Of a stretch of 64,000 bases of DNA, positions 1 through 64,000 are shown piece by piece (positions within the stretch are counted from its first letter, which is position 1; each line of letters opens with the position of its first letter). A program made the position numbers and the translations under genes. The notes below the pieces were generated by a model. The model saw only the letters and a list, made by a program, of their open reading frames with translations. It was not told the origin of the DNA and did not search any database. Source of the DNA: Candidatus Omnitrophota bacterium (GTDB taxonomy: Bacteria > Omnitrophota > Gorgyraeia > Zapsychrales > Zapsychraceae); assembly GCA_035292445.1 (NCBI GenBank), contig DATDQB010000013.1, positions 82,132-146,131 on the forward strand, written 5' to 3'.

Positions 1-3000
1 AGCATCCACACCTTTGACTTGCCTGTAGCTTCATCATACACAACGGTAAATTCCATATCCTGAACGTCGCGCCTGTTTTCCTCCAAATAAGCACCGATAA
101 GCCGGATATGTTTGGCCACCTCCAATAAACGTTCCATCAACCGATCGAAATTCAGGATTTCTTCCTTCCCTAAACTGCCATCGACAACTGCCTCTCCTTG
201 GGCATTGAAAGCAAAATCGATATTAAACTCTTTTGTCCCATCCCCCATGTCTCTGGTATGGGCAACACCTGTACCGGAATAATCGTTCAGATTTCCCAAA
301 ACCATTGATTGAATAGTAACGGCCGAACGTCCTTGTTCCGCCGTTAAGGGCGGATCCTGATTTGCTCTATAAACAATGGCCCGTTCATTATTGCTTGATC
401 TCATAACGGCCACAACCGCCCCTACCACCTGCTCATCAATATCCTGTGGAAACTCCAAACCTCTATCAGCCAATATCTGCTTAAACGTTCTAATAAGTTC
501 TTTTTGGGCTTCGACAGAAAGTCGGCTCTGATTCGATACCCCTTCTCTTTCAAGCATCCTTTCTTTCACCAACTTAAAATTGACCGGACTATTATCAACT
601 TCTTCTTCGATACCTAAGACCGTTTGACCGTACATTTCAATAGCGCGGGCATAACTTCCCCAGGCGCTTCTCTCATTGGTCGCTTCAACCAAAGCTTCAA
701 CCGTTTCATCGTTAAGACCTAAATTTAAGACCGTTTCCATCATGCCCGGCATGGACTCTGGGGCCCCGGAACGGACAGAAACGAGATGAGGAATGCCTTC
801 TCCCTTTCTAGCCCCCCACACCGTTCCCATGGACTGCGCTTGAACTCGAACAAGTTGTTTAATACGTTCTACAAGTTCGGATGATAATTTTCCTGTCTCA
901 CCCTCCTCAAAATGTAGCGTCTGCTCTGTGGCTACCGTCCCGGCCAGAGGAACGCTAATCGGATATTTACCGGCTAAAACATCTTCTCTTGTAATGCCAA
1001 ATCTTGCTAACCATGCCGGATCATCGGCATGGGCCTTTTGCCACTCTAAAAATGCTCTTGCATCATCATGGGCCATTTCAGCTAAATTGGCGCCCTTTCC
1101 TCCCAATACCATCTTCATTTTCACATTCCCTTTAGGCAGCTGGCGATCGATATCGGCGCCATAGTTGCCAACAAAATAAATCGGCGGATGCTCATCCCCC
1201 TCGAACGCCTCGGTGCCGGCGAGCATAGCGGAATCTTCCGGAACAAAAGCGCTCAAGCTCACCCCAATGGGCAACCCCCGCTTGTTCGGCCAAAGCATGG
1301 GTTCTCTGGTGGTCTTCAAACCGGCAAGAACAACTGCCAAATGATATTCTTCGTAAGGCAATATATACTGACCAGGCCAATGCGTTCCCTGATAGGCCGG
1401 AGCCAGCGTCTGCTCCAGCGCCATGGGTTGATTGATATCATTAGGAACCTCCTCAACCAATTGGTTAGCGCGCGGCTTGTGCAGCTCCAAAAGCCGCATG
1501 TGGTAATTCGGCCTGCCGGGTTCTTTTTCTATCCATCGCCTGAGGAAATTAATGAAATCAGCGGCAACCACATAACCAGGGAGCAAACGTCCCTGCGGTT
1601 CATCATCGCTGTACGAACCCTCAAATTGGGAAATGACCAACTGTGTCAACATCTCTTCATCGGAAGGAATATCATTTTCTTTTATGCCCAACTTTAATAA
1701 CGCTGCCGTTAAACGCGAGCGATCAACGGATTGAACGGCGCGACGAATAATTTCTCTGGCCTGATCTCTATCCTTTATTTTTAAACGTCTTTCATGAGGA
1801 ATAAACTCCTCGGTGTGGACAAAATCATCTTTGTCATAACCGCTAAGACCTATGGCATCCAATCGAGCCTTTAAATCCTCATTAAAATCTTCCGGGTCCG
1901 TAACATCGGCCCACATCACAATAACATGCAGCCCCTCAATGCCATCAAACTCCGCCATGGTGTCACGTTCCCGCCCCAAGGCCGCTTCATTGAAATCGGA
2001 AACCACAACCACCAACGGATGCGTTTTCAGATTCTTTCCGCGATCGGTGTACTTAAGAATATAACGGGTAACATCCCTTGCCAATTGAGCATCTCCGGAT
2101 CCCATATTGAAGAACCCGACAGACTGTTTATTTAAAGGTGTATTGTGATAAAGGTCGCGCACAAAGGTAAGAATACCGTCTTTAGTAATCTCTCCCGTCT
2201 CTTCATCAAATTCTCCCATATACGCATGATGCGCGCCGGAGGAACCCCAGATATCTTTGACCCGCCCGAATCGTCCCATGTGTTCATCGCTGTTTAGATT
2301 CAGCCGATTGGGATCACCGAACAAAAAATCCTCGAGATGAGCATCAATCAATGAATAAGCATCTGTCACGCCGTAAGAAGTGACTTTATCAAAAAAGGCT
2401 CTTCCCTTGTCTGTCAGGCTTACGAGTTGTTTATCAGCTTTAACAAGACCCTGCGCGTGCAGAAGCCGGAAAGCCTCATAAATAAAACCTTTGTTAAACT
2501 GTGCCGGCAGACGATCAAAAAAGAGATACCCGTTTTCATCAAACAACTCAAGAATGGAAGGGCCGATCTTGCTGATGATCCGATTTTCTATATTAAAAAA
2601 AGGCATCCCTAAAGAAACCATGACAGGGCTCATGAGCATTCCAATAAAATAGGAATGGATATGAATCAGGCCGCGCTGCAGGACAGGCATGGGCAACTGC
2701 GAAGAAAGCTTGGGTAAAACGATTTTGACCATTTCTAAATCTTGTTGATCCAACTCACTGGCAAGAATATTAAATATTTCAGAATATTCACTGTAATTTT
2801 TCTTCTTTAAGCGTTCAATAACACGTGTATATCTTTCGACCTTATCAACCAACTCTATAAATTCATCGTACGCCTTATGCACATCATCGCCTTTCCTTAT
2901 TGGCGGCCCCCGGCGAAAATAATCATGATATTCCAAAGCATTGGCTATGGCCCCATCAAAGGTTTCTAAATAACCCACTTTCGCCAGCTCGACCATCAAC

Positions 3001-4793
3001 CATCCCAAGTCCGTCAAGGCGACCTGTGTATCTTCATAGGCTGGTTTCATGCGCACAAGCCCCAAATGGGCCATATTCTCAAAAGCGCCGTAGATGTAAG
3101 CAAGATTTTCCTCACGGCCCTGGACCACTTCTTTGATCGAAACAAATCGGGAAGATCCGGGTTGGCCAAAACGGCTATCAAAGATTCCTTGTTGAGCCAG
3201 CGTATGCACGATGGGAACGCCTTTTTGCCCGTTGATATGCCGGAATAACGGATAAAGAACGTCCCTGGCCTGACTGATATTAACCCTGCCATCCAGGGCA
3301 ATACCCAGGCGGTCATGACGGCGTTGGGCCTCCCGAAGAGACATCAGTATGCCATCGATCTGGCGCTGTAAACGATCCCAATCTTCTCTTTCGCTTTCTT
3401 TATCAACTGTTGAAATGTCTCGTTGTAATCGAGTCAACCGACCACTTAACTCTCGAACCTCTCGTCCCATCCGCTCATGTTCCGCGACTAAAGTTACATA
3501 GGGCGCTGTCCTTAAGTTTTCATCGGCCGTCGCTTGAACCGTCATGGCATTGTCCAATTGAATATAAGGACCCGCCCTCAACGCTTCATACTCAGTCAAG
3601 TCTGGACGTACGCCTAAGAGCCCTACCGTAATACTATGAATGGACCCGTGGGCCAGCTGAGCGGCATCTGCCGGTGTCAGCTCTTCCACGCCAATAGGCG
3701 TGATTTCAGGCACAATCTTTGCCCCACCGGAGAAATACTTTCTGGGAATGATCTCTTGAGTGGCCGGGTCGTAATCTTCTTTGATAAAATCGTACACGCC
3801 TTTTTGGAAGGCCTGGAGATACTGCTCGTAAATTTTCTGCTTGGCCTGCGGGTCATCCGTATCAACGCCTTTGGTCTTGTTCTGATCGACATAAACTTTG
3901 GAAAGAATACTTTCTTTGAGAGTTTCCTTGTACCACGTGGCCAGAATGACGGCGTTATAGATCTGGCGCAAACCGGCGAAGGTCTTGCCCTCATTGATCT
4001 CTTTCTCGATCTCAGGAAGAACAATTTCTCGCATAATTTGAGTCATCAGTCGTCGGTCATCAGTCGTCAGATTTTCATGCGTTGACTGAAGACTGATGTC
4101 TGATGTCTGATGACTGATAGCTAAATAATCCTCTTCCAACATGACCTTCAGATGGCTGGCAACGATATAAGCGCTGCCTTGATGCTCCAAGACAACAGCC
4201 TTGTCCGGCACGATCCACACCTTGTTAAAAGTATTCATCGGGATGTCGGTCGTGCCGAATTTCTCAAAAGCTTTTTTGTGGACGCGTTTCCAGAATTCTT
4301 TGCCTAAATCATCTTCCGGATAGATCAGGGAAGCCGTCAGCTGTTTTAAAAGATAATCCTGACTCAAAAGATCGCGGCCCATTTCGGTGACACCGAAGGA
4401 TTCCGGAACAATACGACCTTTTTCGTAAGGTGAGAGATTAACCCAAAGCTCATCTTCCGGAACCGTTAAGGAGGCCAGAAAATATTTAATCAATCTGCTC
4501 GCTTCAACCCGCAAGGCTTCGCCCTCCAGGTTTTCATCGCCTGTATCAACAATAAAATCGAATTCAAGAGGATTGGTAGGATTCGGCGTGATGCCTTTAA
4601 TCAGAGCGGGCGTAAATCCGGGGCTTAGGGCGACCATGGTTCCGGGTGCTGGCAAGCTGAACATCCCCGGCGCGGGTAGAGATTGCGCAAAGGCCGTTGG
4701 CGGCGGAATAATAGCGCTTAAAAGAAAGCTGGCGCAAATGAAAGCGCAGAAAAGACGGTAAGCTAAAGATTTTTTGTATTGTGGATGAAACAT
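1..4793 (-). CDS. Giant multi-module secreted protein, paralog A. Start codon at 4793; ORF leaves the window at nt 1 (more than 1597 aa here). Signal peptide, conserved N-module, unknown middle module, then a pyruvate,phosphate dikinase-like module (nt ~1245 to 1 and beyond).
   Basis: Hand translation of the minus strand from ATG at 4793 gives MFHPQYKKSLAYRLFCAFICASFLLSAIIPPPTAFAQ-SLPAPGMFSLPAPGTMVAL..., then a block closely matching the N-termini of the 5097..12530, 14589..27587 and 27900..31268 ORFs (TVPEDELWVNLSPYEK, TEMGRDLLSQDYLLKQLTASLIYPE, NTFNKVWIVPDKA, PEIEKEINEGKTFAGLRQIYNAVILATWYK, IPRKYFSGG). I saw no in-frame stop down to nt 1. The ORF track omits it because its stop lies outside the window. 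The downstream module carries PPDK hallmarks: MVLGGKGANLAEM, HLVSVRSGAPESMPGMMETVLNLGLND, AIVYRANQDPPLTAEQ, GTGVAHTRDMGDG, DMEFTVVYDE. A Shine-Dalgarno-like AAGGGCAGGA lies upstream of the ATG. Confidence 0.75.
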   Translation of the reverse strand, partial: MFHPQYKKSLAYRLFCAFICASFLLSAIIPPPTAFAQSLPAPGMFSLPAPGTMVALSPGFTPALIKGITPNPTNPLEFDFIVDTGDENLEGEALRVEASRLIKYFLASLTVPEDELWVNLSPYEKGRIVPESFGVTEMGRDLLSQDYLLKQLTASLIYPEDDLGKEFWKRVHKKAFEKFGTTDIPMNTFNKVWIVPDKAVVLEHQGSAYIVASHLKVMLEEDYLAISHQTSDISLQSTHENLTTDDRRLMTQIMREIVLPEIEKEINEGKTFAGLRQIYNAVILATWYKETLKESILSKVYVDQNKTKGVDTDDPQAKQKIYEQYLQAFQKGVYDFIKEDYDPATQEIIPRKYFSGGAKIVPEITPIGVEELTPADAAQLAHGSIHSITVGLLGVRPDLTEYEALRAGPYIQLDNAMTVQATADENLRTAPYVTLVAEHERMGREVRELSGRLTRLQRDISTVDKESEREDWDRLQRQIDGILMSLREAQRRHDRLGIALDGRVNISQARDVLYPLFRHINGQKGVPIVHTLAQQGIFDSRFGQPGSSRFVSIKEVVQGREENLAYIYGAFENMAHLGLVRMKPAYEDTQVALTDLGWLMVELAKVGYLETFDGAIANALEYHDYFRRGPPIRKGDDVHKAYDEFIELVDKVERYTRVIERLKKKNYSEYSEIFNILASELDQQDLEMVKIVLPKLSSQLPMPVLQRGLIHIHSYFIGMLMSPVMVSLGMPFFNIENRIISKIGPSILELFDENGYLFFDRLPAQFNKGFIYEAFRLLHAQGLVKADKQLVSLTDKGRAFFDKVTSYGVTDAYSLIDAHLEDFLFGDPNRLNLNSDEHMGRFGRVKDIWGSSGAHHAYMGEFDEETGEITKDGILTFVRDLYHNTPLNKQSVGFFNMGSGDAQLARDVTRYILKYTDRGKNLKTHPLVVVVSDFNEAALGRERDTMAEFDGIEGLHVIVMWADVTDPEDFNEDLKARLDAIGLSGYDKDDFVHTEEFIPHERRLKIKDRDQAREIIRRAVQSVDRSRLTAALLKLGIKENDIPSDEEMLTQLVISQFEGSYSDDEPQGRLLPGYVVAADFINFLRRWIEKEPGRPNYHMRLLELHKPRANQLVEEVPNDINQPMALEQTLAPAYQGTHWPGQYILPYEEYHLAVVLAGLKTTREPMLWPNKRGLPIGVSLSAFVPEDSAMLAGTEAFEGDEHPPIYFVGNYGADIDRQLPKGNVKMKMVLGGKGANLAEMAHDDARAFLEWQKAHADDPAWLARFGITREDVLAGKYPISVPLAGTVATEQTLHFEEGETGKLSSELVERIKQLVRVQAQSMGTVWGARKGEGIPHLVSVRSGAPESMPGMMETVLNLGLNDETVEALVEATNERSAWGSYARAIEMYGQTVLGIEEEVDNSPVNFKLVKERMLEREGVSNQSRLSVEAQKELIRTFKQILADRGLEFPQDIDEQVVGAVVAVMRSSNNERAIVYRANQDPPLTAEQGRSAVTIQSMVLGNLNDYSGTGVAHTRDMGDGTKEFNIDFAFNAQGEAVVDGSLGKEEILNFDRLMERLLEVAKHIRLIGAYLEENRRDVQDMEFTVVYDEATGKSKVWM

Positions 4794-4924
4794 AAATCCT
4801 GCCCTTTTGTGAATAGTTAATAGTAAATCGTAAATAGTACAATACACAATTAACTATTGATCATTAACTATAAACGACTATTTCTTTTTGGGATTGAATG
4901 CAGTGCTTCCGGATGGAAATGATT

Positions 4925-4940
4925 ATCCGTTTTACCGTGG
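4925..4940. promoter_or_regulatory. Conserved CCGTGGCAGGAT 12-mer ~135 nt upstream of the gene A start. The same 12-mer lies at 27839..27850 upstream of gene C, and a related CGTGGCAATGAT at ~31327 upstream of gene D.
   Basis: Exact 12-mer shared by two 5' leaders, plus a related 10/12 copy in a third. Function unknown: it could be an operator, a leader-RNA element, or chance. Confidence 0.25.
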
Positions 4941-5096
4941 CAGGATTTTTTGAATAATTATCTATTGATAATTATGACTAAATTATATCACGCGAAAAGG
5001 CAATTGCAAGCCCGGGAAAGGGTTTTCTTTTTATATAACATGTTGATATTAAATAAGTTGTGTGAATGTTGAAAAAAATCAGGATAAATAAAAGAA

Positions 5097-8000
5097 TTAA
5101 TTCAAGAGGCTGACCTTTTCAGGTTCTTTGGCTTGGACGTCAGGATTCAATCCAAATTCGTTTTCCTCTTCTTCCCCGCCCAATCCCAACAATAACGGCA
5201 GGTTCGTGACCGGTGTCACGTTAATGATGATGGGAATAAAGCCTTCGATGTGCATCTGTTGGATGGGCTGCTGGTTCATCGGCAGCGGAATGCCTTTGTC
5301 ATCGCGTTTAATTTGCAAATCTAAAAGTGCGGGGTTCAGATCGATACCACCGACCGGCCCCTGGTCTTGCGCCAACTGGGCGCCATCGGCTGGGCCTATA
5401 GCTCCTTCAACAGCACCTTTTAATTGAACAATAGTAAACGGCTTCGCCAAAATACCCAAATAATCTGAGGAACCCGCTACTTCGGCAGAAGGCGCTCCTT
5501 CATAATAACCGGACATGAGCTGCACCTTGATGCCGGGATGATTCCTGACAACATGGTCTGCCAGACTAAATCCGGTTTCATCCGGCATCACAATATCCGA
5601 TAAGACTAACACAAATTCCTGCTGAGATAATTGCTCTCTTGCTTCGGCGGCACTGGAAACAACCGTTACTTGATAACCAGCTCGCTCCAAAATCCGTCGG
5701 GCTACATTGCCCACAGATGCTTCATCATCCACCACGAGAACCCGCCGTGTTACCATCGCATTATCACCGTGGACGAAATCAGCTTCTATAAACCCACGTA
5801 ACGTTTCGCCGAAGGCTTCATCTTTTGAAATGACCCGCTTGATATCACCGGGCGACGCGGCTTGACGGTACAATTCCTTGGATGCTGTATCCCCAGCCCC
5901 AAAATCTCCAGACATCAAGATGACCGGAATATTGGGGAAATTAACATCCGCGACCCTTAGATCTGCCAGCGCTCTCGTTAATGCTATACCGCTGATCCGC
6001 GGCATGTTCAGATCTGTTAATATACCTGCAAAACGTGTCGGATTAGCTCGAATAATATCTAAGGCTATTTTCCCATCTTGGGCAACAACAACTCGGTAAC
6101 CCAGGCCTTCTAACATCTCTTTAAAATCTTCTCTTAAACCCGCATTGTCCTCGACAAGCAAAATCTCGCCCGTCACCATGGCTTGATCGGCGGATCCGAA
6201 GACTTCAGCGGCCATGGCCGAATCTCCAGAAACACTTCTTTGATTTCCGTCTCGATCAAAATAATAAAAATGCGTTTGTTGCCTCACATCTATTATAAAG
6301 ACAATAGGATAAACAAAAGCCCTGCCGCCAACATGACTGACATAAAATTCCCGCCTCTCGTTCACGGCCCTTAAAACACCCTCGCGTTCAACAAGAATGG
6401 AATCCGGAATCACGGCTTCCTTCAGAGGAAGCTCTTCCCCTAATTGGGCCAATATAACGCCCATTTTCTTGACCATTTCAGAATAAGCTTTAACGATAAA
6501 TCGAATATTGAGTAATTCGACCGGCCTTCTTAAAACAGAAAGATTCGCTTCCGTAACGTTCTGGATATCCATCGACTCTAACTCTCGCGTTGCTTCACTG
6601 ATGGTGGTGAGCAATTCATCGTCCTGAATTTGCGCATCCAGGGCGATATCTGACACTTTAGTGTAAACATTTTCTATCGATGATTTCTGCGCCCCCCTAT
6701 CTCCTCTGGTTTGACCGCGTAAAACTCTATCAGCCGCGATGTATTGTTTCATAATATCCGCGAACCTTAACAATTGTTCTCTTACTTCCGGGACGTCTTG
6801 AACACCGACGCCATAAAATGTAGCGCGAAGCTTCCTCGCCCGCTCAAAATCTTGGTCCCCTATCATCGCCGCGTCAGCCACTTGCGAGTCTGTCGAGACG
6901 TCGCTTGATAAAGCTTCTAATTGTGTTTCGACCATAGGAATATATTTAGTAATATCGGTTGCACTTAATAATAAAACCTGTGCTTGTAAAGCTAACCTTT
7001 CAGCTAATCCAAAATTCTGCGACTTTTGTTCAGCTATCCCTTCTTTCGTGACATTCGATGTGATCTGCGTATAAAATCGGATCGCTTGAGAAGTTCCTGA
7101 AGGGCGGATAGTGATATGATTTCTGCTATTAGTAAACGGGACCCCTGGCTCCAACGCTTCATCATCAAGAAAGAATCTAATGCCTTCATCCGGAAAACCT
7201 TCATAATGCTGAGCGTCATAACGCCCGGATTTGAATTCGACCGCGCCAATAATTCTTTGGCCAGATAAGACCCAAGGATTATCGGTTTGCGCCCGCGCAT
7301 TCGCTTCTTGCATCCATTCTTGAGCCTTCCTTAATAATTTAATTTTCTCCGTAATACCTTCAGCGCCTTCGAACGAGCCCACACGGGGCAAAGGCTTATT
7401 GGCTGTTGCATAATGACCGATCTGCATATAAATATCATCCAATAATTCGAATATCATTGTGCCCCGTTCTTTGGCGTAAGCTGCCACCTCTAACGCCAGG
7501 ATACCCGCAAAAACACCGTCTTTATCATTAACATGCCCGTCATCGGCTAAGATCTCTCCTTCGGCAACTGGCCCCCCCATAATGGAATAACCATTGGACT
7601 CTTCCTGCGATCCCTCATTGGTTAAACCCCGTTCACGCATCCTTTCAGCATACTGAGCTTGATACGTCATTCCCACCCATGCACGACGGCCGCTTAGATA
7701 ATCTCCCCTGTTCTCTTTTCCTGTCACATCCAACATCTCTCCGAGAGCTTGAACCCCGAACAAAGCCGCCACTTCCTCGATAGCATCTGTTGTAACATGG
7801 CTTAAACTAACAAAATGCTGCTGGGGATTCTCTAATAATCCCAGTTCTTTCTTTCTCATAAGCCTATACCATGTTAACAATGTCCAAAGATCATTTGCCG
7901 ACAATAAGCGATATTTGCCGAATAACTGCTGTTGGCTCTCAGGTACTTTGACAATCAGCCCTAAACGATCCGCATCGGGATCCGTTCCGATCAAGACATC

Positions 8001-11000
8001 TAACTGATCGAAAGCTTCCTGGCCATGCTCGGCTATAAATTCTTTTACAGCAATGTCCGCCGAAATCGAATCGCCGGGATCAGGCTGTTCTCCCCAACCA
8101 AAAGCCGGGAACAACCCGTCCAATTCCTGTAATTTTGAAATGACTTTATAATCCGTAAAACCTAACTCGGACAACAATCTGGGAACCGCTTTATTGCCCG
8201 ATCCGTTAAATGCCGAAAAGCCGATTCTTAAATTACCCGCTTGTTTTTGAACAACATCATTATCAATAATAAATTTTTTGACCTGCTCCGCATGCAACGT
8301 ATGCATGTCAATTAAATTGCCCGGCCTGCTGACATCAACTCCTTTATAATCCTTACCGTCAACGGGTGTTGCTCCGCCCAGCCATATTAATCGGCCCTCA
8401 CCAGCTTCTTCTAATGCTTTTAACTTGATATCAGCTACCGTTGTAGCATTGATAGCTTTTAAAACTTCATTCTTCATGCTTTGGGGTAACTGGGCTCCCG
8501 TGTTGTTGGTAATTTTATATCCATTGTACTGGCTTGGATTATGGCTGGCTGAGATAAGAATGCCGATATCCGCCCGAACAGCTTGTGTTGTGACACCAAA
8601 AGATAATTCCGGGAACGGGCTTGCTTCATCAAACAAATAAACAGTAAATGGATAATCCTCGCTAGACTGCCCAATAAAACTTTGTGCGATCATCTCGGCA
8701 AACTGCTCACCGGCGATCCGGCTGTCAAAGCCAATGGCGACTTTATGAAATCCGTTTGCTTTCATGTAATTGATGACACCCGCGGTGTATCGTAAAAGAA
8801 CAATATCATTGATCGTATTCGGCCCCTTCAGGATACCTGCGCCGGGCCCATAGGTTTTAAGCTCACGTAATTCATCCTCCGTTAACGCCGCTAATCCCCG
8901 AATACCAGCGGTTCCGAAGACGATATTTTGCCGAAACACTTCAACTAAATCCTTCCATCGCTCTTCCTGTATCGCTTTCAGTATTGCCACCTGTGTTTGT
9001 GGAGAAATCCTCTCGATATCAGGATTCGTTGCCCAAGCTTGGAGGTTGGGAAATGTTTCAGCAAGGGCTTTATTGAATATTTCATCGGTGATCCTTCCTT
9101 CACTATGTTGTTCTCTTAAGTAGTCCTCAATGCTACCTTTTGCAGAAGCAACCACCGAATTTCGACTCACCAGCATTGCGCGATCGGGTGAAAAGATCTC
9201 AACCTCACCTTGCTGATCAATCTTTAGACTGATATTTCTTAGAATCAATCTCCCATCATCGGTTTTCTCAAAAATACCTGCATATCGAGCATCATTAAGG
9301 TCAACTATTTCTTTAAATTCACTGGCAATCGTGACACTCCCTTCCAAGACCGCTCTTTGTAAATGCACCCGGCCGGCGATGCTTAATTCATCCAAATTCG
9401 TCATATCCGTGCCATCTAAAGCCCGAATGGCATTTTCCACATCCTCATAATACGGATCCATTGCTCCAAACCCCGGAAGATGCGGCGCGGCATTGTTGAC
9501 TAAAACACCGTTTGCGGCATCCACGCTAAAATGACCGGTGTGCGCATAAAGAATATGATCAAACGCGTATTTGGTCGGGGTAAAAAAATTGGTACGGTTT
9601 TGCGGGTCAACATTAACCATATAAAGAAGCCGCTTAAAACCATATTTGTTGTCCTCCAACAAAGCGCGCACCCTCTCGTCATCGGTCGTAGTCACAAAAG
9701 CATTTAAATTTAAAAGAGCCGAACCCATGGCTCCCTCCAACTGTTTAACGCTTCGCCCCTCTTTTATTTTTGAATTACCAATCAAATCAGGCGTAACAAT
9801 CTCATTAAATTTCTCGCGGCCGATAATCTCCAACAAATCTTTTAAGAAAGGCTGAAGCACGCTGTAATTCATAACAGCGACATTGGTATTAAAAAGCTGT
9901 CCGCCAGGCTCTCCTTGCGTTAAACCCATCTCATAAAACAGCTGTTTTTGCTCGTCAGTCACTTGAGCTAATTCAAGGATTTGCGGTGCCGACTTGCCAT
10001 TAGGCAGCACTTGCCGGCCCAATTGTCCTCCCTTTTTATCCAACGGCGTTTTAGTGGTTGTAATCATAACAATAGGGATTTTATTAGTGACCATCCAGCC
10101 AATAATATAATTGTCGGGAACATTGTTGACCCCATCACCGTTATAAACGCTGCGGATTAACGCTTGGCCGTCTGTTGGTAAATCGACCGTTAAAGCGTCC
10201 TGTAAGGCCATTGAACCTAATTGCCCATGCCCGCCCGGTGCCGTAAAATCAGTGGTTAGCTCACCCGTTTCGATATCGATGACGGGTAATGAAGCCTGTT
10301 CAATCATGCGTTGGCCAAGTTCTATGCCCGGCGTTTCCTCAATCACCTGACGATAAGTTCTTCTTTGCGAAGCGGGAATAGATTGGTCGATACGGTCAAA
10401 TAGATAAATCGTTTCACCAAGAAAATGCGTCATTGGGCCGATACTCTCTTCATTAACCAACTCTTGAATAACCAAATTGGCGAATTGACCCTGTTGGGCG
10501 GCTTTAATGGCTCGAATATATTTTAATTCTGTGATGCTGACCAATTCCGTAACTGTTATGGGTTGGCCGCTTTCATCATGTCCTTGCATCTGCACTTCAA
10601 AGAATAAATCCATTGATTTGGCGCCTAACTGAGACCGTCCCGTAAGTCGCAGTAAATAATCTTTGCGTTTAACGCTCGTTCCCAAACCACCATCCATCGG
10701 ATTGGCCAAAACAATTGATTGCGCCGCGGCTTGTGCGTAGGCAGGGTTATCAGCAATTTGCGTCGTATAGCCCATTTCCCCTAATTCTTCTTTTCTTTGA
10801 TCAGAAGTCAATAAAGCAGATGGAAAAAAATTACCGCCAATCTTCAATGATTGCTCTTGTTGTGAAGAGCTTTTCGAGCGGACATATTTAGCGTAAAGAC
10901 CCGCCATATAGGAACGATCGAACCCAGCCAGGCCTAATGGGGCAACAAAGGCTTCAAATTCGGCTAGTGAAAGCATCGCCCGGTCGGTAGGAGCGCTGGC

Positions 11001-12530
11001 CTGCAATCTCTCTCTGGCCCGGCCGAGCCTTAATATATCGTTGGCAAACTGGGTAAGCTTTTCCCTGGCCTGTCTTCTGACCTGGGCATTCCCTTCACGT
11101 GTGTCTCTTTCGGCTAGCAGGGCGGCGGCTTCGATCCTGGCGGTTAATCCATCGATTTCTTCAAGGTTATAACGGTTCTCTCTTAGACCCCGCCGCTCCT
11201 GTTGTGTTAAAGTATTATCTGCCAACATCGACTGGTCGGAACCAATAGTAGCCATAGCTCCCGTTGCCCTTTGTGCCTCGGCAACACCGTTTATTCCGAC
11301 CTCGTTCAAGGCAACCGTTACGCGCTCTGTTTCTCCGTGGTCAACCACGGCGGCAACAAAATCCGTAACTCTGCCGCGCTGCTCTGGCCTTAAAACCTCC
11401 TGGCTTGCTTTAATACTCTCGAAACTCATCATCGCCCGGTCAATAACGTATCCGCCGGAGAAATATTTGCGCGGGATCACCTCTTGGGTGGCGGGGTCGT
11501 AATCTTCCTTGATATATTCATAAACGCCTGTCTTGAACGCTTCCAGATATTGGCTGTAAATCTTCTCTTTAATGGACTTATCCTCAATATCGATGCCGAC
11601 AATTTTGTTCTGGTCGACATACACTTGGCCCAAGAGGGATTCTTTCAGATTCTCCTTGAACCAGATCGCAAGAAGCAACGAATTCGTGATCTGTCTTAAG
11701 GCGGCAAAGGTCTTGCCTTCATTGACTTCCTTTTCAATTTCGGGGATCAAGACCTCGCGAACGACCTGGGAGCTGACCTCATTAATGGCCTCGACATCTT
11801 TGTTGGCCAGCATGTCGGTGCCGAACTTTTCGCTGCCGATATTCTCCTGTAACGCAACGTAATCCTCTTCCAGCATGACGCGCATGTGGCTTTCGATGAC
11901 ATACGCCGTTCCCTGATGTTCATAAATGGTCGCTTTATCCGGCAGGATCCAAACTTTATTGAAGGTGTTAACAGGAATATCTTTTGTCCCGTACAACTCA
12001 AAAGCCTTCTTGTAAACACGATCCCAGAACTCTTTGCCCAAGTCTTTTTCCGGATAGATCAATGAAGCGGTCAATTGTTTCAAGATATAATCTTGGGCCA
12101 AAAGATCGCGGCCCATCTCCGTTTGGCCGAATTTTTCCGAGATGATCCGGTTCTTTTCATAAGGGGAAAGGTTGACCCACAGCTCATCTTCGGGAACCGT
12201 TAAGGAGGCCATGAAATATTTGATGAGCTTGTTGGCCTCCATGCGTAACTCTTCGCCTTCTATCTTGTCATCACCTGTATTGACCAAAAAATCGAATTGC
12301 AAAGGATTTTCGGGATTAAGCGTTAGACCGATGATCATGGCAGGCGTATAACCCGGGCTCACGGAAACCATTGTTCCGGGTGCGGGAAGATTCAAAATGG
12401 TTTGCGGATTGATCTGGGCGAAACTGGCTTGCGGCGGAAGAATGAGGCTTGAAATAAATGAAGCGGAAATAAGAACCGAAAGGAGCTTTCTTAAAAATGA
12501 ATTTTCGCAGGTATGCAGGTACTTAAACAT
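5097..12530 (-). CDS. Giant multi-module secreted protein, paralog B (2477 aa): signal peptide, conserved N-module, UDP-sugar pyrophosphorylase-like module, phosphohexomutase module, unknown module, two CheY-like receiver domains, conserved C-module.
   Basis: A 7.4 kb uninterrupted ORF. The N-terminus MFKYLHTCENSFLRKLLSVLISASFISSLILPPQASFAQ looks like a signal peptide. UDPGP-like motifs: NPMDGGLGTSVKRKDY and ITTTKTPLDKKGGQL. Alpha-D-phosphohexomutase motifs: IVFGTAGIRG and SASHNPSQYNGYK. Two REC domains: EILLVEDNAG...ILTDLNMP...VILMSGD and RRVLVVDDEAS...VLSDIVMPDETG...KVQLMSGY. The C-terminus is VGGIDLNPALLDLQIKRDDKGIPLP...GFIPIIINVTPVTNLPLLLG. Confidence 0.85.
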   Translation of the reverse strand: MFKYLHTCENSFLRKLLSVLISASFISSLILPPQASFAQINPQTILNLPAPGTMVSVSPGYTPAMIIGLTLNPENPLQFDFLVNTGDDKIEGEELRMEANKLIKYFMASLTVPEDELWVNLSPYEKNRIISEKFGQTEMGRDLLAQDYILKQLTASLIYPEKDLGKEFWDRVYKKAFELYGTKDIPVNTFNKVWILPDKATIYEHQGTAYVIESHMRVMLEEDYVALQENIGSEKFGTDMLANKDVEAINEVSSQVVREVLIPEIEKEVNEGKTFAALRQITNSLLLAIWFKENLKESLLGQVYVDQNKIVGIDIEDKSIKEKIYSQYLEAFKTGVYEYIKEDYDPATQEVIPRKYFSGGYVIDRAMMSFESIKASQEVLRPEQRGRVTDFVAAVVDHGETERVTVALNEVGINGVAEAQRATGAMATIGSDQSMLADNTLTQQERRGLRENRYNLEEIDGLTARIEAAALLAERDTREGNAQVRRQAREKLTQFANDILRLGRARERLQASAPTDRAMLSLAEFEAFVAPLGLAGFDRSYMAGLYAKYVRSKSSSQQEQSLKIGGNFFPSALLTSDQRKEELGEMGYTTQIADNPAYAQAAAQSIVLANPMDGGLGTSVKRKDYLLRLTGRSQLGAKSMDLFFEVQMQGHDESGQPITVTELVSITELKYIRAIKAAQQGQFANLVIQELVNEESIGPMTHFLGETIYLFDRIDQSIPASQRRTYRQVIEETPGIELGQRMIEQASLPVIDIETGELTTDFTAPGGHGQLGSMALQDALTVDLPTDGQALIRSVYNGDGVNNVPDNYIIGWMVTNKIPIVMITTTKTPLDKKGGQLGRQVLPNGKSAPQILELAQVTDEQKQLFYEMGLTQGEPGGQLFNTNVAVMNYSVLQPFLKDLLEIIGREKFNEIVTPDLIGNSKIKEGRSVKQLEGAMGSALLNLNAFVTTTDDERVRALLEDNKYGFKRLLYMVNVDPQNRTNFFTPTKYAFDHILYAHTGHFSVDAANGVLVNNAAPHLPGFGAMDPYYEDVENAIRALDGTDMTNLDELSIAGRVHLQRAVLEGSVTIASEFKEIVDLNDARYAGIFEKTDDGRLILRNISLKIDQQGEVEIFSPDRAMLVSRNSVVASAKGSIEDYLREQHSEGRITDEIFNKALAETFPNLQAWATNPDIERISPQTQVAILKAIQEERWKDLVEVFRQNIVFGTAGIRGLAALTEDELRELKTYGPGAGILKGPNTINDIVLLRYTAGVINYMKANGFHKVAIGFDSRIAGEQFAEMIAQSFIGQSSEDYPFTVYLFDEASPFPELSFGVTTQAVRADIGILISASHNPSQYNGYKITNNTGAQLPQSMKNEVLKAINATTVADIKLKALEEAGEGRLIWLGGATPVDGKDYKGVDVSRPGNLIDMHTLHAEQVKKFIIDNDVVQKQAGNLRIGFSAFNGSGNKAVPRLLSELGFTDYKVISKLQELDGLFPAFGWGEQPDPGDSISADIAVKEFIAEHGQEAFDQLDVLIGTDPDADRLGLIVKVPESQQQLFGKYRLLSANDLWTLLTWYRLMRKKELGLLENPQQHFVSLSHVTTDAIEEVAALFGVQALGEMLDVTGKENRGDYLSGRRAWVGMTYQAQYAERMRERGLTNEGSQEESNGYSIMGGPVAEGEILADDGHVNDKDGVFAGILALEVAAYAKERGTMIFELLDDIYMQIGHYATANKPLPRVGSFEGAEGITEKIKLLRKAQEWMQEANARAQTDNPWVLSGQRIIGAVEFKSGRYDAQHYEGFPDEGIRFFLDDEALEPGVPFTNSRNHITIRPSGTSQAIRFYTQITSNVTKEGIAEQKSQNFGLAERLALQAQVLLLSATDITKYIPMVETQLEALSSDVSTDSQVADAAMIGDQDFERARKLRATFYGVGVQDVPEVREQLLRFADIMKQYIAADRVLRGQTRGDRGAQKSSIENVYTKVSDIALDAQIQDDELLTTISEATRELESMDIQNVTEANLSVLRRPVELLNIRFIVKAYSEMVKKMGVILAQLGEELPLKEAVIPDSILVEREGVLRAVNERREFYVSHVGGRAFVYPIVFIIDVRQQTHFYYFDRDGNQRSVSGDSAMAAEVFGSADQAMVTGEILLVEDNAGLREDFKEMLEGLGYRVVVAQDGKIALDIIRANPTRFAGILTDLNMPRISGIALTRALADLRVADVNFPNIPVILMSGDFGAGDTASKELYRQAASPGDIKRVISKDEAFGETLRGFIEADFVHGDNAMVTRRVLVVDDEASVGNVARRILERAGYQVTVVSSAAEAREQLSQQEFVLVLSDIVMPDETGFSLADHVVRNHPGIKVQLMSGYYEGAPSAEVAGSSDYLGILAKPFTIVQLKGAVEGAIGPADGAQLAQDQGPVGGIDLNPALLDLQIKRDDKGIPLPMNQQPIQQMHIEGFIPIIINVTPVTNLPLLLGLGGEEEENEFGLNPDVQAKEPEKVSLLN

Positions 12531-12843
12531 AGATAATCTTTATCTAATATTAATATTAATTAAATTTAGAGGTTAATAAAAGTCTATCATAAGAATATAT
12601 AAAATCAAGCTTGGATAGGCCAATAATTTATTATAAGATATTGATATTAAATGAGTTATGTATTGACTAAAAATTTTTGCCTTAAAAACCTAATTGTCCC
12701 CTGAGCTTGCTTCATGGCACTCCGCTATCATTCAAAGCCGATCTTCGATGCACCTGCAATCCTATGCAAAAAGCAAATCATCCTTTACATCAAAAAAAAT
12801 GTCTGGTAATATGAGTCGCCGTTAAGAAAATTTCGTTAATTAA

Positions 12844-12918
12844 CGTCCCTGTAGCTCAGGTTGGATAGAGCATTTGCCTTCTAAGCAAAGGGTCGCACGT
12901 TCGAATCGTGCCAGGGAC
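12844..12918 (+). tRNA. tRNA-Arg (anticodon TCT)
   Basis: Clean cloverleaf: acceptor GTCCCTG/CAGGGAC, D-arm GCTC-AGGTTGGATA-GAGC, anticodon stem TTTGC/GCAAA with loop CTTCTAA (anticodon TCT), T-arm GCACG-TTCGAAT-CGTGC, discriminator A. CCA is not encoded. Confidence 0.85.
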
Positions 12919-12999
12919 ATTCTTTCTTAGTATATGCTATGCCCTGCCCCGACGCGCTATTACATAGCGGTCGGGGTCCCGACCGAGGTGAAACCGAGC

Positions 13000-13074
13000 G
13001 TCGGGATAGCTCAGGTTGGATAGAGCATTTGCCTTCTAAGCAAAGGGTCGCACGTTCGAATCGTCCCGGGGTCA
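13000..13074 (+). pseudogene. Degenerate tRNA-Arg-like copy. Its 57-nt core (D-arm to T-arm) is identical to the upstream tRNA-Arg, but its acceptor-stem strands (GTCGGGA ... CGGGGTC) cannot pair and its T-stem has one mismatch.
   Basis: The core TAGCTCAGGTTGGATAGAGCATTTGCCTTCTAAGCAAAGGGTCGCACGTTCGAATCGT is repeated exactly. The 5' strand GTCGGGA instead pairs with the upstream TCCCGAC to form a separate hairpin. I could not fold a canonical cloverleaf. Confidence 0.5.
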
Positions 13075-13086
13075 TTTTCTTTAACC

Positions 13087-14058
13087 ATGAAGATAAAACC
13101 CATCTATCGATTCTTTATATGGCTCGCCTTCATCGGCCTCGTTATCCTGGCCTTCCTGGCCTATTACTTCCAGAACCATGAAAAAGACCTCTTCCTTGCC
13201 GCCCTGCGGTCTTCTCTCGACCAAGGCATCAGCGCTTCCGATGTCGATTATGATTTCCCCTTCGGGTTCAGCTTGGATGACTTCCAGATCGAAGGCGTCG
13301 TTCAGGCAAAAAAATTAAGCGCCCAGCTTGACCCGCGTTCTTTCATAGAAAAAAAGATCATCCTTAGCCAGATGACCCTTCACCAGCCTATTATCACCTG
13401 GCGTAAAGAAAAAAAGGCGGCCGCTATCGCGGAAAATCAAAATGTTTCCAACGGGCCTTCGGTTGGCACCCCGAAAACGATCCCCCAGGAGGCATCAAAA
13501 CTTATTATCAAGCAGCTGCGCATAAAAAACGGCCGTTTCCATTTTGCCGATGAATCGGCCATCCCGGCCCTTTCCTTTAAGCTGGATAATCTCCAGATGA
13601 AAATCGAAGACCTTATTTTTCCGCTGTCTCCAACGGCAACCACCTTTCAATTGAAAGCCAATCTGATCAAAGAAAACGCCCCGGTTTCGGGCAGCGTTGT
13701 GCAAAGTAACGGCTGGATCGATCTGGCCAAAAAAGACCTGGATGGAACTCTTCTTATCATTGAATCGGACGGTAAGACCGGCTTAAGCGCCCATGCGATC
13801 TCAAAAAACAACGATTTAAACGTCGAAGGCAAGATCAAGGCGCAAAACTTGTTCAAACAGTCCGGCGAAAATCCATTGGAGACGACTGTGGATAATATCG
13901 TCCTTAACACCTTATCGAATATGGGCATCGAGATCGGTGCAAGTTTTTCCTTTAATACCAAACTCGATGATTTTCGCATCGAACAGATCTCTTTCTCAGG
14001 AAGCGTCTCCACTCATGAGGTTCCCGCAACCGAGCCGATGAATCCTGTTGCGCCGTAG
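13087..14058 (+). CDS. Membrane protein with an AsmA-family-like N-terminal region (323 aa): one N-terminal TM helix, then a periplasmic beta-rich region.
   Basis: The N-terminus MKIKPIYRFFIWLAFIGLVILAFLAYYF is a single TM helix. The architecture resembles the start of the 1033-aa AsmA-like protein at 31606. The gene is on the opposite strand to the giant genes and sits just after the tRNA-Arg pair. Confidence 0.55.
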   Translation: MKIKPIYRFFIWLAFIGLVILAFLAYYFQNHEKDLFLAALRSSLDQGISASDVDYDFPFGFSLDDFQIEGVVQAKKLSAQLDPRSFIEKKIILSQMTLHQPIITWRKEKKAAAIAENQNVSNGPSVGTPKTIPQEASKLIIKQLRIKNGRFHFADESAIPALSFKLDNLQMKIEDLIFPLSPTATTFQLKANLIKENAPVSGSVVQSNGWIDLAKKDLDGTLLIIESDGKTGLSAHAISKNNDLNVEGKIKAQNLFKQSGENPLETTVDNIVLNTLSNMGIEIGASFSFNTKLDDFRIEQISFSGSVSTHEVPATEPMNPVAP

Positions 14059-14172
14059 GGAATTTGTGATAGAATTCTGAACGTTAGTTGGTGGGTGCCC
14101 TGACTTCTCTTTAAAAAAATTATGGTAGTCAGGACTACCACCATTTTCTCTAAAATTTAAATTGTGGTAAAT

Positions 14173-14250
14173 GGTGGGTGTAGCGCAGCTGGTTAGCGCA
14201 CAAGATTGTGGATCTTGTGGTCGCGGGTTCGAATCCCGTCACCCACCCCA
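14173..14250 (+). tRNA. tRNA-His (anticodon GTG) with genomically encoded G-1 and 3' CCA
   Basis: G-1, then acceptor GTGGGTG/CACCCAC, discriminator C, CCA encoded. D-arm GCGC-AGCTGGTTA-GCGC. Anticodon stem CAAGA/TCTTG with loop TTGTGGA (anticodon GTG). T-arm GCGGG-TTCGAAT-CCCGT with one G-U pair. Confidence 0.85.
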
Positions 14251-14386
14251 TATTAAAAATCCCAAGACACAAGATACAAAAAAACCAAACAATATCCAAA
14301 TTTCAATATTCAATTTCCAAACAGTTTGGTCATTTGAATTTGTAATTTTGTATTTGTTTGTATCTTGTTTCTTGTATCTTGGAAAT

Positions 14387-14423
14387 TAAAAAGGCGGTCT
14401 CCTTACGGAAACCGCCTTTTTTG
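14387..14423. terminator. Bidirectional rho-independent terminator serving tRNA-His (plus strand) and giant gene C (minus strand)
   Basis: AAAAAGGCGGTCTCCTTACGGAAACCGCCTTTTTT: a 6-bp GC stem (GGCGGT/ACCGCC) flanked by an A-run upstream and a T-run downstream. Confidence 0.7.
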
Positions 14424-14588
14424 CATTGCTTCTTAACCTACCGTGGCAGAGTTTTAAGGTGCTGCCCCTTGCCACCTTATTACCCACGGAGAATTTAAGA
14501 AGGTGCCCCACATTCGTTTGCGTCCTTCGTCACTCTTCCTTCGTCCATCGTGACACGATTAACGAAGGACGATAGACGAGGGACGAAC

Positions 14589-17500
14589 TTATCCTTTAAA
14601 TATCGCTATCCTATCCAACACATCCCTCAGCGTGAACTTGCGCATCGAAAGCGCTGGCGCTTTCTCTTCCTCATCCTGTGCCTGCTCGATCGGTTCATCC
14701 GGAATAAAATCTGCGATTCCCAACAGCATCGGCATATTATTGATCGGCGCGATGTTAATGATCACGGGAATAAACCCGTCAATATGAATATTTTGCAGCG
14801 GTTGCATCTCAACCGGCAGCGGAATGCCGCGGCCGTCGCGCTTAATTTGCAGGTTAAGAAGCGCCGGGTTCAAATCAATACCGCCGACCGGCGTTGTTTC
14901 TTGAGCTGTTACAGCTCTATCAATGCCGGCCGATGATGAGACGTCCTCTTCCTCTGAAGGAAAGTTGACAATTAATTGACCTTCCAAAAATTCACGGATA
15001 ATCCTTCTAAATTTAATCTCCCGCACCTTAAAATCTCTTGCCGAGTTTATGTGGGTTGCTCTTGTCAGATCTCCTTTTGAATAAAGATCCGGCGCATCTT
15101 CGCTTAGCGGGGTGCTCAATTCTTTACCATCAAGATAATGGATCAACCGGGCGAGGAGCCCGACGCGATCGCCAAATAATTCTTCATCGCCCATTTCTTC
15201 CAGTAAATCCTCGGCGATCTCCCAAGCTTCCGCAGGCGTCAGCATCGCGCCGTCGCCCTGCTCCGTCATGGCGGCATCGATGCTGACAATTGTATGATCG
15301 ACTTCCACCGGGAAGATCTCGGCTTTCAGTTCATTTCCAACGTTATAAATCTTAATCACCACGGATGTTTGGCCGCCTTCCGTTGCCTGCGTTCCAGTTT
15401 GACCAAAAACCCAATCATTGGCTATGACAGTAAAAATACCAACAACATCGCCTTTTACATCTTGTTCCGTAAAAAATTTTTGCCCATTAAGAATTGCTCC
15501 GGCATCACCATAGCTTTCCCGTATAACACGAAGCTCGGATGCCTCAGCTAACTTAAAATTATAGCGTTCGGAAAGGTCAGGCAATTCTTCTCCAGCAGCG
15601 TTTTTATTCATTTTGGCGTTATAAACCCGAACCCCGGCCACAGCGCCGATATATTTTGCGGCACCGGCAATCGCTAAGTTCATAAATCCTTCGGCCGAAC
15701 CGCCAACGGTTATAACTGTTTTGTGGACACCATAAGAACGCCCTGTTGCGGCCTCATAAAGAGCCGGTGTTAACGTCGCCCTTAACCCATGTGCAACAGT
15801 TCCATCCTGAAGCGTCTTTTGAACAACGCTCACACCTTGTATTCCATATTCTTGCTTAACCTCTTCAATGGCTCGTACAAAAGCAGTTTCTCGTTTACGG
15901 TTCATCACGATAATCTCTTCCTGAACTTGCGAGAGTTCTTGTCTACGAATAGCGGCCAAAAACTTAAGGTACGCCAAAATGCCTTCTTTAGGGTGAGCCG
16001 CATATAATTCAGGATCGTAAAGATGGTATTTTTCCCCACCCACTTCAACAGCGGCTGCCCTTAACGCGTCGGCATCTTCACCCACATTCGTAATAAACTG
16101 ATGAACGTATCCATCGGGGACGTTTCCTAAATCGCGCACACCGCGCCCGACAACAATATCGCTATTGGCTCCCGCCTCATTTTCCGGAGCTTCCTCCAAG
16201 GATCTGTTGCCAGAATTGGTGACAAACTGATTAGTCCCTTCGACCACGTCGATAATGGCATCAAGAATCGGATAATACCGGCCATTTTCGCTTAGGTAGA
16301 ATTCATCGCCACGGTCAATGGCCGCTTTAATGGCTTCGACTTCGTGTTGGATCAAGTTAGGCATAATGACTTCATTGGATTTTAAGCTTTCCGCCACTTC
16401 ATCCCGGCCGAAACCTTCGGAAACACGAACCATCATAATGATACCCAGTTCTTTGATAGTCCGTTCAAAAATCCTTTTGGCGAAACCATCGACCACATCT
16501 GTAATGGCCGTTTGCATTCTTTTTAATTCATCTTTGGCAATGGTTCCTTCTTTCCCCAAAACCATTATTGCTACTTCCGCAAATTCGCCCCTTTGCGTCG
16601 TTTGATGAAGTTGAGTAAATAACAATGCGATCTGCGTCCGCTGCTCAGATGTATCAGAGACACTTTTAACAACATCTAAAATTTTTTGATAAGCACCTCG
16701 TAAACCAAGAGCGGTTAATTTGGCGGCCGTGTGTGTTGTCAATATAACAGGCAACTCATCACGAATGGCGCGTAATCTCGTTGCTTCTTCTTTGTTTGGC
16801 TGTGCCGCCATCGCGGCGTCAAAATCCCTAATCATCTGCCCTAACTGTTCATTATCAATGTTGACCTGGACCATCCGGCCATAAACATCAACACGGGCAA
16901 CGAAGGCCTCAACGCCGATGCGCTCAATTAACGCATCGTACTCATCCATGACACCTAAGCTGGCTGCCTGGATCCTGAAGGAGGCGCGGACGAACTCGTT
17001 CTGCGCCGCTTGTTCGTTAACAAAATCCCCATTAAGGACCGTTAAAGCGGTCTCCTTGGAAGCCCTAGAGAAGGAAGCAGCATAGCGCCAAGGCGCTCCC
17101 ACCCGCTTCGCTTCTTTCACAATGGCATTTAAATTGCGGGCCGCCTGATCAGCGGTCTGCCCCCCTGATAAAAAGACAATCGTGCCTAATTCCGGAGGAA
17201 GACTATCCATATGCACGGCAACAGTCGCTCTAGCCACTTCTTCGGGTGTATCTTTAGGCGCTTTATCACCCGAGGTGACCATGCTCACTTTAATCGCGCT
17301 GCCTTTCAAATCAACCCCTAGGCGGCTGGCGGCTTCCGTATAAACCTTAAGAATACGCCTGTTCGCCTCTGCGCTGGCTTCAATATCATGAGAGCCTTTA
17401 ATCAACACCTCTGGCTCAGGCGTTGGGACCCTTCCTAATAACTGAACATCTAAAACATGTTGGGCCAACATCTCCATATTCGCTTCGATATTACGTTGCG

Positions 17501-20500
17501 TCGGAAGACCAGCATCTGTATCAATCGTAAATGTTTGACGGAATTTATCGGCATGAGATGTGGGTATCATATCCATAATCGCACGAAGGTTATCGATCCC
17601 CAAACCTTTTGGTTTAGAGAGCTTCTCGGGATCAAGGCCTTCACGGCTTGGCCGAGGGCTCTGTGTATCATCATCGATACCCCGATCAGTTTTATGGATA
17701 ATGCTTATCCCTCTTCCTTCCACGTGGGTGGCTAAAAGAGGCTTGTCTTCATCATCCACATAGCTGACGGATTCATCCTGGACAATAATGCCGCCAAAGA
17801 CATACTGGATGCCTGGGGCGGTATAGAACATCCTTCTCATTCTTTCGCGAAGAAGATAGTTCGCGCCGTCGACTTTATCAGCATCCGGATAAGCCTTTGC
17901 ATCCACTATCTTAAAACCGTATCTTTTAAGAAGTGCATTGCCTGTTGATGGAGACCCATCCGAAGCAAAGTAGTTACGGCCTCGCCCCGTCAGGCTTTGT
18001 ACTCTTTCACGAAGAAGGGTTTTTTGGACATCCGTCAACATCGCGTGATCTTCGTCTTCCGGGGGGTATTCCGAAATTGGTCTAGGCGGTAACACCTGGG
18101 TAGCGCCTGTGTCTAAATCATCTACTTCTTCCTGTTCTCCATCGACTACGGTGCCTACAGGGTTGGGGTCGCGGTTAATTTCATCCATTACTTGGAGCAA
18201 GCCTAAACCTAAACCTGAATTGACAATCAATGCTATAACGTCATCTTCACTACTCTCTCCCAATGAAAGAAGTCGATCATAGGCATCCTTGACCATGATT
18301 CTTCCAGCTAATAAATCTTCCAGAATTCGGTCAGCCGCCATCATGGCGCTGTCGCCAGAAAGCAATTGCTCACCCTGACCAATAAGACGATTGATTCGAG
18401 CTCTTTTTTCATTAAGCTCGGATGATCCCAATTCATCCGATAATTGGCCTATCTCCAAAAGAATCGCCCTTTGTCCAGCTCTCAATATATAGAGTTCGTT
18501 CTCGATGTCTTGTGCCGGTTCGGGATAAAAGGTTTCAGGTGCAGCGAAGCGCTCCTCAATGTGATCAAGGCTGACATCCTCCAAGGGAAAAGCGACCTCA
18601 TCTGCTCCTTCCAAAGGCCTGATGCGACTGATCGCTCTCTTGAGCAACCCTTCTATCGTATGTCGGTCGGTTGTAAGTTGGGCTATCTGTTGCGCAATTG
18701 AACTTCTTTCCTCTGGTCCATCTTTGAGGCTACGCTCCCTGGTCCTTAATTGTGTAATACGGGTTCTTACGCCTATCAAGGAAATTCGCAATTTGTTGAT
18801 AAGATCCGCCAATTCATTAACAGACAGATCATGTTGTAACGCCGTTTCTTTTTCTGCAATCTGTCTATGTATTTCTCCCATTAAATCATCTTTGGCTTTT
18901 AATCCGGCCCGGTCTTTCATGGTATCGCCTTTACCACCCTCAAATGATATGGCGGCAGTTTCCCCTATAGCAACCGATGTCATGAATTCCAGCCCTCTGT
19001 TGCCGGCAAAAACCTGCGGGTTGATCGACATGCCGCTTTTTTGCTTACGGCCGATCTCTTGCCACTGGGCCAGCCCGTCCATACCGTCCCTTAAATATCC
19101 CCCTTTACCGTCAGTCCCTTGCAAAAACTGCATGGTAGCGGCGTGTAGGAATGTGGATCCGCCGTAGGTGATAAAATTGAACTGGGAATATTTTCCCTGT
19201 TCCGGCAGAAATGCCTTTCTTTCTTCCGGCGTCATTAGACGACTCCCATCCTCGGTTTTGGCAAGCGGCCAATAAAAGGACGGCGACGTGTTATTTGCTT
19301 TTATTCTGGTTGTCGCATCCAGTAAACCCACGGCATCATCATGAGCTAGGTCTAACTCTTGAAGCGCTTTTAAGGCATATGAATAACTGTCCGGATCAAC
19401 TGGCCGGTTATTGTGATATGTTTCGATAATTTTCTCTACCTGAGTTTTAATTCGATCTCGAAAAGCCTGATCAAATCTTTCAAGAATTTCGTCATACCAG
19501 CCTTCGGCAAACAATAAGCGTCTGGCTTCCGCATCCAGGGCGGTTGACCACTGCTTGACTTCGCCAATATGCGGATGGTGCTGCTCAAACCAAGAAATGT
19601 CCGTATATGGCAAGGCTGATTTGGAACGGGCAATGGCCATTTCCATGCCGCTATTGATCATCCAAATGGTACGGCTTCTCTTCTCTACCGAACGGGTGAG
19701 CTGGAAATCCCATAATACGTTGATCGTGCCTGAGAAAGCTTCAGGCGCTTCATCCACCAACTGGATTTGACTGCTGTCGATGAGGCGAATTCCGATCTCT
19801 CTGGCCTTTGCTTTTACCAGATCGAAAAATCTTACGTCTCTTTCATAAGGTATAGCCGCAACAAAAGCTCTCCATTCTTCAACCGTCATACCAATCTTAT
19901 CCTGATTTGCGGCGATAGTTCTTGCCACAATTTCATCGATCGTCAAAAGATTGGCCATGATCTTCCATTGATTATGGACCTTTTGTAATTCGGAAGCCTC
20001 TAGCCCTGATTGATTGGCAGCCGTGATAACATCTTGATAGGTTTGGACCCTACCTTTGCTATCGTGAATCAAAGGTATATACTTCTGCCAGTCAGATCTA
20101 AACCGGGTGATTGTTGCCGCTATCTTTTCAGCCGGCATTTTTTTGGCAACCAGGTCTTTTTCCAATGCTTTGACTGCTTCTTCCAGACGTTCAGCTTCAT
20201 CGGCCTCAGTAACACCAAGAATAAATTTCTGATCACGTCCGTCATCATGGCCCGTGATCCATTCGGCCGATTCGGCATCGGTCCGGGCAACGATCAACGT
20301 ATTAAGACCCATGCGGTCAAACTCAAAACGGGCCTCAAGAAGTGTTTTGATCCAATGATCCGTACTATCGAGGACTTTGCCGCTCATATGCCCGCACATT
20401 TTACATCCGTGAGCTTGATCTTCAATGTGGACTGCGGCGATATGTGTTTCTTCCTCGCCCATTGACAGAACCCTTCGTGCCATCTCCTGGACCTTTAAAT

Positions 20501-23500
20501 GTCCTTCGTCAAAATCAACAAAGATAGGCACGTAGAAATCAACCGGTCTAACAAGAGAACGTTGTTCAGGCGTCATTTGGGCCCTGGCGATCTCCTGATA
20601 AATGGCATGCCATGTATTTAGCTTTGAGATCCTGGCAGCCAGTATACCCAAATAATCATATTGGTCCCGGGCACGGTCTCCTTTGCCTCTGAGCATTTGT
20701 GCATCCCATCCACCCAGATAATAGCCTTCAATATGCTTAAACAAATTCTGTTGCAGAAGAGCGAATATAATGCCGGATCTTTCTTTGAAAGCGTCATCGA
20801 TCCTTTCGTAATATTCCTGCTTTACATTCTCCATCATGGAGAACGAATCCTGAATAACACCCGTTTCAGCATCGATGAAGCCTAATGATGCTAAATGATT
20901 ATACAGGGCATCAACTTCATAATCATAAGCCACATCTAATAATTTTGTCTTTGTGATAGGTTCGGCTTGAAGAATTTCGGATACAGCCATGGCTTCGGCC
21001 ATCAATTCATTGCTAGGGCCGAAGGTATCGATGGATTTTACATCCCTGAAATACCTTCGCAGCTTGCCATTAAATTTCTCGGCCATATGGTTGGCGATCG
21101 ACCATGTTCTTAAAACAGGGCCTTGCGCAGCCGCGACTTTTTCTGCGCTCCAAACACGCTTGATCCAGCGGCCTTCGGCTCTTTGCTGGTTCCATCGCTC
21201 CTGCATGATTTGCGCTCGTTCTTCTAAAGAAGCCACCATCGCCGCATCGCCGCCCATGCGGGCAACCATGCCGCCTTCAGGTCCGGGTATATTCATCTGG
21301 GCAACTAACGCTTCATATCGCGCCAACACTTCAGGGCTAAGCGCCCCTGTGAAACGCTCTTTCCCCACCTCGATCATAGCCCACACGTCTCTTAATCGGC
21401 TTGAAACTGTCCCTTTCACATCTCCAAAGGTCGGCACCTCGTTATAGCGTTCTTCAGGATCTCTGGAACGGGCCCATTCCTCATCATTCTTGTCTTTTAT
21501 TTTTTCCCATCTTTTAATTAATCCCGCCAATTCATCTGGAAGTCTGGCAAGTTGCTCGATAGCCGATTTTCTATCCACACGATTGAGCTTATCGACACTC
21601 ACCTCTTTGCCTAAAAGAGCCGCTAAAAACGCTAATTCTTTCTCAGCCCTATCAAGATCCGCTTCTACTTGCGCTTCATACATCCCGCCTGGAAGCGCTC
21701 TGTCATATTGCGCTTTAAATCCTGCGACGCTCTGTAATAACCAATTAAAATACTCCTCGGCAACGGCCCTAGCATCCACCGCCATCGCCGCGTCACCTTC
21801 TTTGGGAGTTCCCTTCTGATCTCTCTCCCTCAATGACGCTATTATACCTCTCATATGTTTTTCAGAAGCAGCGGGTTCTTCCGGTACTAACTCACCACTT
21901 AAAGGATCTCCCCTGACAAACCTGGGTCCAAGTTCCGGCGCCCTATCTTTATCGCTGGCCGCCATCGCCGCGGCTGAAGTTAGTGAAGTTATCCTTTCCC
22001 GTATCTCTCGAATGGCCAGTTCGGTTTGTTCCTTTTCACCTTCCAGCCCCTCGACAATGACGACCTGATCTTGATATTCCACTAATTCATTTCCAATTTG
22101 TCCTAAACGCTTTTCCAGTTCTGCGATGGCACCTCGAAGCTCATCCGCCGTTCGGTATCCTTCCTCGCTGGTAAGAACGGCTTCTAAAATCCTGACCGCC
22201 CCCATCGCATTATCAATGCTGTCATCCCATTGCGCTCTTGTCCGATCAATTGTTTCCTCAAGCACTCTTTCCTCTTCCAATAAAGACGGTAAATCACCAA
22301 TGTCTCCATCTTCATATTTTGCTTTTTCTATTCTTTCTCTAACTTGAGCAAGTCGATCAATCGCGCGAAACCATTCTTTTTGGGCAGACTCATCCCCCAC
22401 CATCGCCGCGTCGATTGGTTCTTGAGAAGTCCCGCCTCTTTTTCCAAGGTGACCCATTTTTTTACGTTGAGTAAAAAGTATATCCCCTGCCGCGGCGTCA
22501 ACGGCCCGAAACATATTATCAAATGTTTCCCCATAAGCTAATTCGGCGATACGATGAGGATCCATCCGTAATTTATCCAATCTTTCAAATCCAACACTGT
22601 CCAAATTTTGTAGAATACTCGATTCAGGATAGTAGCTTCTTCTTCGCGAGTCATCGAAATCGGCTATTTTACTCAAAATATAACTGTTAGAAGCCTCTTC
22701 ACTTTGTAATCGATCTCTGAATCGGTATAAGACCCTCCTTCGCTCTGGCTCCATTAAACTTAAATAATCTAACGCCCTTGTAACTTTATCTCTTAACTGT
22801 AAATCATCAAACTGGGAAACAAAACGTTTTGCATTCTTCGGAAATTGATTACTAATACGCATAGCCCGAAAGTCTAGGGAAATCATACCTTCAATGACCG
22901 AATAGTCCTCAATCCTATCCAAAAGGATCCGTGTTGAGAAATAATCAGACAGGATCATAGCTTCAAAGATATCGGCATCCCTGTATCTTTCTGTTACCGC
23001 CATCGCCGCGTCGGTTTCCGCCACAGAGACAACCGTCTTTTCAACAAGTCTTTCTAAAGTCTCCGTAACTTCTTTAATTTTGCGTTGCAGGGGTCCTATT
23101 TTATCTTGATCATAAGCGGCAAGGGTTCTGAAGCTCAAAACGTCACCGGAACTGCGAGGTATTAAGATTCGGTAAAAGGTCTGAATCGCTTCTTGGGCTG
23201 TCGTTAAAGGTACATTTTGACCGCCTGAATCTCGAATGGCCCTTTGAAGCGTTTGAATCATCTCCAACAACCCAACCCCTTCTTCTCTGATTCTAGCGTC
23301 TTCAAAAGCTACTACCATTTCTTTAAGTTCTTCCAATTGCGCCGCCACCATCGCCGCGTCACCTTCTTTGGGAGTTCCCTTCTGATCTCTCTCCCTCAAT
23401 GACGCTATCATGTCTGTCATATGTTCTATAGAAGCAGGTTCTTCAGGTACTATCTCACCAGTTAAAGAATCTCTCCTGGCAACCCTGGGCCCCAATTCCG

Positions 23501-26500
23501 GCGCCCTGTCATCTGACTTTCCAGCCGCCATCGCCGTGTCGATATAATTCCCATCACGTAGCGCATTGGCTATTTTTTCAAGCTGCTCTTCAATAATTGA
23601 ATTTGACGCCTCCTCGCCTTGAGGATTAAAAGGAGCATACCCCGCAGCAACCGTTTGTAATCTTTCTTGCAAATTCAAAAGTTCTGCTCTCGTCAACACG
23701 CCGCTTTCCACTCGAATCTCTTCTTCCGGCGTCAACATCGCCGCATCGGCAAGCTGGAACGGAGCAAATAAAATTCGCCGATCATACAGGTTGTCCGCAT
23801 TATCGTGGATAGCAAAAAATCGTTTCAACTTTCTTTTTACATCAATTAATGTTCTGTCATCAAGGGTTGTGTTAAAAACAATGGATTCATGAAGCACCAT
23901 ATTCTTTGAAGTGATAATGCTTTTATTGATTTCTCTGGCAATGGCGATATCTTCATCGCTAAATCCCGATTCCATATATCTGGCCTGGGTATTTCTAGCG
24001 ACTTCATCCATAATTTGGCTTAAATATTCCCATGTAATGATTGTGCCTGTATCTGGGCCTTCCTGCACCTTGGCCCCCGATTTAATCAACGTCCACAGCC
24101 AATATTGGGCTTTCTTGGCCGTAGCTAAATCAAACATGGTTCTTCCGCCATTATGCAAGTTGTCTACGGCAACAGCCGCTCCTTGTTTTCGATAACCTAG
24201 CGTATATGTCAGCAGTTCATATAAGTTCTTATATATTTCAGCTCTCGCTATATTTCCCTCTGGAACATGTAATAAATCGGCATATAACCCTTCATTATAA
24301 ACAGGCGGCGCCACTTCCATTTCTTCAACATCGGCTCGGAAGATTTCGTTTTCTTTGGGAATGGCGATTGGTGTCGCTGCCCAAGCTTGAAGTTTGCCTT
24401 GTTTGCGTTCATCTATTTTGTCACCTATAAATCCTGTGGTAGCTATTTCATCCGCGGCCGGGTCCATCGGCGCTCCATCTGGATATCTGCGTGAGGTCAT
24501 TCCCGTCCACATGCCGCCTTCAGGATGAACACCGCGTTTTTTACTGGCCGATAAATTAAGGCCTGTATAAGGTCTAAACGGTTTGTCTTTCATGCCTATT
24601 TTATCCAATCCCGGCCATACGCGTTTCTTCAAAAACCAAGCGAGTCGTATCGCTGAAGCACCCCAATCCCAACGTCCATCATTCGAAAACTTGATATGAT
24701 GGCGGCCTGCCCAGAACATTAATTCCAGCATTAATGTCGCCTCTTCGACTTCATGCATAAAAATAAGATTGATCTCTTCTTTAAGACCTAAAAACTCCTT
24801 TGTTTCAATGGCCGTCTCCACAAACAATTTTACTTCTTCCCAATGCTCCAATTTCGGCACAACAATATCAATGCCTTGTCTCGGATCGGCTTCTAAAGCC
24901 TCGAAATTAGGTTCAACATAATACGCCAAGTCTCTCATCATCATTGATACCGGCATACCCTTATAGGATTCATGCCGTGACCACAATTGCAATCCGCTTG
25001 GCCTTTTTGTTACTGTCGGCCAATATTTCCTGGGTAATACTCTATAAATTTTATTTTTGTCTCCATGTTTTACGCTCTTGAGTCTTCCGTTAATAATATC
25101 GGCACCGATTTGGTGTTCGGCAAACCTTTTGTCACTATCTATTCCAGCGGCATCTTCATCGTCACCAAAGATTCTTACAGGTCTCATCGCTTCTATATAT
25201 TCAGCTATCGCTGGATTACCCTCAATAATTGCTATGATTTCTTCATCAGTTTTTTCCTTTAAACTTATTCCAAACTTCTTTTCCACTTCATCCAATACAT
25301 TTGACCCAAACGCACTCAAGGCAAAAAATAGATTCCATGGACCTGACAATATGCCGCCTGCTTTTGTTAACCTTTCTGGCGCTTCGTCGACTTTCCAATC
25401 CCCTTCTAATATTTCACGCACGGTCAAAGTATTTCCATACGCATCGCTCACCTTATCATCCATATTAGGAATATAAGAATTTTCTCCGCGCTCAGCCGCG
25501 TTTATTCTTTCCCCGCGTTTCTTTAATAACTCGAGCTGCCGCTCGCCGAACTTCTCCATTAAATGCGCTATTAATGCCTGGCTTCGCGGATTTATGATTT
25601 TTCCACTTCCGACATCTCCTTCAAATTCGCTTAAATCTACGGCCTGTCCTTTTTGATCCAACACCTCTCTAATATCTAAATCCTCTACGCCCGCCACCAT
25701 CGCCGCATCGCTGGTCGTCAGCAGCCGGATGTGATCAGGCTTATCTGAATAGTCATCGAATAGTAATGCCTCATTGCGGATGAACGGAACAATATAGGCG
25801 TGAGACGATTGGAACTGCACTTTCGGTTTAACGAGCATGATCTGGCCTTGATTCGCGGGGACATCTTCCCGGCGGAACACGGGCAGCTTATCAAAGTCAG
25901 GATGGACAACAATTCTTGATGCCAGAGAGCGCGCGACCCTTTCAATGATATCCTGGTATCCTTTTAAACGTTTATAGTCATCCGATATGGTTGGTATCCT
26001 GCCCAGAACAACATCTAATATGCTCCAGTAAATTTGATAATCAATAAGGTCTTGAGCTTCTCTGTAAACGGAATTAAACCTACCATTGACTTGACTGATG
26101 GCAGAGTGAACTCTTCGACGGACTATGGTAATGGTATTTAAATGGCCTTCCGTAATGGGAGTGATCCCGTGGCGTTCCGCCACCTCCAATAACTCCTTTA
26201 GATCATCCGCATTCGGCGGTTCTTCTCGCCATATTTCCGGCCTGCGCGCAAGACGCTGCTGGCGCTCAGCATCCGTTGCGGTGGACGGATCTGTAATGAC
26301 CGCCTGGTCGGCCAACCGGCTGCTAGCCTCATCGACCGCCAATTGGGCGCTGTCACCGGCAATTGTTTCTAATAAATCAACATCCGTATCAAAAAAACGG
26401 CCCGTGGGGGAAGAAGCATTGATAACCTGCTGTTGGACAGCCTCAGGAAATTGGCCTAAATCGCCTTCTATTTCGGCTACCAACATCGCCATGTCCCTGC

Positions 26501-27587
26501 CATCAACGCCCCCTGAGAAATATTTACGCGGGATGATGTCTTTTGTCGCCGGGTCATAGTCTTCCCTAATAAAGTTATAGACGCCTTTCTTGAAGGCATC
26601 GAGGTATTGCTCATAGATCTTATTCTTGGCGTCCTTATCTTCAATATCAATGCCGCGGATCTTGTTTTTGTCCACGTAAACCTGGCCTAAAAGAGAATTT
26701 TTCAGGTTCATCTTGTACCACGTCGCCAAGATCATGGAACTGTAGATCTGGCGTAAACTGGCAAACGTCTTGCCTTCATTGACTTCCTTTTCGATCTCGG
26801 GGATAACAACATCCTTAAGAATCTGGGATTGGATGGAGCTCATTTCAGTCGTCAGTCGTCGGTCGTCAGTCGTCAGTAACTGATGACTGACGTCTGATGT
26901 CTGATGACTTAATGCCAAATAGTCTTCCTCCAGCATGACCTTCAAATGGCTTTCAACGACAAAAGCGGTGCCGTTATTTTCATACACCAGCGCGCGGTCA
27001 GGGACGATCCATACCTTATTAAAGGTATTCATCGGGATGTTGGTCGTGCCGAATTTCTCGTAGGCCTTATCTTTGACGCGTTGCCAGAATTCTTTGCCCA
27101 GCTCCTGATCGGGGTGGATCAAAGACGCCGTCAATTGTTTGAGGATATAATCCTGCGCTAAAAGGTCGCGGCCCATTTCGGTCGTACCAAAAGCTTGGGG
27201 AATGATACGGTCTTTCTCATAAGGGGAAAGATTTACCCAGAGTTCTTTTTCGGGAACGGTCAGGGAAGCCAAGAAGTATTTAACTAATCTATTCGCTTCT
27301 TCGCGAAGCTCTTCGCCCTCGAGGCTCGTATGGCCAGTATCAACAATAAAATTAAAATGTAGGGGATTAACGGGATCGATCGTGATGCCTTTGACCATGG
27401 CCGGCATAAAGCCAGGGCTTGGGGAAACCATCACCCCCGGAGCCGGTAAATTAAGATATGTGGGTACGCCTTGGGCGTAAACGGATGCAGGCGGCGTGAC
27501 AGAGCTAAAGATAAAGGTAAAGGCGATAAAAGCGGATAAACCTTTGTGGAATCGGGTATTTCTTCTTCGCTCGAGAAAGCTTATCAT
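14589..27587 (-). CDS. Giant multi-module secreted protein, paralog C (4332 aa): signal peptide, conserved N-module, unknown modules, malate synthase-like module, repeated linker modules, isocitrate lyase module, unknown and coiled-coil region, class I fructose-bisphosphate aldolase module, possible GlpX-like module, conserved C-module.
   Basis: A 13 kb uninterrupted ORF with AGGGGGA upstream of the ATG at 27587 and signal peptide MISFLERRRNTRFHKGLSAFIAFTFIFSSVTPPASVYAQ. Malate synthase motif: HHIKFSNDGRWDWGASAIRLAW. ICL signature: HIEDQAHGCKMCGHMSGKVL plus LIVARTDAESAEWITG and YYLGGWDAQ. Class I FBA motifs: GRGRNYFASDGSPSTG, LKGSAIKVSMVTSGD (Schiff-base Lys context) and IVFLSGGQTADQAARNLNAIVKEAKRVGAPWRYAASFSRA. 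The C-terminus is VGGIDLNPALLNLQIKRDGRGIPLP...GFIPVIINIAPINNMPMLLGI. Confidence 0.85.
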   Translation of the reverse strand: MISFLERRRNTRFHKGLSAFIAFTFIFSSVTPPASVYAQGVPTYLNLPAPGVMVSPSPGFMPAMVKGITIDPVNPLHFNFIVDTGHTSLEGEELREEANRLVKYFLASLTVPEKELWVNLSPYEKDRIIPQAFGTTEMGRDLLAQDYILKQLTASLIHPDQELGKEFWQRVKDKAYEKFGTTNIPMNTFNKVWIVPDRALVYENNGTAFVVESHLKVMLEEDYLALSHQTSDVSHQLLTTDDRRLTTEMSSIQSQILKDVVIPEIEKEVNEGKTFASLRQIYSSMILATWYKMNLKNSLLGQVYVDKNKIRGIDIEDKDAKNKIYEQYLDAFKKGVYNFIREDYDPATKDIIPRKYFSGGVDGRDMAMLVAEIEGDLGQFPEAVQQQVINASSPTGRFFDTDVDLLETIAGDSAQLAVDEASSRLADQAVITDPSTATDAERQQRLARRPEIWREEPPNADDLKELLEVAERHGITPITEGHLNTITIVRRRVHSAISQVNGRFNSVYREAQDLIDYQIYWSILDVVLGRIPTISDDYKRLKGYQDIIERVARSLASRIVVHPDFDKLPVFRREDVPANQGQIMLVKPKVQFQSSHAYIVPFIRNEALLFDDYSDKPDHIRLLTTSDAAMVAGVEDLDIREVLDQKGQAVDLSEFEGDVGSGKIINPRSQALIAHLMEKFGERQLELLKKRGERINAAERGENSYIPNMDDKVSDAYGNTLTVREILEGDWKVDEAPERLTKAGGILSGPWNLFFALSAFGSNVLDEVEKKFGISLKEKTDEEIIAIIEGNPAIAEYIEAMRPVRIFGDDEDAAGIDSDKRFAEHQIGADIINGRLKSVKHGDKNKIYRVLPRKYWPTVTKRPSGLQLWSRHESYKGMPVSMMMRDLAYYVEPNFEALEADPRQGIDIVVPKLEHWEEVKLFVETAIETKEFLGLKEEINLIFMHEVEEATLMLELMFWAGRHHIKFSNDGRWDWGASAIRLAWFLKKRVWPGLDKIGMKDKPFRPYTGLNLSASKKRGVHPEGGMWTGMTSRRYPDGAPMDPAADEIATTGFIGDKIDERKQGKLQAWAATPIAIPKENEIFRADVEEMEVAPPVYNEGLYADLLHVPEGNIARAEIYKNLYELLTYTLGYRKQGAAVAVDNLHNGGRTMFDLATAKKAQYWLWTLIKSGAKVQEGPDTGTIITWEYLSQIMDEVARNTQARYMESGFSDEDIAIAREINKSIITSKNMVLHESIVFNTTLDDRTLIDVKRKLKRFFAIHDNADNLYDRRILFAPFQLADAAMLTPEEEIRVESGVLTRAELLNLQERLQTVAAGYAPFNPQGEEASNSIIEEQLEKIANALRDGNYIDTAMAAGKSDDRAPELGPRVARRDSLTGEIVPEEPASIEHMTDMIASLRERDQKGTPKEGDAAMVAAQLEELKEMVVAFEDARIREEGVGLLEMIQTLQRAIRDSGGQNVPLTTAQEAIQTFYRILIPRSSGDVLSFRTLAAYDQDKIGPLQRKIKEVTETLERLVEKTVVSVAETDAAMAVTERYRDADIFEAMILSDYFSTRILLDRIEDYSVIEGMISLDFRAMRISNQFPKNAKRFVSQFDDLQLRDKVTRALDYLSLMEPERRRVLYRFRDRLQSEEASNSYILSKIADFDDSRRRSYYPESSILQNLDSVGFERLDKLRMDPHRIAELAYGETFDNMFRAVDAAAGDILFTQRKKMGHLGKRGGTSQEPIDAAMVGDESAQKEWFRAIDRLAQVRERIEKAKYEDGDIGDLPSLLEEERVLEETIDRTRAQWDDSIDNAMGAVRILEAVLTSEEGYRTADELRGAIAELEKRLGQIGNELVEYQDQVVIVEGLEGEKEQTELAIREIRERITSLTSAAAMAASDKDRAPELGPRFVRGDPLSGELVPEEPAASEKHMRGIIASLRERDQKGTPKEGDAAMAVDARAVAEEYFNWLLQSVAGFKAQYDRALPGGMYEAQVEADLDRAEKELAFLAALLGKEVSVDKLNRVDRKSAIEQLARLPDELAGLIKRWEKIKDKNDEEWARSRDPEERYNEVPTFGDVKGTVSSRLRDVWAMIEVGKERFTGALSPEVLARYEALVAQMNIPGPEGGMVARMGGDAAMVASLEERAQIMQERWNQQRAEGRWIKRVWSAEKVAAAQGPVLRTWSIANHMAEKFNGKLRRYFRDVKSIDTFGPSNELMAEAMAVSEILQAEPITKTKLLDVAYDYEVDALYNHLASLGFIDAETGVIQDSFSMMENVKQEYYERIDDAFKERSGIIFALLQQNLFKHIEGYYLGGWDAQMLRGKGDRARDQYDYLGILAARISKLNTWHAIYQEIARAQMTPEQRSLVRPVDFYVPIFVDFDEGHLKVQEMARRVLSMGEEETHIAAVHIEDQAHGCKMCGHMSGKVLDSTDHWIKTLLEARFEFDRMGLNTLIVARTDAESAEWITGHDDGRDQKFILGVTEADEAERLEEAVKALEKDLVAKKMPAEKIAATITRFRSDWQKYIPLIHDSKGRVQTYQDVITAANQSGLEASELQKVHNQWKIMANLLTIDEIVARTIAANQDKIGMTVEEWRAFVAAIPYERDVRFFDLVKAKAREIGIRLIDSSQIQLVDEAPEAFSGTINVLWDFQLTRSVEKRSRTIWMINSGMEMAIARSKSALPYTDISWFEQHHPHIGEVKQWSTALDAEARRLLFAEGWYDEILERFDQAFRDRIKTQVEKIIETYHNNRPVDPDSYSYALKALQELDLAHDDAVGLLDATTRIKANNTSPSFYWPLAKTEDGSRLMTPEERKAFLPEQGKYSQFNFITYGGSTFLHAATMQFLQGTDGKGGYLRDGMDGLAQWQEIGRKQKSGMSINPQVFAGNRGLEFMTSVAIGETAAISFEGGKGDTMKDRAGLKAKDDLMGEIHRQIAEKETALQHDLSVNELADLINKLRISLIGVRTRITQLRTRERSLKDGPEERSSIAQQIAQLTTDRHTIEGLLKRAISRIRPLEGADEVAFPLEDVSLDHIEERFAAPETFYPEPAQDIENELYILRAGQRAILLEIGQLSDELGSSELNEKRARINRLIGQGEQLLSGDSAMMAADRILEDLLAGRIMVKDAYDRLLSLGESSEDDVIALIVNSGLGLGLLQVMDEINRDPNPVGTVVDGEQEEVDDLDTGATQVLPPRPISEYPPEDEDHAMLTDVQKTLLRERVQSLTGRGRNYFASDGSPSTGNALLKRYGFKIVDAKAYPDADKVDGANYLLRERMRRMFYTAPGIQYVFGGIIVQDESVSYVDDEDKPLLATHVEGRGISIIHKTDRGIDDDTQSPRPSREGLDPEKLSKPKGLGIDNLRAIMDMIPTSHADKFRQTFTIDTDAGLPTQRNIEANMEMLAQHVLDVQLLGRVPTPEPEVLIKGSHDIEASAEANRRILKVYTEAASRLGVDLKGSAIKVSMVTSGDKAPKDTPEEVARATVAVHMDSLPPELGTIVFLSGGQTADQAARNLNAIVKEAKRVGAPWRYAASFSRASKETALTVLNGDFVNEQAAQNEFVRASFRIQAASLGVMDEYDALIERIGVEAFVARVDVYGRMVQVNIDNEQLGQMIRDFDAAMAAQPNKEEATRLRAIRDELPVILTTHTAAKLTALGLRGAYQKILDVVKSVSDTSEQRTQIALLFTQLHQTTQRGEFAEVAIMVLGKEGTIAKDELKRMQTAITDVVDGFAKRIFERTIKELGIIMMVRVSEGFGRDEVAESLKSNEVIMPNLIQHEVEAIKAAIDRGDEFYLSENGRYYPILDAIIDVVEGTNQFVTNSGNRSLEEAPENEAGANSDIVVGRGVRDLGNVPDGYVHQFITNVGEDADALRAAAVEVGGEKYHLYDPELYAAHPKEGILAYLKFLAAIRRQELSQVQEEIIVMNRKRETAFVRAIEEVKQEYGIQGVSVVQKTLQDGTVAHGLRATLTPALYEAATGRSYGVHKTVITVGGSAEGFMNLAIAGAAKYIGAVAGVRVYNAKMNKNAAGEELPDLSERYNFKLAEASELRVIRESYGDAGAILNGQKFFTEQDVKGDVVGIFTVIANDWVFGQTGTQATEGGQTSVVIKIYNVGNELKAEIFPVEVDHTIVSIDAAMTEQGDGAMLTPAEAWEIAEDLLEEMGDEELFGDRVGLLARLIHYLDGKELSTPLSEDAPDLYSKGDLTRATHINSARDFKVREIKFRRIIREFLEGQLIVNFPSEEEDVSSSAGIDRAVTAQETTPVGGIDLNPALLNLQIKRDGRGIPLPVEMQPLQNIHIDGFIPVIINIAPINNMPMLLGIADFIPDEPIEQAQDEEEKAPALSMRKFTLRDVLDRIAIFKG
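21780..21985 (-). repeat. Internal ~200-nt direct repeat within giant gene C, copy 1; the other copy is at 23340..23550 (~88% identical). Each encodes a duplicated ~65-aa linker segment.
   Basis: CCATCGCCGCGTCACCTTCTTTGGGAGTTCCCTTCTGATCTCTCTCCCTCAATGACGCTAT... occurs at both loci. The protein copies are AAMAASDKDRAPELGPRFVRGDPLSGELVPEEPAASEKHMRGIIASLRERDQKGTPKEGDAAMAVD and TAMAAGKSDDRAPELGPRVARRDSLTGEIVPEEPASIEHMTDMIASLRERDQKGTPKEGDAAMVAA. Confidence 0.8.
26845..26925 (-). repeat. Hairpin-forming short tandem repeat (TCAGTCGTCAG/CTGATGTCTGATG units) inside the N-module of gene C; a homologous insertion sits at 4050..4125 in gene A.
   Basis: Gene C has CAGTCGTCAGTCGTCGGTCGTCAGTCGTCAGTAACTGATGACTGACGTCTGATGTCTGATGACT. 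Gene A has GTCATCAGTCGTCGGTCATCAGTCGTCAG...CTGAAGACTGATGTCTGATGTCTGATGACTGAT. Both are imperfect inverted repeats built from 8-11-nt units. They encode SDVSHQLLTTDDRRLTTEMSS and SDISLQSTHENLTTDDRRLMTQ, which are absent from paralogs B and D at the same position. Confidence 0.7.
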
Positions 27588-27899
27588 TTTTTATTCCCCC
27601 TAAGATTTAAAAATTGTTCCCGCAATTGTATTTTCATCGTTACCAGTGATTTGAACCATCGAAAGCGTTTTCCCGCATCAGTTTAAAAAATGGCCGCACA
27701 AAATAAAGGACCGTGCAACCAAACAAGCGAAGGCACACGAAAAGCCTCAATGCTCGTCGAGAATTAAAAATAAACTGTGATATTAGGAAAACAACTTTTC
27801 AGGAGGACATTTACATCGGGTCAGATCGACCCCCGTGGCAGGATAAATAAACGTCTCTCAACAACTCTTATTGTTGCCACAAATATAACACAACAAAAT

Positions 27900-30800
27900 T
27901 TACCTGTCAAGCCCTAATTCTTGCTGCATGTTCAGATCGCGTTCCACCCGCGTGATCACCGGCTCAAAGCCACCAAGGTTTAAATTTTCAATGGTGGAGG
28001 CTGCAATCGTCATTTGGACGCCGTTCCCCTCCCGCTGAACGACCAAATTCAACATAGCCATATTCAAATCAATACCACCCCTACTATCCCTGTTACCCGT
28101 ATCAAGCTGGGCCATGCCGCGCCCTATAACCTGAGCCATATTAGAAATTAGCCTCTGCTCTCTGATACGAGCCAATGAATCGGCAGAGATATTCGGTCTT
28201 TGCTGTAATACTGATAACAACCTTTCTTCTCCCCCATCAAAGGCTTGGGGATTATTTCTAGCTAAATCGCCAAAAGCGGTCACGATAGGTTCAAAATCAA
28301 TCGATTGAATACCACTGGCACTCATAACTTGTTCAGCCATGGGTCTAAAGACATCTTGGAAGACTTGGGGATTGGCTATATTTTGCGGCATCAATCTTAA
28401 GAGGGTATCCGACTGCTGCCTCGCGCTGGAAACCTCTCCAAATTGCCGAACCACAAAAGCGTTCGAAGCCTTTTCCGCGGTTTCAGGAGCGGCTCCTACT
28501 TCACGTAGGCCTGCTTGAAATTCGCTTAACGAACGTAGCGCTGCTGGATTTCTTTCGGCTAGTTGCGCAACCTGGCCGGGCAATGCCTGGATTTCCTCAG
28601 ATGTAAATCGAAGACCGAATTGAGACACCTCTGGCGCCCGTAAAGAGTCCCTATAATCATCTTCAAAGGCCTGCCCCATAGCCGCCTCTACAACAACACG
28701 GGCAAGTGTAGGGTTATAGCTCATCCGATCCCCAGCAGAAGAGGATTCAGCAACCGCCTGGTAAATCCGCCCAGACAGCCCTTCGCTATTATCTATAACA
28801 ATACCTGCCATTCTTTGGGCAAGCGGCTCAGCCACGTTCAAACTCCGTAATTCGGTCAAATAAGTGCTTCTTAAGCCATCGCGGTCTCCCAAGAGCTCAG
28901 GCTTGGCAAGGACATTCACTAATGCCTGCGCCGCCGGCTGGGCTTCCGATGGGTTAAGAGGGGTTGTCCGATTAAGCGCCTCGGCTACATTAATAACATT
29001 CGTTCGTTGATCTCCAACCAACGCAAATCGCGTCGAAGAACTGGCCAAATGGCTATCAACACCTTTGAATTCCTCCGCTTGCCCGGCCAAATTATTAATC
29101 CGGTCAATAACTTCTTTGGTAGCGACCCGGCTCGCCAAATTACGGACAGAATCTTCAGGCATCTGCGGCTGCGCGATCCTTAAGCCTTCGGTTATTTTTT
29201 GCTCGAGTTGATCCAATGACCCATATTCGCGTAAATTTTGCATTACAGGTGTAACAGCTGCAATTTCATCTTCATTAAAATTATCCGTCTGCAAAGCGGA
29301 CGTCACAATGCTTTGCATACGCGGCTGATTGACGGCGTAAAGAACAGGCATAACGGATATTTGCATATTGAATTGATAACGGCCCTGGGTTTGGTCGGCC
29401 ACTTCGCGCATGGTATCCAAATCCGAGGCAATTCTTGCGGCAGTAACAGCCGTCGGCCGGTCGATGCCCTCCCTTTCCAAGCCAGCGGTAATGGCCGCTT
29501 CGTATTGAATAGGCGTTGAGAAAGCTTCCGGTGATTGCGTCCTAAGGCGTGTTATGACTTGAGCTGTTGTTGCCGCTACAGATCGGGCTTGGGCAGGTTC
29601 GATTTCTCCTTCTCCTATTAATCTATTCGCTACGCTCGCGCTATACGCATTGCCGGCTAATTGTTGATTGGCAGCAATACCGCTGGCGACATCAACTAAT
29701 ACCGGCTGAGGCGTTGAGCGTTCAAAAACCGTTTGGGCTAAAGATGGCAGGCTCTTTTCGACCGTAGGGAGTGTTTGTTGGGAGATCCCTCGAGAGCTTA
29801 AAACACTCATAATCTCTTGAGTGGTACTTCGCGGCGCCCGGCGTAACGTGTCCCCCACTATACCCACCACTAAACTAATTTCTTCCTGCGGCACTCCTTG
29901 CTGCCCTAAAGAACGCCCAAGCTCGGCATTAAAAGAAGGAGCGTTTGTCCTAAGAACGGCAGCCATATTAGGCAAAGTGATGCCCATGTCTTGTGCGGCG
30001 TTTGGTTCCCGGTTTCCCAAGGCGAAAGAGACTCTTGCAACCCTTTCAGGGTTAGTCGTGGCTCTTTCCAACAGCCTATTGACCGAAGTCATCATAGCCT
30101 CATCAAGGCCGGCTTGGGCCAAGGGTACTTCTGCGGAAACCTGCGTTGTCCCTGCCCGAACGACTTGAGCCGCTCGATCCCCCGCAAAACCTCCCGAATA
30201 ATACCGCTTCGGCACCAAAGAAAATGTCTCCAAATCAAATTCTTTTGTCGTATACTCATAAGCTCCCTGCTGGAATGTCTCCAGATATTTATCAAAAATC
30301 TTTTCTTTAACCGCCCTGTCTTGTGTGTCTACGCCTTCAATTTTATTCTTATCGACATACACTTGGCTTAAAAAACTCTCTTTCAAATTTTGTTTATACC
30401 ACGTTGCCAGAATCATGGCATTGTAAATCTGCCTTAAATTGGCGAAATTCTCCCCTTCATTGACTTCTTTTTCAATTTCCGGAACAATGACTTCCCTGAC
30501 AACATTACTGGCAATAGCATTGATCTTCTTGACGTCATCTTCCTGCATCCGGTCCGTGCCGAATTTCTTATTATCCATATTTTCCTTTAATCCCAAATAA
30601 TCTTCCTCTAGCATCACTTTTAAATGGCTGTCCAAAACAATGGCGTTGTTACCTCTTTCTAAAACAACCGCTTGATCAGGGACAATCCAAATCTTGTTAA
30701 ATGTGTTCATCGGTATGTCAGAAGCGCCGTAGAGCTCGTTGGCTTTGCTTTGGACTTTTTGCCAGAACTCTTTTCCTAACTGATTTTCGGGATACATTAA

Positions 30801-31268
30801 AGATGCGGTGAGCTGCTTGAGAATATAATCCTGGGCTAAAAGGTCGCGCCCCATTTCTGTATACCCGAGATTTCTGGGAATAATCCGATCTTCTTCATAG
30901 GGAGAAAGATTAACCCATAACTCCTCTGAAGGAACGGTAAGAGCTGCCAGAAAATATTTGACAAGCTTATCAGCCTCTTCTTTCAGGGCATCTCCATCAA
31001 TATTCACATCACCCGTATCGATAATAAAATCGAATTTTAATGCATCGTCGGAGTTGACGGTTATCGCCTTAATAAGAGGTGGCGTGAATATTGGACTTTG
31101 GGTAAGCAATGTCCCCGGCGTGGGTAGCTGCAGGGCGCTGGAACCGACGGTTTGAGCGGAACTAAGATAGGGAGTTAAAACAAGGTGGCAGGAGAAACAA
31201 AGCACTGTTAAACAGCTTAAAAATCGAAAGCCTGGTTTGCTTCTTTTTCTTCGGGATAAAACTTCCAT
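27900..31268 (-). CDS. Giant-family paralog D (1122 aa), the minimal member: signal peptide, conserved N-module, ~700-aa low-complexity Ala/Gln/Ser/Thr-rich region, conserved C-module.
   Basis: GAGGA/GGTGGA lies upstream of the ATG at 31268. Signal peptide: MEVLSRRKRSKPGFRFLSCLTVLCFSCHLVLTPYLSSAQ. The N-module shares TVPSEELWVNLSPYEEDRIIP, TEMGRDLLAQDYILKQLTASLMYPE and PEIEKEVNEGENFANLRQIYNAMILATWYK with the other paralogs. The C-terminus is GGIDLNMAMLNLVVQREGNGVQMT...GGFEPVITRVERDL. Confidence 0.8.
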   Translation of the reverse strand: MEVLSRRKRSKPGFRFLSCLTVLCFSCHLVLTPYLSSAQTVGSSALQLPTPGTLLTQSPIFTPPLIKAITVNSDDALKFDFIIDTGDVNIDGDALKEEADKLVKYFLAALTVPSEELWVNLSPYEEDRIIPRNLGYTEMGRDLLAQDYILKQLTASLMYPENQLGKEFWQKVQSKANELYGASDIPMNTFNKIWIVPDQAVVLERGNNAIVLDSHLKVMLEEDYLGLKENMDNKKFGTDRMQEDDVKKINAIASNVVREVIVPEIEKEVNEGENFANLRQIYNAMILATWYKQNLKESFLSQVYVDKNKIEGVDTQDRAVKEKIFDKYLETFQQGAYEYTTKEFDLETFSLVPKRYYSGGFAGDRAAQVVRAGTTQVSAEVPLAQAGLDEAMMTSVNRLLERATTNPERVARVSFALGNREPNAAQDMGITLPNMAAVLRTNAPSFNAELGRSLGQQGVPQEEISLVVGIVGDTLRRAPRSTTQEIMSVLSSRGISQQTLPTVEKSLPSLAQTVFERSTPQPVLVDVASGIAANQQLAGNAYSASVANRLIGEGEIEPAQARSVAATTAQVITRLRTQSPEAFSTPIQYEAAITAGLEREGIDRPTAVTAARIASDLDTMREVADQTQGRYQFNMQISVMPVLYAVNQPRMQSIVTSALQTDNFNEDEIAAVTPVMQNLREYGSLDQLEQKITEGLRIAQPQMPEDSVRNLASRVATKEVIDRINNLAGQAEEFKGVDSHLASSSTRFALVGDQRTNVINVAEALNRTTPLNPSEAQPAAQALVNVLAKPELLGDRDGLRSTYLTELRSLNVAEPLAQRMAGIVIDNSEGLSGRIYQAVAESSSAGDRMSYNPTLARVVVEAAMGQAFEDDYRDSLRAPEVSQFGLRFTSEEIQALPGQVAQLAERNPAALRSLSEFQAGLREVGAAPETAEKASNAFVVRQFGEVSSARQQSDTLLRLMPQNIANPQVFQDVFRPMAEQVMSASGIQSIDFEPIVTAFGDLARNNPQAFDGGEERLLSVLQQRPNISADSLARIREQRLISNMAQVIGRGMAQLDTGNRDSRGGIDLNMAMLNLVVQREGNGVQMTIAASTIENLNLGGFEPVITRVERDLNMQQELGLDR

Positions 31269-31440
31269 TCCACCAGTCCTCGTTTATAGAAAACAATTCT
31301 TTTTTCTGGGAGGATTCACAAGAACCTTATCGTGGCAATGATTTTCTATGGTGTAAATATAACATTATTAATAATTACTGTCAATGAGGCCATCAGAGGC
31401 GGCGCCATAGAAAGATCGAGGACGAATATTATTTAAATGG

Positions 31441-31514
31441 TCGGGGCGGGGGGATTCGAACCCACGACCCCTTGCTCCCAAAGCAAGTGCGCTAGCCAGC
31501 TGCGCTACGCCCCG
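31441..31514 (-). tRNA. tRNA-Pro (anticodon TGG)
   Basis: The reverse complement folds with acceptor CGGGGCG/CGCCCCG, D-arm GCGC-AGCTGGCTA-GCGC, anticodon stem CTTGC/GCAAG with loop TTTGGGA (anticodon TGG) and a T-loop TTCGAAT. The T-stem has one non-Watson-Crick pair. Confidence 0.8.
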
Positions 31515-31605
31515 TTATATTTTTTGAATAGTGGCGCTTAGTATATCATTGGGTTTTGAAATTTGCAATTACTGTAAAATTACCCACTTATGCTATAATA
31601 CCGCC

Positions 31606-34600
31606 ATGCGAAAACGGATTATATTTATCTTATTGTCCCTGTTAATGTTAGGCACCATCGCCTTCTTCTACGTCCAAAACATCCTCATCCCCATTAAAGT
31701 AAAACAGTTTATCGAAGAAAAGGCCCAAGATTACTTAAAAAGAAAGATCGAAATCGCCGACATCCAATTCAAGCCCTTCCAGGGCTTTCGATTCATCAAT
31801 ATAAAGATCTATGAAAAAGACGCCCCTGAGACACTGTTTTTCTTCGCGGATGAAGTGCGTTTTCAGATCCTCTTCGCGGCCTTCTTTCAACATAAGACGT
31901 TGATCGTACCTTCCCTCCAGTTGGTCAAACCCACCCTGCATTTGACGCGCGATGAAACCGGCGCCTGGAACATCGCTGACCTTCTCAATCTTAAACAAGC
32001 CAAAGACGAGCGGATGGAGTACACCTTCTTCGTACGAAAATTCATCCTGGAGAAGGCAACCGCCGACTATGCCGATCACAGCAAGGATACAAAATTCTTT
32101 GAATCGTACGAAAACATTGATCTTGATGCGGCCATTTCTTTCGACCGCTCCATCCATTACGAAATAGCCGTTGACCTTCCCATAAGAAAGGCCCGCCTTA
32201 AATCAACAGGAACCATTGCCGCGGCAACCAAAAAGATATCTGCACAGCTGGCGCTTGATAATTTCCCGCTTTCCGATTACGTCAGTTTATTGACAAACGA
32301 CCAAAACCTCACCATGAAAGACACTTTTGTGACAACGCCCGATCTCACCATGAACTATCAAAACAATAGCCTGGACATCAAAGCAAGCCTTAAATTCCCC
32401 TCCTTCTTCCTTAAATATGCCGACGGACAGATCTCCGGCCCCTTTGATATTACCAACGCAAACTTTAAACATGAAAATAACGTACTGTATCTCTCGGGGA
32501 CCTTCAGCTCAGCGCAAGCTGTCTTCAAAAAATCCAATCTGTTTTTGTCCTCCCCCCTGTCATTAACGCTTAAAGCCTTAAGCTTGAAAAATAAAGAAAT
32601 AAAAATGTTGGCGGATTTGACCCTCAACAACGCCCAATTCTCGTGGTCGGAAAATAAATCCGTGCGCGGCCAGCTGATGATCCAGGACATCCGGCTCGAT
32701 AAAGCGCAAAGCAGCTCTCTCACGTGGCAGAAAGCGGTCTTGGAATCGGCTGAATTGATCTACGAAGACCGGTTAACTTTCAAGGGAAACCTTCTCATGG
32801 ATAAGCTCTCCTTGACCCATCAAAGCGATGACTTATCCATTGACGTACCTTTCCGTATTACAAAAGCGGATTGTGCGGTCGGCGAAGATAAGATCATCCA
32901 TTCCGACGTCTTGGCAAGAAAATTCCAGGGCCGCATCAAAGGCCGAAAATTGTACATCGATACCCTTGTTGACCTGCCCAACATGGAAATCCTCTTTGGC
33001 CAATTCCAGCGATTCCTCGGCAGCCCCAACATCGAGCTTCATACGATATTGGACCTTGGGCAAATAACGCCGCCTCTTTATAAAGGAAGCGTTACACTTA
33101 GCGATGTTTTGTTGGAAGGCATGAAGCCGGTCGGTGACATCACTCGGCTCACGGGAAAAGTATCTTTCGACAATGACGTCTTCTCCAGCGAGCAGCTGAG
33201 TTTCCGCGCCTTGGATAGCGATTTTCATGCTTCGGGCCAATGGTTCAATTCACAAAACCCAACAGCCGATATTCAACTTTCAACCGATAAAATTGATCTG
33301 TCACAACTGGCAAAGGTGTATCCGCCGCTAAAAGAAGATTATCAACTGATTCCTTCCGGGCCCGCTGCCATCGCCGCTAGTTATCAGGGACCTTTGTCTC
33401 CTTTCTCCGCAGGGTATCTTATGTTGGAATCACAATTGACAGGGGCCCATCTGGTATGGCAAAAGGGAAATAAAAAATTTTCCGACGTTTCAGGCCGGTT
33501 AACCCTTGGCAACGACCAGTTGATCTGGAAAAACCTCACCTTTGCCGTCGATGGCCAAACGTATAAAATGGAGGGCTCATTGAGCCGGCTGAAAACGCCT
33601 ATCATAGAAACCACCATTCAAAACGAACAGCTTGATGCCAAAACCATCCTTGCCTACATGGACCAAAGCTTTCGCGTTGATTCACTTAAGGGGCGGTATT
33701 TATCGTCAAGCTTTAATTTGAGCGGGGAATTCGGTTTCAATCGAAACGTCCGTTTGGAAGGAGACGGTGTTTTGAACCTGGAAGACCTGGCGGCATCACC
33801 GGGGCCGCTATCTCAACACATAAAAACGCTCCATCCGTTGGGCAGCCTGATGTGGAAAGGCTCATTCCTGGGCAATGCCGGTGATTGGAAAACCTCCGCA
33901 GTTAATGTGTCCGCTCAAACAAAGGCCATGAGATTATTCCATTACCCGATCGATAACGTAAACATCAATTTCAAACAAAAAAATCAATCCGTGCATGCGC
34001 TTTTAATGACGGCCAGCGTGTATGAGGGGCCGTTGAATATCGAGGCCAATATCGATCTCTCCAAAGACGGCGCGCCTTTCCAATCCACCACCAGCCTGGC
34101 GGACATGAACCTGACCGCTTATCGAAAGGATAAAAAGACAAAAAATGTGCATCTTTCCGGAAAATTGACGTGCGAATTCAATCTAAAAGGTGAACTGCTC
34201 GATCAGCCCAGCTACCAGGGAATAGGTTATTTCGCCATTACGGAAGCTTATCTGGGACAGCTTGTCCCACAGCTGAATGAAGCCATTTACACCGAGGCCA
34301 ACGCGGATTTTGTGATTAAGAACCGAAAAATAATCACCGAAAATGCCATGATCATTAGCAAAACCGTCGATCTTCTTGCCCAGGGATGGGTCGATTTTGA
34401 TAAAAATATCGACCTCGACATCACACCCGCCTTAAAACAAATCCAAAGAATCGATACCGGTTCCATCAAGATCGATCCCGCCACGTTTTTGACGCAGGCC
34501 GTCAGCCTTAAAATGACTGGAACTCTGGATAACCCAATCAAAAAAATCAACACCTCTGCCAGTAAGGTGTTCAAAAACACAACCGGTGTGATAAAGGAAG

Positions 34601-34632
34601 GGATTGGGAGTATTTTGGAGGAAATATTTTAG
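31606..34632 (+). CDS. AsmA-family outer-membrane biogenesis protein (TamB/YhdP-like): N-terminal TM anchor plus a long periplasmic beta-rich domain.
   Basis: The 1033-aa ORF at 31531..34632 likely starts at the internal ATG 31606 (MRKRIIFILLSLLMLGTIAFFYVQNILIPIK), because 31531 abuts tRNA-Pro. It has a single N-terminal TM helix, then the repetitive Ser/Thr/Asn/Gly-rich beta-strand pattern typical of the AsmA family. Confidence 0.6.
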   Translation: MRKRIIFILLSLLMLGTIAFFYVQNILIPIKVKQFIEEKAQDYLKRKIEIADIQFKPFQGFRFINIKIYEKDAPETLFFFADEVRFQILFAAFFQHKTLIVPSLQLVKPTLHLTRDETGAWNIADLLNLKQAKDERMEYTFFVRKFILEKATADYADHSKDTKFFESYENIDLDAAISFDRSIHYEIAVDLPIRKARLKSTGTIAAATKKISAQLALDNFPLSDYVSLLTNDQNLTMKDTFVTTPDLTMNYQNNSLDIKASLKFPSFFLKYADGQISGPFDITNANFKHENNVLYLSGTFSSAQAVFKKSNLFLSSPLSLTLKALSLKNKEIKMLADLTLNNAQFSWSENKSVRGQLMIQDIRLDKAQSSSLTWQKAVLESAELIYEDRLTFKGNLLMDKLSLTHQSDDLSIDVPFRITKADCAVGEDKIIHSDVLARKFQGRIKGRKLYIDTLVDLPNMEILFGQFQRFLGSPNIELHTILDLGQITPPLYKGSVTLSDVLLEGMKPVGDITRLTGKVSFDNDVFSSEQLSFRALDSDFHASGQWFNSQNPTADIQLSTDKIDLSQLAKVYPPLKEDYQLIPSGPAAIAASYQGPLSPFSAGYLMLESQLTGAHLVWQKGNKKFSDVSGRLTLGNDQLIWKNLTFAVDGQTYKMEGSLSRLKTPIIETTIQNEQLDAKTILAYMDQSFRVDSLKGRYLSSSFNLSGEFGFNRNVRLEGDGVLNLEDLAASPGPLSQHIKTLHPLGSLMWKGSFLGNAGDWKTSAVNVSAQTKAMRLFHYPIDNVNINFKQKNQSVHALLMTASVYEGPLNIEANIDLSKDGAPFQSTTSLADMNLTAYRKDKKTKNVHLSGKLTCEFNLKGELLDQPSYQGIGYFAITEAYLGQLVPQLNEAIYTEANADFVIKNRKIITENAMIISKTVDLLAQGWVDFDKNIDLDITPALKQIQRIDTGSIKIDPATFLTQAVSLKMTGTLDNPIKKINTSASKVFKNTTGVIKEGIGSILEEIF

Positions 34633-34668
34633 GGAAATACAAATGTAGGGGCAACCCTTGCGGTTGCC

Positions 34669-35307
34669 CTATAAAGGGCGGGTGCGAGACCCGCCCCTAC
34701 AAAAATATTCATTCAATATTTTTTTAATTTTCCTAAACGCGCGGGCCCGATGGCTTATCTTGGTTTTAATGGAAGGGTCCAACTGGCCGAAAGTCTTGTT
34801 ATATTGGGGAAGGTAAAATAAGGGGTCGTAGCCAAAACCGTTTTTCCCCTTGGAACGAAGATCGATCAATCCGCTACAACTGCCACTGACAACATCAATG
34901 ATCCGGTTCCCGTCCACCAAAGCGGCGAAGCAGCGGTAACGCGCGTTTCTTTTCTTAAGCGGGACTCTTTTAAGGCAGCGAAGAAGCTTCAGGTTATTCT
35001 TCCGGTCGGTCGCATTCTCCCCCGAGAAGCGGGCGGAATAGATGCCTGGTTTGTTGCCGAGGGCCTTGACCTCAAGCCCTGAATCCTCACCGAGGGTTAA
35101 TTTCTTCGTATAAAACGCGATTGTTGCCGCTTTTTTGAGCGCGTTCTGGGCAAATGTTTTTCCGTCTTCATCGACCCTTGGAGCGCTGGGGTAATCGACA
35201 AGAGAGGTGATCTTTATGCCTAAATCGGCAAGCAATTCTTTGATCTCACGCAGCTTCCCCTTGTTTGTCGTCGCCACAACCAGTTCTTGCACGTTAGAAC
35301 TCCACAC
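34669..35307 (-). CDS. rdgB: Non-canonical purine NTP pyrophosphatase (RdgB/Ham1 family)
   Basis: [17 protein letters not shown]...[19 protein letters not shown]...FGYDPLFY are Ham1-family motifs. The gene is 3'-adjacent to rph, which is the usual gene order. Confidence 0.8.
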
Positions 35308-36016
35308 CCTTCAAGTGCTTTTTCTGCAACGTGATAAGCCGCTTGATCCCTTTTTTGGCCAACGCAAGCAGCTGGTCCAATTCTTTCTTGGAAAATGAGC
35401 TCTTTTCCGCTGTTCCCTGGACCTCAATGAAATTGCCCTGCCCCACCATGACGACATTCATATCCATATCGGCTTTGGAGTCTTCCTCATAATTCAGATC
35501 GAGCGCCATTTGGCCCTTAATAATGCCGACGCTGACAGCGGCGACATAATCTTTAAGAGGGATGGTCGCGATCAAACCGTCTTTTTTCATCTTTCTAAAC
35601 GCCAAAGCCAAGGCGATAAACCCTCCCGTGATGGCGGCGGTCCGGGTACCTCCGTCGGCCTGGATAACATCACAGTCAATATTTATCGTGCGCTCCCCCA
35701 ACTGGTCCAAGGCCACCACCCCTCTTAACGAACGGCCAATCAGCCTTTGGATCTCGAACGTCCGCCCCGATTGAAAAATTTTTTCCCGGCGCATACGTGT
35801 ATTGGTCGAGCGCGGGAGCATGCCGTATTCGGCAGTCACCCAGCCTGTGCCCGATCCCTTCAAAAAAGGCGGCACACTTTCTTCCACCGAGGCGGTGCAG
35901 ATCACGCGCGTTTCCCCAAAACTGATCAAACAAGAGCCTTCGGCATGTTTATTATAATCTTTCACAACCGCAATCTTGCGCAACTGCTTATGATTGCGGC
36001 CATCATGTCTTGACAT
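35294..36016 (-). CDS. rph: Ribonuclease PH
   Basis: [41 protein letters not shown]...[11 protein letters not shown]. Length ~240 aa. Confidence 0.85.
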
Positions 36017-36030
36017 TGAAAGCCTTTCTT

Positions 36031-36435
36031 TTATCGTTTCCTTCTTTTATATTCCGCCGTAACGGTTGTCCCTATCCCCCCGCGCGGGTTCATCACCACT
36101 TCGATCTTCGCCCACCGCGGCTGGCACGCCTTGACAAAATCTTCCAGGATCTTATTGGTCAGATGCTCATGAAATATCCCGACGTTTCGGTAAGCCACCA
36201 GGTATAATTTGAACGATTTTAATTCGATGCACAGCTTATGGGGGCCATACGTCAGATTAATGATCGCAAAATCTGGCAGCCCTGTTTTGGGGCAGATGCA
36301 GGTAAACTCGGACGTGTTCAGATGAACGGCATAATCTTTATGCGGATATTTGTTACTGAACACTTCCATGTCGGGAAGTATTAACGAATTAATATTTTCC
36401 TGCAAGCCTTCATAACTCGACTGGTGTTTCGGCAT
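36031..36435 (-). CDS. queF: NADPH-dependent 7-cyano-7-deazaguanine (preQ0) reductase, unimodular type
   Basis: The [19 protein letters not shown]...[10 protein letters not shown] QueF motif (Cys plus E-x-K-S-F-K-L-Y). 134 aa. Confidence 0.8.
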
Positions 36436-36492
36436 TTATTCTCCTTGCTATTTAATATAAAAGTACGGGCGACCCGCCGGGTCGCCCCTACA

Positions 36493-37182
36493 TCATCTTA
36501 ATTTCATAAATTTATGGACCTGTGGCAAAATGCGGACATTATTTAATCGTTTTAAACAAAGATCCTGAAATTCCAAACATTTTTTCATGACGCCGTTTTT
36601 CAACTCATAAGTGTTAGGCTGCAAAATAAAAAGGACATCGGGGTCTATACCGGCAACCAGTTGAACGCAGCGTCCAATATCTTCCTTATCGGTGTCGCTA
36701 CTGATGACTGTTTTGATAAAAACATCTTTTTGGCGGGCCAATTTCAGAAAAGATTCGTGCTCTTTCCAGAAAGGCTGGCATTTGGTTGAGCTCGGCAACT
36801 TTATATCCATGGCGATGGTGTCAATGCCGTCTATGACCATGCCCAGCGCCTGTGGCAAGACGCCGTTGGTTTCTAGGTAGGACTTTAACCCTTCTTTTTT
36901 AAGCGCGGGCAACATACCCTTAATAAACTCCGCCTGAAGAAGCGGCTCACCCCCGGTCAAACTGACCGACTCACAGCCCGCTTTAAGTGCGCGCACACGA
37001 TCCATGATCTCATCCAGCGTCATTTCTTTGAAATTTCTGACGGTATCCCCGATAGAGTTGGGTGTGTCGCACCAAACGCAGTGCATATTGCATTCAAAAA
37101 AACGCACAAACACCTGTTTGATGCCGGCGTATTTGCCTTCACCCTGGATGGACTGGAATATTTCAAGAACCTTGGCTTTCAT
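36493..37182 (-). CDS. queE: 7-carboxy-7-deazaguanine synthase (radical SAM)
   Basis: FFECNMHCVWCDTP radical-SAM cluster motif with the QueE N-terminus (KVLEIFQSIQGEG). Overlaps queC by 4 nt. Confidence 0.8.
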   Translation of the reverse strand: MKAKVLEIFQSIQGEGKYAGIKQVFVRFFECNMHCVWCDTPNSIGDTVRNFKEMTLDEIMDRVRALKAGCESVSLTGGEPLLQAEFIKGMLPALKKEGLKSYLETNGVLPQALGMVIDGIDTIAMDIKLPSSTKCQPFWKEHESFLKLARQKDVFIKTVISSDTDKEDIGRCVQLVAGIDPDVLFILQPNTYELKNGVMKKCLEFQDLCLKRLNNVRILPQVHKFMKLR

Positions 37183-37844
37183 TTTAAGATCGGGTCTTTG
37201 GACCCCGCTTCCTCAAATCCTTTTTGCCTCAACCGGCAGCTTTCACAAACTCCGCACGGAGTTTTGCCACCCTGATAACAGGACCATGTTCTTTCATAAG
37301 GCACTTTCAACCGTTTCCCCAACCGAACGATCTGCGCTTTCGTTTTACGGACCAACGGGGCGATGATCTTGATGGGGCTTCCCTCCACCCCTGATTTCAT
37401 CCCCGAGCGGACAACTTGCTCAAAAGATCTAAAAAATTGCGGCCGGCAATCCGGATAACCCGAGTAATCAATGGCATTGGCCCCGATAAAAACGGCCCTA
37501 GCACCGATCGCCTCCGCGTAGGATACGGCAAAACTCAAAAAAATGATATTGCGCGCCGGCACATAGGTCGACGGGATCTTTTGAGGGTCGATCTTCTTTC
37601 GCGTGGGAAGCCGCATCCTTTTATCCAACAACGATGAACCCCGCCACGGCAGTGAAATGCCAACCAGCCGATAATCACAGCCTGCTTGGGCGGCGATCCG
37701 CTTGGCCGCCTCGATCTCCTTACGGTGGCGCTGGCCGTAATTAAATATCAAACAATGCGGCGTATAACCCGAATGTTTCGCGTAATAAAGGATCGTTGCT
37801 GAATCCAATCCTCCGGAAAGTAATACGACCGCTTTCTTACTCAT
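37179..37844 (-). CDS. queC: 7-cyano-7-deazaguanine synthase
   Basis: KKAVVLLSGGLDSAT PP-loop and a C-terminal Zn-binding Cys cluster, CYQGGKTPCGVCESC. Confidence 0.85.
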   Translation of the reverse strand: MSKKAVVLLSGGLDSATILYYAKHSGYTPHCLIFNYGQRHRKEIEAAKRIAAQAGCDYRLVGISLPWRGSSLLDKRMRLPTRKKIDPQKIPSTYVPARNIIFLSFAVSYAEAIGARAVFIGANAIDYSGYPDCRPQFFRSFEQVVRSGMKSGVEGSPIKIIAPLVRKTKAQIVRLGKRLKVPYERTWSCYQGGKTPCGVCESCRLRQKGFEEAGSKDPILK

Positions 37845-38199
37845 AATACGTCACGCTCGATGTATCGGATTCCCAAACCCTGACCTTACTGATCTTAAGC
37901 GGCACGATTTCTTTGGCAAAATGCTTATAAACGTATTTGGCTATATTTTCCGTCGTGGGGTTATCCCTCTTAAAATACTCCAGGTCATTCAAGCAAACAT
38001 GGTCCAATGGCTTTAAGAATGCCTTTAACTTCTTTTTTATATCTTGAAAATCGATCACCATTCCGATTTTATCCAACGACCCGCTCAAAACCGTTACCTC
38101 GATCTTCCAGGTATGGCCGTGCAGGTTCTTGCACGGGCCCTCATAACCGGGAAGAAAATGGGCAGAGGCGATATGGTCGCAAACGGATAACTCAAACAT
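37837..38199 (-). CDS. queD: 6-carboxy-5,6,7,8-tetrahydropterin synthase (PTPS family)
   Basis: CDHIASAHFLPGYEGPCKNLHGHTWKIEV is the PTPS/QueD motif (Cys and His-x-His). 120 aa. Confidence 0.8.
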   Translation of the reverse strand: MFELSVCDHIASAHFLPGYEGPCKNLHGHTWKIEVTVLSGSLDKIGMVIDFQDIKKKLKAFLKPLDHVCLNDLEYFKRDNPTTENIAKYVYKHFAKEIVPLKISKVRVWESDTSSVTYYE

Positions 38200-38200
38200 C

Positions 38201-39043
38201 TTAGACTCCCTTTATCGTCTGAACATGGTCGATATCAAAGCCGAGAAAAGTACGGGCGATCTTTTTGAATTGCTGGGGCTTATCGCTGATGAGGAACTTA
38301 ACCTTTCCCCTGCTATGTTTGCGGTTCACCAATCCGAGCCGGCTTAAGGTATCTTTGACTTCACTGGCGACCTCTTTGGCCGAATCGATCAACGTGACTT
38401 TCTGCCCCATTGTCTTTCTTAATGTGTTCTTTAAAAGAGGATAATGCGTACAACCCAAAATCAACGTATCCACCTTACGCTTCTTTAACGCCTGCAGATA
38501 ACTGTCGGCGACATCAAGAGCGATTCTTTTGTTGAACCATCCTTCCTCGACCAAAGGGACGAACATGGGGCACGCCTGGGTGAACACCTGGGCGCTTTTT
38601 CTAAAGCGCTTGATGGTTTTAGGGTACTGGCCGCTGGCGATGGTTGCGGAAGTCGCGATAACGCCTACTCTATTATTACGCGTCTGGCTCGTCGCTTTTT
38701 TGGCGCTGGGGACAAGCACGCCGAGAATAGGAAGGGAAAAATTCCTCTTTAAAATGGGCATCGCATAACTCGAGCAGGAATTACAGGCCACCACCACGCA
38801 CTTGACTTTATGCTTTAAAAGGATCCTCGTATTTTCTTTTGAGAAACGGATAATGGTCTCTTTGGATTTGGTCCCGTAAGGCACGCGGGCGGTATCGCCG
38901 AAGTAAACGATATTCTCAAAAGGAAGTTGCCGGCGCAGTTCCTTGACGACCGTTAACCCTCCGAGGCCTGAATCAAAAACGCCGATGGCAAAGTTGCGCT
39001 TATTGGCTGTTGATATAATCAAGGATACCCCTGGCCAAGGCAT
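38201..39043 (-). CDS. murI: Glutamate racemase
   Basis: IGVFDSGLGGLTVVKEL...VVACNSCSS...LGCTHYP. The start codon is uncertain; the ORF overlaps the upstream amidase end. Confidence 0.8.
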   Translation of the reverse strand: MPWPGVSLIISTANKRNFAIGVFDSGLGGLTVVKELRRQLPFENIVYFGDTARVPYGTKSKETIIRFSKENTRILLKHKVKCVVVACNSCSSYAMPILKRNFSLPILGVLVPSAKKATSQTRNNRVGVIATSATIASGQYPKTIKRFRKSAQVFTQACPMFVPLVEEGWFNKRIALDVADSYLQALKKRKVDTLILGCTHYPLLKNTLRKTMGQKVTLIDSAKEVASEVKDTLSRLGLVNRKHSRGKVKFLISDKPQQFKKIARTFLGFDIDHVQTIKGV

Positions 39044-40043
39044 GCGCCAACTTTTGGCGATAGCCTTTATCTTTTAAAAGTTTCTCCTCTTTGGGATTGC
39101 TCAAATAACCCACTTCCACCAGAATGGCTGGGATTAACGTATTGCGCAAAACAAAAAAACGGCTCGTCTTAGCGCCGAGATTCTTTGCCTTTACATAACC
39201 AGCCGCCTGTTGTGATAACTCCTGGGCCAATTGGACTGATTGCCCCTGTTTATATGTATAGAGCATATCCCCGACAATGCTTTTTAAATTTTCATCGCTT
39301 TGATGCATCGATAACTGCCGATACAGCGTTTCTTGGTTTTCCTGCCGCTGGAGATCGTTGAGCTCAAAAAAATCCAAATCCTTCAAAGAATAGACCTCGA
39401 TGCCATTGACGCTTCTTCTGTCGTGAGCATTGGCATGGATACTCACAAAAAGATCGGCCTTCGACTCGCTGGCTAAAACCGTCCGGTCCTTCAAGGAAAT
39501 AAACTCATCCGTACGCCTGGTCATAACCACCTTGATGCCATGGCGCTCCAAGATCTGTTTGAATTTCTGCGCAATGTCCAAAACAACCGTCTTTTCGTAT
39601 AACCGGGAAGCGCCGATCGCACCGGGATCCTTTCCCCCATGGCCCGCATCAACGACCACCTTTCTAATCTTTCTTATGGAAAAATCTTCTTTACGGGAAA
39701 TCTGTTGCAGTAGCCGGTCCGTCACTTTTTCTTTAAAATCCGCCGGAACAATGACGGCACCGCGCTGAAGCTTTAAAGGCGCGCTTAAGACCACCTTTTC
39801 GTCATCGACCAGAACAATATCACTGCCGACCATCGCGTTGGCTGTCCCCGCCCCCCCATAAAGAAAGATCGCCTGAGAAACGGAATCCAGGCTGAAACTA
39901 ATATTATGTCGGTCGCACAGCTCTTTTAAAGACAGCTCTGCGGAAACAGCAGGCACCTTCTTGGAAGGCCGCGCCGTCGCACATCCTGCCAACAGGCACA
40001 CGCACAGAATAACGACGACATGCTTGAACGAATCTTTTCTCAT
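39000..40043 (-). CDS. N-acetylmuramoyl-L-alanine amidase (AmiC-like, Amidase_3) with an N-terminal lipoprotein-type signal and a possible AMIN domain
   Basis: VVVDAGHGGKDPGA...DLFVSIHANA...GIEVYS are Amidase_3 motifs. The N-terminus is VVILCVCLLAGC. Confidence 0.75.
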   Translation of the reverse strand: MRKDSFKHVVVILCVCLLAGCATARPSKKVPAVSAELSLKELCDRHNISFSLDSVSQAIFLYGGAGTANAMVGSDIVLVDDEKVVLSAPLKLQRGAVIVPADFKEKVTDRLLQQISRKEDFSIRKIRKVVVDAGHGGKDPGAIGASRLYEKTVVLDIAQKFKQILERHGIKVVMTRRTDEFISLKDRTVLASESKADLFVSIHANAHDRRSVNGIEVYSLKDLDFFELNDLQRQENQETLYRQLSMHQSDENLKSIVGDMLYTYKQGQSVQLAQELSQQAAGYVKAKNLGAKTSRFFVLRNTLIPAILVEVGYLSNPKEEKLLKDKGYRQKLAHALARGILDYINSQ

Positions 40044-40048
40044 ACCTT

Positions 40049-41608
40049 TTATGGTGAAATCGTATTGACCGTCAGAAACACGATGATTTCCGTATTACGT
40101 AATTGCTCTCCCTCGCTTTGAAACGCAAAGCCCAGTATCGGTAAATCGCCCAATAAGGGAATTTTCCGCAAGGACTTGACAAATACTTCCTTTAGCATAC
40201 TTCCGATAACGATCGTCGCCCCGTTTTCCACCTCCATGATAACCGGTTCCTGGGCTTTTTCCTCGGCCAGGAGCCCTCGCTCTCTTTCCTCGCCATCGCC
40301 AATACCGGGTAAAACACGAGTTGCGCTTTTGATAATATCGGCCCCCATGGCAACGCTTCGTATAAGAATATTTTTTCTCGGTTTCTGCTGGCCATTTTCA
40401 TCGACAACGACATAAACGGAAGGCTGGATTTCAACGGTAATCGCGTTATCCTCCTGCCATTGGGGGCTCAAAACAAATTTAACATCCCCCTCTCTTAATT
40501 CAAATCCTACCTGCGTATGATCCTCTTCTACGCGCGCAATCTCCTGCACGGGAATAAGAAATTGGGCCTTACCGTTACTTTGGGTCATTAATTCATCGAC
40601 AAAAACCGTCTTAATGGCTCCGACGGTTTCCAGTGCCTCCGTTAAAATAACCAGATCTTCGGCCGAGATGGTCCCCATGCTGATTTTGTTCTCTTCCACG
40701 GCCAAGCGAGGGGTATCAAAGACATCGAAAGGCAGGCTTTGATAGGTGGAAACGATCGCTTCCCAATCGACTCCCGTTTCATGCTCGTCGCTTAAGATAA
40801 TCTGAATCACTTTGACATCGATCTGGATTTCTTTGACAGTATCCAAGATCCTGATCAATCGTTCGATCTCCTGGACATTCGAGAGCCTGTCAGTCACCAG
40901 CAAGCTATTTTTTTCCGCATTGACTTCCACCCTGCCGACTTTGGCCGTCAATTTCTCGGTGACCTTCTTGGCCACCTCGGCGGCGTCCGCATTTTGAAGA
41001 GCGATCTCTTTACTTTCCATAGGCACATCCAGCTCTTTAATGACCTTTTCCATCGATGCCAACGTGTCCGGGTGGTCTATCAGAATGAATGAATTGGTTT
41101 CTTCGTTATAGATAATCTTGCCAGAAGGGGTTTTCAGCTGATTTAAAGTGTCCATCAAATCCTGCGCTTTAAGATAGACCAGCGGGATAATACGTGTCTG
41201 GATTTTTTTACCGAATGCCTGACCGTACTGTTGCTCAAAAACGCTTTCAGGCATGACACGGATGCTTTTTTGCTCTTTGCCGTCAATCATCTCTGTTCCC
41301 TCGCTAAAAGCCAGATCGAGCTTCTCTAAGATAATTCTTAAGGCACTGAGCACATCAATATCTGTCAGGAAAATGTCCACCCGGCCCCGGATCTCTCCCT
41401 CAACCTTTATGGGATAAGAGCTCTTTTGGGAAATCTTTTGTAATACCTCGCTGATGTCGGCCCCTTCCGCTTCCAGGATTTCAATATAACCTCCGTCCCT
41501 TAACTCCAGCGTGACGGAAGGATCCTTCAGCTCTTGAGCTTTAAGAGGCCCTGGGCACCAGATAAAAACATTCATCAACAAAAATGTAACTAGATAAATA
41601 TTTCTCAT
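40049..41608 (-). CDS. Secretin-family outer-membrane channel (GspD/PilQ/CpaC-like), 519 aa from the internal Met
   Basis: Two Secretin_N-like repeats (IIPLVYLKAQDLMDTLNQL...NSFILIDHPDTLASMEKVIKELD and IALQNADAAEVAKKV...NSLLVTDRLSNVQEIERLIRILD) and a secretin C-domain ending KIPLLGDLPILGFAFQSEGEQLRNTEIIVFLTVNTI. The start is likely the internal MRNIYLVTFLLMNVF signal peptide. Confidence 0.7.
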   Translation of the reverse strand: MRNIYLVTFLLMNVFIWCPGPLKAQELKDPSVTLELRDGGYIEILEAEGADISEVLQKISQKSSYPIKVEGEIRGRVDIFLTDIDVLSALRIILEKLDLAFSEGTEMIDGKEQKSIRVMPESVFEQQYGQAFGKKIQTRIIPLVYLKAQDLMDTLNQLKTPSGKIIYNEETNSFILIDHPDTLASMEKVIKELDVPMESKEIALQNADAAEVAKKVTEKLTAKVGRVEVNAEKNSLLVTDRLSNVQEIERLIRILDTVKEIQIDVKVIQIILSDEHETGVDWEAIVSTYQSLPFDVFDTPRLAVEENKISMGTISAEDLVILTEALETVGAIKTVFVDELMTQSNGKAQFLIPVQEIARVEEDHTQVGFELREGDVKFVLSPQWQEDNAITVEIQPSVYVVVDENGQQKPRKNILIRSVAMGADIIKSATRVLPGIGDGEERERGLLAEEKAQEPVIMEVENGATIVIGSMLKEVFVKSLRKIPLLGDLPILGFAFQSEGEQLRNTEIIVFLTVNTISP

Positions 41609-41726
41609 AATAGTACTATTCAAATTAATATTTATGGAAAGTAGTGCCCCTATTTTTATACAAGGAAAGAAAACTGTCAAGCTTCATTTAAGAATCCCCC
41701 TTTAAAACGCCTTTAATCCGAGCGGT

Positions 41727-43001
41727 TCATCTGTTTTCTCTATTTTGCAGGAGTTTTTGCCTGATTGGGAGGGCTTCCCGGTAACGGCCTAATTTCTCTA
41801 AGACCGCGGCCTTCGTGTCCAGAAAGATCTTATCGTCCGGAAAATAAGATAGCGCCTCGTTAATGGCTTCCAGCGCGGCATCGATATTCTGGTTTTCCTC
41901 CAAATAAAGATGCGCCAGCTCGTGGTGCGCATCGGCCAAATCCGGCTCTTTTTCGATAGCTTGATGCAATAATTCCACCTTTTGGACGAAGTTTAATTGA
42001 TCAAAATTCGCCTGGTATCGAACATACGCCGGGTTGGAGACCATCATCATAATGGCAGGAATAAAGGTCACGGCGGCGTTATAAACATAATGCATCACGC
42101 AACTGGCGATCGTGGATCGGGTCCACGCCCGCATGAGCGTCAACGTAAACCCGATAAGCGCGATCATCACAAGTGCGAGCCAATCCCCCCAATATTGCCC
42201 CACATGCAAAACAGCGAAAGACAAAGAAATAACGATGATGGTGAATTTGCTTCCCTTTAGCTGCCGCAACACATGGAAAAGATATCCGCGGAAAATGATC
42301 TCCTCGACCAGCGGGGCCACGCCAACGGCCATCAAGAGAAAGACCAAAAGAATGTACGAAGACTGCGTTTCACTGATGATCTCGCCAAGAGGCGTTGAGG
42401 GCGTTATTTCCCGGGCAAAAACGATAAAAACGGATAAAACGGCGAACCCCAACCCCGCCAAAGACGGCAAAACAAATAATTTTAAGAAACCGTTGGGCCC
42501 TCTGATGAAACCCACATTATAAAAGAATCCCTTGTCAGAAAATCTGCGACTGGCCTCATAAACCAATACCAAAAGAAGGATCGAAGAGCCGACCGCGGAA
42601 AATATCATCTCGCCTAACAACGAGTCGAAATCAAGGACGGATTCGAAATAAACCCCCACCAACGTGGATATGATCCCACCGCCGAGAATCCACATCAAAA
42701 CCACGCCGAAAGCGTCAGCCGCCAGATGAAACCGCTGTTGTCTTTGGCCCAGGGCTGCCACAAACTTGAATCGCTTGATAAGATAATACGGCAAGAAAAC
42801 AAAGAAAACCACGATAGCCAACGCCTGCGCTTTTTCTTGGGCCAAAATCAATACAAGGACAATAAAAAACGCCAGCAAGGCAAGATAAGCATTTCTCAAA
42901 TAAAAATTCTCTGTGAATAAACGCTCATCTTCTTTTTTTAAAAAACGCGCATCAAAGAAAACGACCAAAAGAAGCAGGCTTAAGGCTAAGATAAGCATCA
43001 T
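41727..43001 (-). CDS. CPBP-family intramembrane metalloprotease (CAAX protease/Abi-like) with a C-terminal TPR-like tail
   Basis: A multi-TM protein with the EEIIFRGYLF motif and downstream His. The start at 43001 gives an ATGA overlap with the upstream rsm gene's stop. The C-terminal ~70 aa (LHQAIEKEPDLADAHHELAHLYLEEN...) look TPR-like. Confidence 0.65.
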   Translation of the reverse strand: MMLILALSLLLLVVFFDARFLKKEDERLFTENFYLRNAYLALLAFFIVLVLILAQEKAQALAIVVFFVFLPYYLIKRFKFVAALGQRQQRFHLAADAFGVVLMWILGGGIISTLVGVYFESVLDFDSLLGEMIFSAVGSSILLLVLVYEASRRFSDKGFFYNVGFIRGPNGFLKLFVLPSLAGLGFAVLSVFIVFAREITPSTPLGEIISETQSSYILLVFLLMAVGVAPLVEEIIFRGYLFHVLRQLKGSKFTIIVISLSFAVLHVGQYWGDWLALVMIALIGFTLTLMRAWTRSTIASCVMHYVYNAAVTFIPAIMMMVSNPAYVRYQANFDQLNFVQKVELLHQAIEKEPDLADAHHELAHLYLEENQNIDAALEAINEALSYFPDDKIFLDTKAAVLEKLGRYREALPIRQKLLQNRENR

Positions 43002-43933
43002 AACCTCTGTAGTTTGGCGATAAAAAACGCGTCCCAAAGCCTGTCGGGCCGGATACGGGCACAGGCGCTCACCAAGGAGTTATATTTTTTATTTTTCCAC
43101 TCCTTAAGGGCGGGATAAACCGGTGCGCCGGTAATTTGAATATGTTCCGGATGGACAGCGCCGTCCATTTTACGCAGGACCCAATCGATGACCCCTTCGT
43201 TTTCCTCCGGAGCAAAGGTACACGTGGAATAAACCAACGTCCCGCCCGGCTTCAACAATTGACACCCGCGCAATAAAAGGCCTTTTTGCTTCTTCTGCAT
43301 TTCCTTTATCTTTCGCAGGCTCCAATAAGCGAATGTTTCGGGATCATTGGTATCGAAACGGCCCTCGCTGCTGCAGGGGGCGTCCACGAGCACCTTGTCA
43401 AATAGCAAGTCCTTGGGCCGATAGCGCCTGCCGTCGAAACGCTTGCACTCAACGTTTATAACCCCTAAAATCCCTAGAACTGACTTTAATTTGTAAAAAC
43501 GCGATGGGACGGGCTCGATAGCAACGATGCGGCCCTGACTGTTCATCATCGCCGCTATCAGGCTCGTCTTGCTTCCCGGCGCCGCGCACAGATCCAAAAC
43601 AGCCTCCCCCGGCTTAGGGTCCAGGATCTTCACGGCCGCTATGCTGGATAAATTCTGAAAATATACCTTCCCCTCTTTGATCAAATCCGATTGAAGAAGC
43701 CTTTGCCGTTCTTGAGCGGAAACCGTCAAGACCTCATCAAAAACAGGATGTTCCTGAAAAGGAATTTGATTCTTTCTTAAAATATCCAAAACGGTTGATT
43801 TGGCTGCCTTTAACAGATTGATACGAACGGACCATTGTTCCTTTGGGGAAAGGCTGGCCAACACATCCTTTCCATCTTCGGCAGGAATAATAGCGTCTAA
43901 GCGTTGCAAAAACTGTTCGGGGAATAAAGACAT
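42998..43933 (-). CDS. NOL1/NOP2/Sun-family RNA cytosine-C5 methyltransferase (RsmB/RsmF-like)
   Basis: LDLCAAPGSKTSLIAAMM (SAM-binding), DKVLVDAPCSSEG and TLVYSTCT (catalytic Cys motifs). Confidence 0.75.
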   Translation of the reverse strand: MSLFPEQFLQRLDAIIPAEDGKDVLASLSPKEQWSVRINLLKAAKSTVLDILRKNQIPFQEHPVFDEVLTVSAQERQRLLQSDLIKEGKVYFQNLSSIAAVKILDPKPGEAVLDLCAAPGSKTSLIAAMMNSQGRIVAIEPVPSRFYKLKSVLGILGVINVECKRFDGRRYRPKDLLFDKVLVDAPCSSEGRFDTNDPETFAYWSLRKIKEMQKKQKGLLLRGCQLLKPGGTLVYSTCTFAPEENEGVIDWVLRKMDGAVHPEHIQITGAPVYPALKEWKNKKYNSLVSACARIRPDRLWDAFFIAKLQRL

Positions 43934-44015
43934 TTTTAAAAATCGAGAATATTAATAGTTCTAGATTGAATGTCCATTATATATAGATTATACTTAATTC
44001 ACCAGAGGGATTTTC

Positions 44016-45263
44016 ATGCCCAACCCACTCCAAAAGATGACAAACCGCCGTGGCCAGCACGTCATGGAATATTCGATTGTTCTTATTATCACCATGGTGG
44101 CCATGATGATCGCCCTTCCTCATGTCATGCGAGGCTGGAACGCCAACATGAAAGGATGGGAAGACTCCGCCATTGATTCTCTCGAAGACCCCCTCTTGGA
44201 AGCGCCTGTTGTCACCTCATTGCCCGGTTGCGCCTGCAACTGGTCTATGCCCCTTGGTTGCGGCAATGGCTCTTGTTCTCGACAACAAATGGCTAGTCAA
44301 TGTATTTGTAATCCTCCTGGTTGCGGCTCAACAAATCTTACACTAAATTGCACGGAAGGAACTTATCAATGCCCTTGCGATTCGACATGCTGCGAACCTT
44401 GGCAGCCGACGGGCCTTTGCGGTGCCGCTGCCAATCCTCCTTGCCTGACCGGAGAGATGCGAAAAACACGCCTTTGTGGTTGCAACCCCACACCCCAATC
44501 GCAATGCCTGCCCGATCCGGCATGTACATTCGCCTGCCAAGGCATTAACGGAAATCCTCCCGGGATAGACCAGCCACTGAATTCGCAAGAATGCCCAAAC
44601 TATGAGAGTTGTCTGAGCCAAAATAGGAGGAATGTTTTGGTGGACGCTTGTAGCGGAGGGTGCGACCATTGCGAATATATTTGTACTGCTCCCTTTTTTG
44701 CCAATAATAACCAGTGCACAACCTGCCCCATCGGTAAAGTTTTTCAAGGGGTTTGTACTACCGGCCAATGCCAATACACGACAGCCTGTTCCGGAGGGAC
44801 GTGTCAAACAGTCGGCGCTCCGCCGCCGCTACCGCCACCTACATGCGGCACAAATGGCTTACCCTGTTGTACAGGTAACGTTTGCAATGCCGGTCTACTT
44901 TGCAGCAATGGGACTTGTATACCATGCGGCAATCCGAGTGAAGCCTGTTGTACTGGGAGCGTTTGTTTTTCTAGCACATGCATTAATGGTACCTGTGTAT
45001 GCGGCGATCCCGGCCAGTCGTGTTGTGCGGGCGGCGTTTGCAATAGCGGCTTAAGTTGTAATAGCAGTTATCTTTGTTCATGCGGCGACATTGATGAAGA
45101 TTGTTGTAGCGGTGGTACTTGTAACGGAGCTCTTCAATGTAACGGCGTTGGTAAATGCTGCCCCATCACTTATACCGGTTACTGCAGTATAAGCAGAAAT
45201 TGTTGCGAGGTCGATCTCGACTGCCCTCCATCCGAATCCTGCGTATATATCCCCCTTCCATAA
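44016..45263 (+). CDS. Secreted Cys-rich repeat protein with an Flp-type (class III) prepilin-like leader
   Basis: AGAGGGA lies 8 nt upstream of the ATG. The N-terminus RRGQHVMEYSIVLIITMVAMMIAL fits the Flp G/XXXXEY motif plus a hydrophobic helix. The remainder is ~15% Cys, with ~25-aa repeats (CCTGNVCNAGLLCSNGTCIPCG, CCTGSVCFSSTCINGTCVCG, CCAGGVCNSGLSCNSSYLCSCG, CCSGGTCNGALQCNGVGKCC) and a PPPLPPP linker. Confidence 0.7.
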   Translation: MPNPLQKMTNRRGQHVMEYSIVLIITMVAMMIALPHVMRGWNANMKGWEDSAIDSLEDPLLEAPVVTSLPGCACNWSMPLGCGNGSCSRQQMASQCICNPPGCGSTNLTLNCTEGTYQCPCDSTCCEPWQPTGLCGAAANPPCLTGEMRKTRLCGCNPTPQSQCLPDPACTFACQGINGNPPGIDQPLNSQECPNYESCLSQNRRNVLVDACSGGCDHCEYICTAPFFANNNQCTTCPIGKVFQGVCTTGQCQYTTACSGGTCQTVGAPPPLPPPTCGTNGLPCCTGNVCNAGLLCSNGTCIPCGNPSEACCTGSVCFSSTCINGTCVCGDPGQSCCAGGVCNSGLSCNSSYLCSCGDIDEDCCSGGTCNGALQCNGVGKCCPITYTGYCSISRNCCEVDLDCPPSESCVYIPLP

Positions 45264-45360
45264 CTCTAATTAAATATTCCTGATAAGAACGCCTGTCTTT
45301 TAAGGTAAAAAATTATAGCTGGCGGGGCGGTGTTCTGGATAGAAAACAGTTTAATGTTAA

Positions 45361-45810
45361 TTATTGTGCCGGCCAAGCGCCGACCGTATACCAATATTCA
45401 TAACCCCATGGGTCGTCGCCATTCGTGTCACGAAAACACACTTCAACCTGAAACACTACCCTTCTGGAGGAGGAATCCATACCTGCGGAACCCATAATCC
45501 TTATACTTCCAAGGTCATAATGGTGGTCACCGTTATTAAACCTGAAATGCCACGCCCGTAATGCGACAATAGGTTCGCCAACCAAGGCTTGATTAAAATC
45601 CACTATCTCGGGCTGAGTAATACACGGCGTGTTGGACCCAACATTGGTCCAGGGACGATGCAGCTCTTTTACTACGGGCGCATAAGGGATGCAAACCGGT
45701 TGTTGGGCGCATGTTTCGCGGGGAATTAAATAATCTCCTATGGAGCACAAAATGGAGATGATCAAACAGGAAAGGATAATATAATAAACATTTTTATTCA
45801 ACTTCTTCAT
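45361..45810 (-). CDS. Small secreted protein, paralog 1 of a 3-gene tandem family
   Basis: Starts at the internal MKKLNKNVYYIILSCLIISILC signal. Shares C-x-x-A-Q-x-C after the signal, a central DHHYDLGSIRIMGSAG-type block and a C-terminal W-x-A-Q with the two neighbouring ORFs. Confidence 0.55.
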   Translation of the reverse strand: MKKLNKNVYYIILSCLIISILCSIGDYLIPRETCAQQPVCIPYAPVVKELHRPWTNVGSNTPCITQPEIVDFNQALVGEPIVALRAWHFRFNNGDHHYDLGSIRIMGSAGMDSSSRRVVFQVEVCFRDTNGDDPWGYEYWYTVGAWPAQ

Positions 45811-45817
45811 ATCCACT

Positions 45818-46243
45818 TTATTGCCACCTTGCGATAACATAATGGGAACTAAACGCCATATTATCGTCATCATTACCGTCGTTAAGGCAACCTTGGGAAG
45901 TAAAATATACCTGAGATTGGTTAGAACCGGGAGCGGACATAAAGACTCTCATCTCATCTAGGTGATGGTCATTGCTCGTCGAATACCTTACTTCAAATCC
46001 CGCAGATGCCAACCACACATCAAGGCCGATACCTCCGCCTGCGGACACATAGGTCGGATTTGGATTTGGGGAGGCACAGCCCCCACCACTGCTCCCGCCC
46101 ACTACGCCATATGTGGCCGTAGGTCGAATCGTTGTGCAAGATTGGGCTTGTACACAATCAGGGACCTGAAGCTCATAGGCAAGGCTTATGGCAAAGATTA
46201 AAAATAATGATAAGAGTAATATACCCAATTTACGAATTTTCAT
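45818..46243 (-). CDS. Small secreted protein, paralog 2
   Basis: MKIRKLGILLLSLFLIFAISLA signal; CVQAQSC; DHHLDEMRVFMSAPGS; C-terminal ARWQ. Confidence 0.55.
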   Translation of the reverse strand: MKIRKLGILLLSLFLIFAISLAYELQVPDCVQAQSCTTIRPTATYGVVGGSSGGGCASPNPNPTYVSAGGGIGLDVWLASAGFEVRYSTSNDHHLDEMRVFMSAPGSNQSQVYFTSQGCLNDGNDDDNMAFSSHYVIARWQ

Positions 46244-46288
46244 TCTTTATCGATCCTTCTTTACCTAAAAAAATACTTACCATTCATG

Positions 46289-46750
46289 TTATTGCCAAGC
46301 ATAAAGAACAAAATAGACCTGATATTCGTGCGCATTATCGACGTTATCGTCATGTAAACAAACGTCAATATTAAACATGATGGTGCTCCCAGACGCCCGC
46401 AAAGTGCTATAATCTATCATCGTCCTTGCCCTTTTTAAATGTTCATCACCGGAAGCGGTATAATGCAAATACCAGCCTGTTAATGCCAAAACATAATTTC
46501 TCGGATTATCGGTAAACGTGAATCCGGGCCAACTTTTGTTGACCGACGCAACGACGCAGGCCTGAGAAGAGTTCCAGGACGTCCGGCCCGTCCACCAGTA
46601 TTCCACATAAGGATACACGTTATAACACGTTTGGGCATTGACACAGCGCGGGGTTTTAAAATCATAGAAAAAATAGACGGCAGCGATGACAAGAATCGAC
46701 AAAACAAAAAAAAGAAAGGATTGCTTTTTTTGTTTTTTATTTATATCCAT
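46289..46750 (-). CDS. Small secreted protein, paralog 3
   Basis: N-terminal TM/signal (FLFFVLSILVIAAVYFF); CVNAQTC; DEHLKRARTMIDYSTLRASGS; C-terminal YAWQ. Confidence 0.55.
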   Translation of the reverse strand: MDINKKQKKQSFLFFVLSILVIAAVYFFYDFKTPRCVNAQTCYNVYPYVEYWWTGRTSWNSSQACVVASVNKSWPGFTFTDNPRNYVLALTGWYLHYTASGDEHLKRARTMIDYSTLRASGSTIMFNIDVCLHDDNVDNAHEYQVYFVLYAWQ

Positions 46751-46819
46751 ATGATTATAATAGTCTTTGTATAAGTATAAATCATCTCTTTATATAATAC
46801 AATAACATCAACCCCTCAC

Positions 46820-47987
46820 ATGAAAAAGCATAACTTCAATTATTTAAACCAGTTGCAAGAAATTCTATTTCGACCCGTTGATCCTTCTTCCTTATCTCTT
46901 TTCAGGCTTTTTTTCGGTCTTATATTAGGCTGGTACGCTTTTCACCATATTGGGGCAAACTTGATCCACATCAAATATATCGATACCCATTTCCACTTTT
47001 CTTTATGGGGGCGGAGCATTTTGTGTCCCTGGATTGCCTGCGCAACCCCCAGCTGCGCCTTAAACCGATCCCTTTCTGGAACATCCTGATTCTCAGGGCC
47101 CAAATTGTCATTGTTTATTTCTTTGCCGGGATAGCCAAAATAAGCAAGGATTATTTGGACGGGCGCCAACTGCGCAGCCTTCTAATCAGCGATGATAGAT
47201 TGCCATTTCTGCAGTCCTTTGTATCGACAGAGTGGGGCATAACCTTATTTGTTTATAGCGGATTATTCATCGACTTACTCATCGGTTTTTTCTTGTGCTA
47301 CAAACCCACAAGGCCTTTAGCATTTTTTGTTGCCGTTATTTTTCATATAACCAACAAGTTGTTTTTCGACATCGATATTTTCCATCATTTCATGATCGCC
47401 ACCCTCATTCTTTTTGTCAAACCCGATGAACCCAGAAGGCTTTTGTATAAAATATTAAACTTTTTTAAAAAAACGGCTTGAAACCGCCCGTGTTTGAGGC
47501 CGGCTCGAAGAGCCCCCACAGATTATCCCGCCCTTTAATCAGCGCCTTCTTATTTTTATACCTGATGATCCAAGTCCTTCTGCCGTGGCGACATTTGCTC
47601 TATAAAGGCGATGTGAACTGGACGCGGGAGGGGCATCGCTTTGCATGGCGTTTAAAATCCAACGTTGTCGGCGGCGTCATGAGCATTATCGCCGTAGATC
47701 CTTCGACCGGTCAAATCACTCCCATTATTCCGTTCGATGACATCAGCCCGGAACAATACGTCCTCATGATTTATACCCCAGATATGTTATTGCAATATGT
47801 GCATTATCTTAAGGAAAAATTGGAAAAGCAGGGCATGAAAAATCCCATTATTAAAGTCGACGGCAAAATATCGGTCAACCGCAGGCCTTTCCATCCCTAC
47901 ATTGATAGAAATGTGAATCTTGCGGAAGAAAAATACAGGCTTTTTTCTTCCGCCGACTGGATCCTCCCCCCGCCGCCTGATCTTTAA
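46820..47987 (+). pseudogene. HTTM-domain (vitamin K-dependent gamma-carboxylase-like) membrane protein, split over three reading frames by two frameshifts at homopolymer runs
   Basis: The pieces 46820..47089, 47005..47481 and 47478..47987 lie in three different frames. Together they carry HTTM hallmarks: FRLFFGLILGWYAFHHI and NWTREGHRFAWRLKS. The frame changes coincide with GGGGG (~47018) and TTTTTTAAAAAAA (~47461-47473). Confidence 0.5.
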
Positions 47988-47989
47988 AT

Positions 47990-48024
47990 AAAAAAGGCAA
48001 CCTTTTTGGGGTTGCCTTTTTTAC
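47990..48024. terminator. Bidirectional rho-independent terminator between the convergent HTTM gene and the inositol-lipid operon
   Basis: AAAAAAGGCAACCTTTTTGGGGTTGCCTTTTTT: a GGCAACC/GGTTGCC stem with an A-run and a T-run. Confidence 0.65.
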
Positions 48025-48043
48025 TGTTAATATCACAAACGCT

Positions 48044-48268
48044 TTACGTCTGTTCGCTTTTCAAGACGCCTCTCAATTTTGTCGCAATCTTCGCATAGCC
48101 ATAACCCATAATAAAAATGAGCAAACCGATGAGGACCTGTGTGAAATCCTGATTAACCACATGAATGAATAACACCAGTACCCCTAAGAAAATGATAAAG
48201 ACACCGCTGCGGTAACAGGTACGACTTAAATTATCCAGCGCTTTGGCATTTTGCTCTTTCATAAACAT
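48044..48268 (-). CDS. Small membrane protein (74 aa, 2 predicted TM helices), last gene of the MIPS operon
   Basis: The ORF has hydrophobic helices FIIFLGVLVLFIHVV and LIGLLIFIMGYGYA. Confidence 0.35.
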   Translation of the reverse strand: MFMKEQNAKALDNLSRTCYRSGVFIIFLGVLVLFIHVVNQDFTQVLIGLLIFIMGYGYAKIATKLRGVLKSEQT

Positions 48269-48306
48269 CCTCCCTTGTTAATAACATTCAGTATAACATC
48301 AATCAC

Positions 48307-48516
48307 TTATTTCTTCCTCATATATTTAAAAAAACTCCACAGGCAAATAAGCTGGGACGCAACAATGACGATGGCCACATATCCATGGAACCAAGAAACG
48401 AACGTTATAGTGGAGGCCATATGAACGACGAACAAAAAGGAAAAGAAAGCAAAGCACAAACCCCACAGCTCGGCTCGGGTGACAGGGTTGGGTGAGGGGT
48501 CCTGCGGTTTAGTCAT
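48307..48516 (-). CDS. Small membrane protein (69 aa, 2 TM helices)
   Basis: The ORF overlaps the MIPS stop by 8 nt. Helices: LWGLCFAFFSFLFVV and VAIVIVASQLICLWSFF. Confidence 0.35.
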   Translation of the reverse strand: MTKPQDPSPNPVTRAELWGLCFAFFSFLFVVHMASTITFVSWFHGYVAIVIVASQLICLWSFFKYMRKK

Positions 48517-49825
48517 AATACTCCATGCCTAAATGGGTAATGAGGTCTTCCCCCCGTAAATAACGCAGGGTGTTTTTAAGTTTCATCAGCTGAATGAAAA
48601 GGTCATGCTCCGGATAAAGCTGCGGTGCTGTCATAGGGCTTTTGAAATAAAACGACAGCCATTCCTGGATACCGCGCATACGAGCGCGCTGGGCCAAGTC
48701 CATAAAAAGGACCAAATCCAAAACAATGGGAGCCGCCAAAATACTGTCGCGGCAAAGAAAATTCATTTTTATCTGCATCGGATAACCGAGCCAGCCGCGG
48801 ATATCGATATTATCCCAGCTTTCTTTGTTATCCCCACGCGGCGGATAATAATTGATGCGCACTTTATGGTAATAGTCTTTGTAAAGCTGCGGATAAAGCT
48901 TGGGCTGCAGGATATAATCCAACACGGAAAGCTTGCTCTCCTCCTTGGTCTTAAATGACATCGGGTCATCAAGGACCTCTCCGTCTCGATTGCCGAGGAT
49001 ATTGGAGGAATACCAGCCGTCCAAGCCTAACATCCTTGCCTTAAGCATGGGAGCAATGGCTGTCTTGAGCATCGTTTGCCCGCTTTTAAAATCTTTACCA
49101 GAGACCGGAACATTCTTTTTTCTGGCCAAATCAACAAGCGCGGGAATATCAACGGTCAGATTCGGTGCGCCGTTGGCAAAAGGAACGCCACACTTAATAG
49201 CGGCATACGCATAAATCATGCTGGGGGCGATGGCTTCGTGATTGTTCTCCATTGCTTTTTCAAAGGCCTTGAGCGTTTCATGCACCGGCTGACGCTCCAG
49301 GTAGATTTCCGTCGAACCGCACCAAACCATGACCATCCGTTCCAGCTTGTTCTGCTTTTTGAATTTCTCGATATCATCAATCAGGGCTTCGGCCTGTTCA
49401 CGCTTGCTCTTTTCTTTCTTGACATGCGTTCCATGGATACGGCTGACATACTTTTGACTGAAAACCGCCTTCCAGGGCTTGATCGCCTCCAGCTGAGGGC
49501 GCAGTTTATCGATCAGGCCGATCTCCAACACACCGGCCTTGACCGCGGAAATATACGCATCGTCGGGGATCGGATCCCAAGAACCGAAGACCATATCCGA
49601 CAAATCAGCTAACGGAACAAATTCTTTGATGGGAACAACGCGGTTGTCCGTACGTTTTCCTAGCCGGACGGTACTTAATTGGGTCAAGGAACCTATCGGC
49701 AGGGCCAACCCTCTTTTGATAGCTTCAACTCCGGCGATAAAAGTCGTTGAAACCGCCCCTAACCCGGGAAGCAAAACGCCCAGCTTGCCTTTAGGCTCAA
49801 GGATCTTAATCTTCGTCTCTTTCAC
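48509..49825 (-). CDS. myo-Inositol-1-phosphate synthase (MIPS/Ino1 family)
   Basis: GKDFKSGQTMLKTAIAPMLKARMLGLDGWYSSNILGNRDGEVL matches the conserved MIPS core (SGQTK...SYNHLGNNDG region). NGAPNLTVDIPALVDLA. 438 aa. Confidence 0.75.
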   Translation of the reverse strand: MKETKIKILEPKGKLGVLLPGLGAVSTTFIAGVEAIKRGLALPIGSLTQLSTVRLGKRTDNRVVPIKEFVPLADLSDMVFGSWDPIPDDAYISAVKAGVLEIGLIDKLRPQLEAIKPWKAVFSQKYVSRIHGTHVKKEKSKREQAEALIDDIEKFKKQNKLERMVMVWCGSTEIYLERQPVHETLKAFEKAMENNHEAIAPSMIYAYAAIKCGVPFANGAPNLTVDIPALVDLARKKNVPVSGKDFKSGQTMLKTAIAPMLKARMLGLDGWYSSNILGNRDGEVLDDPMSFKTKEESKLSVLDYILQPKLYPQLYKDYYHKVRINYYPPRGDNKESWDNIDIRGWLGYPMQIKMNFLCRDSILAAPIVLDLVLFMDLAQRARMRGIQEWLSFYFKSPMTAPQLYPEHDLFIQLMKLKNTLRYLRGEDLITHLGMEYYD

Positions 49826-50420
49826 TTAAGTTTCCTTCCGTTCGTTTCCATGTGTAGTAAATTCGGTCCAATGCCGTGAAGTGTGTGGCGAAAGCGAGGA
49901 TCCACAGCGCCGGGACAATTGCTCCAAACAATCCGCCGATGCAAATTATGAGAATCCTCTCCGGCCGCTCGATCATGCCGACATCACAATGCCTGATGAG
50001 GCTCTCGGCCCGGGCCTTGGTATAACTGGTCAAAAAAGAACCGGCAATCACCGCCAGTGTCAGTAGGACATAATCGGCCTGATTGGCCTTGGCGAAATGG
50101 ACCGTCAGGCCACCAAAGATCAGAAAATCGGAATAACGGTCGATCACCGAATCAATAAAAGCGCCGAATTTGGAAGTTTTATTGGAGCTTCTGGCCAGGG
50201 AGCCGTCCAGCATATCGAAAATCCCGGCAAACAAAATGACCAAAGAACCGCTGGAGAAGTGGCCATGGGCGTACAAGATACAGCCTAAAATATTCACCAA
50301 AAACCCCGTCATGGTCAACTGATGGGGGGTCACGTTATAGCGGTCCAAGCCTACCCCAATTTCGTTGACAACCGCTTTGACGGGCTGATAAATAAGATCC
50401 CTTAGCCTTGCCTTTGTCAT
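49806..50420 (-). CDS. CDP-alcohol phosphatidyltransferase family protein; from context a phosphatidylinositol-phosphate or archaetidylinositol-phosphate synthase-like enzyme
   Basis: DMLDGSLARSSNKTSKFGAFIDSVIDRYSD fits the CDP-OH_P_transf motif D-G-x2-A-R-x8-G-x3-D-x3-D. A multi-TM protein that overlaps the MIPS start. Confidence 0.7.
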   Translation of the reverse strand: MTKARLRDLIYQPVKAVVNEIGVGLDRYNVTPHQLTMTGFLVNILGCILYAHGHFSSGSLVILFAGIFDMLDGSLARSSNKTSKFGAFIDSVIDRYSDFLIFGGLTVHFAKANQADYVLLTLAVIAGSFLTSYTKARAESLIRHCDVGMIERPERILIICIGGLFGAIVPALWILAFATHFTALDRIYYTWKRTEGNLSERDED

Positions 50421-50544
50421 AACCTCTTAACCTTTAAAGAATAATGAAGCATTTTAGTATGAGTTACCGCAAAAAACAAGCAAATAAAAAGGCCTGCCCG
50501 AGATAAATCGGACAAGCCTTTTGAGCCATGAGAAAAGGCAGATT

Positions 50545-50808
50545 TTATTTTTTGGCTTTTGAGGTTTCTTCTTGTTGTTGGACTAATTCTTCAGCATGGC
50601 GTAAATACTCCTTGCTGGGTTCATAGCCTTTTTCCTCAGCCTCTTCTTTGCTAATACGCTCCACTCCTTCCACTTGAGAAAAACGGCTATTTTCCGGATG
50701 GTACTTCTTGCCGTTTTTCGTGACGTAGACCCATTCAGCAAAACACACGCTCGTAAGCATGGCCGAGGTGATAAGCCCCAAAAACAGAACTTTCAACGCT
50801 CTTTTCAT
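50545..50808 (-). CDS. Small secreted protein (87 aa), unknown function
   Basis: Signal peptide MKRALKVLFLGLITSAMLTSVCFA, then a charged Lys/Glu-rich tail. Confidence 0.4.
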   Translation of the reverse strand: MKRALKVLFLGLITSAMLTSVCFAEWVYVTKNGKKYHPENSRFSQVEGVERISKEEAEEKGYEPSKEYLRHAEELVQQQEETSKAKK

Positions 50809-50922
50809 ACGATCGCCTCCTTTCTATTCAACGCACTATTTTTGGGGAAATAACGGCTATTCGGGGGGATGATACAGTATAGACAAGGTACCACATATTT
50901 GATTTTTTGTCAAATATTTTGA

Positions 50923-51921
50923 TTATTGTGAAATAAGCGCTTTGGTCGCTTCTTTGGCAAAATAAGTGAAGATGATCCCTGCCCCGGCTCTTTTAATAGC
51001 AACCAACACCTCAAGCATGGCCGCCTTTTCATCCACCCATTTCATCTTGGCAGCCGCCTTGATCATGGCGTATTCGCCGCTGACATTGTAGGCGGCAACG
51101 GGTACATGGACTGCTTCACGGACGGCACGGATCACATCCAAATATGGCAATGCAGGTTTCACCATCACGATATCCGCCCCTTCTTCGACATCCAGCTTAG
51201 CTTCGCGGATGGCCTCCTGGATATTGGCAGGGTCCATTTGGTAAGTTTTTTTATCACCGGCTTTAGGTGCCGAATTGAGCGCATCGCGAAAAGGGCCATA
51301 AAAGGCTGAGCAATATTTTGCCGCGTAAGAAAGGATTCCCACATCTTCAAATCCATTTTGATCAAGTGCTTGACGGATAAATCCTACGCGCCCGTCCATC
51401 ATATCCGATGGAGCGACAATATCGGCCCCGGCTTTGGCCTGGGCGAGTGCCATGTCGGCCAAAATGGGAAGCGTTTCATCGTTAAGTATTTTGCCGTCTT
51501 TGACCAACCCATCGTGCCCATCGCTGGAATAAGGGTCCATCGCCACATCCGTGATGACCAACAACTCCGGCAATTTATCCTTCAACGCTTTTATAGCCTG
51601 CTGCAGCAACCCATTAGGATTTTTACTTTCGGTTGCCCTTTTGTCCTTTAATTTCTCATCAATGGCCGGGAATAACGCGACCGCAGGGATCCCTAAAGAA
51701 AACGCCTCTTTGGCCTCTTTCACAAGTTGATCAATACTAAGCCGGTAATACTCCGGCATCGAAGAAATGGCGATCCTTTTATCCTTTCCATCGACAACAA
51801 ACAACGGATAAACAAAATTATCCGGTGCAAGAACCGTTTCACGGACAAGCCGGCGCATTGATTCGCTTTTACGGTTTCTTCTGGGCCGCTGGGGTAATGT
51901 CACGTTATTTTTTGAAGCCAT
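50923..51921 (-). CDS. hemB: Porphobilinogen synthase (delta-aminolevulinate dehydratase)
   Basis: RPRRNRKSESMRRLVRE...YPLFV...VMVKPALPYLDVIRAVRE...SGEYAM. 332 aa. Confidence 0.85.
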   Translation of the reverse strand: MASKNNVTLPQRPRRNRKSESMRRLVRETVLAPDNFVYPLFVVDGKDKRIAISSMPEYYRLSIDQLVKEAKEAFSLGIPAVALFPAIDEKLKDKRATESKNPNGLLQQAIKALKDKLPELLVITDVAMDPYSSDGHDGLVKDGKILNDETLPILADMALAQAKAGADIVAPSDMMDGRVGFIRQALDQNGFEDVGILSYAAKYCSAFYGPFRDALNSAPKAGDKKTYQMDPANIQEAIREAKLDVEEGADIVMVKPALPYLDVIRAVREAVHVPVAAYNVSGEYAMIKAAAKMKWVDEKAAMLEVLVAIKRAGAGIIFTYFAKEATKALISQ

Positions 51922-52372
51922 GGCTTAATGCTTTCATCCGTTCATTAAAATCCGTGTTGAGTTTCCGGCATTCTTCGTCCAAGACACCGAAGCGCACATG
52001 AACTCCGGCTTGTTTGAGGATCTCAATGCCGCGGCCTTGATGCTGCGGATTCGGGTCAATGGTACCGACGATCACTTCCTTGATCCCGGAGGTGATGATG
52101 GCCTTGGTGCAAGGGCCTGTTTTTCCCACGCTCGAGCAAGGCTCAAGGGTGACATAAAGCCGCGCCCCTTCTTTGGGGATGCGGCCTAAATGGCTAAGGG
52201 CATTCACTTCCGCATGCGCAGCGCCCGCCTTTTCATGAAAACCTTTGGCGACGATTCCTTCGCCTTCAACGATGACGCAGCCGACGATAGGATTGGGGAA
52301 CGTTTTTCCCTCACCCTTTATCGCCTCTTCGATGGCAAGGCGCATCCATTGCGCGTCGTTTGTTTGAGGCAT
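51905..52372 (-). CDS. CMP/dCMP-type zinc deaminase; matches the RibD deaminase domain but lacks the reductase domain
   Basis: NPIVGCVIVEGEGIVAKGFH...AHAEVNAL...TLEPCSSVGKTGPC. Only 155 aa. Confidence 0.65.
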   Translation of the reverse strand: MPQTNDAQWMRLAIEEAIKGEGKTFPNPIVGCVIVEGEGIVAKGFHEKAGAAHAEVNALSHLGRIPKEGARLYVTLEPCSSVGKTGPCTKAIITSGIKEVIVGTIDPNPQHQGRGIEILKQAGVHVRFGVLDEECRKLNTDFNERMKALSHGFKK

Positions 52373-52374
52373 GG

Positions 52375-52995
52375 TTAGAAAAGTACGTCTTGGTTAGCTT
52401 CGGCGATCTTAAAGTTCGGCTTCGTCACACCGAACTCTTTAAAAATATCTTGAGGAGTGGTGAATCCCTGCTTAATAGCCAAATCCAACAAACGAGTGAT
52501 GACCGTCACCGTTAATTTGACATCCGCGAGCGCGCGGTGCGTTTCCTGGACATTAGCGCCAAAGTATTGGGCCAGATTCTGCAGCCGATACGTGCTTAAT
52601 TGAGGCAAGAGCCGTTTGGCCATCTTGATCGTATCAATGGCGGGGGTCGTGTCTTTTAATTTACGCCCTATCAAAGAAAGCTCGTAGCATAAAAAATCCA
52701 GATCGAATTTGATATTATGGCCGGCCAAAGGGGTCCCACCGATAAAATCGATCATTTTAGGAAGGAATTCCTGGGCCGTCGGAGCATCGATGAGCATGTC
52801 ATCGCTTATGTGATTGATGCGCTGCGCCTCAAGCGGGATGGACCGTTGAGGATTGATCAAAGACTCGATGGTGGCAACGACCTTCCCTTCTTTGACCTTG
52901 ATGGCAGCGATTTCGATGACCCTATCGCCCTCCAGCGGTGAGAGGCCCGTTGTTTCCACGTCAAAAACAACGCATTCGATCTGATCGACTCTCAT
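52375..52995 (-). CDS. DnaQ-like 3'-5' exonuclease (DEDDh family)
   Basis: CVVFDVETTGL (Exo I), LAGHNIKFDLDFL (Exo II), HRALADV (Exo III). The start was moved to the internal ATG at 52995, directly after the metE stop. Confidence 0.7.
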   Translation of the reverse strand: MRVDQIECVVFDVETTGLSPLEGDRVIEIAAIKVKEGKVVATIESLINPQRSIPLEAQRINHISDDMLIDAPTAQEFLPKMIDFIGGTPLAGHNIKFDLDFLCYELSLIGRKLKDTTPAIDTIKMAKRLLPQLSTYRLQNLAQYFGANVQETHRALADVKLTVTVITRLLDLAIKQGFTTPQDIFKEFGVTKPNFKIAEANQDVLF

Positions 52996-55316
52996 CTGGT
53001 TGCGCCTACTTTTTCCCTCATGGTCTTGGCGGATTCCACCATGTTCTTGAGCGATGGGATAACCTCGTCCCACTGGCGTGTCTTTAGCCCGCAGTCAGGG
53101 TTGACCCAAATATTCTCGACCGGCAAGACCTCCTCGGCCTTATCGAGCAATTCATCGATCTCTTTCTTGGTAGGGACGCGCGGTGAATGGATGTCATAAA
53201 CACCGGGGCCGATCTCGTTGGGGTATTTGAAATTGACGAAAGCATCCAGCAATTCCATTTTGGAACGCGAGGTTTCAATGGAGATAACATCCGCGTCCAT
53301 AGCTGCGATGGATTTAATGATGTCGTTGAACTCCGAGTAACACATATGGGTGTGTATTTGCGTTTCATCCTTAACGCCGCTGGAACTTAACCGGAAAGAA
53401 TCCACCGCCCATTTCAAATAATCGTTCCAGTCGGAACGCCGCAATGGTAACCCCTCTCGGATGGCTGGCTCATCGATTTGAATAGCGGCGATACCCGCCC
53501 TTTCCAGATCGACCACTTCATCGCGGATGGCTAAGGCGATCTGTTTGACGGTTGCCTCCCGCGGTTGGTCATCGCGCACAAAACTCCATTGGGAGATCGT
53601 CACAGGGCCGGTCAACATGCCCTTCATCGGTTTTTTCGTCAATGACTGGGCGAATTTCGACCAGCGCACCGTCATCGGTTGGGGCCGTGAAACATCGCCG
53701 TATATAAAAGGCGGTTTCACATATCGCGAGCCGTAGCTTTGGACCCAGCCGTTTTGCGTGAAGGCAAAACCGTCCAGTTGTTCCCCGAAATATTCCACCA
53801 TGTCATTGCGTTCAAATTCGCCATGGACGTACATATCAATGTCAATCTCATCCTGGACCTTGATGGCGTTTTTGATCTCGTCTTCCATGTATTTTTCATA
53901 CTGCTTTTGGGTGATGTCGCCTTTTTTCAGCTTGGCCCTCATGGCGCGTACCTCAACCGTCTGAGGGAACGAACCGATCGTTGTCGTCGGAAAAAGAGGC
54001 AGGTTAAGTTTTTCGTGCTGGACCCTCTTGCGCTTGACGAAAGATGATTTTCGCTGCAGGTCTTTTGTCTTAACGGCGCTCAGGCGCTTTTTGACCGCCT
54101 GATTATGGATGCGTTTGCTTTCCCGCCTGGATTGCAGGGCCTTTTTGTTCTTTTCCAAAACCGATTTGTCGGCTTTACCGGCCAGAATGTCGGCCAGATC
54201 TTTGATCTCTCTAAGTTTTTCTTCGGCAAAGCTGAGCCAGCTCTTCAATTCTTCATCCAATTCATTCTCATTCCTTAAAGTGTTCGGCGAATGGATCAAG
54301 GAACAGGAGCTCGCCACGATCAATAAAGCATTGCCCAACTTTTCCTGGGCTCTCTTTAGAAACTTCAATGACTTCTCATGATCATTCTTCCAAATGTTCC
54401 TTCCATCAACGACACCCAACGAAAGCGCCTTTCCTTTGGGGAATTTGGAGAGGACCCCTTCCAGATCGTTGCCCGCGCGCACGCAATCGATGTGGAACCC
54501 TTCGACCGGAAGGCTTAAGAACGTTTCCAGATTATCTCTTAGATCCCCGAAATACGTCGTGATGATGACCTTTAAGGACGGAACGCTTTCTTTGATCTTC
54601 GCGTAAGATTTCTTTAAAGCCTGCTTTTGTTCGTCGGTCAGATCCAACGCAAAAATAGGCTCATCGATCTGCGCCCATTCAGCGCCCAAGGAAGCCAGCT
54701 TTTTAAGGACCTCGATATAAACGGGAAGGACCTTATCCAATAACGTAAAGCGGTTAAAATCAGGATTCTTTTCATCATGCACCTTACCGAGGGTCAGGTA
54801 TGTCACCGGCCCGATGAGAATCGGCCGCGTCTTAATGCCCGACTCCAGCGCTTCTTTGAATTCATCAAAAACCTTTGCGGCCGAAAGTTTGAATTTCGTC
54901 TGGGAAGTGAACTCGGGGACAATGTAATGGTAGTTGGTGTCGAACCATTTGGTCATCTCGCAGGCGGTCGCGTCAACCTTATCCGCCCCGCTTTCGCGCG
55001 GGCCGCGAGCCATCAAAAATAAAGTCTCAAGGTTAATATCGGCGCCGTCCCATTTGAACCGTGCGGGGACATTGCCCAGTAAACAGCTCATGTCCAATAC
55101 TTGATCGTAGAGGCTGAAATCATTTGATGGGATGATATCAATGCCGAGGCTTTTTTGTAAATTCCAATTCTTCTTGCGTATGTCCCGGCCCGTTGCCAGA
55201 AGGTCGTTCTTGGAGATCTCGCCTTTCCAAAAACTCTCCGTGGCTTTTTTAAGCTCTCTTTTTTCGCCTATGCGCGGGTATCCTAAAACGGCTGTCTTTA
55301 TCGTGTTGGTTGCCAT
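52992..55316 (-). CDS. metE: Cobalamin-independent methionine synthase
   Basis: LGYPRIGEKRELKKATESFW at the N-terminus, then UroD-like N- and C-terminal halves with TTIGSFPQT and HTHMCYSEFN. The start is likely MATNTIKT (55316), which has a GGGAGA SD; an upstream ATG at 55343 is also possible. Confidence 0.85.
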   Translation of the reverse strand: MATNTIKTAVLGYPRIGEKRELKKATESFWKGEISKNDLLATGRDIRKKNWNLQKSLGIDIIPSNDFSLYDQVLDMSCLLGNVPARFKWDGADINLETLFLMARGPRESGADKVDATACEMTKWFDTNYHYIVPEFTSQTKFKLSAAKVFDEFKEALESGIKTRPILIGPVTYLTLGKVHDEKNPDFNRFTLLDKVLPVYIEVLKKLASLGAEWAQIDEPIFALDLTDEQKQALKKSYAKIKESVPSLKVIITTYFGDLRDNLETFLSLPVEGFHIDCVRAGNDLEGVLSKFPKGKALSLGVVDGRNIWKNDHEKSLKFLKRAQEKLGNALLIVASSCSLIHSPNTLRNENELDEELKSWLSFAEEKLREIKDLADILAGKADKSVLEKNKKALQSRRESKRIHNQAVKKRLSAVKTKDLQRKSSFVKRKRVQHEKLNLPLFPTTTIGSFPQTVEVRAMRAKLKKGDITQKQYEKYMEDEIKNAIKVQDEIDIDMYVHGEFERNDMVEYFGEQLDGFAFTQNGWVQSYGSRYVKPPFIYGDVSRPQPMTVRWSKFAQSLTKKPMKGMLTGPVTISQWSFVRDDQPREATVKQIALAIRDEVVDLERAGIAAIQIDEPAIREGLPLRRSDWNDYLKWAVDSFRLSSSGVKDETQIHTHMCYSEFNDIIKSIAAMDADVISIETSRSKMELLDAFVNFKYPNEIGPGVYDIHSPRVPTKKEIDELLDKAEEVLPVENIWVNPDCGLKTRQWDEVIPSLKNMVESAKTMREKVGATR

Positions 55317-55469
55317 CTTGTTTCTCCCGTTCATTTTCTTCATTTTCTCTCAAGGAGAAAATGAACGAGGCTCGCCCGCCTTAGGCGGGCGGCCTTACAC
55401 TATTATTAAAATTTATTATAAAAGTCTATCAGGTTATATCAATAAATCAAGTCCCTTTTCTATAGGAAA

Positions 55470-56930
55470 TTATCCTTTTTTGACCTGCCAGCTTGACCCA
55501 CCTAACGCATCCTGGATCTCGATCCCCAGCTCGGCCAATTCTTGACGCAGCTGATCGGCTTTGGAAAAATCTTTCCCGGCACGGGCCTGGTTGCGCTCAT
55601 TGAATTTTTTCTCGATCTCCTTCACATCAAGCCCCTTTTGCTTGAGCAACATGCCATCCAGTTTCCTTAAAAATTCCTGAAATGATTCTTGAAACAATGA
55701 CATCATGGCCCCATAGGGAAGGATCCAGTCCTTAAAGGCTTTTGCGACGGCTTTCATGGACGGGTTTGGTTTGGGGTTCTTCAGCAAAAGTGCATTAAAA
55801 GCGCGCACCACATCGAATATCTTGGCGAAAACGGCCGGCGTGTTAAAATCATCATCCATCGCCTCTTCCAGTTGTTGAGTTGATTCCTTAAGAGCTTTGA
55901 CGAACGAGCTGTCGAGGCTCCCCTCTTTGACATCCGCTCCGATCAAGCTTTCAGCGGCAGCTAACGCCGAATAGATCCTTGCCAACGCAGCGACAGCCTG
56001 CTGGATCTGCGCATCCGCCAGGCTCAAGGGTGAGCGATAATGGACACTCAACATCATATACTTGAAAATCTCAGCGTTATATTTATTCAAAAATTCGCGC
56101 GCCGTCACGACGTTACCCAACGACTTGGACATCTTGGTATCACCGAAATTAACAAAGTTATTATGCATCCAATAGCGTACAAACGGCTTATCCGTTGCCC
56201 CTTCGCTTTGGGCAACCTCATTTTCATGATGAGGGAAAATAAGATCGATCCCGCCGCCATGAATATCGATCGTGTCGCCTAAAAGCGTTTTGGCCATAAC
56301 GGAACATTCGATGTGCCATCCCGGACGGCCGCGCCCCCAAGGTGAATCCCACGAAGGCTCATTCTCTTTGGAAGGCTTCCATAACACGAAATCCAATGGA
56401 TTCTTCTTGCGCGGGTCCACTTCGACGCGCTGACCGATCTGCAGTTCATCCAGATTTTTATGGCTTAACTTGCCGTATTCTTTAAAACTGTCCACCGAAT
56501 AGAAAACCTCCCCGCCTATCACATACGCTTTCTTCTTATCAATTAACGTCTTGATAACCTCGATCATTTGCTGGATATAGTCGGTCGCCCGGGGGTTGTG
56601 ATCATGCGCTCTCAGCTTTAACGCCTTAAAGTCCCTCTCATATTCCCTGATATACATCGCACTGATTTCCTGGGCGCTTTTGCCTTCCTGATTGGCGCGG
56701 TTGATGATCTTATCATCAATATCGGTATAGTTATAAGCGAAATTGGCCTTGTAGCCACCGTGCTCCAGCCAGTTGCGCACCAGATTGAAGAAAACGGCCC
56801 CGCGGAAATTGCCGACATGAAGGACGTCATAAACGGTGGGCCCGCAGACGTACATCGTCACTTTGCCCGCCTTCAAAGGTTTAAATTCCTCTTCTTTGCG
56901 TTTTAAGGTATTGTAGATCTTAAGGGCCAT
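55470..56930 (-). CDS. cysS: Cysteinyl-tRNA synthetase
   Basis: MYVCGPTVYDVLHVGNFRG (HIGH region), KMSKSLGN, and the Zn-binding CxxC...H context. Confidence 0.85.
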   Translation of the reverse strand: MALKIYNTLKRKEEEFKPLKAGKVTMYVCGPTVYDVLHVGNFRGAVFFNLVRNWLEHGGYKANFAYNYTDIDDKIINRANQEGKSAQEISAMYIREYERDFKALKLRAHDHNPRATDYIQQMIEVIKTLIDKKKAYVIGGEVFYSVDSFKEYGKLSHKNLDELQIGQRVEVDPRKKNPLDFVLWKPSKENEPSWDSPWGRGRPGWHIECSVMAKTLLGDTIDIHGGGIDLIFPHHENEVAQSEGATDKPFVRYWMHNNFVNFGDTKMSKSLGNVVTAREFLNKYNAEIFKYMMLSVHYRSPLSLADAQIQQAVAALARIYSALAAAESLIGADVKEGSLDSSFVKALKESTQQLEEAMDDDFNTPAVFAKIFDVVRAFNALLLKNPKPNPSMKAVAKAFKDWILPYGAMMSLFQESFQEFLRKLDGMLLKQKGLDVKEIEKKFNERNQARAGKDFSKADQLRQELAELGIEIQDALGGSSWQVKKG

Positions 56931-57771
56931 TTTTTACTTTCGCTTGATTCTTCGTTGTTATAAAAAATCCTATGCCGAAAACGATCATCACAAGGCACAA
57001 CAATTGCCCCAGGCTCAAAGCTTGGATGACAAAACCGATATGCTCATCCGGCTGGCGGAAGAATTCGATGGCAAACCGTACGATGCCGTAACCCATGATG
57101 TAAATGCTGAACATCGCCCCATCGAACAGCTTTTTCTTACGAAGCGGCCAGAGGATCAAGAACAGAACAATGCCTTCGAAAAAAGCTTCATAAAGCTGCG
57201 AGGGGTGCCTTAATTCATAGCTGGGGGCGTACGGAAAATACATGCCCCACCACTTCTGGGTCAGCCGCCCGTACAATTCGCCGTTCAAGAAATTACCGAG
57301 CCGCCCGAAGGTGTATCCCAACGGGAACGCCGGAACTATAAATTCGATCAACTTCATACCGTTCAACCCGTGGCGACGGCAAAAAAGCATTGTCGCGGCA
57401 ACGCCGCCGATCAACCCGCCGTGATACGACATGCCGCTGATGCCGAAATAAGCCTGGCCATCGATCGTCTGAACCGGCCAGAAGACCTCCAAAGGATGAA
57501 TCATGAAATAAGCGGCATTATAAAAGAACGCGTAGCCTAAACGCGCGCCCAGCAAGACGCCGATGATCGCCCACGTCGTGTAATCATCAATGATCTTCTT
57601 TGTGAACGGCCCTTCCTGATTTTTGAGGCGATAAAGAATGAGCGCGTAGACGGCCAGGAAGGAAAATAAATACATGAGCCCGTAATAACGGATCTGCACG
57701 ACCCCCAACTGTAAAAAAACCGGATCGATATCTTCCGGTAAATGCTGCCACCAATTAATGAATTGTTCCAT
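56920..57771 (-). CDS. lgt: Prolipoprotein diacylglyceryl transferase
   Basis: YGLMYLFSFLAVYALI...HGGLIGG...GRLGNFLNGELYGR. Confidence 0.85.
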   Translation of the reverse strand: MEQFINWWQHLPEDIDPVFLQLGVVQIRYYGLMYLFSFLAVYALILYRLKNQEGPFTKKIIDDYTTWAIIGVLLGARLGYAFFYNAAYFMIHPLEVFWPVQTIDGQAYFGISGMSYHGGLIGGVAATMLFCRRHGLNGMKLIEFIVPAFPLGYTFGRLGNFLNGELYGRLTQKWWGMYFPYAPSYELRHPSQLYEAFFEGIVLFLILWPLRKKKLFDGAMFSIYIMGYGIVRFAIEFFRQPDEHIGFVIQALSLGQLLCLVMIVFGIGFFITTKNQAKVKNGP

Positions 57772-57780
57772 ATGAATTGA

Positions 57781-58014
57781 TTATTTCTTTTGTTCCGGAA
57801 CAGGGTCAAATCCGTAACTGCCCCACGGGTGGCACCGGCCGATCCTTTTAACAGACATCCAACCGCCATTGATGATGCCGTGAGCGTCAATGGCTTCTTT
57901 CGCGTATTGAGAGCATGATGGGATATGCCGGCAGTTCATGGGGAATAAAGGGGAAATCAACCTTTGATAGATCCCGATAATACAAAAAATAAAAGATTTA
58001 AGAACTTTTCTCAT
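57781..58014 (-). CDS. yidD: Membrane protein insertion efficiency factor YidD
   Basis: YQRLISPLFPMNCRHIPSCSQYAKEAIDAHGIINGGWMSVKRIGRCHPW. Confidence 0.8.
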   Translation of the reverse strand: MRKVLKSFIFCIIGIYQRLISPLFPMNCRHIPSCSQYAKEAIDAHGIINGGWMSVKRIGRCHPWGSYGFDPVPEQKK

Positions 58015-58261
58015 TTAGCAAGATCAATTCATCGATTAATAAAATCGGGATGTTGTCCCGGATAGGATAAAGGCAGCTGCGGTCGCCTTTGCGGAACAAT
58101 CCTCCATCGATATTCTTGGAAACGCGCTCCTTGGCCCTGTTGAGCAACTTTCCTTGCCGGATCAGATCGTTCACCTGAGCGACCGTTTGCTTATCGGCCA
58201 ACTCCAAATCCTTTTTTGTCTCGGGACAAGCAAGAATGCTTAATAACGTTTTATCGATCAT
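57998..58261 (-). CDS. Trm112-like small protein (UPF0434/YcaR family)
   Basis: LLSILACPETKKDL...ELILLNE. 87 aa. Confidence 0.6.
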   Translation of the reverse strand: MIDKTLLSILACPETKKDLELADKQTVAQVNDLIRQGKLLNRAKERVSKNIDGGLFRKGDRSCLYPIRDNIPILLIDELILLNEKSS

Positions 58262-58270
58262 ATCAAGCTC

Positions 58271-58621
58271 CTAGGGTTCCAATGGGATCAATTTTACGCC
58301 TGTTTCCGGGTCATATTCCAGATCGCCGCTATAACGCTTTCCTGTTGCCGGCGAATATTTGATGTTGATGTTTTTCCCTTCCAGCGACTCGCTGATGGCT
58401 TCAACGGCCGTCTGCGCTTCCTCATCCGATTGAAGCTTCTTGGCGACCTCTCTCATCTTTTCCTCATCCATATCCTGCTGGGAAATGGACCCGGCCACCG
58501 CCCCCAACGCGCTTACCGCTTCCTGGGGCGTTTCTTTTTCCGATATTTTTATTGAAGCGCATCCAGCCAGTAACGCCAACACTAATATTACACCGCTAAA
58601 GTTTTGTCGGGTTAGGCGCAT
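58271..58621 (-). CDS. Lipoprotein, unknown function
   Basis: Lipobox [11 protein letters not shown] after the [12 protein letters not shown] signal. The start was moved to the internal Met. Confidence 0.5.
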
Positions 58622-59069
58622 CGCCGTAGACTTTCTTCGGATCGAAAACTTTCTCGGTCTCTTCAAACTTTAATTTGACGGCTCCCTTATCTTTCTTGAC
58701 GCTGCGATAAAAACAAGAACGGTAACCCACATGGCAACTGGCGCCGCCTTGAACGTCCACTCTTAACCAGACACAATCCTGGTCGTCGTCAATCCTTAAT
58801 TCCTTGACCTTCTGCACCAAACCGCTGGTCGCCCCCTTGTGCCAGAGGGTCTTGCGGCTGCGGCTGTAATAGACCGCTTCATTCAATTCAATGGTTTTCG
58901 CTAAAGCCTCCGCGTTCATATACGCGTGCATGAGAAGCTCGCCCGACTTATAATCCGTCGTGACGACCGGGATCAATCCGTCTTTATCGAACTTGGGGGC
59001 AAGCTCATTGCCCTCTTCGACCTGCTCCACCGTTTTTCGCTGCGCAAAAATATCTTCAGGTTTCGTCAT
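58596..59069 (-). CDS. hisI: Phosphoribosyl-AMP cyclohydrolase
   Basis: [26 protein letters not shown]...[17 protein letters not shown]...[24 protein letters not shown]. Confidence 0.8.
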
Positions 59070-59082
59070 GACAATCTCCCAT

Positions 59083-59634
59083 CTATTTTTTTCTGGCTTC
59101 TACCGCCGTCTTTTCCTCTTCAAAATCTTTGTAAAGCAAGCTCGGTTGTACGCCTTTGTTATTCTGATACTTGCTGCTTTTATATTCGACATAATCGCCT
59201 TCGATCGTGTGATAAAAGATCTGGCAGATCTCAACGCCCGGATAGATCCGGATAGGTTTGACGCAGAACATCTCAAGCGTCCAATAACCGCAAAACCCGA
59301 CGTCCCCGAATCCGGCGGTCACGTGCACGAACAAGCCCAACCGTCCGATCGAGGAACGGCCTTCCAGCATGGGAACGGTCGTATGCGTGCGCGTGTATTC
59401 CACGGTGCGGCCAAGGTACAATTTACCGGTCTCAAGCAATAACCCCTCATCGGGGATGGTGATCATATGCGCCCTGTTGGGCTTTTTCATATCCAGCACG
59501 TCCTCATCGTAAATAAGGACCTCGTTATGCAAACGCAAGTTATAACTGTTGGTATTAAGCTGTTTTTCATTAAAGGGATCAATATATATTTCTTTGTTAA
59601 GCCTTTTTTTGATTTCCATTCCAGAGAGGATCAT
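59083..59634 (-). CDS. dcd: dCTP deaminase
   Basis: [12 protein letters not shown]...NTNSYNLRL...[14 protein letters not shown]. 183 aa. Confidence 0.75.
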
Positions 59635-59649
59635 GCGTTTAATCCTTTG

Positions 59650-60165
59650 TTAACGAGTTAATTCCCAGGCCAAATGCTGCAATTCCGGCTCGATCAATTT
59701 CTTCCAGGCCAGCTCGACCGCTTGCGGCGAGCCCGGGATTAAGATGACCACTTTATCTTTATAAATACCCGCGGCCGCGCGCGAAAGCATCGCCGCCGCC
59801 CCGACCTGTTCGAAGCTCAACATCCGAAAGATCTCGCCGAAGCCGGGAAGGACTTTCTCAAACCTTTTATGAAGAACATCAAAAGTGCGGTCACGCCGGC
59901 TGATACCCGTCCCGCCGTTAAAAATAATGATCCTTGCCGGCGTCTTGGCAAATTCCTCAAGAACACCTTCGACTTGGGAAGCTTCATCCTTGACGATACG
60001 GTAGGCCACCACTTCATGGCGGGCTTTTTGGATCTGGCGCTTGAGGTATTGCCCGTTTTCATCCGTCTCTTCGCGGCGGGAATCGCTCACCGTCACCAGC
60101 GCGATGGGGATCGTGCCCAGCTGAAGCGCTTTCTTTCTGTGTTCTTCGGAGGAGATTTTAACCAT
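59650..60165 (-). CDS. Molybdenum cofactor biosynthesis protein (MoaB/MogA family)
   Basis: [18 protein letters not shown]...[15 protein letters not shown]. Confidence 0.75.
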
Positions 60166-60179
60166 GAAGACTTATTTAG

Positions 60180-61121
60180 TTATGATAGTCCGCCGGGAAT
60201 GCCTTTACGGATGACCGCAACCGCATTATGGCTGTGCAGGGACTCCCAATGCTCTACCGAAACCACCCAATCCAAAACGCGTTTATCGGCGTTTAAAACC
60301 CTGCTCAAGCGCCGGGTGGCGTGCTCGACGAACATGGGGTTTTGGGCGTTCAAGACCGCAAAGGCCTGCTCATCGACGCGTTTGGCAAAACTTTGCGTCT
60401 CGGTAGGGATCGCTTTTCGGATCAACTCCACCAGATCTTCAACAAAAAATTCCGTGCCGAAGGGAATTTCGACCGTGACCTTCGCTTGCGAACGCTGGCT
60501 GTGCGGTACCGCCATGCCGTTACCTTCACTCGTTAAATTAAGCGCATGTTCCGTTTCATATTGTTTGGACATGCTTAAACTGCATGGGCAGGTGGACGAA
60601 TATTCGTAGTGAGTCGTCAAAAACATGCGGATCTTTCCCTGGCTGTCTTTACGCCCTTCCATTTCGCAGACATAATATTGCCAGCCCTCTTTTGGGCTTT
60701 TAAGAGCCGGTTGCTTAAGGGCATAATTGAACTTAAATTTCAAATAAGCGGCCTTAAAAAGGGATTCATCGTCATTGTCGCGCATATCCCGGCGATAACG
60801 GGTCAGTATCTTCTTAAACAACTGATGACTGACAAACGATTGGTCCGCTTCTTCCTGCAGGATCTCATAAAGGCGGCTCATGTTGATGCCGGCTTTCCCT
60901 TTCGGGAAATGGATATACATGCTGGCGATGCCGTCATGGTTCATGACAGTGCCGTCTTTGTGGCGGAATTTAAGCGGGATGCGGAAACGGTTGATGCCGA
61001 CTTTATCGATATCAAAGCCATAGATATCCGGCATCTTGTGAAAGTCGCTTAATCCACTTCCATCTTTTTCCACTTCTTCTACATCAAACATTCGATCTTC
61101 TGGTGTCATAATGGGCCCCAT
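60180..61121 (-). CDS. folE2: GTP cyclohydrolase I type 2 (FolE2/MptA family)
   Basis: KGKAGINMSRLYEIL and CPCSLSMS...GMAVPHSQRSQAKVTVEIP fit the FolE2 family pattern. Confidence 0.6.
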   Translation of the reverse strand: MGPIMTPEDRMFDVEEVEKDGSGLSDFHKMPDIYGFDIDKVGINRFRIPLKFRHKDGTVMNHDGIASMYIHFPKGKAGINMSRLYEILQEEADQSFVSHQLFKKILTRYRRDMRDNDDESLFKAAYLKFKFNYALKQPALKSPKEGWQYYVCEMEGRKDSQGKIRMFLTTHYEYSSTCPCSLSMSKQYETEHALNLTSEGNGMAVPHSQRSQAKVTVEIPFGTEFFVEDLVELIRKAIPTETQSFAKRVDEQAFAVLNAQNPMFVEHATRRLSRVLNADKRVLDWVVSVEHWESLHSHNAVAVIRKGIPGGLS

Positions 61122-61157
61122 TCGACCTCCCTAAAGACGGCCCGTAAACACGACGCG

Positions 61158-61619
61158 TTATGGATAAAACGTAACACGGTGATCTACAAGCCGTTTATTT
61201 TTGTACACAAACTTGGCTGAGAAAAACTTATCGACTTTCAGCCATTGAAGGAAAAACTTATCGCCTTCCCACAAATTCAAATCCAGCAACTTACCGTCCT
61301 CGACCCACTCAAGATGACCCTCGCTCGATTCGATGAGCGTTCCCGCAAATTTATTCACCGTAAACAAAAATACCAGCCAATCCTCGTTATCCTTAAAAGC
61401 CGGGAACATCATCACCCCACGCAGCCTGGGGTTCCTGATCTTAAGCCCCGATTCCTCTTCGACCTCACGAACGACACATTCTTCAGGCGTTTCCCCCGTC
61501 AGCAACTTTCCGCCCAAACCGTTATACTTTCCCTCATGGACATCGTCTTTTTTCTTGACGCGATGAAGCATCAGCGTTTTTTCGTCGCGCTGGATATAGC
61601 AGAGTGTCGATACATGCAT
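61158..61619 (-). CDS. NUDIX hydrolase (MutT-like)
   Basis: Nudix box GLGGKLLTGETPEECVVREVEEESGL. Confidence 0.75.
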   Translation of the reverse strand: MHVSTLCYIQRDEKTLMLHRVKKKDDVHEGKYNGLGGKLLTGETPEECVVREVEEESGLKIRNPRLRGVMMFPAFKDNEDWLVFLFTVNKFAGTLIESSEGHLEWVEDGKLLDLNLWEGDKFFLQWLKVDKFFSAKFVYKNKRLVDHRVTFYP

Positions 61620-61621
61620 GA

Positions 61622-62797
61622 CTACGAGCGTGCTCGCTTGAGGACAGCGGCAATCGCTTCCTTCGTAAAATAAGGGGCTTGTCTTTTAACCCTGATCATG
61701 TCGTTGATGATAAAGAGCAGCTTGCCCGCGGCATTCTCCAAGCCGGGGATAAAATGTTTCTTTAAGGTGCTTTGTGCAACAGAGGCGTTTTCTTCTTCAA
61801 CCAAAAATGAACGCCCGAATCCAACTTCTTTGAAACCATCCATATCGTTCCCGTTTGGGTGCCCGTCATTTCCGATATAAATCATATCCAGCTGCCGCTT
61901 TTTGTTCGCCGCGCGAGCCAACCGTAACGCATTCAACCGATAATCTTCGATCTCAATTAATTGGCCGTTTTTTCCGAAGACCGCCATGCTTGCCCCGCCG
62001 TTACCGACCAAAATAAAACGATTTTTCAACAGATCTTCAATGCCTTCTTTAACCCTCACGACCGTGCGCTCAAGATTATTGCCCGAGATGAGCATAAACA
62101 CGCCACCCATCCGTAAATATTTATTAAGAGGCTCTTTCGTTGGGCTTTCCTGAAGGGTCGGCATGGTTGTCAATGTCGGGCCGCCATACATCGTGCTGTC
62201 GCCATCCGCCGCAATGATCGTCTTCGATCGAGCCGCATCTATTAAACTACCAGACGTATACCCCATCACTTTCAGCACATGGGCCAGATTCTTCTCAAGA
62301 TATTTGAACGGAAGCGCTTTGTTCACGCCGGCCACATTAAATTCTATGCTGGATCTTCCGGCAAACTTGATGGTAAGCTCGCTTTTCCTGAACCCTTTTT
62401 TAGCCCTTAACCGTTTCAAAGCAGCCATGCGGAAATCTCCCTCAATACCTTTAGAAACTACCTGAGCAGCCCCACCAATTGCTGGAGTACGCCTTATTTC
62501 AATGCGCACAAAATTTTTGATGGCCTCCTCTACACCCTCTCCCATTTCAACCATCCGCTGATCGCTAAAAAAGGAAGGATTCTGCCGAAAATTTTCGGCG
62601 CATTGGCGCATATCGGCGCTTAAATGAGCTAAAACGGCTTTGACGTTTTTCAAAGAACTGTACGGAGATTTCTTCTTGGGGTACCCTAAAAAATCCAAAA
62701 ATAAGCGAATTTCCTCACCAGATGCTTGAATAATCCGTTCAACAGCTTCATCGCTCAAGTAAGTGGAATGGGTTCCCATCTCAGTGCCTCGTTTCAA
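61622..62797 (-). CDS. Hypothetical protein (391 aa), possibly a HAD-like phosphatase fold; function unknown
   Basis: Long intact ORF. IIAADGDSTMYGG and IYIGNDGHPNGNDMDGF weakly resemble HAD motifs I and III. No confident family call. Confidence 0.4.
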   Translation of the reverse strand: MKRGTEMGTHSTYLSDEAVERIIQASGEEIRLFLDFLGYPKKKSPYSSLKNVKAVLAHLSADMRQCAENFRQNPSFFSDQRMVEMGEGVEEAIKNFVRIEIRRTPAIGGAAQVVSKGIEGDFRMAALKRLRAKKGFRKSELTIKFAGRSSIEFNVAGVNKALPFKYLEKNLAHVLKVMGYTSGSLIDAARSKTIIAADGDSTMYGGPTLTTMPTLQESPTKEPLNKYLRMGGVFMLISGNNLERTVVRVKEGIEDLLKNRFILVGNGGASMAVFGKNGQLIEIEDYRLNALRLARAANKKRQLDMIYIGNDGHPNGNDMDGFKEVGFGRSFLVEEENASVAQSTLKKHFIPGLENAAGKLLFIINDMIRVKRQAPYFTKEAIAAVLKRARS

Positions 62798-63055
62798 AAA
62801 TTCATAGAATCTGTCTTTAGAAATAGAGAAGGTTTAAGCGAGAAACTCGGCACTGTTATACCGAGTCCCATTCTTAAAAAAATTTTGGAACGAGGTATCA
62901 GTAAGTACAAAATAGTATCAGTTTCGTTTGGGGTTGTCAATACAATTCACGGGGCGGGCCGAATAGAACAAATCTACTTGAAAACAAAGAGGTTATATCA
63001 ATTTTATAAAATAGACCCTCATCAATTTAAGGGCCTATAAGTAATAATAATTAGA

Positions 63056-63604
63056 TTATTGTAGCGGTATCTCTAAAGAAAGGTCGGCTTTGGCATGGCT
63101 TTCGATTTCCACTTTGACGGTTTCGATCGGCCTTTCTTCATATAACTTTTTGATGAGTTTCGCGTATTTTTCGTTGGGCAACGCTTCTAAAGGACGTCCG
63201 TAACCGGCCTTGACAACGGTCGTATTAAGAAGCACAAAGAAGTCCCCTTCGCCTTCTGAATCAACAACATAATGGACGTCAAAATCATTTGGGAAAATAA
63301 CCTGGTCATTACTGTAACGCGGCTCGAACTTAAACCATACATAGGCAAGGATATTGCCATCGGCATCTGTCTTTTCGACATCATACTCTAAAGCGACCAC
63401 GCTGCCGCTGACCAAAGAGCGTACAAACTCGGCTGCCTCGGCGGCCTTTTCAGGGGGTACGTCAATACCGATCAAACGCACATATTCCCCGTTTAAAGTC
63501 TTTAGCGTCTGCCCATCAACGACCTTTTGGATAAACTGGCCTTCCGCCCAGACAAACGGCGTCAACAAAAAAAATACCCCTATAACCATCAATAATCGCT
63601 TCAT
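63056..63604 (-). CDS. Secreted staphylococcal-nuclease-like (thermonuclease/SNase) protein
   Basis: Signal peptide MKRLLMVIGVFFLLTPFVWA, then VVDGQTLKTLNGEYVRLIGIDVPPE (SNase-like). Confidence 0.55.
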   Translation of the reverse strand: MKRLLMVIGVFFLLTPFVWAEGQFIQKVVDGQTLKTLNGEYVRLIGIDVPPEKAAEAAEFVRSLVSGSVVALEYDVEKTDADGNILAYVWFKFEPRYSNDQVIFPNDFDVHYVVDSEGEGDFFVLLNTTVVKAGYGRPLEALPNEKYAKLIKKLYEERPIETVKVEIESHAKADLSLEIPLQ

Positions 63605-63776
63605 TTTAACCTCTTTTAAGCTCTCTATTTGATACAGAGTAAGTATAAAATAAATACGGGGGTAAAACGGGGATTGGCACCCTCAAAAGGAAAGCGTTTT
63701 CTTCAGATTGGTTACTTAAGGGTGGCTTGCTGAAAGGCTGCCGGAAGGATTGATGTTAAGATGAATGCTTCTATTA

Positions 63777-64000
63777 TTAAATCCATCGTTTGCGCTTAAA
63801 ATAAATGAGCATGGAGGTCCCCATAATCGCCATCAGGCCTAAAATCGAAAAATATCCCCACTCCCACTCCAACTCCGGCATATTCTTAAAATTCATCCCA
63901 TAAATGCCGACGACAAAATTAAGGGGAATAAAGACCGATGTAAAAATGGTAAGAAATTTCATGACCTCGTTCATATGATGGCTGAGGCTCGATAAATAAA
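63777..64000 (-). CDS. corA: Magnesium/cobalt transporter CorA, C-terminal part (the gene continues past the window end)
   Basis: FIPLNFVVGIYGMNFKNMPELEW contains the CorA GMN motif with its two C-terminal TM helices. The reading frame stays open to nt 64000 (…YLSSLSHHMNEVMKF). Confidence 0.8.
   Translation of the reverse strand, partial: YLSSLSHHMNEVMKFLTIFTSVFIPLNFVVGIYGMNFKNMPELEWEWGYFSILGLMAIMGTSMLIYFKRKRWI

Follow-up and report, generated by a model that had tools for sequence, protein, structure and literature searches.

The Omnitrophota are uncultivated bacteria with a wide distribution that probably live by predation or parasitism, a lifestyle inferred for them previously (PMC10066038). 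Dead prey cells have been seen to contain RNA of V. archaeovorus, a cultured predator (PMC13153191). Proteins of ~30 kaa and more have been described from this phylum (West-Roberts et al. 2023, bioRxiv 10.1101/2023.11.21.568195), and its giant multi-enzyme metabolic cluster proteins of ≥10 kaa have been surveyed (Nielsen & Lui 2026, bioRxiv 10.64898/2026.06.07.730766). Because export signals are paired in them with enzymes of the cytoplasmic type, these huge proteins are an open puzzle; the paradox is noted in both preprints (10.64898/2026.06.07.730766; 10.1101/2023.11.21.568195), and the earlier one already drew attention to glycolytic domains whose predicted extracellular location is puzzling (10.1101/2023.11.21.568195). 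The 64-kb stretch of DNA analyzed here (the window) presents the puzzle in a compact, tractable form, with proteins of 1–4 kaa instead of 10–150 kaa.

The protein under study is the product of gene B, a single open reading frame of 2,477 aa (identified from the ORF list and its translation). Gene calls on four metagenome contigs, of which the longest measures 149 kb, yield the identical protein. Gene B is one of four tandem paralogues (Z, B, A and C), each encoding a cleavable-looking Sec signal peptide, a conserved N-terminal module (N-module), cargo and a conserved C-terminal module (C-module). In B, a signal peptide and an N-module of ~325 aa precede UDP-glucose pyrophosphorylase (UGPase), phosphoglucomutase (PGM) and two receiver (REC) modules, and a C-module of ~60 aa completes the chain; above the curated cut-offs, its Pfam content consists only of UDPGP, PGM_PMM_I/II and Response_reg. 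The features of the locus are as follows.

1..4793, minus strand: paralogue Z, start codon at 4793, running off the window (4,030 aa on the source contig); methyltransferase and pyruvate phosphate dikinase (PPDK)
5097..12530, minus strand: gene B; signal peptide, N-module, cargo modules and C-module (ORF list, Pfam)
5175..5360, minus strand: conserved C-module, aa 2391–2452, GGIDLNPALLDLQIKRD...GFIPIIINVTPVTNLPLLLGL, common to A, B and C
5361..5753, minus strand: REC2, aa 2260–2390 (Pfam PF00072 at residues 2264–2374; PDB match to a hybrid-kinase receiver)
5754..5765, minus strand: junction DNAM, aa 2256–2259, before REC2
5766..6176, minus strand: REC1, aa 2119–2255 (Pfam PF00072; PDB sequence matches to DivK and CheY homologues)
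6177..6188, minus strand: junction DQAM, aa 2115–2118, before REC1, with a second motif, DSAM, 12 residues upstream (aa 2103–2106)
6225..6875, minus strand: cargo module without assigned function, aa 1886–2102, starting at DAAM
6876..9185, minus strand: phosphoglucomutase/phosphomannomutase cargo module, aa 1116–1885 (Pfam PGM_PMM_I, PGM_PMM_II)
9186..10985, minus strand: UDP-glucose pyrophosphorylase cargo module, aa 516–1115 (Pfam UDPGP, 1.4e-13), bordered by DRAM at 516 and DRAM at 1116
11442..12416, minus strand: conserved N-module, aa 39–363, hallmark WVNLSPYE / TEMGRDLLAQDY
12417..12530, minus strand: predicted cleavable Sec signal peptide, aa 1–38, ...ASFA↓Q (rule-based call)
14589..27587, minus strand: paralogue A, 4,332 aa; malate synthase, isocitrate lyase and class I FBP aldolase, with 15 D-x-A-M motifs
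27900..31268, minus strand: paralogue C, 1,122 aa; cargo without Pfam match

B resembles the Omnitrophota giants in its phylum and in combining a signal peptide with strings of cytoplasm-type domains, several of them enzymes; moreover, PGM/PMM and REC domains of the giants co-occur in one Pfam module (Nielsen & Lui 2026). It differs in size, falling short of the ≥10,000 aa by which giants are defined, and in lacking an internal transmembrane segment, whereas the giants mostly carry many transmembrane helices.

The initial annotation of the window had placed two CheY-like receivers near the C terminus of B. Pfam PF00072 bears this out, matching B in two stretches with 109.1 bits against a cut-off of 30.2, and the earlier boundaries agree with those listed above to within a few dozen bases. 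NCBIfam models containing receivers also match. Among solved structures, the best sequence match of REC2 is a hybrid-kinase receiver (28tm_A, 4.8e-11), while REC1 matches DivK and CheY homologues (~1e-7); the best matches of the two receivers overall are CpdR, CckA-type and hybrid-kinase receivers. Functional residues were read from an alignment of REC1 and REC2 with CheY, Spo0F and DivK, in which loss of the conserved constellation had been named beforehand as speaking against the assignment. No such loss was found. REC1 contains the acidic pair E2127-D2128, phospho-acceptor D2173, S2207 and K2231, with Arg instead of the usual Pro after the conserved Lys and an insertion ahead of β4. REC2 contains the acidic pair D2268-D2269, phospho-acceptor D2312, S2340 and K2363, the latter followed by Pro. 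Asp and Lys are retained in both domains as originally described; the position read as Thr holds Ser in both, a common variant. REC1 and REC2 are, therefore, confirmed as genuine CheY-type receivers forming the last two cargo modules of B, and by sequence both appear intact and competent for phosphorylation. Because the acidic pair and the phospho-acceptor Asp are kept in all 15 distinct REC cargo domains recovered, from 11 distinct family members, the earlier suggestion that the receivers serve as phospho-independent interaction modules is disfavored.

A cognate histidine kinase or Hpt donor for these receivers was sought in B, in the window and in the wider family, and none was found. HisKA, HATPase_c and Hpt are absent from B and from all window ORFs of ≥150 aa, and the 64-kb window encodes no kinase. 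B is likewise no hybrid histidine kinase, having neither HisKA nor HATPase_c beside its receivers (Pfam). Kinase cargo as an in-family phosphodonor was considered and rejected, as no histidine-kinase H-box occurs in 415,000 residues of family sequence.

Receivers on an exported-looking protein had rightly been seen as contradictory, the domains being real and the protein carrying a signal peptide. B is not the isolated oddity it was taken for, however; it belongs to a very large uncharacterized modular family whose labelled members are nearly all Omnitrophota metagenome-assembled genomes (MAGs). Its N-module, with 52–63% identity among paralogues A, B and C, was found in 8,409 representative protein clusters, nearly all labelled Omnitrophota and with the match always at the protein N terminus. 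Of the at least 594 N-module loci in GTDB genomes, the 79 that were listed belong without exception to MAGs with an Omnitrophota label or one close to it, and a genome often has several such loci. A local HMM detects one C-module (GGIDLN...GF.P.I) per protein, at most 90 aa from the C terminus, in 58 of 64 complete family ORFs. B shows all three hallmarks of the family: an N-module directly after the signal peptide, a C-module near the C terminus and almost no cysteine. Neither Pfam nor NCBIfam has a match for the N-module, profile searches of PDB sequences returned nothing for it, and the C-module has no PDB sequence relative. An AlphaFold2 (AF2) model of the N-module (pLDDT 84.7) predicts a mixed α/β fold with long helices that has no significant match in the PDB; the best Foldseek hits, ClyA-family toxins (E 0.14, TM ~0.1), are below significance and no more than leads. 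The proteins look like cargo carriers, and their architecture is secure: a Sec signal, the ~325-aa N-module, variable cargo joined by D-x-A-M(L) and the ~60-aa C-module. In other family members, the cargo includes PGK, PPDK, SNF2 and DEAD helicases, a protein kinase, PP2C and guanylate kinase.

A D-x-A-M motif had been noted ahead of each receiver. Both motifs are present, DQAM before REC1 and DNAM before REC2, but they are instances of a general module-junction motif and not a REC-specific feature. B contains eight copies (0.47 expected from shuffles) and paralogue A 15 (1.27 expected). Across the family, D.AM is enriched 9-fold and D.AML ~44-fold over shuffles, with no enrichment of control motifs. 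The 23 motifs of A and B all fall outside Pfam domain stretches, modules common to several members start and stop at such motifs, and 28% of the ends of high-scoring segment pairs are located no more than 25 aa from a motif, versus 6% at random. The UGPase module, for instance, recurs elsewhere in the family at other positions, with alignments that open and close at junction motifs. The segment of B without Pfam match (aa 1886–2102) shares 24% identity with aa 3590–3788 of paralogue A, which likewise starts at DAAM. These D-x-A-M-L junctions and the near-absence of cysteine appear to be family features so far unreported: the hallmark motifs were not found in the literature searched, and Nielsen & Lui 2026 and West-Roberts et al. 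2023 make no mention of cysteine, and in neither was the N-module/C-module family or the D-x-A-M junction found to be described.

We considered whether the Met of D-x-A-M initiates translation, in which case the giant ORF would additionally give rise to individual cytoplasmic proteins, among them free response regulators of a single domain. In REC1, REC2 and the aldolase module, this Met coincides with the initiator Met of stand-alone homologues, and the Ala codon before it is GCG in about three quarters of the window motifs as compared to 23–31% overall. A nucleotide-level signal of the form GAC-NNG-GCG-ATG did not hold up, however; the codon bias is real in the window but missing across other genomes (GCG in 34% of motifs versus 29% background, p = 0.27) and, therefore, lineage-specific. 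There is no consistent Shine–Dalgarno-like sequence upstream of the motifs, the PGM and UGPase domains begin ~100 residues past theirs, and internal starts would leave the exclusion of cysteine unexplained. Furthermore, equivalent module boundaries in other members carry DNAIL, DNATL or DSAIL, which makes the motif Met dispensable. On the strength of these homologous boundaries, we rejected internal starts as a general explanation and regard them as very improbable. A 372-aa gene call identical to the C terminus of B and starting at a motif Met (P0377) proved to be an artefact of contig-end truncation.

Several features of the N terminus indicate that B is likely exported. Its Kyte–Doolittle peak spans aa 13–31, and by rule-based criteria it has the basic n-region (K3, R14, K15), hydrophobic core (aa 16–31) and small −3/−1 residues (S-F-A↓Q) of a Sec signal; residues 35–43 are disordered in the AF2 model. 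Among 179 family N termini, the n-region is net positive in 99% (median of four K/R and zero D/E), and an A-Q site with A/S/V/G/T at −3 is present in 161 (90%). Hydropathy analysis revealed no second convincing transmembrane segment in B. Cysteine content is also unusual. The only Cys of B, residue 8, lies inside the signal peptide, leaving a Cys-free mature chain, and paralogue A has only two, in the isocitrate lyase motif GCKMCGH; these two catalytic-motif residues are the only Cys in the ~7,800 residues of mature A, B and C, whereas other window ORFs have ~1–1.6%. In 136 family representatives, Cys accounts for 0.05% of 220,800 residues. Exclusion of cysteine has been documented for exported proteins (Daniels et al. 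2010, PMC2823432). Here, the purge is specific to this family, because an apparently exported Flp/TadE-like protein encoded in the same window has 61 Cys.

[quoted passage not shown] The N-terminal segment would then be an uncleaved anchor or unused for export, and B a membrane-tethered multi-enzyme scaffold whose receivers are phosphorylated by ordinary histidine kinases, regulating UDP-glucose synthesis. Such a placement suits the cargo, as all identifiable domains are of the cytoplasmic type, and Nielsen & Lui 2026 prefer a reading of this kind for transmembrane-only Omnitrophota giants carrying PGM and REC. Genes upstream of some family loci, an OmpR-type regulator or single-domain receiver in 11 of the 79 listed and a HAMP-HisKA-HATPase kinase in six, could likewise hint at ordinary cytoplasmic signaling. 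However, the charge distribution predicts an N-in, C-out orientation, an A-x-A-type site is found in 90% of members, and no second membrane span exists that would return the cargo. The 0.05% Cys content would be unexplained for cytoplasmic enzymes, given that most cytoplasmic-type window proteins have ~0.7–3.5%, and the required kinase is not encoded in the window. Overall, we consider a cytoplasmic location unlikely. A membrane anchor of unusual topology, raised in the initial annotation, finds no support in the same combination of net-positive n-regions, A-Q sites, a single hydrophobic segment in B and Cys-free mature chains. Apart from the response regulators or receivers and the kinases mentioned, only DUF748 proteins (four) were repeated neighbors among the 79 listed loci; a conserved protease or secretion gene was considered, and none recurs among them.

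The cargo is of a cytoplasmic, nucleotide-dependent type and looks active. The PGM module keeps all four signature loops (SASHNP 1327, DPDADR 1517, EESNG 1643 and RPSGT 1809), the UGPase module has its GGLGTS loop at aa 614, and the isocitrate lyase Cys of paralogue A is preserved. One way to accommodate such cargo is that the producer retains B after export, in the periplasm or displayed on its surface, held by the N-module and/or the C-module. B might then contribute to a structural coat, act as an adhesin or process metabolites of lysed prey, with receivers that have no dedicated kinase. The signal peptide and Cys exclusion fit this arrangement equally well, and both conserved ends could be anchors; when a minimal member was modelled at full length with AF2, confidence was limited to the N-module and the beginning of the C-module, and the cargo had pLDDT values below 50. 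Published proposals view Omnitrophota giant proteins as a coat or as serving extracellular sugar pre-processing (PMC10066038; 10.1101/2023.11.21.568195). On the other hand, one would not expect UTP, ATP, acetyl-CoA or phosphodonors beyond the confines of a cytoplasm, and yet conservation extends to the catalytic loops, the isocitrate lyase Cys and the REC phosphorylation pocket. Nor is there an obvious extracellular substrate for the SNF2 and DEAD helicases, protein kinase and PP2C of other members. We view retention by the producer as rather unlikely.

The explanation we lean toward, tentatively, is that B is exported and that its receivers are phosphorylation-competent cargo working beyond the cytoplasm of the producer, possibly inside prey. 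Export would proceed via Sec, with the signal peptide cut at A38↓Q39, as sequence rules support. With its cysteines purged, the chain would stay disulfide-free and, hence, be suited to further translocation in an unfolded state, for which the N-module and C-module may act as sorting or translocation elements. The D-x-A-M junctions could be hinges or processing sites between the modules. The cargo would then be active where nucleotides and phosphodonors exist, with host or prey cytoplasm as the most plausible location. In such a setting, two consecutive steps toward UDP-glucose might be catalyzed by the PGM and UGPase modules, while foreign kinases or acetyl phosphate might phosphorylate the receivers, which could regulate adjoining modules or serve as phosphate sinks. 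The site of action is the least secure step of this explanation. Among the possibilities listed in the initial annotation, action inside another cell would best fit exported cargo that requires nucleotides. Several observations count against export and delivery: the N-module has no significant likeness to known secretion or translocation domains, no translocation machinery was recognized beside the family genes in the window, where the neighbors are AsmA/DUF748 proteins and tRNAs, family sequence yielded no H-box, and about half of the family members lack D-x-A-M. Glycolytic and glyoxylate enzymes would also be unusual effectors, and proteins of 2–5 kaa are large substrates for any translocon.

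A more far-reaching version, which we consider doubtful, is that the family constitutes an Omnitrophota-specific delivery system, in which Sec-exported, Cys-free polyproteins pass unfolded into prey or host cells and are split at D-x-A-M into working enzymes and receivers. Between them, the four tandem genes would provide the glyoxylate shunt enzymes isocitrate lyase and malate synthase along with PPDK, FBP aldolase, PGM and UDP-glucose pyrophosphorylase, which make up a coherent path leading from C2 units to activated hexose. Prey carbon might thereby be diverted into sugars usable by a fermentative predator, with the receivers tapping or draining prey phosphorelays. If export and delivery hold true, the proteins would represent a new protein-delivery family with metabolic pathways and two-component modules as cargo, and the view of Omnitrophota nutrition and predation would change. 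The clear conserved head and tail, the junction motif and a Cys purge that spares a catalytic site offer handles for experiments.

Beyond the Omnitrophota giants, the family invites comparison with several known systems. Two-partner-secretion (TPS) exoproteins and CdiA-type polymorphic toxins have a Sec signal followed by a conserved N-terminal domain of ~300 aa and a very large, Cys-poor passenger; in CdiA, the short motif VENN marks the joining point of variable modules, and many paralogues with shuffled modules exist. The B family shares this overall plan, from the Sec signal, the conserved ~300-aa head and the large Cys-poor passenger to a junction motif and shuffled paralogues. However, the N-module is predicted to be mixed α/β with long helices, whereas the TPS domain is a β-helix; B has no Pfam TPS (Haemagg_act) match, and no TpsB/Omp85/ShlB gene is present in the window. 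The cargo is metabolic and signaling and the C terminus conserved, in contrast to toxic cargo and a variable C terminus in TPS/CdiA proteins. MARTX toxins likewise have conserved N- and C-terminal regions around a variable effector array; their effectors are cut apart and act in the target cytoplasm, and the toxins possess a cysteine protease domain and use type I secretion. The B family resembles them in its conserved ends enclosing a variable domain array but is almost devoid of Cys, has an N-terminal Sec signal and shows no sequence or fold similarity to MARTX; the mature B chain is Cys-free, and B has no Pfam match related to the cysteine protease. With hybrid-kinase receivers, CpdR, DivK and CheY, the receivers of B share PF00072 and a full phosphorylation pocket. 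They differ in that their chain carries neither HisKA/HATPase nor Hpt nor an output domain, and in their setting, a Cys-free tandem downstream of a signal peptide and after sugar-nucleotide enzymes. Autotransporter passengers and type I substrates are also Cys-poor. As in Cys-excluding exported proteins generally (PMC2823432), Cys is strongly depleted in proteins that would cross a membrane; in the B family, however, the exclusion spans whole enzymes that normally hold Cys, spares the catalytic Cys site of isocitrate lyase and is found alongside a pilin-like protein of the same genome that is very rich in Cys and apparently exported.

Gene B, a signal-peptide protein, is a single ORF whose cargo, the variable modules between a conserved head and tail, comprises UDP-glucose pyrophosphorylase (UGPase), phosphoglucomutase (PGM) and two receiver (REC) domains:

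5097..12530, minus strand: gene B, 2,477 aa
5766..6176, minus strand: REC1, residues 2119–2255 of B (Pfam, own boundary placement)
5361..5753, minus strand: REC2, residues 2260–2390 of B (Pfam, own boundary placement)

Four Pfam families exceeded the curated cut-off in B, with UGPase at residues 740–1061, PGM domains I and II at 1238–1526 and Response_reg (PF00072) scoring 109 bits split over two stretches. This confirmed the two receiver domains placed near the C-terminus by the initial annotation; solved DivK and CheY homologues match REC1, and the nearest solved structure to REC2 is a hybrid kinase receiver (4.8e-11). Alignment against CheY, Spo0F and DivK showed that both retain the acidic pair, the phospho-acceptor Asp, a Ser at the Thr position and the Lys (E2127, D2128, D2173, S2207 and K2231 in REC1; D2268, D2269, D2312, S2340 and K2363-Pro in REC2), so neither lacks the conserved constellation. 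REC1 has no Pro after its Lys and carries an insertion ahead of beta-4. The D-x-A-M motif noted before each domain is present as DQAM (residue 2115) and DNAM (2256).

B belongs to a tandem array with three paralogues:

14589..27587, minus strand: A, 4,332 aa; malate synthase (aa 861–1089), isocitrate lyase (aa 2282–2473) and class I FBP aldolase cargo
27900..31268, minus strand: C, 1,122 aa; cargo without Pfam match
1..4793, minus strand: Z, starting at 4793 and continuing beyond the window (4,030 aa on the source contig); AprA-like methyltransferase and pyruvate phosphate dikinase (PPDK) domains

Each of the four has a hydrophobic segment at its N-terminus and a conserved ~325-aa region (N-module; 52–63% identity among A, B and C). 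At their C-termini, A, B and C have a further module of ~60 aa in common (C-module; GGIDLN...GF.P.I...LLG); the C-terminus of Z lies beyond the window. An N-module profile matched 8,409 representative clusters among 1.84 billion proteins (6,809 at E <= 1e-30), at the N-terminus in every match, with total lengths of 420 to 5,312 aa. Of 64 complete ORFs searched with a local HMM, 58 carried one C-module, no further than 90 aa from the C-terminal end. Pfam and NCBIfam have no model for either module, and sequence searches of the PDB gave no relative. GTDB species genomes contained at least 594 family loci, often several per genome, and all of the 79 listed came from MAGs labelled Omnitrophota, ‘Planctomycetales’ (probably mislabelled) or, once, ‘bacterium’. 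The family is thus very large and, among labelled genomes, almost confined to Omnitrophota.

Across 266,000 cargo residues, D.AM occurred 279 times against 31 expected from shuffles and D.AML 109 times against 2.5, with control motifs showing no enrichment; the motif is missing from about half of the members and reaches ten or more copies in some. All 23 motifs in A and B fall outside the Pfam domain stretches (chance probability ~0.003 by our own estimate, with ~22% of the length covered). Of the cargo alignment ends, 28% have a motif no more than 25 aa away, versus 6% at random. The UGPase module of B (516–1115) aligns motif to motif with modules located elsewhere in the chains of other members, and B 1886–2089 aligns to A 3590–3788, both starting with DAAM. 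The motif Met coincides with the expected start of stand-alone REC and aldolase proteins, as internal initiation would predict; that explanation is rejected as a general one because DNAIL, DNATL or DSAIL replace the motif at equivalent boundaries in other lineages and because motif codon usage outside this lineage equals background. A 372-aa call identical to the B C-terminus (L083, ENA ERZ27254865 k141_1381985, 42..1160) begins at the Met of a DSAM motif but is located right where its contig begins and is therefore a truncation artefact. As judged from sequence, the junction motif is a peptide-level feature. Its usual coding in this lineage is GAC-GCG-GCG-ATG. RDQKGTPKEGDAAM is present twice in A (aa 1400–1413 and 1922–1935) with identical DNA over the 33 bases compared, which suggests a recent internal duplication including the junction motif.

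Export of the family proteins is likely, in line with that part of the initial annotation. Median values for 179 distinct family N-termini are four Lys/Arg and zero acidic residues in the n-region, which is net positive in 99%, and 19 residues for the uncharged stretch. In 90%, the conserved LNLP.PG motif follows an A-Q pair, with mostly A, S, V, G or T at -3. Such N-termini have the make-up of cleavable type I signal peptides. The sole other hydrophobic stretch of B, IPIIINVTPVTNLPLLLGL in the C-module, contains three prolines. The strongest independent clue is cysteine scarcity; exported proteins are known to exclude cysteine (PMC2823432). Among the ~7,800 residues of mature A, B and C there are two Cys, both within the isocitrate lyase catalytic motif GCKMCGH, and sparing of this catalytic site argues for cargo that remains active. 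In Z, Cys is confined to the signal peptide across 1,597 residues. Cysteine amounts to 0.05% in 136 diverse representatives (112 of 220,800 residues) and to 0–0.4% in 64 complete family ORFs from genomes, while the remaining window ORFs average ~1% (1.6% including one very Cys-rich ORF; own arithmetic). This ORF makes the purge specific to the family, as it encodes a Flp/TadE-like prepilin with 61 Cys:

44016..45263, plus strand: Cys-rich ORF, 415 aa, 61 cysteines (14.7%), no Pfam match

Its N-terminus, RRG/QHVMEYSIVLIITMVAMMIAL, resembles a Flp/TadE-type prepilin signal (G/QHVMEY), and the domain after it is rich in Cys, Gly and Pro. Nearby genes encode a secretin (40049..41680) and an Rce1-like protease with TPR repeats (41727..43037).

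In 32 full-length members, cargo included PGM, PGK, PPDK, GH116, SNF2 and DEAD helicases, alanine dehydrogenase, guanylate kinase, protein kinase, PP2C, ROK, UGPase, acyltransferase, HEAT repeats and REC; C-module-bearing fragments added triose-phosphate isomerase and class II aldolase. PGM and UGPase in B catalyse consecutive steps and have intact signature loops. Judging by Pfam names, the combined cargo of the four tandem genes could plausibly convert C2 units to UDP-glucose by way of gluconeogenesis. Eleven distinct members carried a total of 15 distinct REC domains; several are in tandem and four lie immediately ahead of the C-module, as in B. All 15 keep the acidic pair and phospho-Asp, which disfavours the phospho-independent role proposed earlier. 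A search of 415,000 family residues gave no histidine-kinase H-box, and no kinase gene is encoded within the 64-kb window.

Likely export would mean that the protein acts outside the cytoplasm of its producer. The interpretation in the initial annotation is thus supported in part. The putative target would be a nucleotide-containing compartment, that is, a host or prey cell, where export and the conservation of catalytic and phosphorylation sites are most easily reconciled; the rival readings, besides internal initiation, keep the exported protein at the envelope or surface of the producer or make it a scaffold on the cytoplasmic face. Omnitrophota have been inferred to be predators or parasites (PMC10066038), and RNA of a cultured predator was detected within dead prey cells (PMC13153191).

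Further genes of the window comprise:

13087..14058 and 31531..34632, both plus strand: AsmA/DUF748-like genes flanking family genes
12845..12919 and 14174..14250, plus strand, and 31438..31514, minus strand: tRNA-Arg(TCT), tRNA-His(GTG) and tRNA-Pro(TGG), between giant genes
47005..47481 and 47478..47987, plus strand: adjacent short ORFs with an HTTM domain and a vitamin K-dependent gamma-carboxylase lumenal domain

Similar DUF748 ORFs lie close to family genes in four of the 79 related loci listed, and these periplasm-spanning proteins may be connected with the family. A weak partial tRNA-like match (13007..13066; 33.5 bits, Rfam) had no ARAGORN call. The HTTM and gamma-carboxylase ORFs may represent a split or frameshifted gene, as each covers only part of its profile. 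Response regulators occur close to family genes in 11 loci (L006, L011, L015, L021, L026, L037, L040, L042, L052, L064 and L074), on the same strand and upstream in nine, and adjoin a histidine kinase ORF in four (L006, L015, L042 and L064). For the two regulators and one kinase scanned, Pfam identified the L015 regulator as OmpR-type, that of L006 as a single-domain receiver and the L015 kinase as HAMP-HisKA-HATPase_c. These systems may control family gene expression.

Glycolytic domains predicted to be extracellular were reported in Omnitrophota giants, with missed transmembrane segments suspected (West-Roberts et al. 2023, 10.1101/2023.11.21.568195). Nielsen & Lui 2026 (10.64898/2026.06.07.730766) listed one Pfam module that combines PGM/PMM with REC and found signal peptides or transmembrane helices in 94% of long proteins, leaving function open. 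The general paradox was therefore already known; the compact family and its defining features appear new. Neither study mentions cysteine, we found no description of the N-module/C-module family or junction motif in either, and the hallmark motifs were absent from the literature searched. By KO assignment, Nielsen & Lui 2026 found neither isocitrate lyase nor malate synthase in complete Omnitrophota genomes (0 of 176), whereas paralogue A carries both as cargo; whole-protein orthology calls may overlook domain-level cargo. The locus turns a vague giant-protein puzzle into a defined, testable family. Analogies can be drawn with two-partner-secretion/CdiA exoproteins and MARTX toxins, although the family fails the defining tests of both.

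What the first reader, a model, noticed from the sequence alone, without database searches (positions are those of the whole stretch)
11400..12530. Shared ~330-aa N-terminal module of unknown function following the signal peptide in all four giant proteins
After the signal-peptidase-like site (A-x-A then Q), all four proteins share LPAPG(T/V)MV and then a conserved block. It includes TVPE(D/K)ELWVNLSPYEK(D/N)RI, TEMGRDLLAQDYILKQLTASLIYPE..LGKEFW, NTFNK(V/I)WI(V/L)PD, ESH(L/M)KVMLEEDY, PEIEKEVNEG(K/E)(T/N)FA.LRQIY, ILATWYK..LKES.L.QVYVD.NK and IPRKYFSGG. Nucleotide coordinates: A 4793 to ~3700, B 12530 to ~11400, C 27587 to ~26400, D 31268 to ~30150. I do not recognise it as any named domain. 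Because it is the invariant head of a variable-cargo family, it is a candidate targeting, anchoring or export module.
Basis: seen in the sequence. Interest (0 to 1): 0.8.

Follow-up and report, generated by a model that had tools for sequence, protein, structure and literature searches.

The report
Omnitrophota head-and-tail frame on exported enzymes
The shared ~320-residue block is real: it is the N-terminal half of an undescribed two-part "frame" (a head after a signal peptide, plus a 57-residue C-terminal tail) that brackets swappable metabolic-enzyme cargo in thousands of proteins found only in the little-known bacterial phylum Omnitrophota.

Summary
Four minus-strand ORFs (A-D) share a cleavable Sec-type signal peptide and then a ~322-aa module, 55-70% identical between paralogues.

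It defines a very large family: 8,268 representative clusters at 50% identity. The module is always N-terminal, and every named source is an Omnitrophota MAG.

70 of 73 complete head-bearing ORFs (96%) end in a conserved 57-aa tail (GGIDLNP..LQIKRDG.G.PLP…GF.PVIINITP..NLPLLLG). B, C and D carry it in the window; A's C-terminus lies outside the window and I did not inspect it.

Between head and tail lie 341-3,842 aa of variable, cytoplasm-type enzymes: PPDK, PGM, UDPGP, isocitrate lyase, malate synthase, aldolase, PEPCK and receiver domains. In this lineage they are separated by a 12-fold-enriched D-x-A-M linker motif.

No conserved neighbour gene was found.

Best reading (confidence 0.45): a phylum-specific sorting or anchoring frame for Sec-exported multi-enzyme proteins. 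The function is inferred, not shown.

The parts
12417..12530 (-). Protein B signal peptide (residues 1-38, ...ASFA|Q)
   Evidence: Translation checked. The family-wide n/h/c-region and -3/-1 statistics fit a cleavable Sec signal. Cleavage itself is inferred.
11451..12416 (-). Protein B head module (mature residues Q39-G360), the region in the finding
   Evidence: AF2 model pLDDT 79.9, pTM 0.76. No domain or fold match.
4686..4793 (-). Protein A signal peptide (residues 1-36, ...TAFA|Q)
3723..4685 (-). Protein A head module (Q37-G357)
   Evidence: A's head is 100% identical to that of the 4,030-aa protein P0122, taken as full-length A.
27474..27587 (-). Protein C signal peptide (residues 1-38, ...SVYA|Q)
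26508..27473 (-). Protein C head module (Q39-G360)
31155..31268 (-). Protein D signal peptide (residues 1-38, ...LSSA|Q)
30189..31154 (-). Protein D head module (Q39-G360), the most divergent copy
   Evidence: The identical protein occurs on 6 contigs read from ENA and JGI assemblies.
5181..5351 (-). Protein B C-terminal tail module (residues 2394-2450, GGIDLNPALLDLQIKRDDKGIPLP...GFIPIIINVTPVTNLPLLLGL)
   Evidence: The tail accompanies the head in 70 of 73 complete ORFs. No Pfam or NCBIfam hit.
14715..14885 (-). Protein C C-terminal tail module (residues 4235-4291)
27909..28079 (-). Protein D C-terminal tail module (residues 1064-1120), divergent (hydrophobic strand replaced by GFEPVITRVERDLNMQQELGL)
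   Evidence: A similar divergent tail occurs in P0154, whose head is also D's closest relative.
11430..11441 (-). First D-x-A-M linker motif of B (DRAM, residues 364-367), 4 residues after the head ends
   Evidence: The motif is 12-fold enriched in family cargo and not enriched in control ORFs.
26484..26495 (-). First D-x-A-M motif of C (DMAM, residues 365-368)
30093..30104 (-). First D-x-A-M motif of D (DEAM, residues 389-392)
3543..3554 (-). First D-x-A-M motif of A (DNAM, residues 414-417)
5352..11429 (-). Protein B cargo: UDP-glucose pyrophosphorylase-like domain, phosphoglucomutase and two receiver domains
   Evidence: Pfam UDPGP 740-1061, PGM_PMM_I/II 1238-1526, Response_reg 2123-2207 and 2264-2374. 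The SASHNP and TDLNMP motifs are intact.
14886..26483 (-). Protein C cargo: malate synthase, isocitrate lyase and class-I FBP aldolase domains, each bracketed by D-x-A-M sites
   Evidence: Pfam MS_TIM-barrel 861-1089, ICL 2282-2473, Glycolytic 3247-3546. D-x-A-M at 627/1281, 2114/3079 and 3180/3590. KMCGH motif present.

Best explanation
The region is the N-terminal half of a two-part, Omnitrophota-specific frame carried by a very large family of Sec-exported, modular multi-enzyme proteins. Proposed mechanism, step by step. (1) A canonical signal peptide takes the N-terminus across the cytoplasmic membrane, and signal peptidase I cuts at A-x-A|Q. The head then becomes the mature N-terminus, and its N-terminal Gln is probably cyclised. 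(2) The ~322-aa head folds as an alpha/beta domain with no detectable known relatives. (3) After 340-3,800 aa of exchangeable cargo, the protein ends in a 57-aa beta-rich tail. The tail's long hydrophobic strand (GF-PVIINITP--NLPLLLG) probably pairs with the head's long beta-hairpin, or with a partner shared with the head. (4) Head plus tail act as the common handle by which every paralogue is sorted to, or retained at, one extracytoplasmic location (envelope, cell surface or prey interface). The cargo modules, separated in this lineage by D-x-A-M linkers, supply the variable activities. Shown here: the paralogy, the strictly N-terminal position, the signal-peptide features, the near-obligate co-occurrence of head and tail, the cargo variability, the restriction to the phylum, and the absence from domain and structure libraries. 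Inferred: export, cleavage, head-tail docking and the sorting or anchoring role.
For: Four paralogous heads lie in the window at E 1e-142 to 1e-157, and all old paralogues stay 55-74% identical. This suggests every copy must fit one common partner. The profile search finds 8,268 representative clusters, with the match at residues ~1-370 in essentially all of the top 150. The genome scan gave at least 567 loci; the 78 examined are all labelled Omnitrophota, Planctomycetales or unclassified bacterium, which I read as Omnitrophota. The signal peptide is under selection: 198 of 203 have an h-region, 182 of 203 have A-Q, 92% have a small -3 residue, and the n-region charge is +3.5 against about 0 for the mature start. 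Head and tail co-occur in 70 of 73 complete ORFs, and all but perhaps one of the tail-only ORFs are explained by masked N runs, frameshifts or locus edges. In the AF2 model of a complete 633-aa member, tail residues 561-620 reach pLDDT 77-93 while the linkers and cargo score 35-74. The tail's 14-residue strand needs a partner sheet longer than the tail itself provides. Cargo is diverse and unrelated between members. The head has no catalytic-family signature and no fold match.
Against: The cargo enzymes (PPDK, UDPGP, PEPCK, kinases, malate synthase, receiver domains) need ATP, UTP, GTP, acetyl-CoA or phosphorelay partners that a periplasm or the outside lacks, and their catalytic motifs are intact. 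Export therefore looks functionally odd unless the enzymes end up in another cell or compartment. I found no conserved neighbouring transporter, usher or sortase-like gene: the best neighbour family occurs in only 6 of 79 loci, AsmA-like genes in 5 loci and secretin in 3. Head-tail docking is not demonstrated, because coordinates and PAE were not available. The head has a dense set of invariant polar residues (N120, D147, K151, D223, E268, N270, R279, Q280), which would also suit an enzyme or ligand-binding site. A few short members lack the tail.
Confidence: 0.45

Rival explanations
1. Self-assembling coat or head-to-tail polymer. The tail strand of one molecule completes the head sheet of another, as in donor-strand complementation in chaperone-usher pili. 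Dozens of paralogues would then co-assemble into a common extracellular lattice or chain that displays enzymes, the 'coat' seen on Velamenicoccus-type cells.
For: Ancient paralogues all stay at 55-74% identity over 320 aa, as expected if every copy must fit the same assembly interfaces. The tail holds a 14-residue hydrophobic beta-strand modelled at high confidence. Head and tail are near-obligately coupled. No separate anchoring machinery is linked to the genes. The literature describes a surface coat and giant surface proteins in this phylum (PMC10066038).
Against: No oligomer model or experimental evidence exists. Intramolecular docking explains the same data. The head-only model is already confident without a tail. 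D and P0154 have lost the hydrophobic strand.
Confidence: 0.2
2. Cytoplasmic, membrane-tethered scaffold. The N-terminal hydrophobic segment is an uncleaved anchor or is not used for export. The head organises multi-enzyme polypeptides at the inner face of the membrane, where the cargo enzymes find ATP, UTP, acetyl-CoA and their kinases.
For: The cargo consists of cytoplasm-type enzymes and receiver domains with intact catalytic motifs. West-Roberts et al. (10.1101/2023.11.21.568195) note that the extracellular prediction for such domains could be a topology error.
Against: The n-region has net charge +3.5 and the segment after the h-region is uncharged, which predicts N-in/C-out. The h-region is short, and the -3/-1 small-residue rule and +1 Gln are conserved in about 90% of members. 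That conservation only makes sense if the site is cleaved. A-D have no further convincing TM helix; the only borderline hydrophobic peaks are A 715-735, C 3116-3134 and the proline-rich tail strands.
Confidence: 0.15
3. The head is an enzyme, for example a cis-acting processing protease or autoprocessing domain that cuts the polyprotein at the D-x-A-M (or, in other lineages, SSP[VIL]) linkers to release individual enzymes.
For: D-x-A-M is 12-fold enriched in the cargo, absent from control ORFs, brackets each enzyme domain of C, and first occurs 4-57 residues after the head. The head has many invariant charged and polar residues. [quoted passage not shown]
Against: No invariant Ser, Cys or His and no HExxH motif appear among the conserved columns. 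There is no peptidase family or fold match. 32 of 70 complete members have no D-x-A-M at all, yet their heads are equally conserved.
Confidence: 0.1

Closest known systems
Omnitrophota giant / multi-enzyme proteins (West-Roberts et al. 2023, bioRxiv 10.1101/2023.11.21.568195; Nielsen & Lui 2026, bioRxiv 10.64898/2026.06.07.730766, class 1 'multi-enzyme metabolic clusters')
   Same: Same phylum and the same odd cargo on one polypeptide behind a signal peptide: PGM/PMM, FBP aldolase, PPDK, response-regulator receivers and methyltransferases. Same unresolved topology paradox.
   Different: Those studies treat proteins of 10,000 aa or more, mostly with many TM helices. They state that the N-terminal regions lack identifiable domains. 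Neither paper, as far as my term searches of the texts show, describes this head, the tail or the D-x-A-M linkers. The family here is 800-5,300 aa, and A-D have no convincing internal TM helix.
TPS domain of TpsA exoproteins (two-partner secretion, type Vb)
   Same: A conserved ~250-300-aa module lies directly after a Sec signal peptide at the head of large proteins with variable C-terminal parts, and serves as a secretion handle.
Type IX secretion C-terminal domain (Por_Secre_tail) proteins of Bacteroidota
   Same: Sec signal, then diverse cargo, then a short conserved C-terminal sorting domain shared by many paralogues scattered around the genome.
   Different: The T9SS CTD is a ~80-aa Ig-like beta-sandwich with its own Pfam and TIGRFAM models, and it has no conserved N-terminal partner. 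The tails of B, C and D match no such model. The phylum is also different.
LapA-type RTX adhesins (N-terminal retention module plus C-terminal secretion signal, released by LapG at a di-alanine motif)
   Same: Both ends of a very long modular protein are conserved and act together in surface retention, and a short Ala-containing linear motif near the N-terminal module is a processing site. This comparison rests on my own knowledge.
   Different: LapA has no Sec signal peptide (it uses type I secretion) and carries RTX repeats and adhesin repeats rather than enzymes. No RTX or T1SS signature is seen here.
Viral and bacterial polyproteins with short conserved cleavage motifs at domain boundaries
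   Same: D-x-A-M-[LVTM]-[ASTV] recurs at the boundaries of independently folding enzyme modules.
   Different: Cleavage is not shown, no protease has been identified, and about half of the family lacks the motif.

Membership tests
Sec-type cleavable signal peptide (SPase I substrate) | Positively charged n-region, 10-16-residue hydrophobic h-region, and small uncharged residues at -3 and -1 | tested here: met
   198 of 203 have an h-region; 182 of 203 have A at -1 with Q at +1; the -3 residue is A/S/V/G/T in 92%; n-region net charge is +3.5. A-D read TAFA|Q, ASFA|Q, SVYA|Q and LSSA|Q.
Sec-type cleavable signal peptide (SPase I substrate) | Actual cleavage and export | not testable with these tools
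   This needs N-terminal proteomics or PhoA fusions.
TPS domain / two-partner secretion | Sequence match to the TPS (haemagglutination activity) domain model | tested here: not met
   No Pfam or NCBIfam hit for any of the four heads at E<=1.
TPS domain / two-partner secretion | Right-handed parallel beta-helix fold | tested here: not met
TPS domain / two-partner secretion | Adjacent TpsB (Omp85/POTRA) transporter gene | tested here: not met
   None in the window and none among recurrent neighbours in 78 loci.
T9SS cargo (C-terminal sorting domain) | C-terminal Por_Secre_tail / TIGR04183-type domain | tested here: not met
   The tails of B, C and D give no Pfam or NCBIfam hit. One unrelated family member has a Por_Secre_tail hit somewhere in the protein.
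Classical or inverse autotransporter (type Va/Ve) | A 12-stranded beta-barrel domain of about 250 aa or more at the C- (Va) or N-terminus (Ve) | tested here: not met
   The tail is only 57 aa. The head is predominantly helical, with no barrel and no PDB fold match.
PEP-CTERM / LPXTG-type C-terminal sorting signals | Short motif, then a TM helix, then a basic C-terminal cluster | tested here: not met
   The hydrophobic stretch is proline-interrupted, scores 1.5-1.7 on Kyte-Doolittle, and is modelled as a beta-strand. The post-tail extension is not a basic cluster (D+E 17%, K+R 12%).
Omnitrophota 'multi-enzyme metabolic cluster' long proteins (Nielsen & Lui class 1) | Many distinct enzyme Pfams tiled on one polypeptide with a signal peptide or TM, in Omnitrophota | tested here: met
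   A: AprA-like methyltransferase plus PPDK. B: UDPGP, PGM and two receivers. C: MS, ICL and aldolase. Homologues are named Omnitrophota.
Omnitrophota 'multi-enzyme metabolic cluster' long proteins (Nielsen & Lui class 1) | Length of 10,000 aa or more (their catalogue threshold) | tested here: not met
   A is 4,030 aa, B 2,477, C 4,332 and D 1,122. Family members among the best hits range from about 400 to 5,312 aa.
Peptidase (any clan) as the identity of the head | Match to a peptidase family or fold, and an invariant catalytic Ser/Cys/His or metal motif | tested here: not met
   No family or fold match. The invariant columns contain no S, C or H.

The most novel reading that the evidence does not exclude
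Head and tail are the two halves of a split docking domain unique to Omnitrophota. It joins dozens of Sec-exported paralogues, in cis or head-to-tail in trans, into a common extracytoplasmic enzyme layer or a prey-directed enzyme arsenal. The D-x-A-M (or SSP[VIL]) linkers are processing sites that release central-metabolic enzymes (PPDK, PGM, glyoxylate-shunt enzymes, aldolase) outside the producer's cytoplasm. That would be a new kind of protein-sorting and assembly system, and a route by which nanobacteria externalise metabolism onto or into their hosts.
Probability: 0.2. Interest if true: 0.9.

Novelty: new variant of a known kind. Interest (0 to 1): 0.68.

Why it matters
Omnitrophota are ubiquitous, uncultured, ultra-small and probably host-dependent bacteria. 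Their very long multi-enzyme proteins are a recognised puzzle: nobody knows where they go or why glycolytic and other cytoplasmic enzymes sit behind signal peptides.

A head-and-tail frame that is conserved at 55-74% identity across more than 8,000 sequence clusters, and is absent from every domain and structure library, gives that puzzle a concrete handle. It defines a family that can be counted per genome, and it predicts a common partner or assembly. It also provides short, testable sequences for topology reporters, antibodies, proteomic searches and structure determination: the A-x-A|Q cleavage site, the head, the D-x-A-M linkers and the tail.

At minimum, two new domain families could be added to the databases, which would annotate thousands of 'hypothetical proteins'.

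Tried and rejected
**Known-domain searches**
- The four heads, the tails and whole protein D gave no significant hit in Pfam, NCBIfam, PHROGs or PADLOC. The only matches had E>=0.06 and were far below the curated cut-offs.
- A PDB sequence-profile search gave 0 hits at E<=10.

**Fold searches**
- Foldseek against the whole PDB gave a best E of 0.12 with TM<=0.2. The faint ClyA/NheA-type toxin matches were rejected as noise.
- The AlphaFold database library was unavailable.

**Linked machinery**
- Clustering the neighbours across 78 loci gave no family in more than 6 loci.
- AsmA/DUF748-like genes flank the window's genes twice but occur in only 5 other loci. Secretin occurs in 3. I rejected both as obligate partners.

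**Tail as an independent sorting signal**
- A database search with the tail profile returned only short contig-edge fragments and was uninformative.
- In the loci, tail-only ORFs were artefacts of N runs, frameshifts or edges, with one possible exception, L032 100-1720.

**Other ideas dropped**
- D-x-A-M as an internal Shine-Dalgarno plus start codon. I considered this and dropped it because the residue before D is not conserved. I made no nucleotide-level test.
- Concerted evolution as the reason for head conservation. I rejected this because the window paralogues are no closer to each other than to heads in other genomes.
- Head-tail covariation analysis. I did not attempt it, because about 200 paired sequences are too few to separate contacts from shared phylogeny.

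**Literature**
- Searches for the motifs and for a described Omnitrophota N-terminal domain found nothing.
- Kizina et al. 2022 is not held in the library.
Full report

Yes. The window holds four long minus-strand ORFs:
- A: ..4793, runs off the window start.
- B: 5097-12530, 2,477 aa.
- C: 14589-27587, 4,332 aa.
- D: 27900-31268, 1,122 aa.

tblastn of B residues 1-375 finds exactly four copies, at 12530-11406, 4796-3714, 27587-26508 and 31226-30171, with E-values of 1e-142 to 1e-157. The four-way alignment has 70% mean column identity, and the mature modules are 55-70% identical pairwise.

Similarity stops abruptly after (Y/F)SGG, residue 357 in A and 360 in B-D. The quoted motifs are present, although D and sometimes A deviate by a residue or two.

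I verified the exact coordinates by translation:

| Protein | Signal peptide (nt) | Cleavage site | Head (nt) |
|---|---|---|---|
| A | 4686-4793 | TAFA\|Q | 3723-4685 |
| B | 12417-12530 | ASFA\|Q | 11451-12416 |
| C | 27474-27587 | SVYA\|Q | 26508-27473 |
| D | 31155-31268 | LSSA\|Q | 30189-31154 |

Protein D occurs with an identical sequence on six contigs read from ENA and JGI metagenome assemblies, so it is not an assembly artefact. The head of A is 100% identical to that of a 4,030-aa database protein, P0122, which I take as full-length A.

**2. Is it a known domain?**

No, as far as these tools can see.
- Pfam-A, NCBIfam, PHROGs and PADLOC give nothing significant for the heads.
- A profile of the four copies finds no PDB sequence at E<=10.
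- An AlphaFold2 model of B 1-380 with a 76-sequence alignment is reasonably confident (pLDDT 79.9, pTM 0.76).
- After the signal helix, the model shows a mixed alpha/beta domain: hairpin 65-84, helices 92-111, 138-157 and 163-180, a long hairpin 193-220, helices 221-231, 247-271, 276-295 and 320-333, and hairpin 341-354.
- The AlphaFold-database library was not available. Relatives among predicted structures therefore remain unchecked.

**3. How big is the family, and whose is it?**

Nearly all named ones are 'Candidatus Omnitrophica/Omnitrophota hypothetical protein'.
- The exhaustive profile search against 1.84 billion representatives found 8,268 clusters at E<=1e-3 and 6,544 at E<=1e-30. 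The match lies at residues ~1-370 of the target in essentially all of the best 150, and target lengths run from about 400 to 5,312 aa.
- A scan of one genome per GTDB species found at least 567 loci. The 78 fetched are all from MAGs labelled Omnitrophota, Planctomycetales or unclassified bacterium, which I read as Omnitrophota. Some MAGs contribute several loci: 7 from OFTM38, 4 from MAG246, 3 from HK-STAS-OMNI-4.
- Within 21-kb loci, 2-4 copies are common.
- Window paralogues are no closer to each other than to heads elsewhere: 55-70% against 65-74% for the best foreign hits. The paralogues are therefore old, and the conservation reflects constraint rather than gene conversion.

**4. The head is only half of the conserved unit.**

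B, C and D also share a C-terminal block, GGIDLNPALL.LQIKRD..GIPLP....QP.....I.GFIP.IINI.P..N.P.LLG, at nt 5181-5351, 14715-14885 and 27909-28079. D's copy is divergent.

I built HMMs of head and tail and searched all stop-to-stop ORFs of the 78 loci plus the window.
- 112 ORFs have a head, 86 have a tail and 73 have both.
- Of the 73 head ORFs that end at a stop inside the locus and contain no masked residues, 70 (96%) carry the tail. The three exceptions look truncated or frameshifted.
- The 13 tail-only ORFs are explained by runs of N, by a stop or frameshift directly after a head ORF, or by locus edges, with one possible exception.
- The stretch between head and tail measures 341-3,842 aa, median 1,164.
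- The tail has no Pfam or NCBIfam match.
- A few short database members lack it. One of them, P0118, ends in a hydrophobic segment instead.

**5. The signal peptide.**

I examined 203 family N-termini.
- 198 have a hydrophobic 13-mer.
- 182 have A-Q between that core and the LxLPxPG motif.
- The -3 residue is A, S, V, G or T in 92%.
- The n-region carries +3.5 net charge, and the first 20 mature residues carry about 0.

This is a textbook SPase I substrate with N-in/C-out orientation, and the conservation of the cleavage site implies that it is used. The near-invariant +1 Gln would allow pyroglutamate formation (established chemistry; inference here). A-D have no further convincing TM helix. 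The only borderline hydrophobic peaks are A 715-735, C 3116-3134 and the proline-rich tail strands.

**6. The cargo.**

| Protein | Pfam domains found |
|---|---|
| A | AprA-like winged-helix and methyltransferase, then a complete pyruvate phosphate dikinase |
| B | UDP-glucose pyrophosphorylase-like, phosphoglucomutase, two receiver domains |
| C | malate synthase, isocitrate lyase, class-I FBP aldolase |
| D | nothing recognisable |

Among 33 other complete members there are PGM/PMM, receivers, UDPGP, PEPCK, alanine dehydrogenase, guanylate kinase, PfkB kinase, a GHKL ATPase, peptidase M3 and HEAT repeats. Most cargo is unannotated.

Catalytic signatures are intact where I checked: SASHNP in the PGM, KMCGH in the ICL and TDLNMP in a receiver. 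I assign these motifs from my own knowledge.

These are the same cargo types reported for the much longer Omnitrophota 'multi-enzyme' and 'Archaeovorin' giants (10.1101/2023.11.21.568195; 10.64898/2026.06.07.730766). Their authors state that the N-terminal regions lack identifiable domains, and they leave the topology paradox open. My term searches of those texts, and searches of the library for the motif strings, found no description of this head or tail.

**7. Linkers.**

A short motif, D-x-A-M-[LVTM]-[ASTV], occurs 25 times in A-D against about 1.5 expected.
- It first appears 4-57 residues after the head: B 364, C 365, D 389, A 414.
- It brackets each enzyme domain of C: 627/1281 around malate synthase, 2114/3079 around ICL, 3180/3590 around aldolase.
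- It immediately precedes both receiver domains of B, and in several members it immediately precedes the tail.
- Across 70 complete proteins it is observed 124 times against 10.6 expected. Control ORFs from the same loci show 14 against 15.7.
- 32 of 70 members have none. In those, SSP[VIL] is enriched instead.

The motif is therefore a lineage-specific module-boundary signal. It may be a processing site, but cleavage is untested.

**8. Genomic context.**

The rest of the window is housekeeping: Ham1, RNase PH, QueC/QueE-like, Glu racemase, amidase, RsmB, inositol-phosphate synthase, ALAD, MetE, CysS and Lgt.

Three things stood out in the window: two AsmA/DUF748-like genes divergent from the family genes (13087-14058 and 31531-34632), a secretin (40049-41680) and an Rce1-like/TPR protein (41727-43037).

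Across the 78 other loci no neighbour family recurs in more than 6. AsmA-like genes appear in 5 and secretins in 3. A solitary family gene sits among arsenic-resistance genes in one 444-kb contig. There is thus no dedicated, linked transporter.

**9. What it most likely is.**

I commit, at about 0.45, to the following. Head plus tail form a phylum-specific frame that marks Sec-exported modular enzyme proteins and serves as the common handle for their sorting or retention at one extracytoplasmic site, with the tail docking on the head or on a shared partner.

The strongest arguments are:
- the selected cleavable signal peptide directly in front of the module;
- the strict terminal positions;
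- the near-obligate coupling of two otherwise unrelated conserved blocks across wholly exchangeable cargo;
- the uniform 55-74% conservation of old paralogues, which suggests one common interaction partner.

The main difficulty is that the cargo needs cytoplasmic cofactors.

Rivals:
- A self-assembling coat or head-to-tail polymer built by strand complementation (0.2).
- A cytoplasmic membrane-tethered scaffold with an uncleaved anchor (0.15). The charge distribution and the conserved -3/-1 site argue against it.
- An enzymatic head, for example a protease acting on D-x-A-M (0.1). Against it: no invariant Ser, Cys or His, no fold match, and half the family lacks the motif.

**10. Comparison with known systems.**

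It works most like the conserved trafficking modules of TpsA proteins (N-terminal TPS domain), T9SS cargo (C-terminal CTD) and LapA-type adhesins (both termini conserved, short Ala-containing processing motif). It fails the defining tests of each: no model match, the wrong predicted fold, no partner gene, and a Sec signal where LapA has none. It belongs with the Omnitrophota multi-enzyme long proteins by phylum and cargo, but it is a shorter class (1-5 kaa in this window) with no convincing internal TM helix, and its defining head and tail have not been described.

**11. Verdict.**

In novelty terms this is a new variant of a known kind, conserved terminal trafficking or anchoring modules framing variable cargo, built from two apparently new domain families. 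Interest is 0.68. The most novel reading not excluded is a new sorting and assembly system that externalises central-metabolic enzymes in host-dependent nanobacteria. I put that at about 0.2.

Noticed in passing
window 5181-5351, 14715-14885, 27909-28079 (minus strand): A conserved 57-aa C-terminal tail (GGIDLNP..LQIKRDG.G.PLP...GF.PVIINITP..NLPLLLG) is shared by B, C and D. It is present in 96% of complete head-bearing genes elsewhere and matches no domain library.
   Followed up: yes
window, proteins A-D; e.g. 11430-11441, 26484-26495, 30093-30104, 3543-3554 (minus strand): The short motif D-x-A-M-[LVTM]-[ASTV] occurs 25 times against about 1.5 expected. It sits at module boundaries and brackets malate synthase, ICL and aldolase in C. 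Family-wide it is 12-fold enriched and is absent from control ORFs. It may be a processing or linker signal.
   Followed up: partly
related loci L006-L083 (family members without D-x-A-M): In the 32 of 70 complete members that lack D-x-A-M, a different short motif, SSP[V/I/L], is strongly enriched in the cargo (34 occurrences). This suggests lineage-specific linker motifs.
   Followed up: no
window 14589-27587 (protein C): Both glyoxylate-shunt enzymes (malate synthase and isocitrate lyase, with the KMCGH motif intact) and a class-I FBP aldolase are fused in one signal-peptide-bearing 4,332-aa polypeptide.
   Followed up: partly
window 3-4793 (protein A) / P0122: A is truncated by the window edge. 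The 4,030-aa database protein with an identical head carries an AprA-like methyltransferase, a complete pyruvate phosphate dikinase (N, mobile and PEP-binding domains) and about 1,700 unannotated residues.
   Followed up: partly
window 13087-14058 (+) and 31531-34632 (+): Two AsmA/DUF748/YhdP-like genes (envelope lipid-bridge family) lie divergently next to the head-tail genes. The association is not general: AsmA-like neighbours occur in only 5 of the 78 other loci.
   Followed up: yes
window 40049-41680 (-) and 41727-43037 (-): A lone secretin gene (Secretin_N plus Secretin) sits beside an Rce1-like CPBP intramembrane protease fused to TPR repeats, 9 kb from protein D. No GspE/F-type genes are nearby.
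   Followed up: partly
C-termini of family members (B ends ...EKVSLLN; loci L006-L083): About 23% of complete members end in Asn, often as (V/L)S.LN-COOH, after a moderately acidic extension beyond the tail. Control ORFs rarely end in N.
   Followed up: partly
P0118, P0033, P0047, P0065 (database homologues): Some short members with apparently complete gene calls have the head but no tail. P0118 ends instead in a hydrophobic, TM-like segment, which may be an alternative anchoring variant.
   Followed up: no
hits P0019, P0120 and loci L006, L008, L009 etc.: Family members occur in MAGs labelled Heimdallarchaeota, Pacearchaeota or 'uncultured Planctomycetales'. These are most likely binning contamination or default taxonomy labels for Omnitrophota contigs.
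   Followed up: no
window 44016-45263 (+) and 61622-62797 (-): Two ORFs of 415 and 391 aa have no Pfam match.
   Followed up: no
alignment A4 member: One head-tail family member also has a Por_Secre_tail (T9SS-type sorting domain) hit at E 1.8e-6 somewhere in the protein.
   Followed up: no

What the first reader, a model, noticed from the sequence alone, without database searches (positions are those of the whole stretch)
12844..13074. tRNA-Arg followed by two GC-rich hairpins and a degenerate duplicate tRNA core
A canonical tRNA-Arg(TCT) at 12844..12918 is followed by two tandem hairpins with near-identical stems (CCCCGAC...GTCGGGG at 12946..12975 and TCCCGAC...GTCGGGA at 12977..13006). A second copy of the tRNA core (nt 8 to ~65, 57/57 identical) follows, but its acceptor stem cannot pair. 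This looks like a recombination scar, a partial tandem duplication, or the remnant of a site-specific integration into the tRNA gene. It sits exactly where the giant-gene array is interrupted. No integrase is present in the window.
Basis: seen in the sequence. Interest (0 to 1): 0.55.

Follow-up and report, generated by a model that had tools for sequence, protein, structure and literature searches.

The report
Broken second tRNA-Arg gene with hairpins
Next to a normal arginine tRNA gene in an Omnitrophota bacterium lies the wreck of a second copy, cut by two hairpins and patched together from two gene versions, which is an ordinary by-product of local duplication and recombination.

Summary
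An intact tRNA-Arg(UCU) lies at 12845-12919. Two stable 30-nt hairpins follow (12947-12976 and 12977-13006). Then comes a 58/58-identical copy of tRNA positions 8-63 (13007-13064).

The second copy is not merely truncated. Its 3' end (13065-13074, CC CGGGGTC A) is the 3' end of a different version ("type B") of the same tRNA, which is the only tRNA-Arg at this locus in two related Omnitrophota contigs. One of those relatives carries the mirror image: an intact type B gene followed by a 21/23 remnant of the window's "type A" 3' end. A candidate 5' acceptor strand lies just upstream of the hairpins. Deleting 55-60 nt in silico restores a callable tRNA-Arg.

Best reading: two tandem tRNA-Arg paralogues recombined here. 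The downstream one was interrupted after nucleotide 7, and its body was homogenised by gene conversion. It is a chimeric pseudogene.

There is no integrase, no cargo and no viral att match, so the integration-scar reading is not supported. Function as an RNA processing or termination element is not excluded. A similar hairpin built from an extra copy of the tRNA's 5' acceptor strand precedes tRNA-His here and in a distant relative.

Interest is low to moderate.

The parts
12784..12812 (+). Promoter-like site TTTACA-17-TAATAT (TG before the -10 hexamer) upstream of tRNA-Arg.
   Evidence: Consensus scan. The same block CCTTTACATCAAAAAAAATGTCTGrTAATATGAG is nearly identical in L002, while the leader after it has diverged completely.
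12845..12919 (+). Intact tRNA-Arg(UCU), "type A": acceptor GTCCCTG/CAGGGAC, T stem GCACG/CGTGC, discriminator A, no encoded CCA.
   Evidence: ARAGORN. Rfam 67 bits over the full model. Same acceptor and T-stem type as the single tRNA-Arg of L002.
12940..12951 (+). Two overlapping candidate orphan 5' acceptor strands, TGCCCTG (12940-12946) and TGCCCCG (12945-12951). Either can pair with the 3' strand at 13067-13072.
   Evidence: Joining either strand to 13007 in silico gives an ARAGORN-called tRNA-Arg. The MFE fold closes the region with 12939-12945 paired to 13068-13075. By sequence alone the match to type B is not above chance.
12947..12976 (+). Hairpin H1: CCCCGAC / GTCGGGG stem extended by CGCUAU/AUAGCG, with a 3-nt loop.
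   Evidence: -23.3 kcal/mol, z = -5.4. No U-tract follows, and the terminator scan does not list it.
12977..13006 (+). Hairpin H2: TCCCGAC / GTCGGGA stem. Its 3' arm occupies the place where nucleotides 1-7 of copy 2 should be.
   Evidence: -15.3 kcal/mol, z = -3.2.
13007..13064 (+). Copy 2 body: tRNA positions 8-63, 58/58 identical to copy 1. It includes an extra G in the D loop that none of the relatives has.
   Evidence: Rfam local hit 33.5 bits, model positions 8-63.
13065..13074 (+). Copy 2 3' end of "type B": C64 C65, acceptor 3' strand CGGGGTC, discriminator A. It creates a C50:C64 mismatch in the T stem.
   Evidence: CGTCCCGGGGTCATT is 15/15 identical to the 3' end of the single tRNA-Arg of L001. 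All three differences from copy 1 are the type-B states.
13075..14058 (+). U-rich 12-nt trailer (13075-13086) and the downstream DUF748/AsmA-like gene (13087-14058, 323 aa). The gene is probably co-transcribed with the tRNA.
   Evidence: Pfam DUF748. No promoter-like site lies between the tRNA and the ATG. The order tRNA-Arg / DUF748 gene / tRNA-His is kept in L001, L002 and L005.

Best explanation
The feature is the remains of a second tRNA-Arg(UCU) gene.

This Omnitrophota lineage carried two tandem versions of the gene between one promoter and the DUF748 gene. They differ in acceptor and T stems:
- Type A: GTCCCTG...GCACG/CGTGC...CAGGGAC.
- Type B: GGCCCCG...GGACG/CGTCC...CGGGGTC.

In this genome type A is intact and is the working gene. 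The downstream type-B copy was interrupted directly after nucleotide 7 by 55-60 bp that fold into two strong hairpins. Its body (nt 8-63) was then overwritten by gene conversion from the neighbouring type-A gene, or produced by an unequal crossover with it. The exchange ended inside the T-loop sequence that both types share.

That leaves a type-A body joined to a type-B 3' end, a C:C mismatch in the T stem, and no contiguous acceptor stem. It is a chimeric pseudogene that should not yield a chargeable tRNA.

What is shown: the anatomy, the chimerism, the two types and the reciprocal remnant in a relative.

What is inferred: the order of events, the conversion mechanism, co-transcription with the DUF748 gene, and lack of function.
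For: 1. The core is 58/58 identical while the ends differ. Both copies share a D-loop extra G that is absent from L001, L002 and L005. The bodies were therefore homogenised within this lineage.
2. The 3' end of copy 2 matches the L001 tRNA-Arg 15/15. The three differences from copy 1 (positions 64, 67, 71) are all type-B states. L005, a distant MAG, also has the type-B acceptor.
3. The T stem is GCACG (type A) against CGTCC (type B). The junction therefore lies within the shared ACGTTCGAATCGT.
4. The reciprocal case exists. L001 has an intact type-B gene followed by a 21/23 remnant of the type-A T arm and 3' end (0 of 2000 shuffles reach that score).
5. All four combinations of acceptor type (A/B) and anticodon-stem type (TTGC/CAGC) occur: window A+TTGC, L002 A+CAGC, L001 B+TTGC, L005 B+CAGC. 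This is a recombination signature.
6. Deleting 12952-13006 or 12947-13006 restores an ARAGORN-called tRNA-Arg. The native sequence gives none.
7. Local duplications of tRNA ends are common at these loci. Exact copies of 9-15 nt occur in five flanks, where about 0.03 would be expected. In L005 the duplicated hairpin unit varies in copy number between assemblies.
8. There is a classical precedent in E. coli tyrT/tyrV, checked.
Against: - Only four independent comparator loci exist. The two closest relatives (P0003, P0004) have no retrievable DNA.
- No genome with two intact tandem genes (A + B) was seen. The tandem ancestor is inferred from remnants.
- The type-B 3' end in the window and the type-A remnant in L001 are almost undecayed, although neutral leader sequence between these lineages has diverged completely. 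This requires either very recent inactivation in both lineages or selection on the remnants.
- The origin of H1 and H2 is unexplained.
- The assignment of the orphan 5' strand is not statistically distinguishable from chance.
Confidence: 0.6

Rival explanations
1. Co-opted structured RNA. The hairpins and the tRNA-like fold would be a functional part of the tRNA-Arg to DUF748 transcript. Possible roles are recognition by the tRNA-processing enzymes RNase P or RNase Z to separate the tRNA from the mRNA, damping of read-through from the strong tRNA promoter, or a stabilising 5' structure 12 nt before the start codon.
For: - The region folds into a closed six-way junction, with closing stem 12939-12945/13068-13075, H1, H2 and the D, anticodon and T arms, at -58 kcal/mol.
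- H1 and H2 are far more stable than shuffles.
- There is no separate promoter for the DUF748 gene.
- Hairpins carrying the tRNA's 3' strand also lie between tRNA-Arg and the DUF748 gene in L005.
- The remnants are better preserved than neutral sequence.
- A comparable hairpin built from a copy of the tRNA-His 5' strand is conserved between the window and L006, with three compensatory pairs.
Against: - Copy 2 and H1/H2 are absent from L001 and L002.
- The window spacer shows no significant similarity to the L005 spacer.
- The z-score of the whole region is only -1.8.
- H1 and H2 lack U-tracts.
- The hairpin unit in L005 varies in copy number between strains.
- The distance from the tRNA-like 3' end to the homologous start codon is not conserved: 12 nt in the window, about 49 in L002 and about 48 in L005.
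Confidence: 0.17
2. Scar of an integrase-mediated insertion and excision at the tRNA gene, i.e. att-site remnants left after loss of a mobile element.
For: - tRNA genes are common integration targets, and partial tRNA copies are a known by-product (PMC9897764, read).
- The 23-nt remnant in L001 covers the T arm to the 3' end, which is the usual att sublocation.
Against: - In the window the repeated part is nt 8-63 and the 3' end is what differs.
- The gap after the intact gene is 87 bp, with no cargo.
- No integrase, recombinase or transposase domain was found in the ORFs scanned.
- An element carrying a type-B 3' segment would not restore a type-A gene.
- The type-B 3' end has 0 hits in 2.9 million viral contigs. 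The only type-A hit is a complete tRNA-Arg(ACG) inside a phage tRNA array, not an att site.
Confidence: 0.06
3. Assembly or strain-mixing artefact: two alleles of one locus, type A and type B, laid down in tandem by the assembler.
For: - Types A and B are alternative states of the same locus in relatives.
- The source is likely a metagenome-assembled genome.
Against: - The flanks of copy 2 do not repeat the flanks of copy 1. The upstream side is H1/H2, not the leader.
- A collapsed bubble would duplicate whole alleles, not nt 8-63 joined to a different 3' end.
- Analogous local duplications at the L005 locus are reproduced in 8 of 9 independent assemblies.
Confidence: 0.05
4. An interrupted but working tRNA gene. 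The 55-60-nt hairpin block after nucleotide 7 would be removed or tolerated, giving a second tRNA-Arg(UCU) with a type-B acceptor stem.
For: - In-silico removal restores a called cloverleaf.
- The type-B 3' end is intact.
- The block sits at a helix junction where it could protrude.
Against: - Position 1:72 is a U:C mismatch and 50:64 is a C:C mismatch.
- No bacterial mechanism is known that removes an insert at position 7/8. This rests on established knowledge: bacterial tRNA introns are group I introns in the anticodon loop.
- Rfam finds no ribozyme or intron in the insert.
- The insert boundaries lie at the base of perfect helices, not in a bulge-helix-bulge motif.
- No relative has the same arrangement.
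Confidence: 0.04

Closest known systems
E. coli tyrT-tyrV locus: 178-bp repeats downstream of tRNA-Tyr, each starting with a copy of the tRNA 3' end (rttR sRNA, tpr)
   Same: Partial copies of a tRNA end lie in the same orientation within a few hundred bp downstream of the intact gene. They are attributed to local duplication and unequal recombination. I checked this directly: repeats spaced 178 bp apart, the last overlapping the tyrV 3' end, with rttR and tpr annotated. PMC3318445 cites Bosl and Kersten 1991 for the statement that rttR is encoded by one of the repeat units.
   Different: In E. coli the repeated piece is the 3' terminal segment and the units are long and regular. In the window the repeated piece is the body (nt 8-63), the 3' end comes from another gene version, and two hairpins interrupt it. 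The L005 locus, with 3'-strand copies in a tandem unit, is closer to tyrT than the window is.
Partial tRNA genes at the borders of integrated mobile elements (att duplications)
   Same: A non-canonical tRNA fragment lies next to a complete gene and is picked up by covariance models as a partial tRNA (PMC9897764).
   Different: The defining features are not met here. See the membership test.
Hybrid genes from unequal crossing-over or gene conversion between tandem tRNA genes (classical E. coli tyrT duplicate-gene genetics; from my own knowledge, not checked here)
   Same: A chimera junction lies inside sequence shared by two neighbouring paralogues, and the internal region is homogenised.
   Different: The second gene also lacks a contiguous 5' strand and is separated from it by hairpins. 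No genome with both parents intact has been seen.
Disrupted tRNA genes of archaea and Cyanidioschyzon (non-canonical introns, split and permuted genes; PMC3728597 and PMC3978253, listed but abstracts only)
   Same: The cloverleaf is restored when an intervening block at a non-canonical position is removed. H2 could be drawn as a closed acceptor stem, as in a permuted gene.
   Different: The organism is a bacterium. There is no bulge-helix-bulge motif at the boundaries. Two stem mismatches are present. There is no conservation.

Membership tests
Canonical bacterial tRNA gene | D, anticodon and T arms matching the tRNA covariance model | tested here: met
   Rfam RF00005 gives 33.5 bits (gathering score 29) for model positions 8-63 at 13007-13066. 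The T stem has one C:C mismatch.
Canonical bacterial tRNA gene | Contiguous 7-bp acceptor stem formed by nt 1-7 and 66-72 | tested here: not met
   The 7 nt before position 8 are GTCGGGA, against the 3' strand CGGGGTC. ARAGORN at default finds nothing in 12925-13090. At a relaxed threshold it returns only a distorted 69-nt model.
Canonical bacterial tRNA gene | Presence of the gene at the orthologous place in relatives | tested here: not met
   L001, L002/L017 and L005 each have a single tRNA-Arg between the promoter and the DUF748 gene.
tRNA fragment from integrase-mediated insertion (attL/attR) | The direct repeat equals the 3' part of the intact tRNA gene up to its 3' end | tested here: not met
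   The repeat is nt 8-63. From position 64 on the copies differ.
tRNA fragment from integrase-mediated insertion (attL/attR) | Mobile-element cargo with an integrase between or beside the repeats | tested here: not met
   There are 87 bp between the end of copy 1 and the repeat. Pfam scans of the main ORFs of the window show no integrase, recombinase or transposase. The left-edge ORF is another giant gene by length; it was not scanned against Pfam.
tRNA fragment from integrase-mediated insertion (attL/attR) | A matching attP in phage or element sequences | tested here: not met
   The type-B 3' end has 0 hits in viral contigs. Type A has one hit, a complete tRNA-Arg(ACG) in a phage tRNA array. 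Only exact matches in one collection were searched.
Local tandem duplication / unequal recombination products at tRNA loci (tyrT type) | Partial copy in the same orientation, close downstream of the intact gene | tested here: met
   Start-to-start spacing is 155 bp on the same strand.
Local tandem duplication / unequal recombination products at tRNA loci (tyrT type) | Chimera junction within sequence shared by two paralogues, and existence of both parental types | tested here: met
   The junction lies within ACGTTCGAATCGT. Type A is seen in L002 and type B in L001 and L005. The reciprocal remnant is in L001.
Local tandem duplication / unequal recombination products at tRNA loci (tyrT type) | Regular repeat unit, variable in copy number | tested here: inconclusive
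   The window has no periodic array. The L005 locus has a 74-bp unit present twice in 8 assemblies and once in L016.
Disrupted tRNA gene with removable intervening sequence | Removal of the block restores a cloverleaf | tested here: met
   ARAGORN calls tRNA-Arg(tct) after deleting 12952-13006 or 12947-13006.
Disrupted tRNA gene with removable intervening sequence | Bulge-helix-bulge motif or self-splicing intron at the boundaries | tested here: not met
   The boundaries lie at the foot of perfect helices in a multiloop. Rfam at E <= 10 finds no intron or ribozyme in 12700-13200.
Disrupted tRNA gene with removable intervening sequence | A mature spliced tRNA exists | not testable with these tools
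   This needs tRNA-seq or a Northern blot.
Rho-independent terminator | GC-rich hairpin immediately followed by a U-tract | tested here: not met
   The terminator scan lists nothing at 12947-13006. H1 is followed by H2, and H2 by UAGCUCAGG. Only the long-range closing stem is followed by AUUUUCUUU.
Dispersed palindromic repeats (REP / MITE-like) | Many copies elsewhere in the genome | tested here: inconclusive
   There is no other copy in the 64-kb window or in any fetched locus. The rest of the genome is not available.

The most novel reading that the evidence does not exclude
Omnitrophota may keep hairpins built from copies of a neighbouring tRNA's own acceptor strands as working RNA modules. 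Examples are H1/H2 plus the tRNA-like copy before the DUF748 gene, the four hairpins ending in the tRNA-Arg 3' strand in L005, and the hairpin whose 5' arm is an exact copy of tRNA-His positions -2 to 7 in the window and in L006. They would act as acceptor-stem mimics that recruit RNase P, RNase Z or the CCA-adding enzyme, or that act as attenuators, to punctuate tRNA-mRNA co-transcripts.
Probability: 0.15. Interest if true: 0.6.

Novelty: new member of a known kind. Interest (0 to 1): 0.28.

Why it matters
The main value is for annotation and for understanding how tRNA gene sets change. Covariance-model pipelines will report a partial tRNA here (33.5 bits against a threshold of 29), and it should be flagged as a pseudogene. 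The locus also gives a clear natural example of two versions of one tRNA exchanging modules and leaving reciprocal remnants in sister lineages of a poorly known phylum. If the recurring acceptor-strand hairpins turn out to be functional, they would be a new kind of processing or attenuation signal. The present evidence does not establish that.

Tried and rejected
**Searches for more comparator loci**
- The metagenome and genome scans with the DUF748 alignment returned only the two contigs already held plus one distant MAG.
- A profile search added only the L005 cluster.
- The two closest relatives (P0003, and P0004 at 74-75% identity) have no retrievable DNA.
- Using the N-terminus of the upstream giant protein to find syntenic contigs failed. 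It is a module shared by more than 1700 paralogues, and the contigs tried carry no tRNA.

**Ideas about the origin of the hairpins**
- H1 as a type-B acceptor "microhelix": only a 7-mer match, with 766 of 2000 shuffles as good. Dropped as a claim and kept as a possibility.
- The H1 5' arm as a remnant of the tRNA-Pro 3' end: 11/12 match, with 53 of 2000 shuffles as good. Too weak after multiple tests.
- Homology between the window hairpins and the L005 hairpins: not significant.
- H1/H2 as a dispersed repeat: no other copy found.
- The palindrome GGTCGGGGTCCCGACC has 11 hits in viral contigs. By my estimate that is about the chance number for a 16-mer in a collection of that size.

**Other readings**
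- Known RNA families: nothing besides tRNA.
- Permuted-tRNA reading, with H2 as a closed acceptor stem: no supporting feature.
- Conserved spacing between a tRNA-like 3' end and the DUF748 start codon: it does not hold in L002 or L005 once homologous start codons are used.
- RNAalifold on the three His-associated hairpins was uninformative because the automatic alignment misplaces the stems.

Full report
**1. The observation**

The window carries three tRNA genes that ARAGORN calls: Arg(tct) at 12845-12919, His(gtg) at 14174-14250 and Pro(tgg) at 31438-31514 on the minus strand. Rfam confirms them and adds a fourth, partial tRNA hit at 13007-13066. That hit scores 33.5 bits and covers model positions 8-63 only.

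The partial hit is an exact copy of 58 nt of the Arg gene: 13007-13064 equals 12852-12909.

Between the two copies lie two adjacent 30-nt hairpins with nearly the same 7-bp stem, H1 at 12947-12976 and H2 at 12977-13006. The pattern CCCGAC-N16-GTCGGG occurs twice here and nowhere else in 64 kb, against 0.07 expected. Both hairpins are much more stable than shuffled sequence.

The 7 nt in front of position 8 of the copy (GTCGGGA) cannot pair with its 3' strand (CGGGGTC). ARAGORN finds no tRNA in the native sequence.

**2. Organism and context**

The flanking proteins and the only genome hit place the window in Candidatus Omnitrophota.

The small islet on the plus strand consists of a promoter-like site (12784-12812), tRNA-Arg, a 323-aa DUF748/AsmA-like gene (13087-14058) and tRNA-His. 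It sits between giant minus-strand genes: 3-4853 (runs off the window edge), 5097-12530, 14589-27587 and 27900-31268.

The same islet, in the same order, is found in related metagenome contigs L001 and L002 (DUF748 protein 54-58% identical) and in a distant MAG, L005 (about 25% identical). In L001 a giant-gene N-terminus lies upstream and a giant-family gene downstream. The interruption of the giant-gene array is therefore old synteny, not a local insertion.

Pfam scans of the main ORFs show housekeeping genes and no integrase, recombinase or transposase.

**3. What copy 2 is made of**

Aligning the tRNA-Arg genes shows two versions at this locus.
- Type A (window copy 1 and L002) has acceptor GTCCCTG/CAGGGAC and T stem GCACG/CGTGC.
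- Type B (L001 and L005) has acceptor GGCCCCG/CGGGGTC. In L001 the T stem is GGACG/CGTCC.

Copy 2 has the type-A body, but from position 64 on it has the type-B 3' end. CGTCCCGGGGTCATT is 15/15 identical to L001. All three differences from copy 1 (positions 64, 67, 71) are type-B states.

As a result the T stem of copy 2 pairs a type-A 5' strand with a type-B 3' strand and has a C50:C64 mismatch. The switch lies inside ACGTTCGAATCGT, which both types share. That is what a homologous exchange between two paralogues would leave.

Both window copies also share an extra G in the D loop that none of the relatives has. Their bodies were therefore made identical within this lineage.

**4. The reciprocal remnant**

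L001 has an intact type-B gene. About 35-40 nt downstream, just before the DUF748 start, it has GTACGATTCATGCCAGGGACGCC. This is 21/23 identical to the T arm and 3' end of the type-A gene of L002, and none of 2000 shuffles scores as high.

The window is therefore "A intact plus B remnant" and L001 is "B intact plus A remnant". In addition, acceptor type and anticodon-stem type occur in all four combinations among the four loci.

Together this argues that both versions coexisted side by side and exchanged segments.

**5. The missing 5' strand**

Just upstream of H1 lie two overlapping heptamers, TGCCCTG (12940-12946) and TGCCCCG (12945-12951). Either can pair with the 3' strand of copy 2.

If the 60 or 55 nt between them and position 8 are deleted in silico, ARAGORN calls a tRNA-Arg(tct), with a U1:C72 mismatch and the T-stem mismatch.

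The minimum-energy fold of 12935-13085 (-58 kcal/mol) closes the region with 12939-12945 paired to 13068-13075. It keeps H1, H2 and the three tRNA arms as branches.

Copy 2 can thus be read as a whole gene interrupted right after nucleotide 7. I treat this as plausible, not proven. By sequence alone a 6-7-mer match in a GC-rich 87-nt spacer is not above chance.

**6. Where the hairpins come from**

This remains open. They are not a dispersed repeat in the available sequence. They match no Rfam family. They lack U-tracts. They have no significant similarity to the hairpins at the same place in L005.

What recurs is the theme. In L005 the tRNA-Arg is followed by four hairpins, each ending in the tRNA's own 3' strand and trailer (GGGGTCGTTTG). 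They are arranged as a 74-bp unit present twice in eight independent assemblies and once in a ninth. The tRNA's first 9 nt are also duplicated 82 nt upstream.

Across the 11 tRNA genes I could inspect, exact copies of 9-15 nt of tRNA ends occur in five flanks, where about 0.03 would be expected. Local duplication around tRNA genes is evidently frequent in these genomes.

**7. Best explanation**

The feature is a chimeric pseudogene, the downstream member of a former tandem pair. It was broken after nucleotide 7 by a hairpin-forming block, and its body was homogenised by gene conversion or unequal crossover with the working gene. I give this about 0.6.

One point does not sit easily with it. 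The type-B 3' end here and the type-A remnant in L001 are almost undecayed, while the leader between promoter and tRNA has diverged beyond recognition between the window and L002. Either both inactivations are recent, or the remnants are kept for a reason.

That keeps a functional reading alive at about 0.17, for example a processing or attenuation element in a tRNA-mRNA co-transcript.

The other rivals are weaker:
- An integration scar contradicts the anatomy, has no cargo or integrase, and has no viral att match.
- An assembly artefact does not fit, because the flanks of the two copies differ.
- A working interrupted tRNA has two stem mismatches, no known removal mechanism in bacteria, and no conservation.

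**8. Comparison with what is known**

The nearest well-described case is the E. coli tyrT-tyrV locus. There, 178-bp repeats, each beginning with a copy of the tRNA-Tyr 3' end, follow the genes. I verified the repeats and the rttR/tpr annotation in K-12 (see also PMC3318445).

Partial tRNA genes in prokaryotes have been attributed mainly to mobile-element integration (PMC9897764). The defining features of that class were tested here and are not met.

The present case is another member of the broader class of tRNA gene fragments made by local duplication and recombination. Its unusual details are a chimeric type A/type B junction and an interruption after nucleotide 7.

**9. Verdict**

The feature is real and not an integration scar. 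It is most likely a non-functional recombination product. Interest is low to moderate (0.28). The recurring acceptor-strand hairpins, especially the one before tRNA-His, are the part worth a wider survey.

Noticed in passing
window 14089-14171 (with tRNA-His 14174-14250); L006 1768-1840: TGGTGGGTG, an exact copy of tRNA-His positions -2 to 7, lies 83 nt upstream of the gene. It forms the 5' arm of a long hairpin (14089-14105 / 14127-14143) whose 3' arm ends CTACCACCA and is followed by TTTTCTCT. It sits between a conserved extended -10 promoter (TTGTGATAGAAT at 14064-14075, also present in L001, L002 and L005) and the tRNA.

L006 is a distant relative whose DUF748 protein is 33% identical. It has the same arrangement. 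Its orphan copy follows its own acceptor variant (TGGTGGATG in both places), and three of the seven inner-stem pairs have changed on both sides. The two elements are homologous (0 of 2000 shuffles score as high). No Rfam family matches.

It could be a leader attenuator, a terminator for the DUF748 gene, or a duplication scar.
   Followed up: partly
L002 3066-3130 (same in L017): About 70 nt downstream of tRNA-His, a hairpin ends in CACCCCATTTTCTCC, a copy of the tRNA-His 3' end plus trailer (CACCCCATTTCTTCC). It resembles the window's His-leader element (1 of 2000 shuffles score as high). The same kind of element therefore occurs on either side of tRNA-His in different lineages.
   Followed up: partly
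L005 2585-2900 and L008-L016: tRNA-Arg(UCU) is followed by a tandem repeat of a two-hairpin unit, each hairpin ending in the tRNA's 3' strand and trailer. There are two units in eight independent assemblies and one unit in L016 (ERZ795044). There is also an 82-nt tandem duplication of the leader that includes the first 9 nt of the tRNA.
   Followed up: yes
L022 3180-3254 (IMG/VR UViG_3300020576_006957): A phage contig carries an array of 25 tRNA genes in 8.3 kb. Its tRNA-Arg(ACG) has exactly the type-A acceptor stem and T arm of the window's tRNA-Arg(UCU): GTCCCTG ... GCACGTTCGAATCGTGC CAGGGAC. This may be chance or a shared tRNA-Arg scaffold.
   Followed up: partly
window 3-4853, 5097-12530, 14589-27587, 27900-31268 (all minus strand): These giant proteins share a conserved N-terminal module of about 360 aa (more than 1700 database relatives, nearly all Omnitrophota) and a conserved C-terminal module of about 94 aa. 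Between the modules they carry ordinary metabolic enzyme domains: PGM/PMM, UDP-glucose pyrophosphorylase and response regulator in one protein; malate synthase, isocitrate lyase and class-I aldolase in another.
   Followed up: partly
window 14263-14382: A long AT-rich inverted repeat (arms 14263-14284 and 14353-14374, 91% complementary, with inner arms 14286-14322 / 14324-14360) lies directly after tRNA-His. It is followed by a strong bidirectional terminator-like hairpin at about 14393-14413.
   Followed up: no
window 47005-47481 and 47478-47987 (+): Two short overlapping ORFs carry the C-terminal half of an HTTM domain and the lumenal domain of a vitamin-K-dependent gamma-carboxylase-like protein. 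This looks like one gene split by a frameshift, or truncated at its start.
   Followed up: no
window 35294-38199 (-): Several tRNA-related genes lie a few kb from the tRNA islet: RNase PH, then QueF, a radical-SAM QueE-like gene, QueC and a QueD-like PTPS (7-deazaguanine/queuosine precursor pathway). Cysteinyl-tRNA synthetase is at 55470-56930.
   Followed up: no
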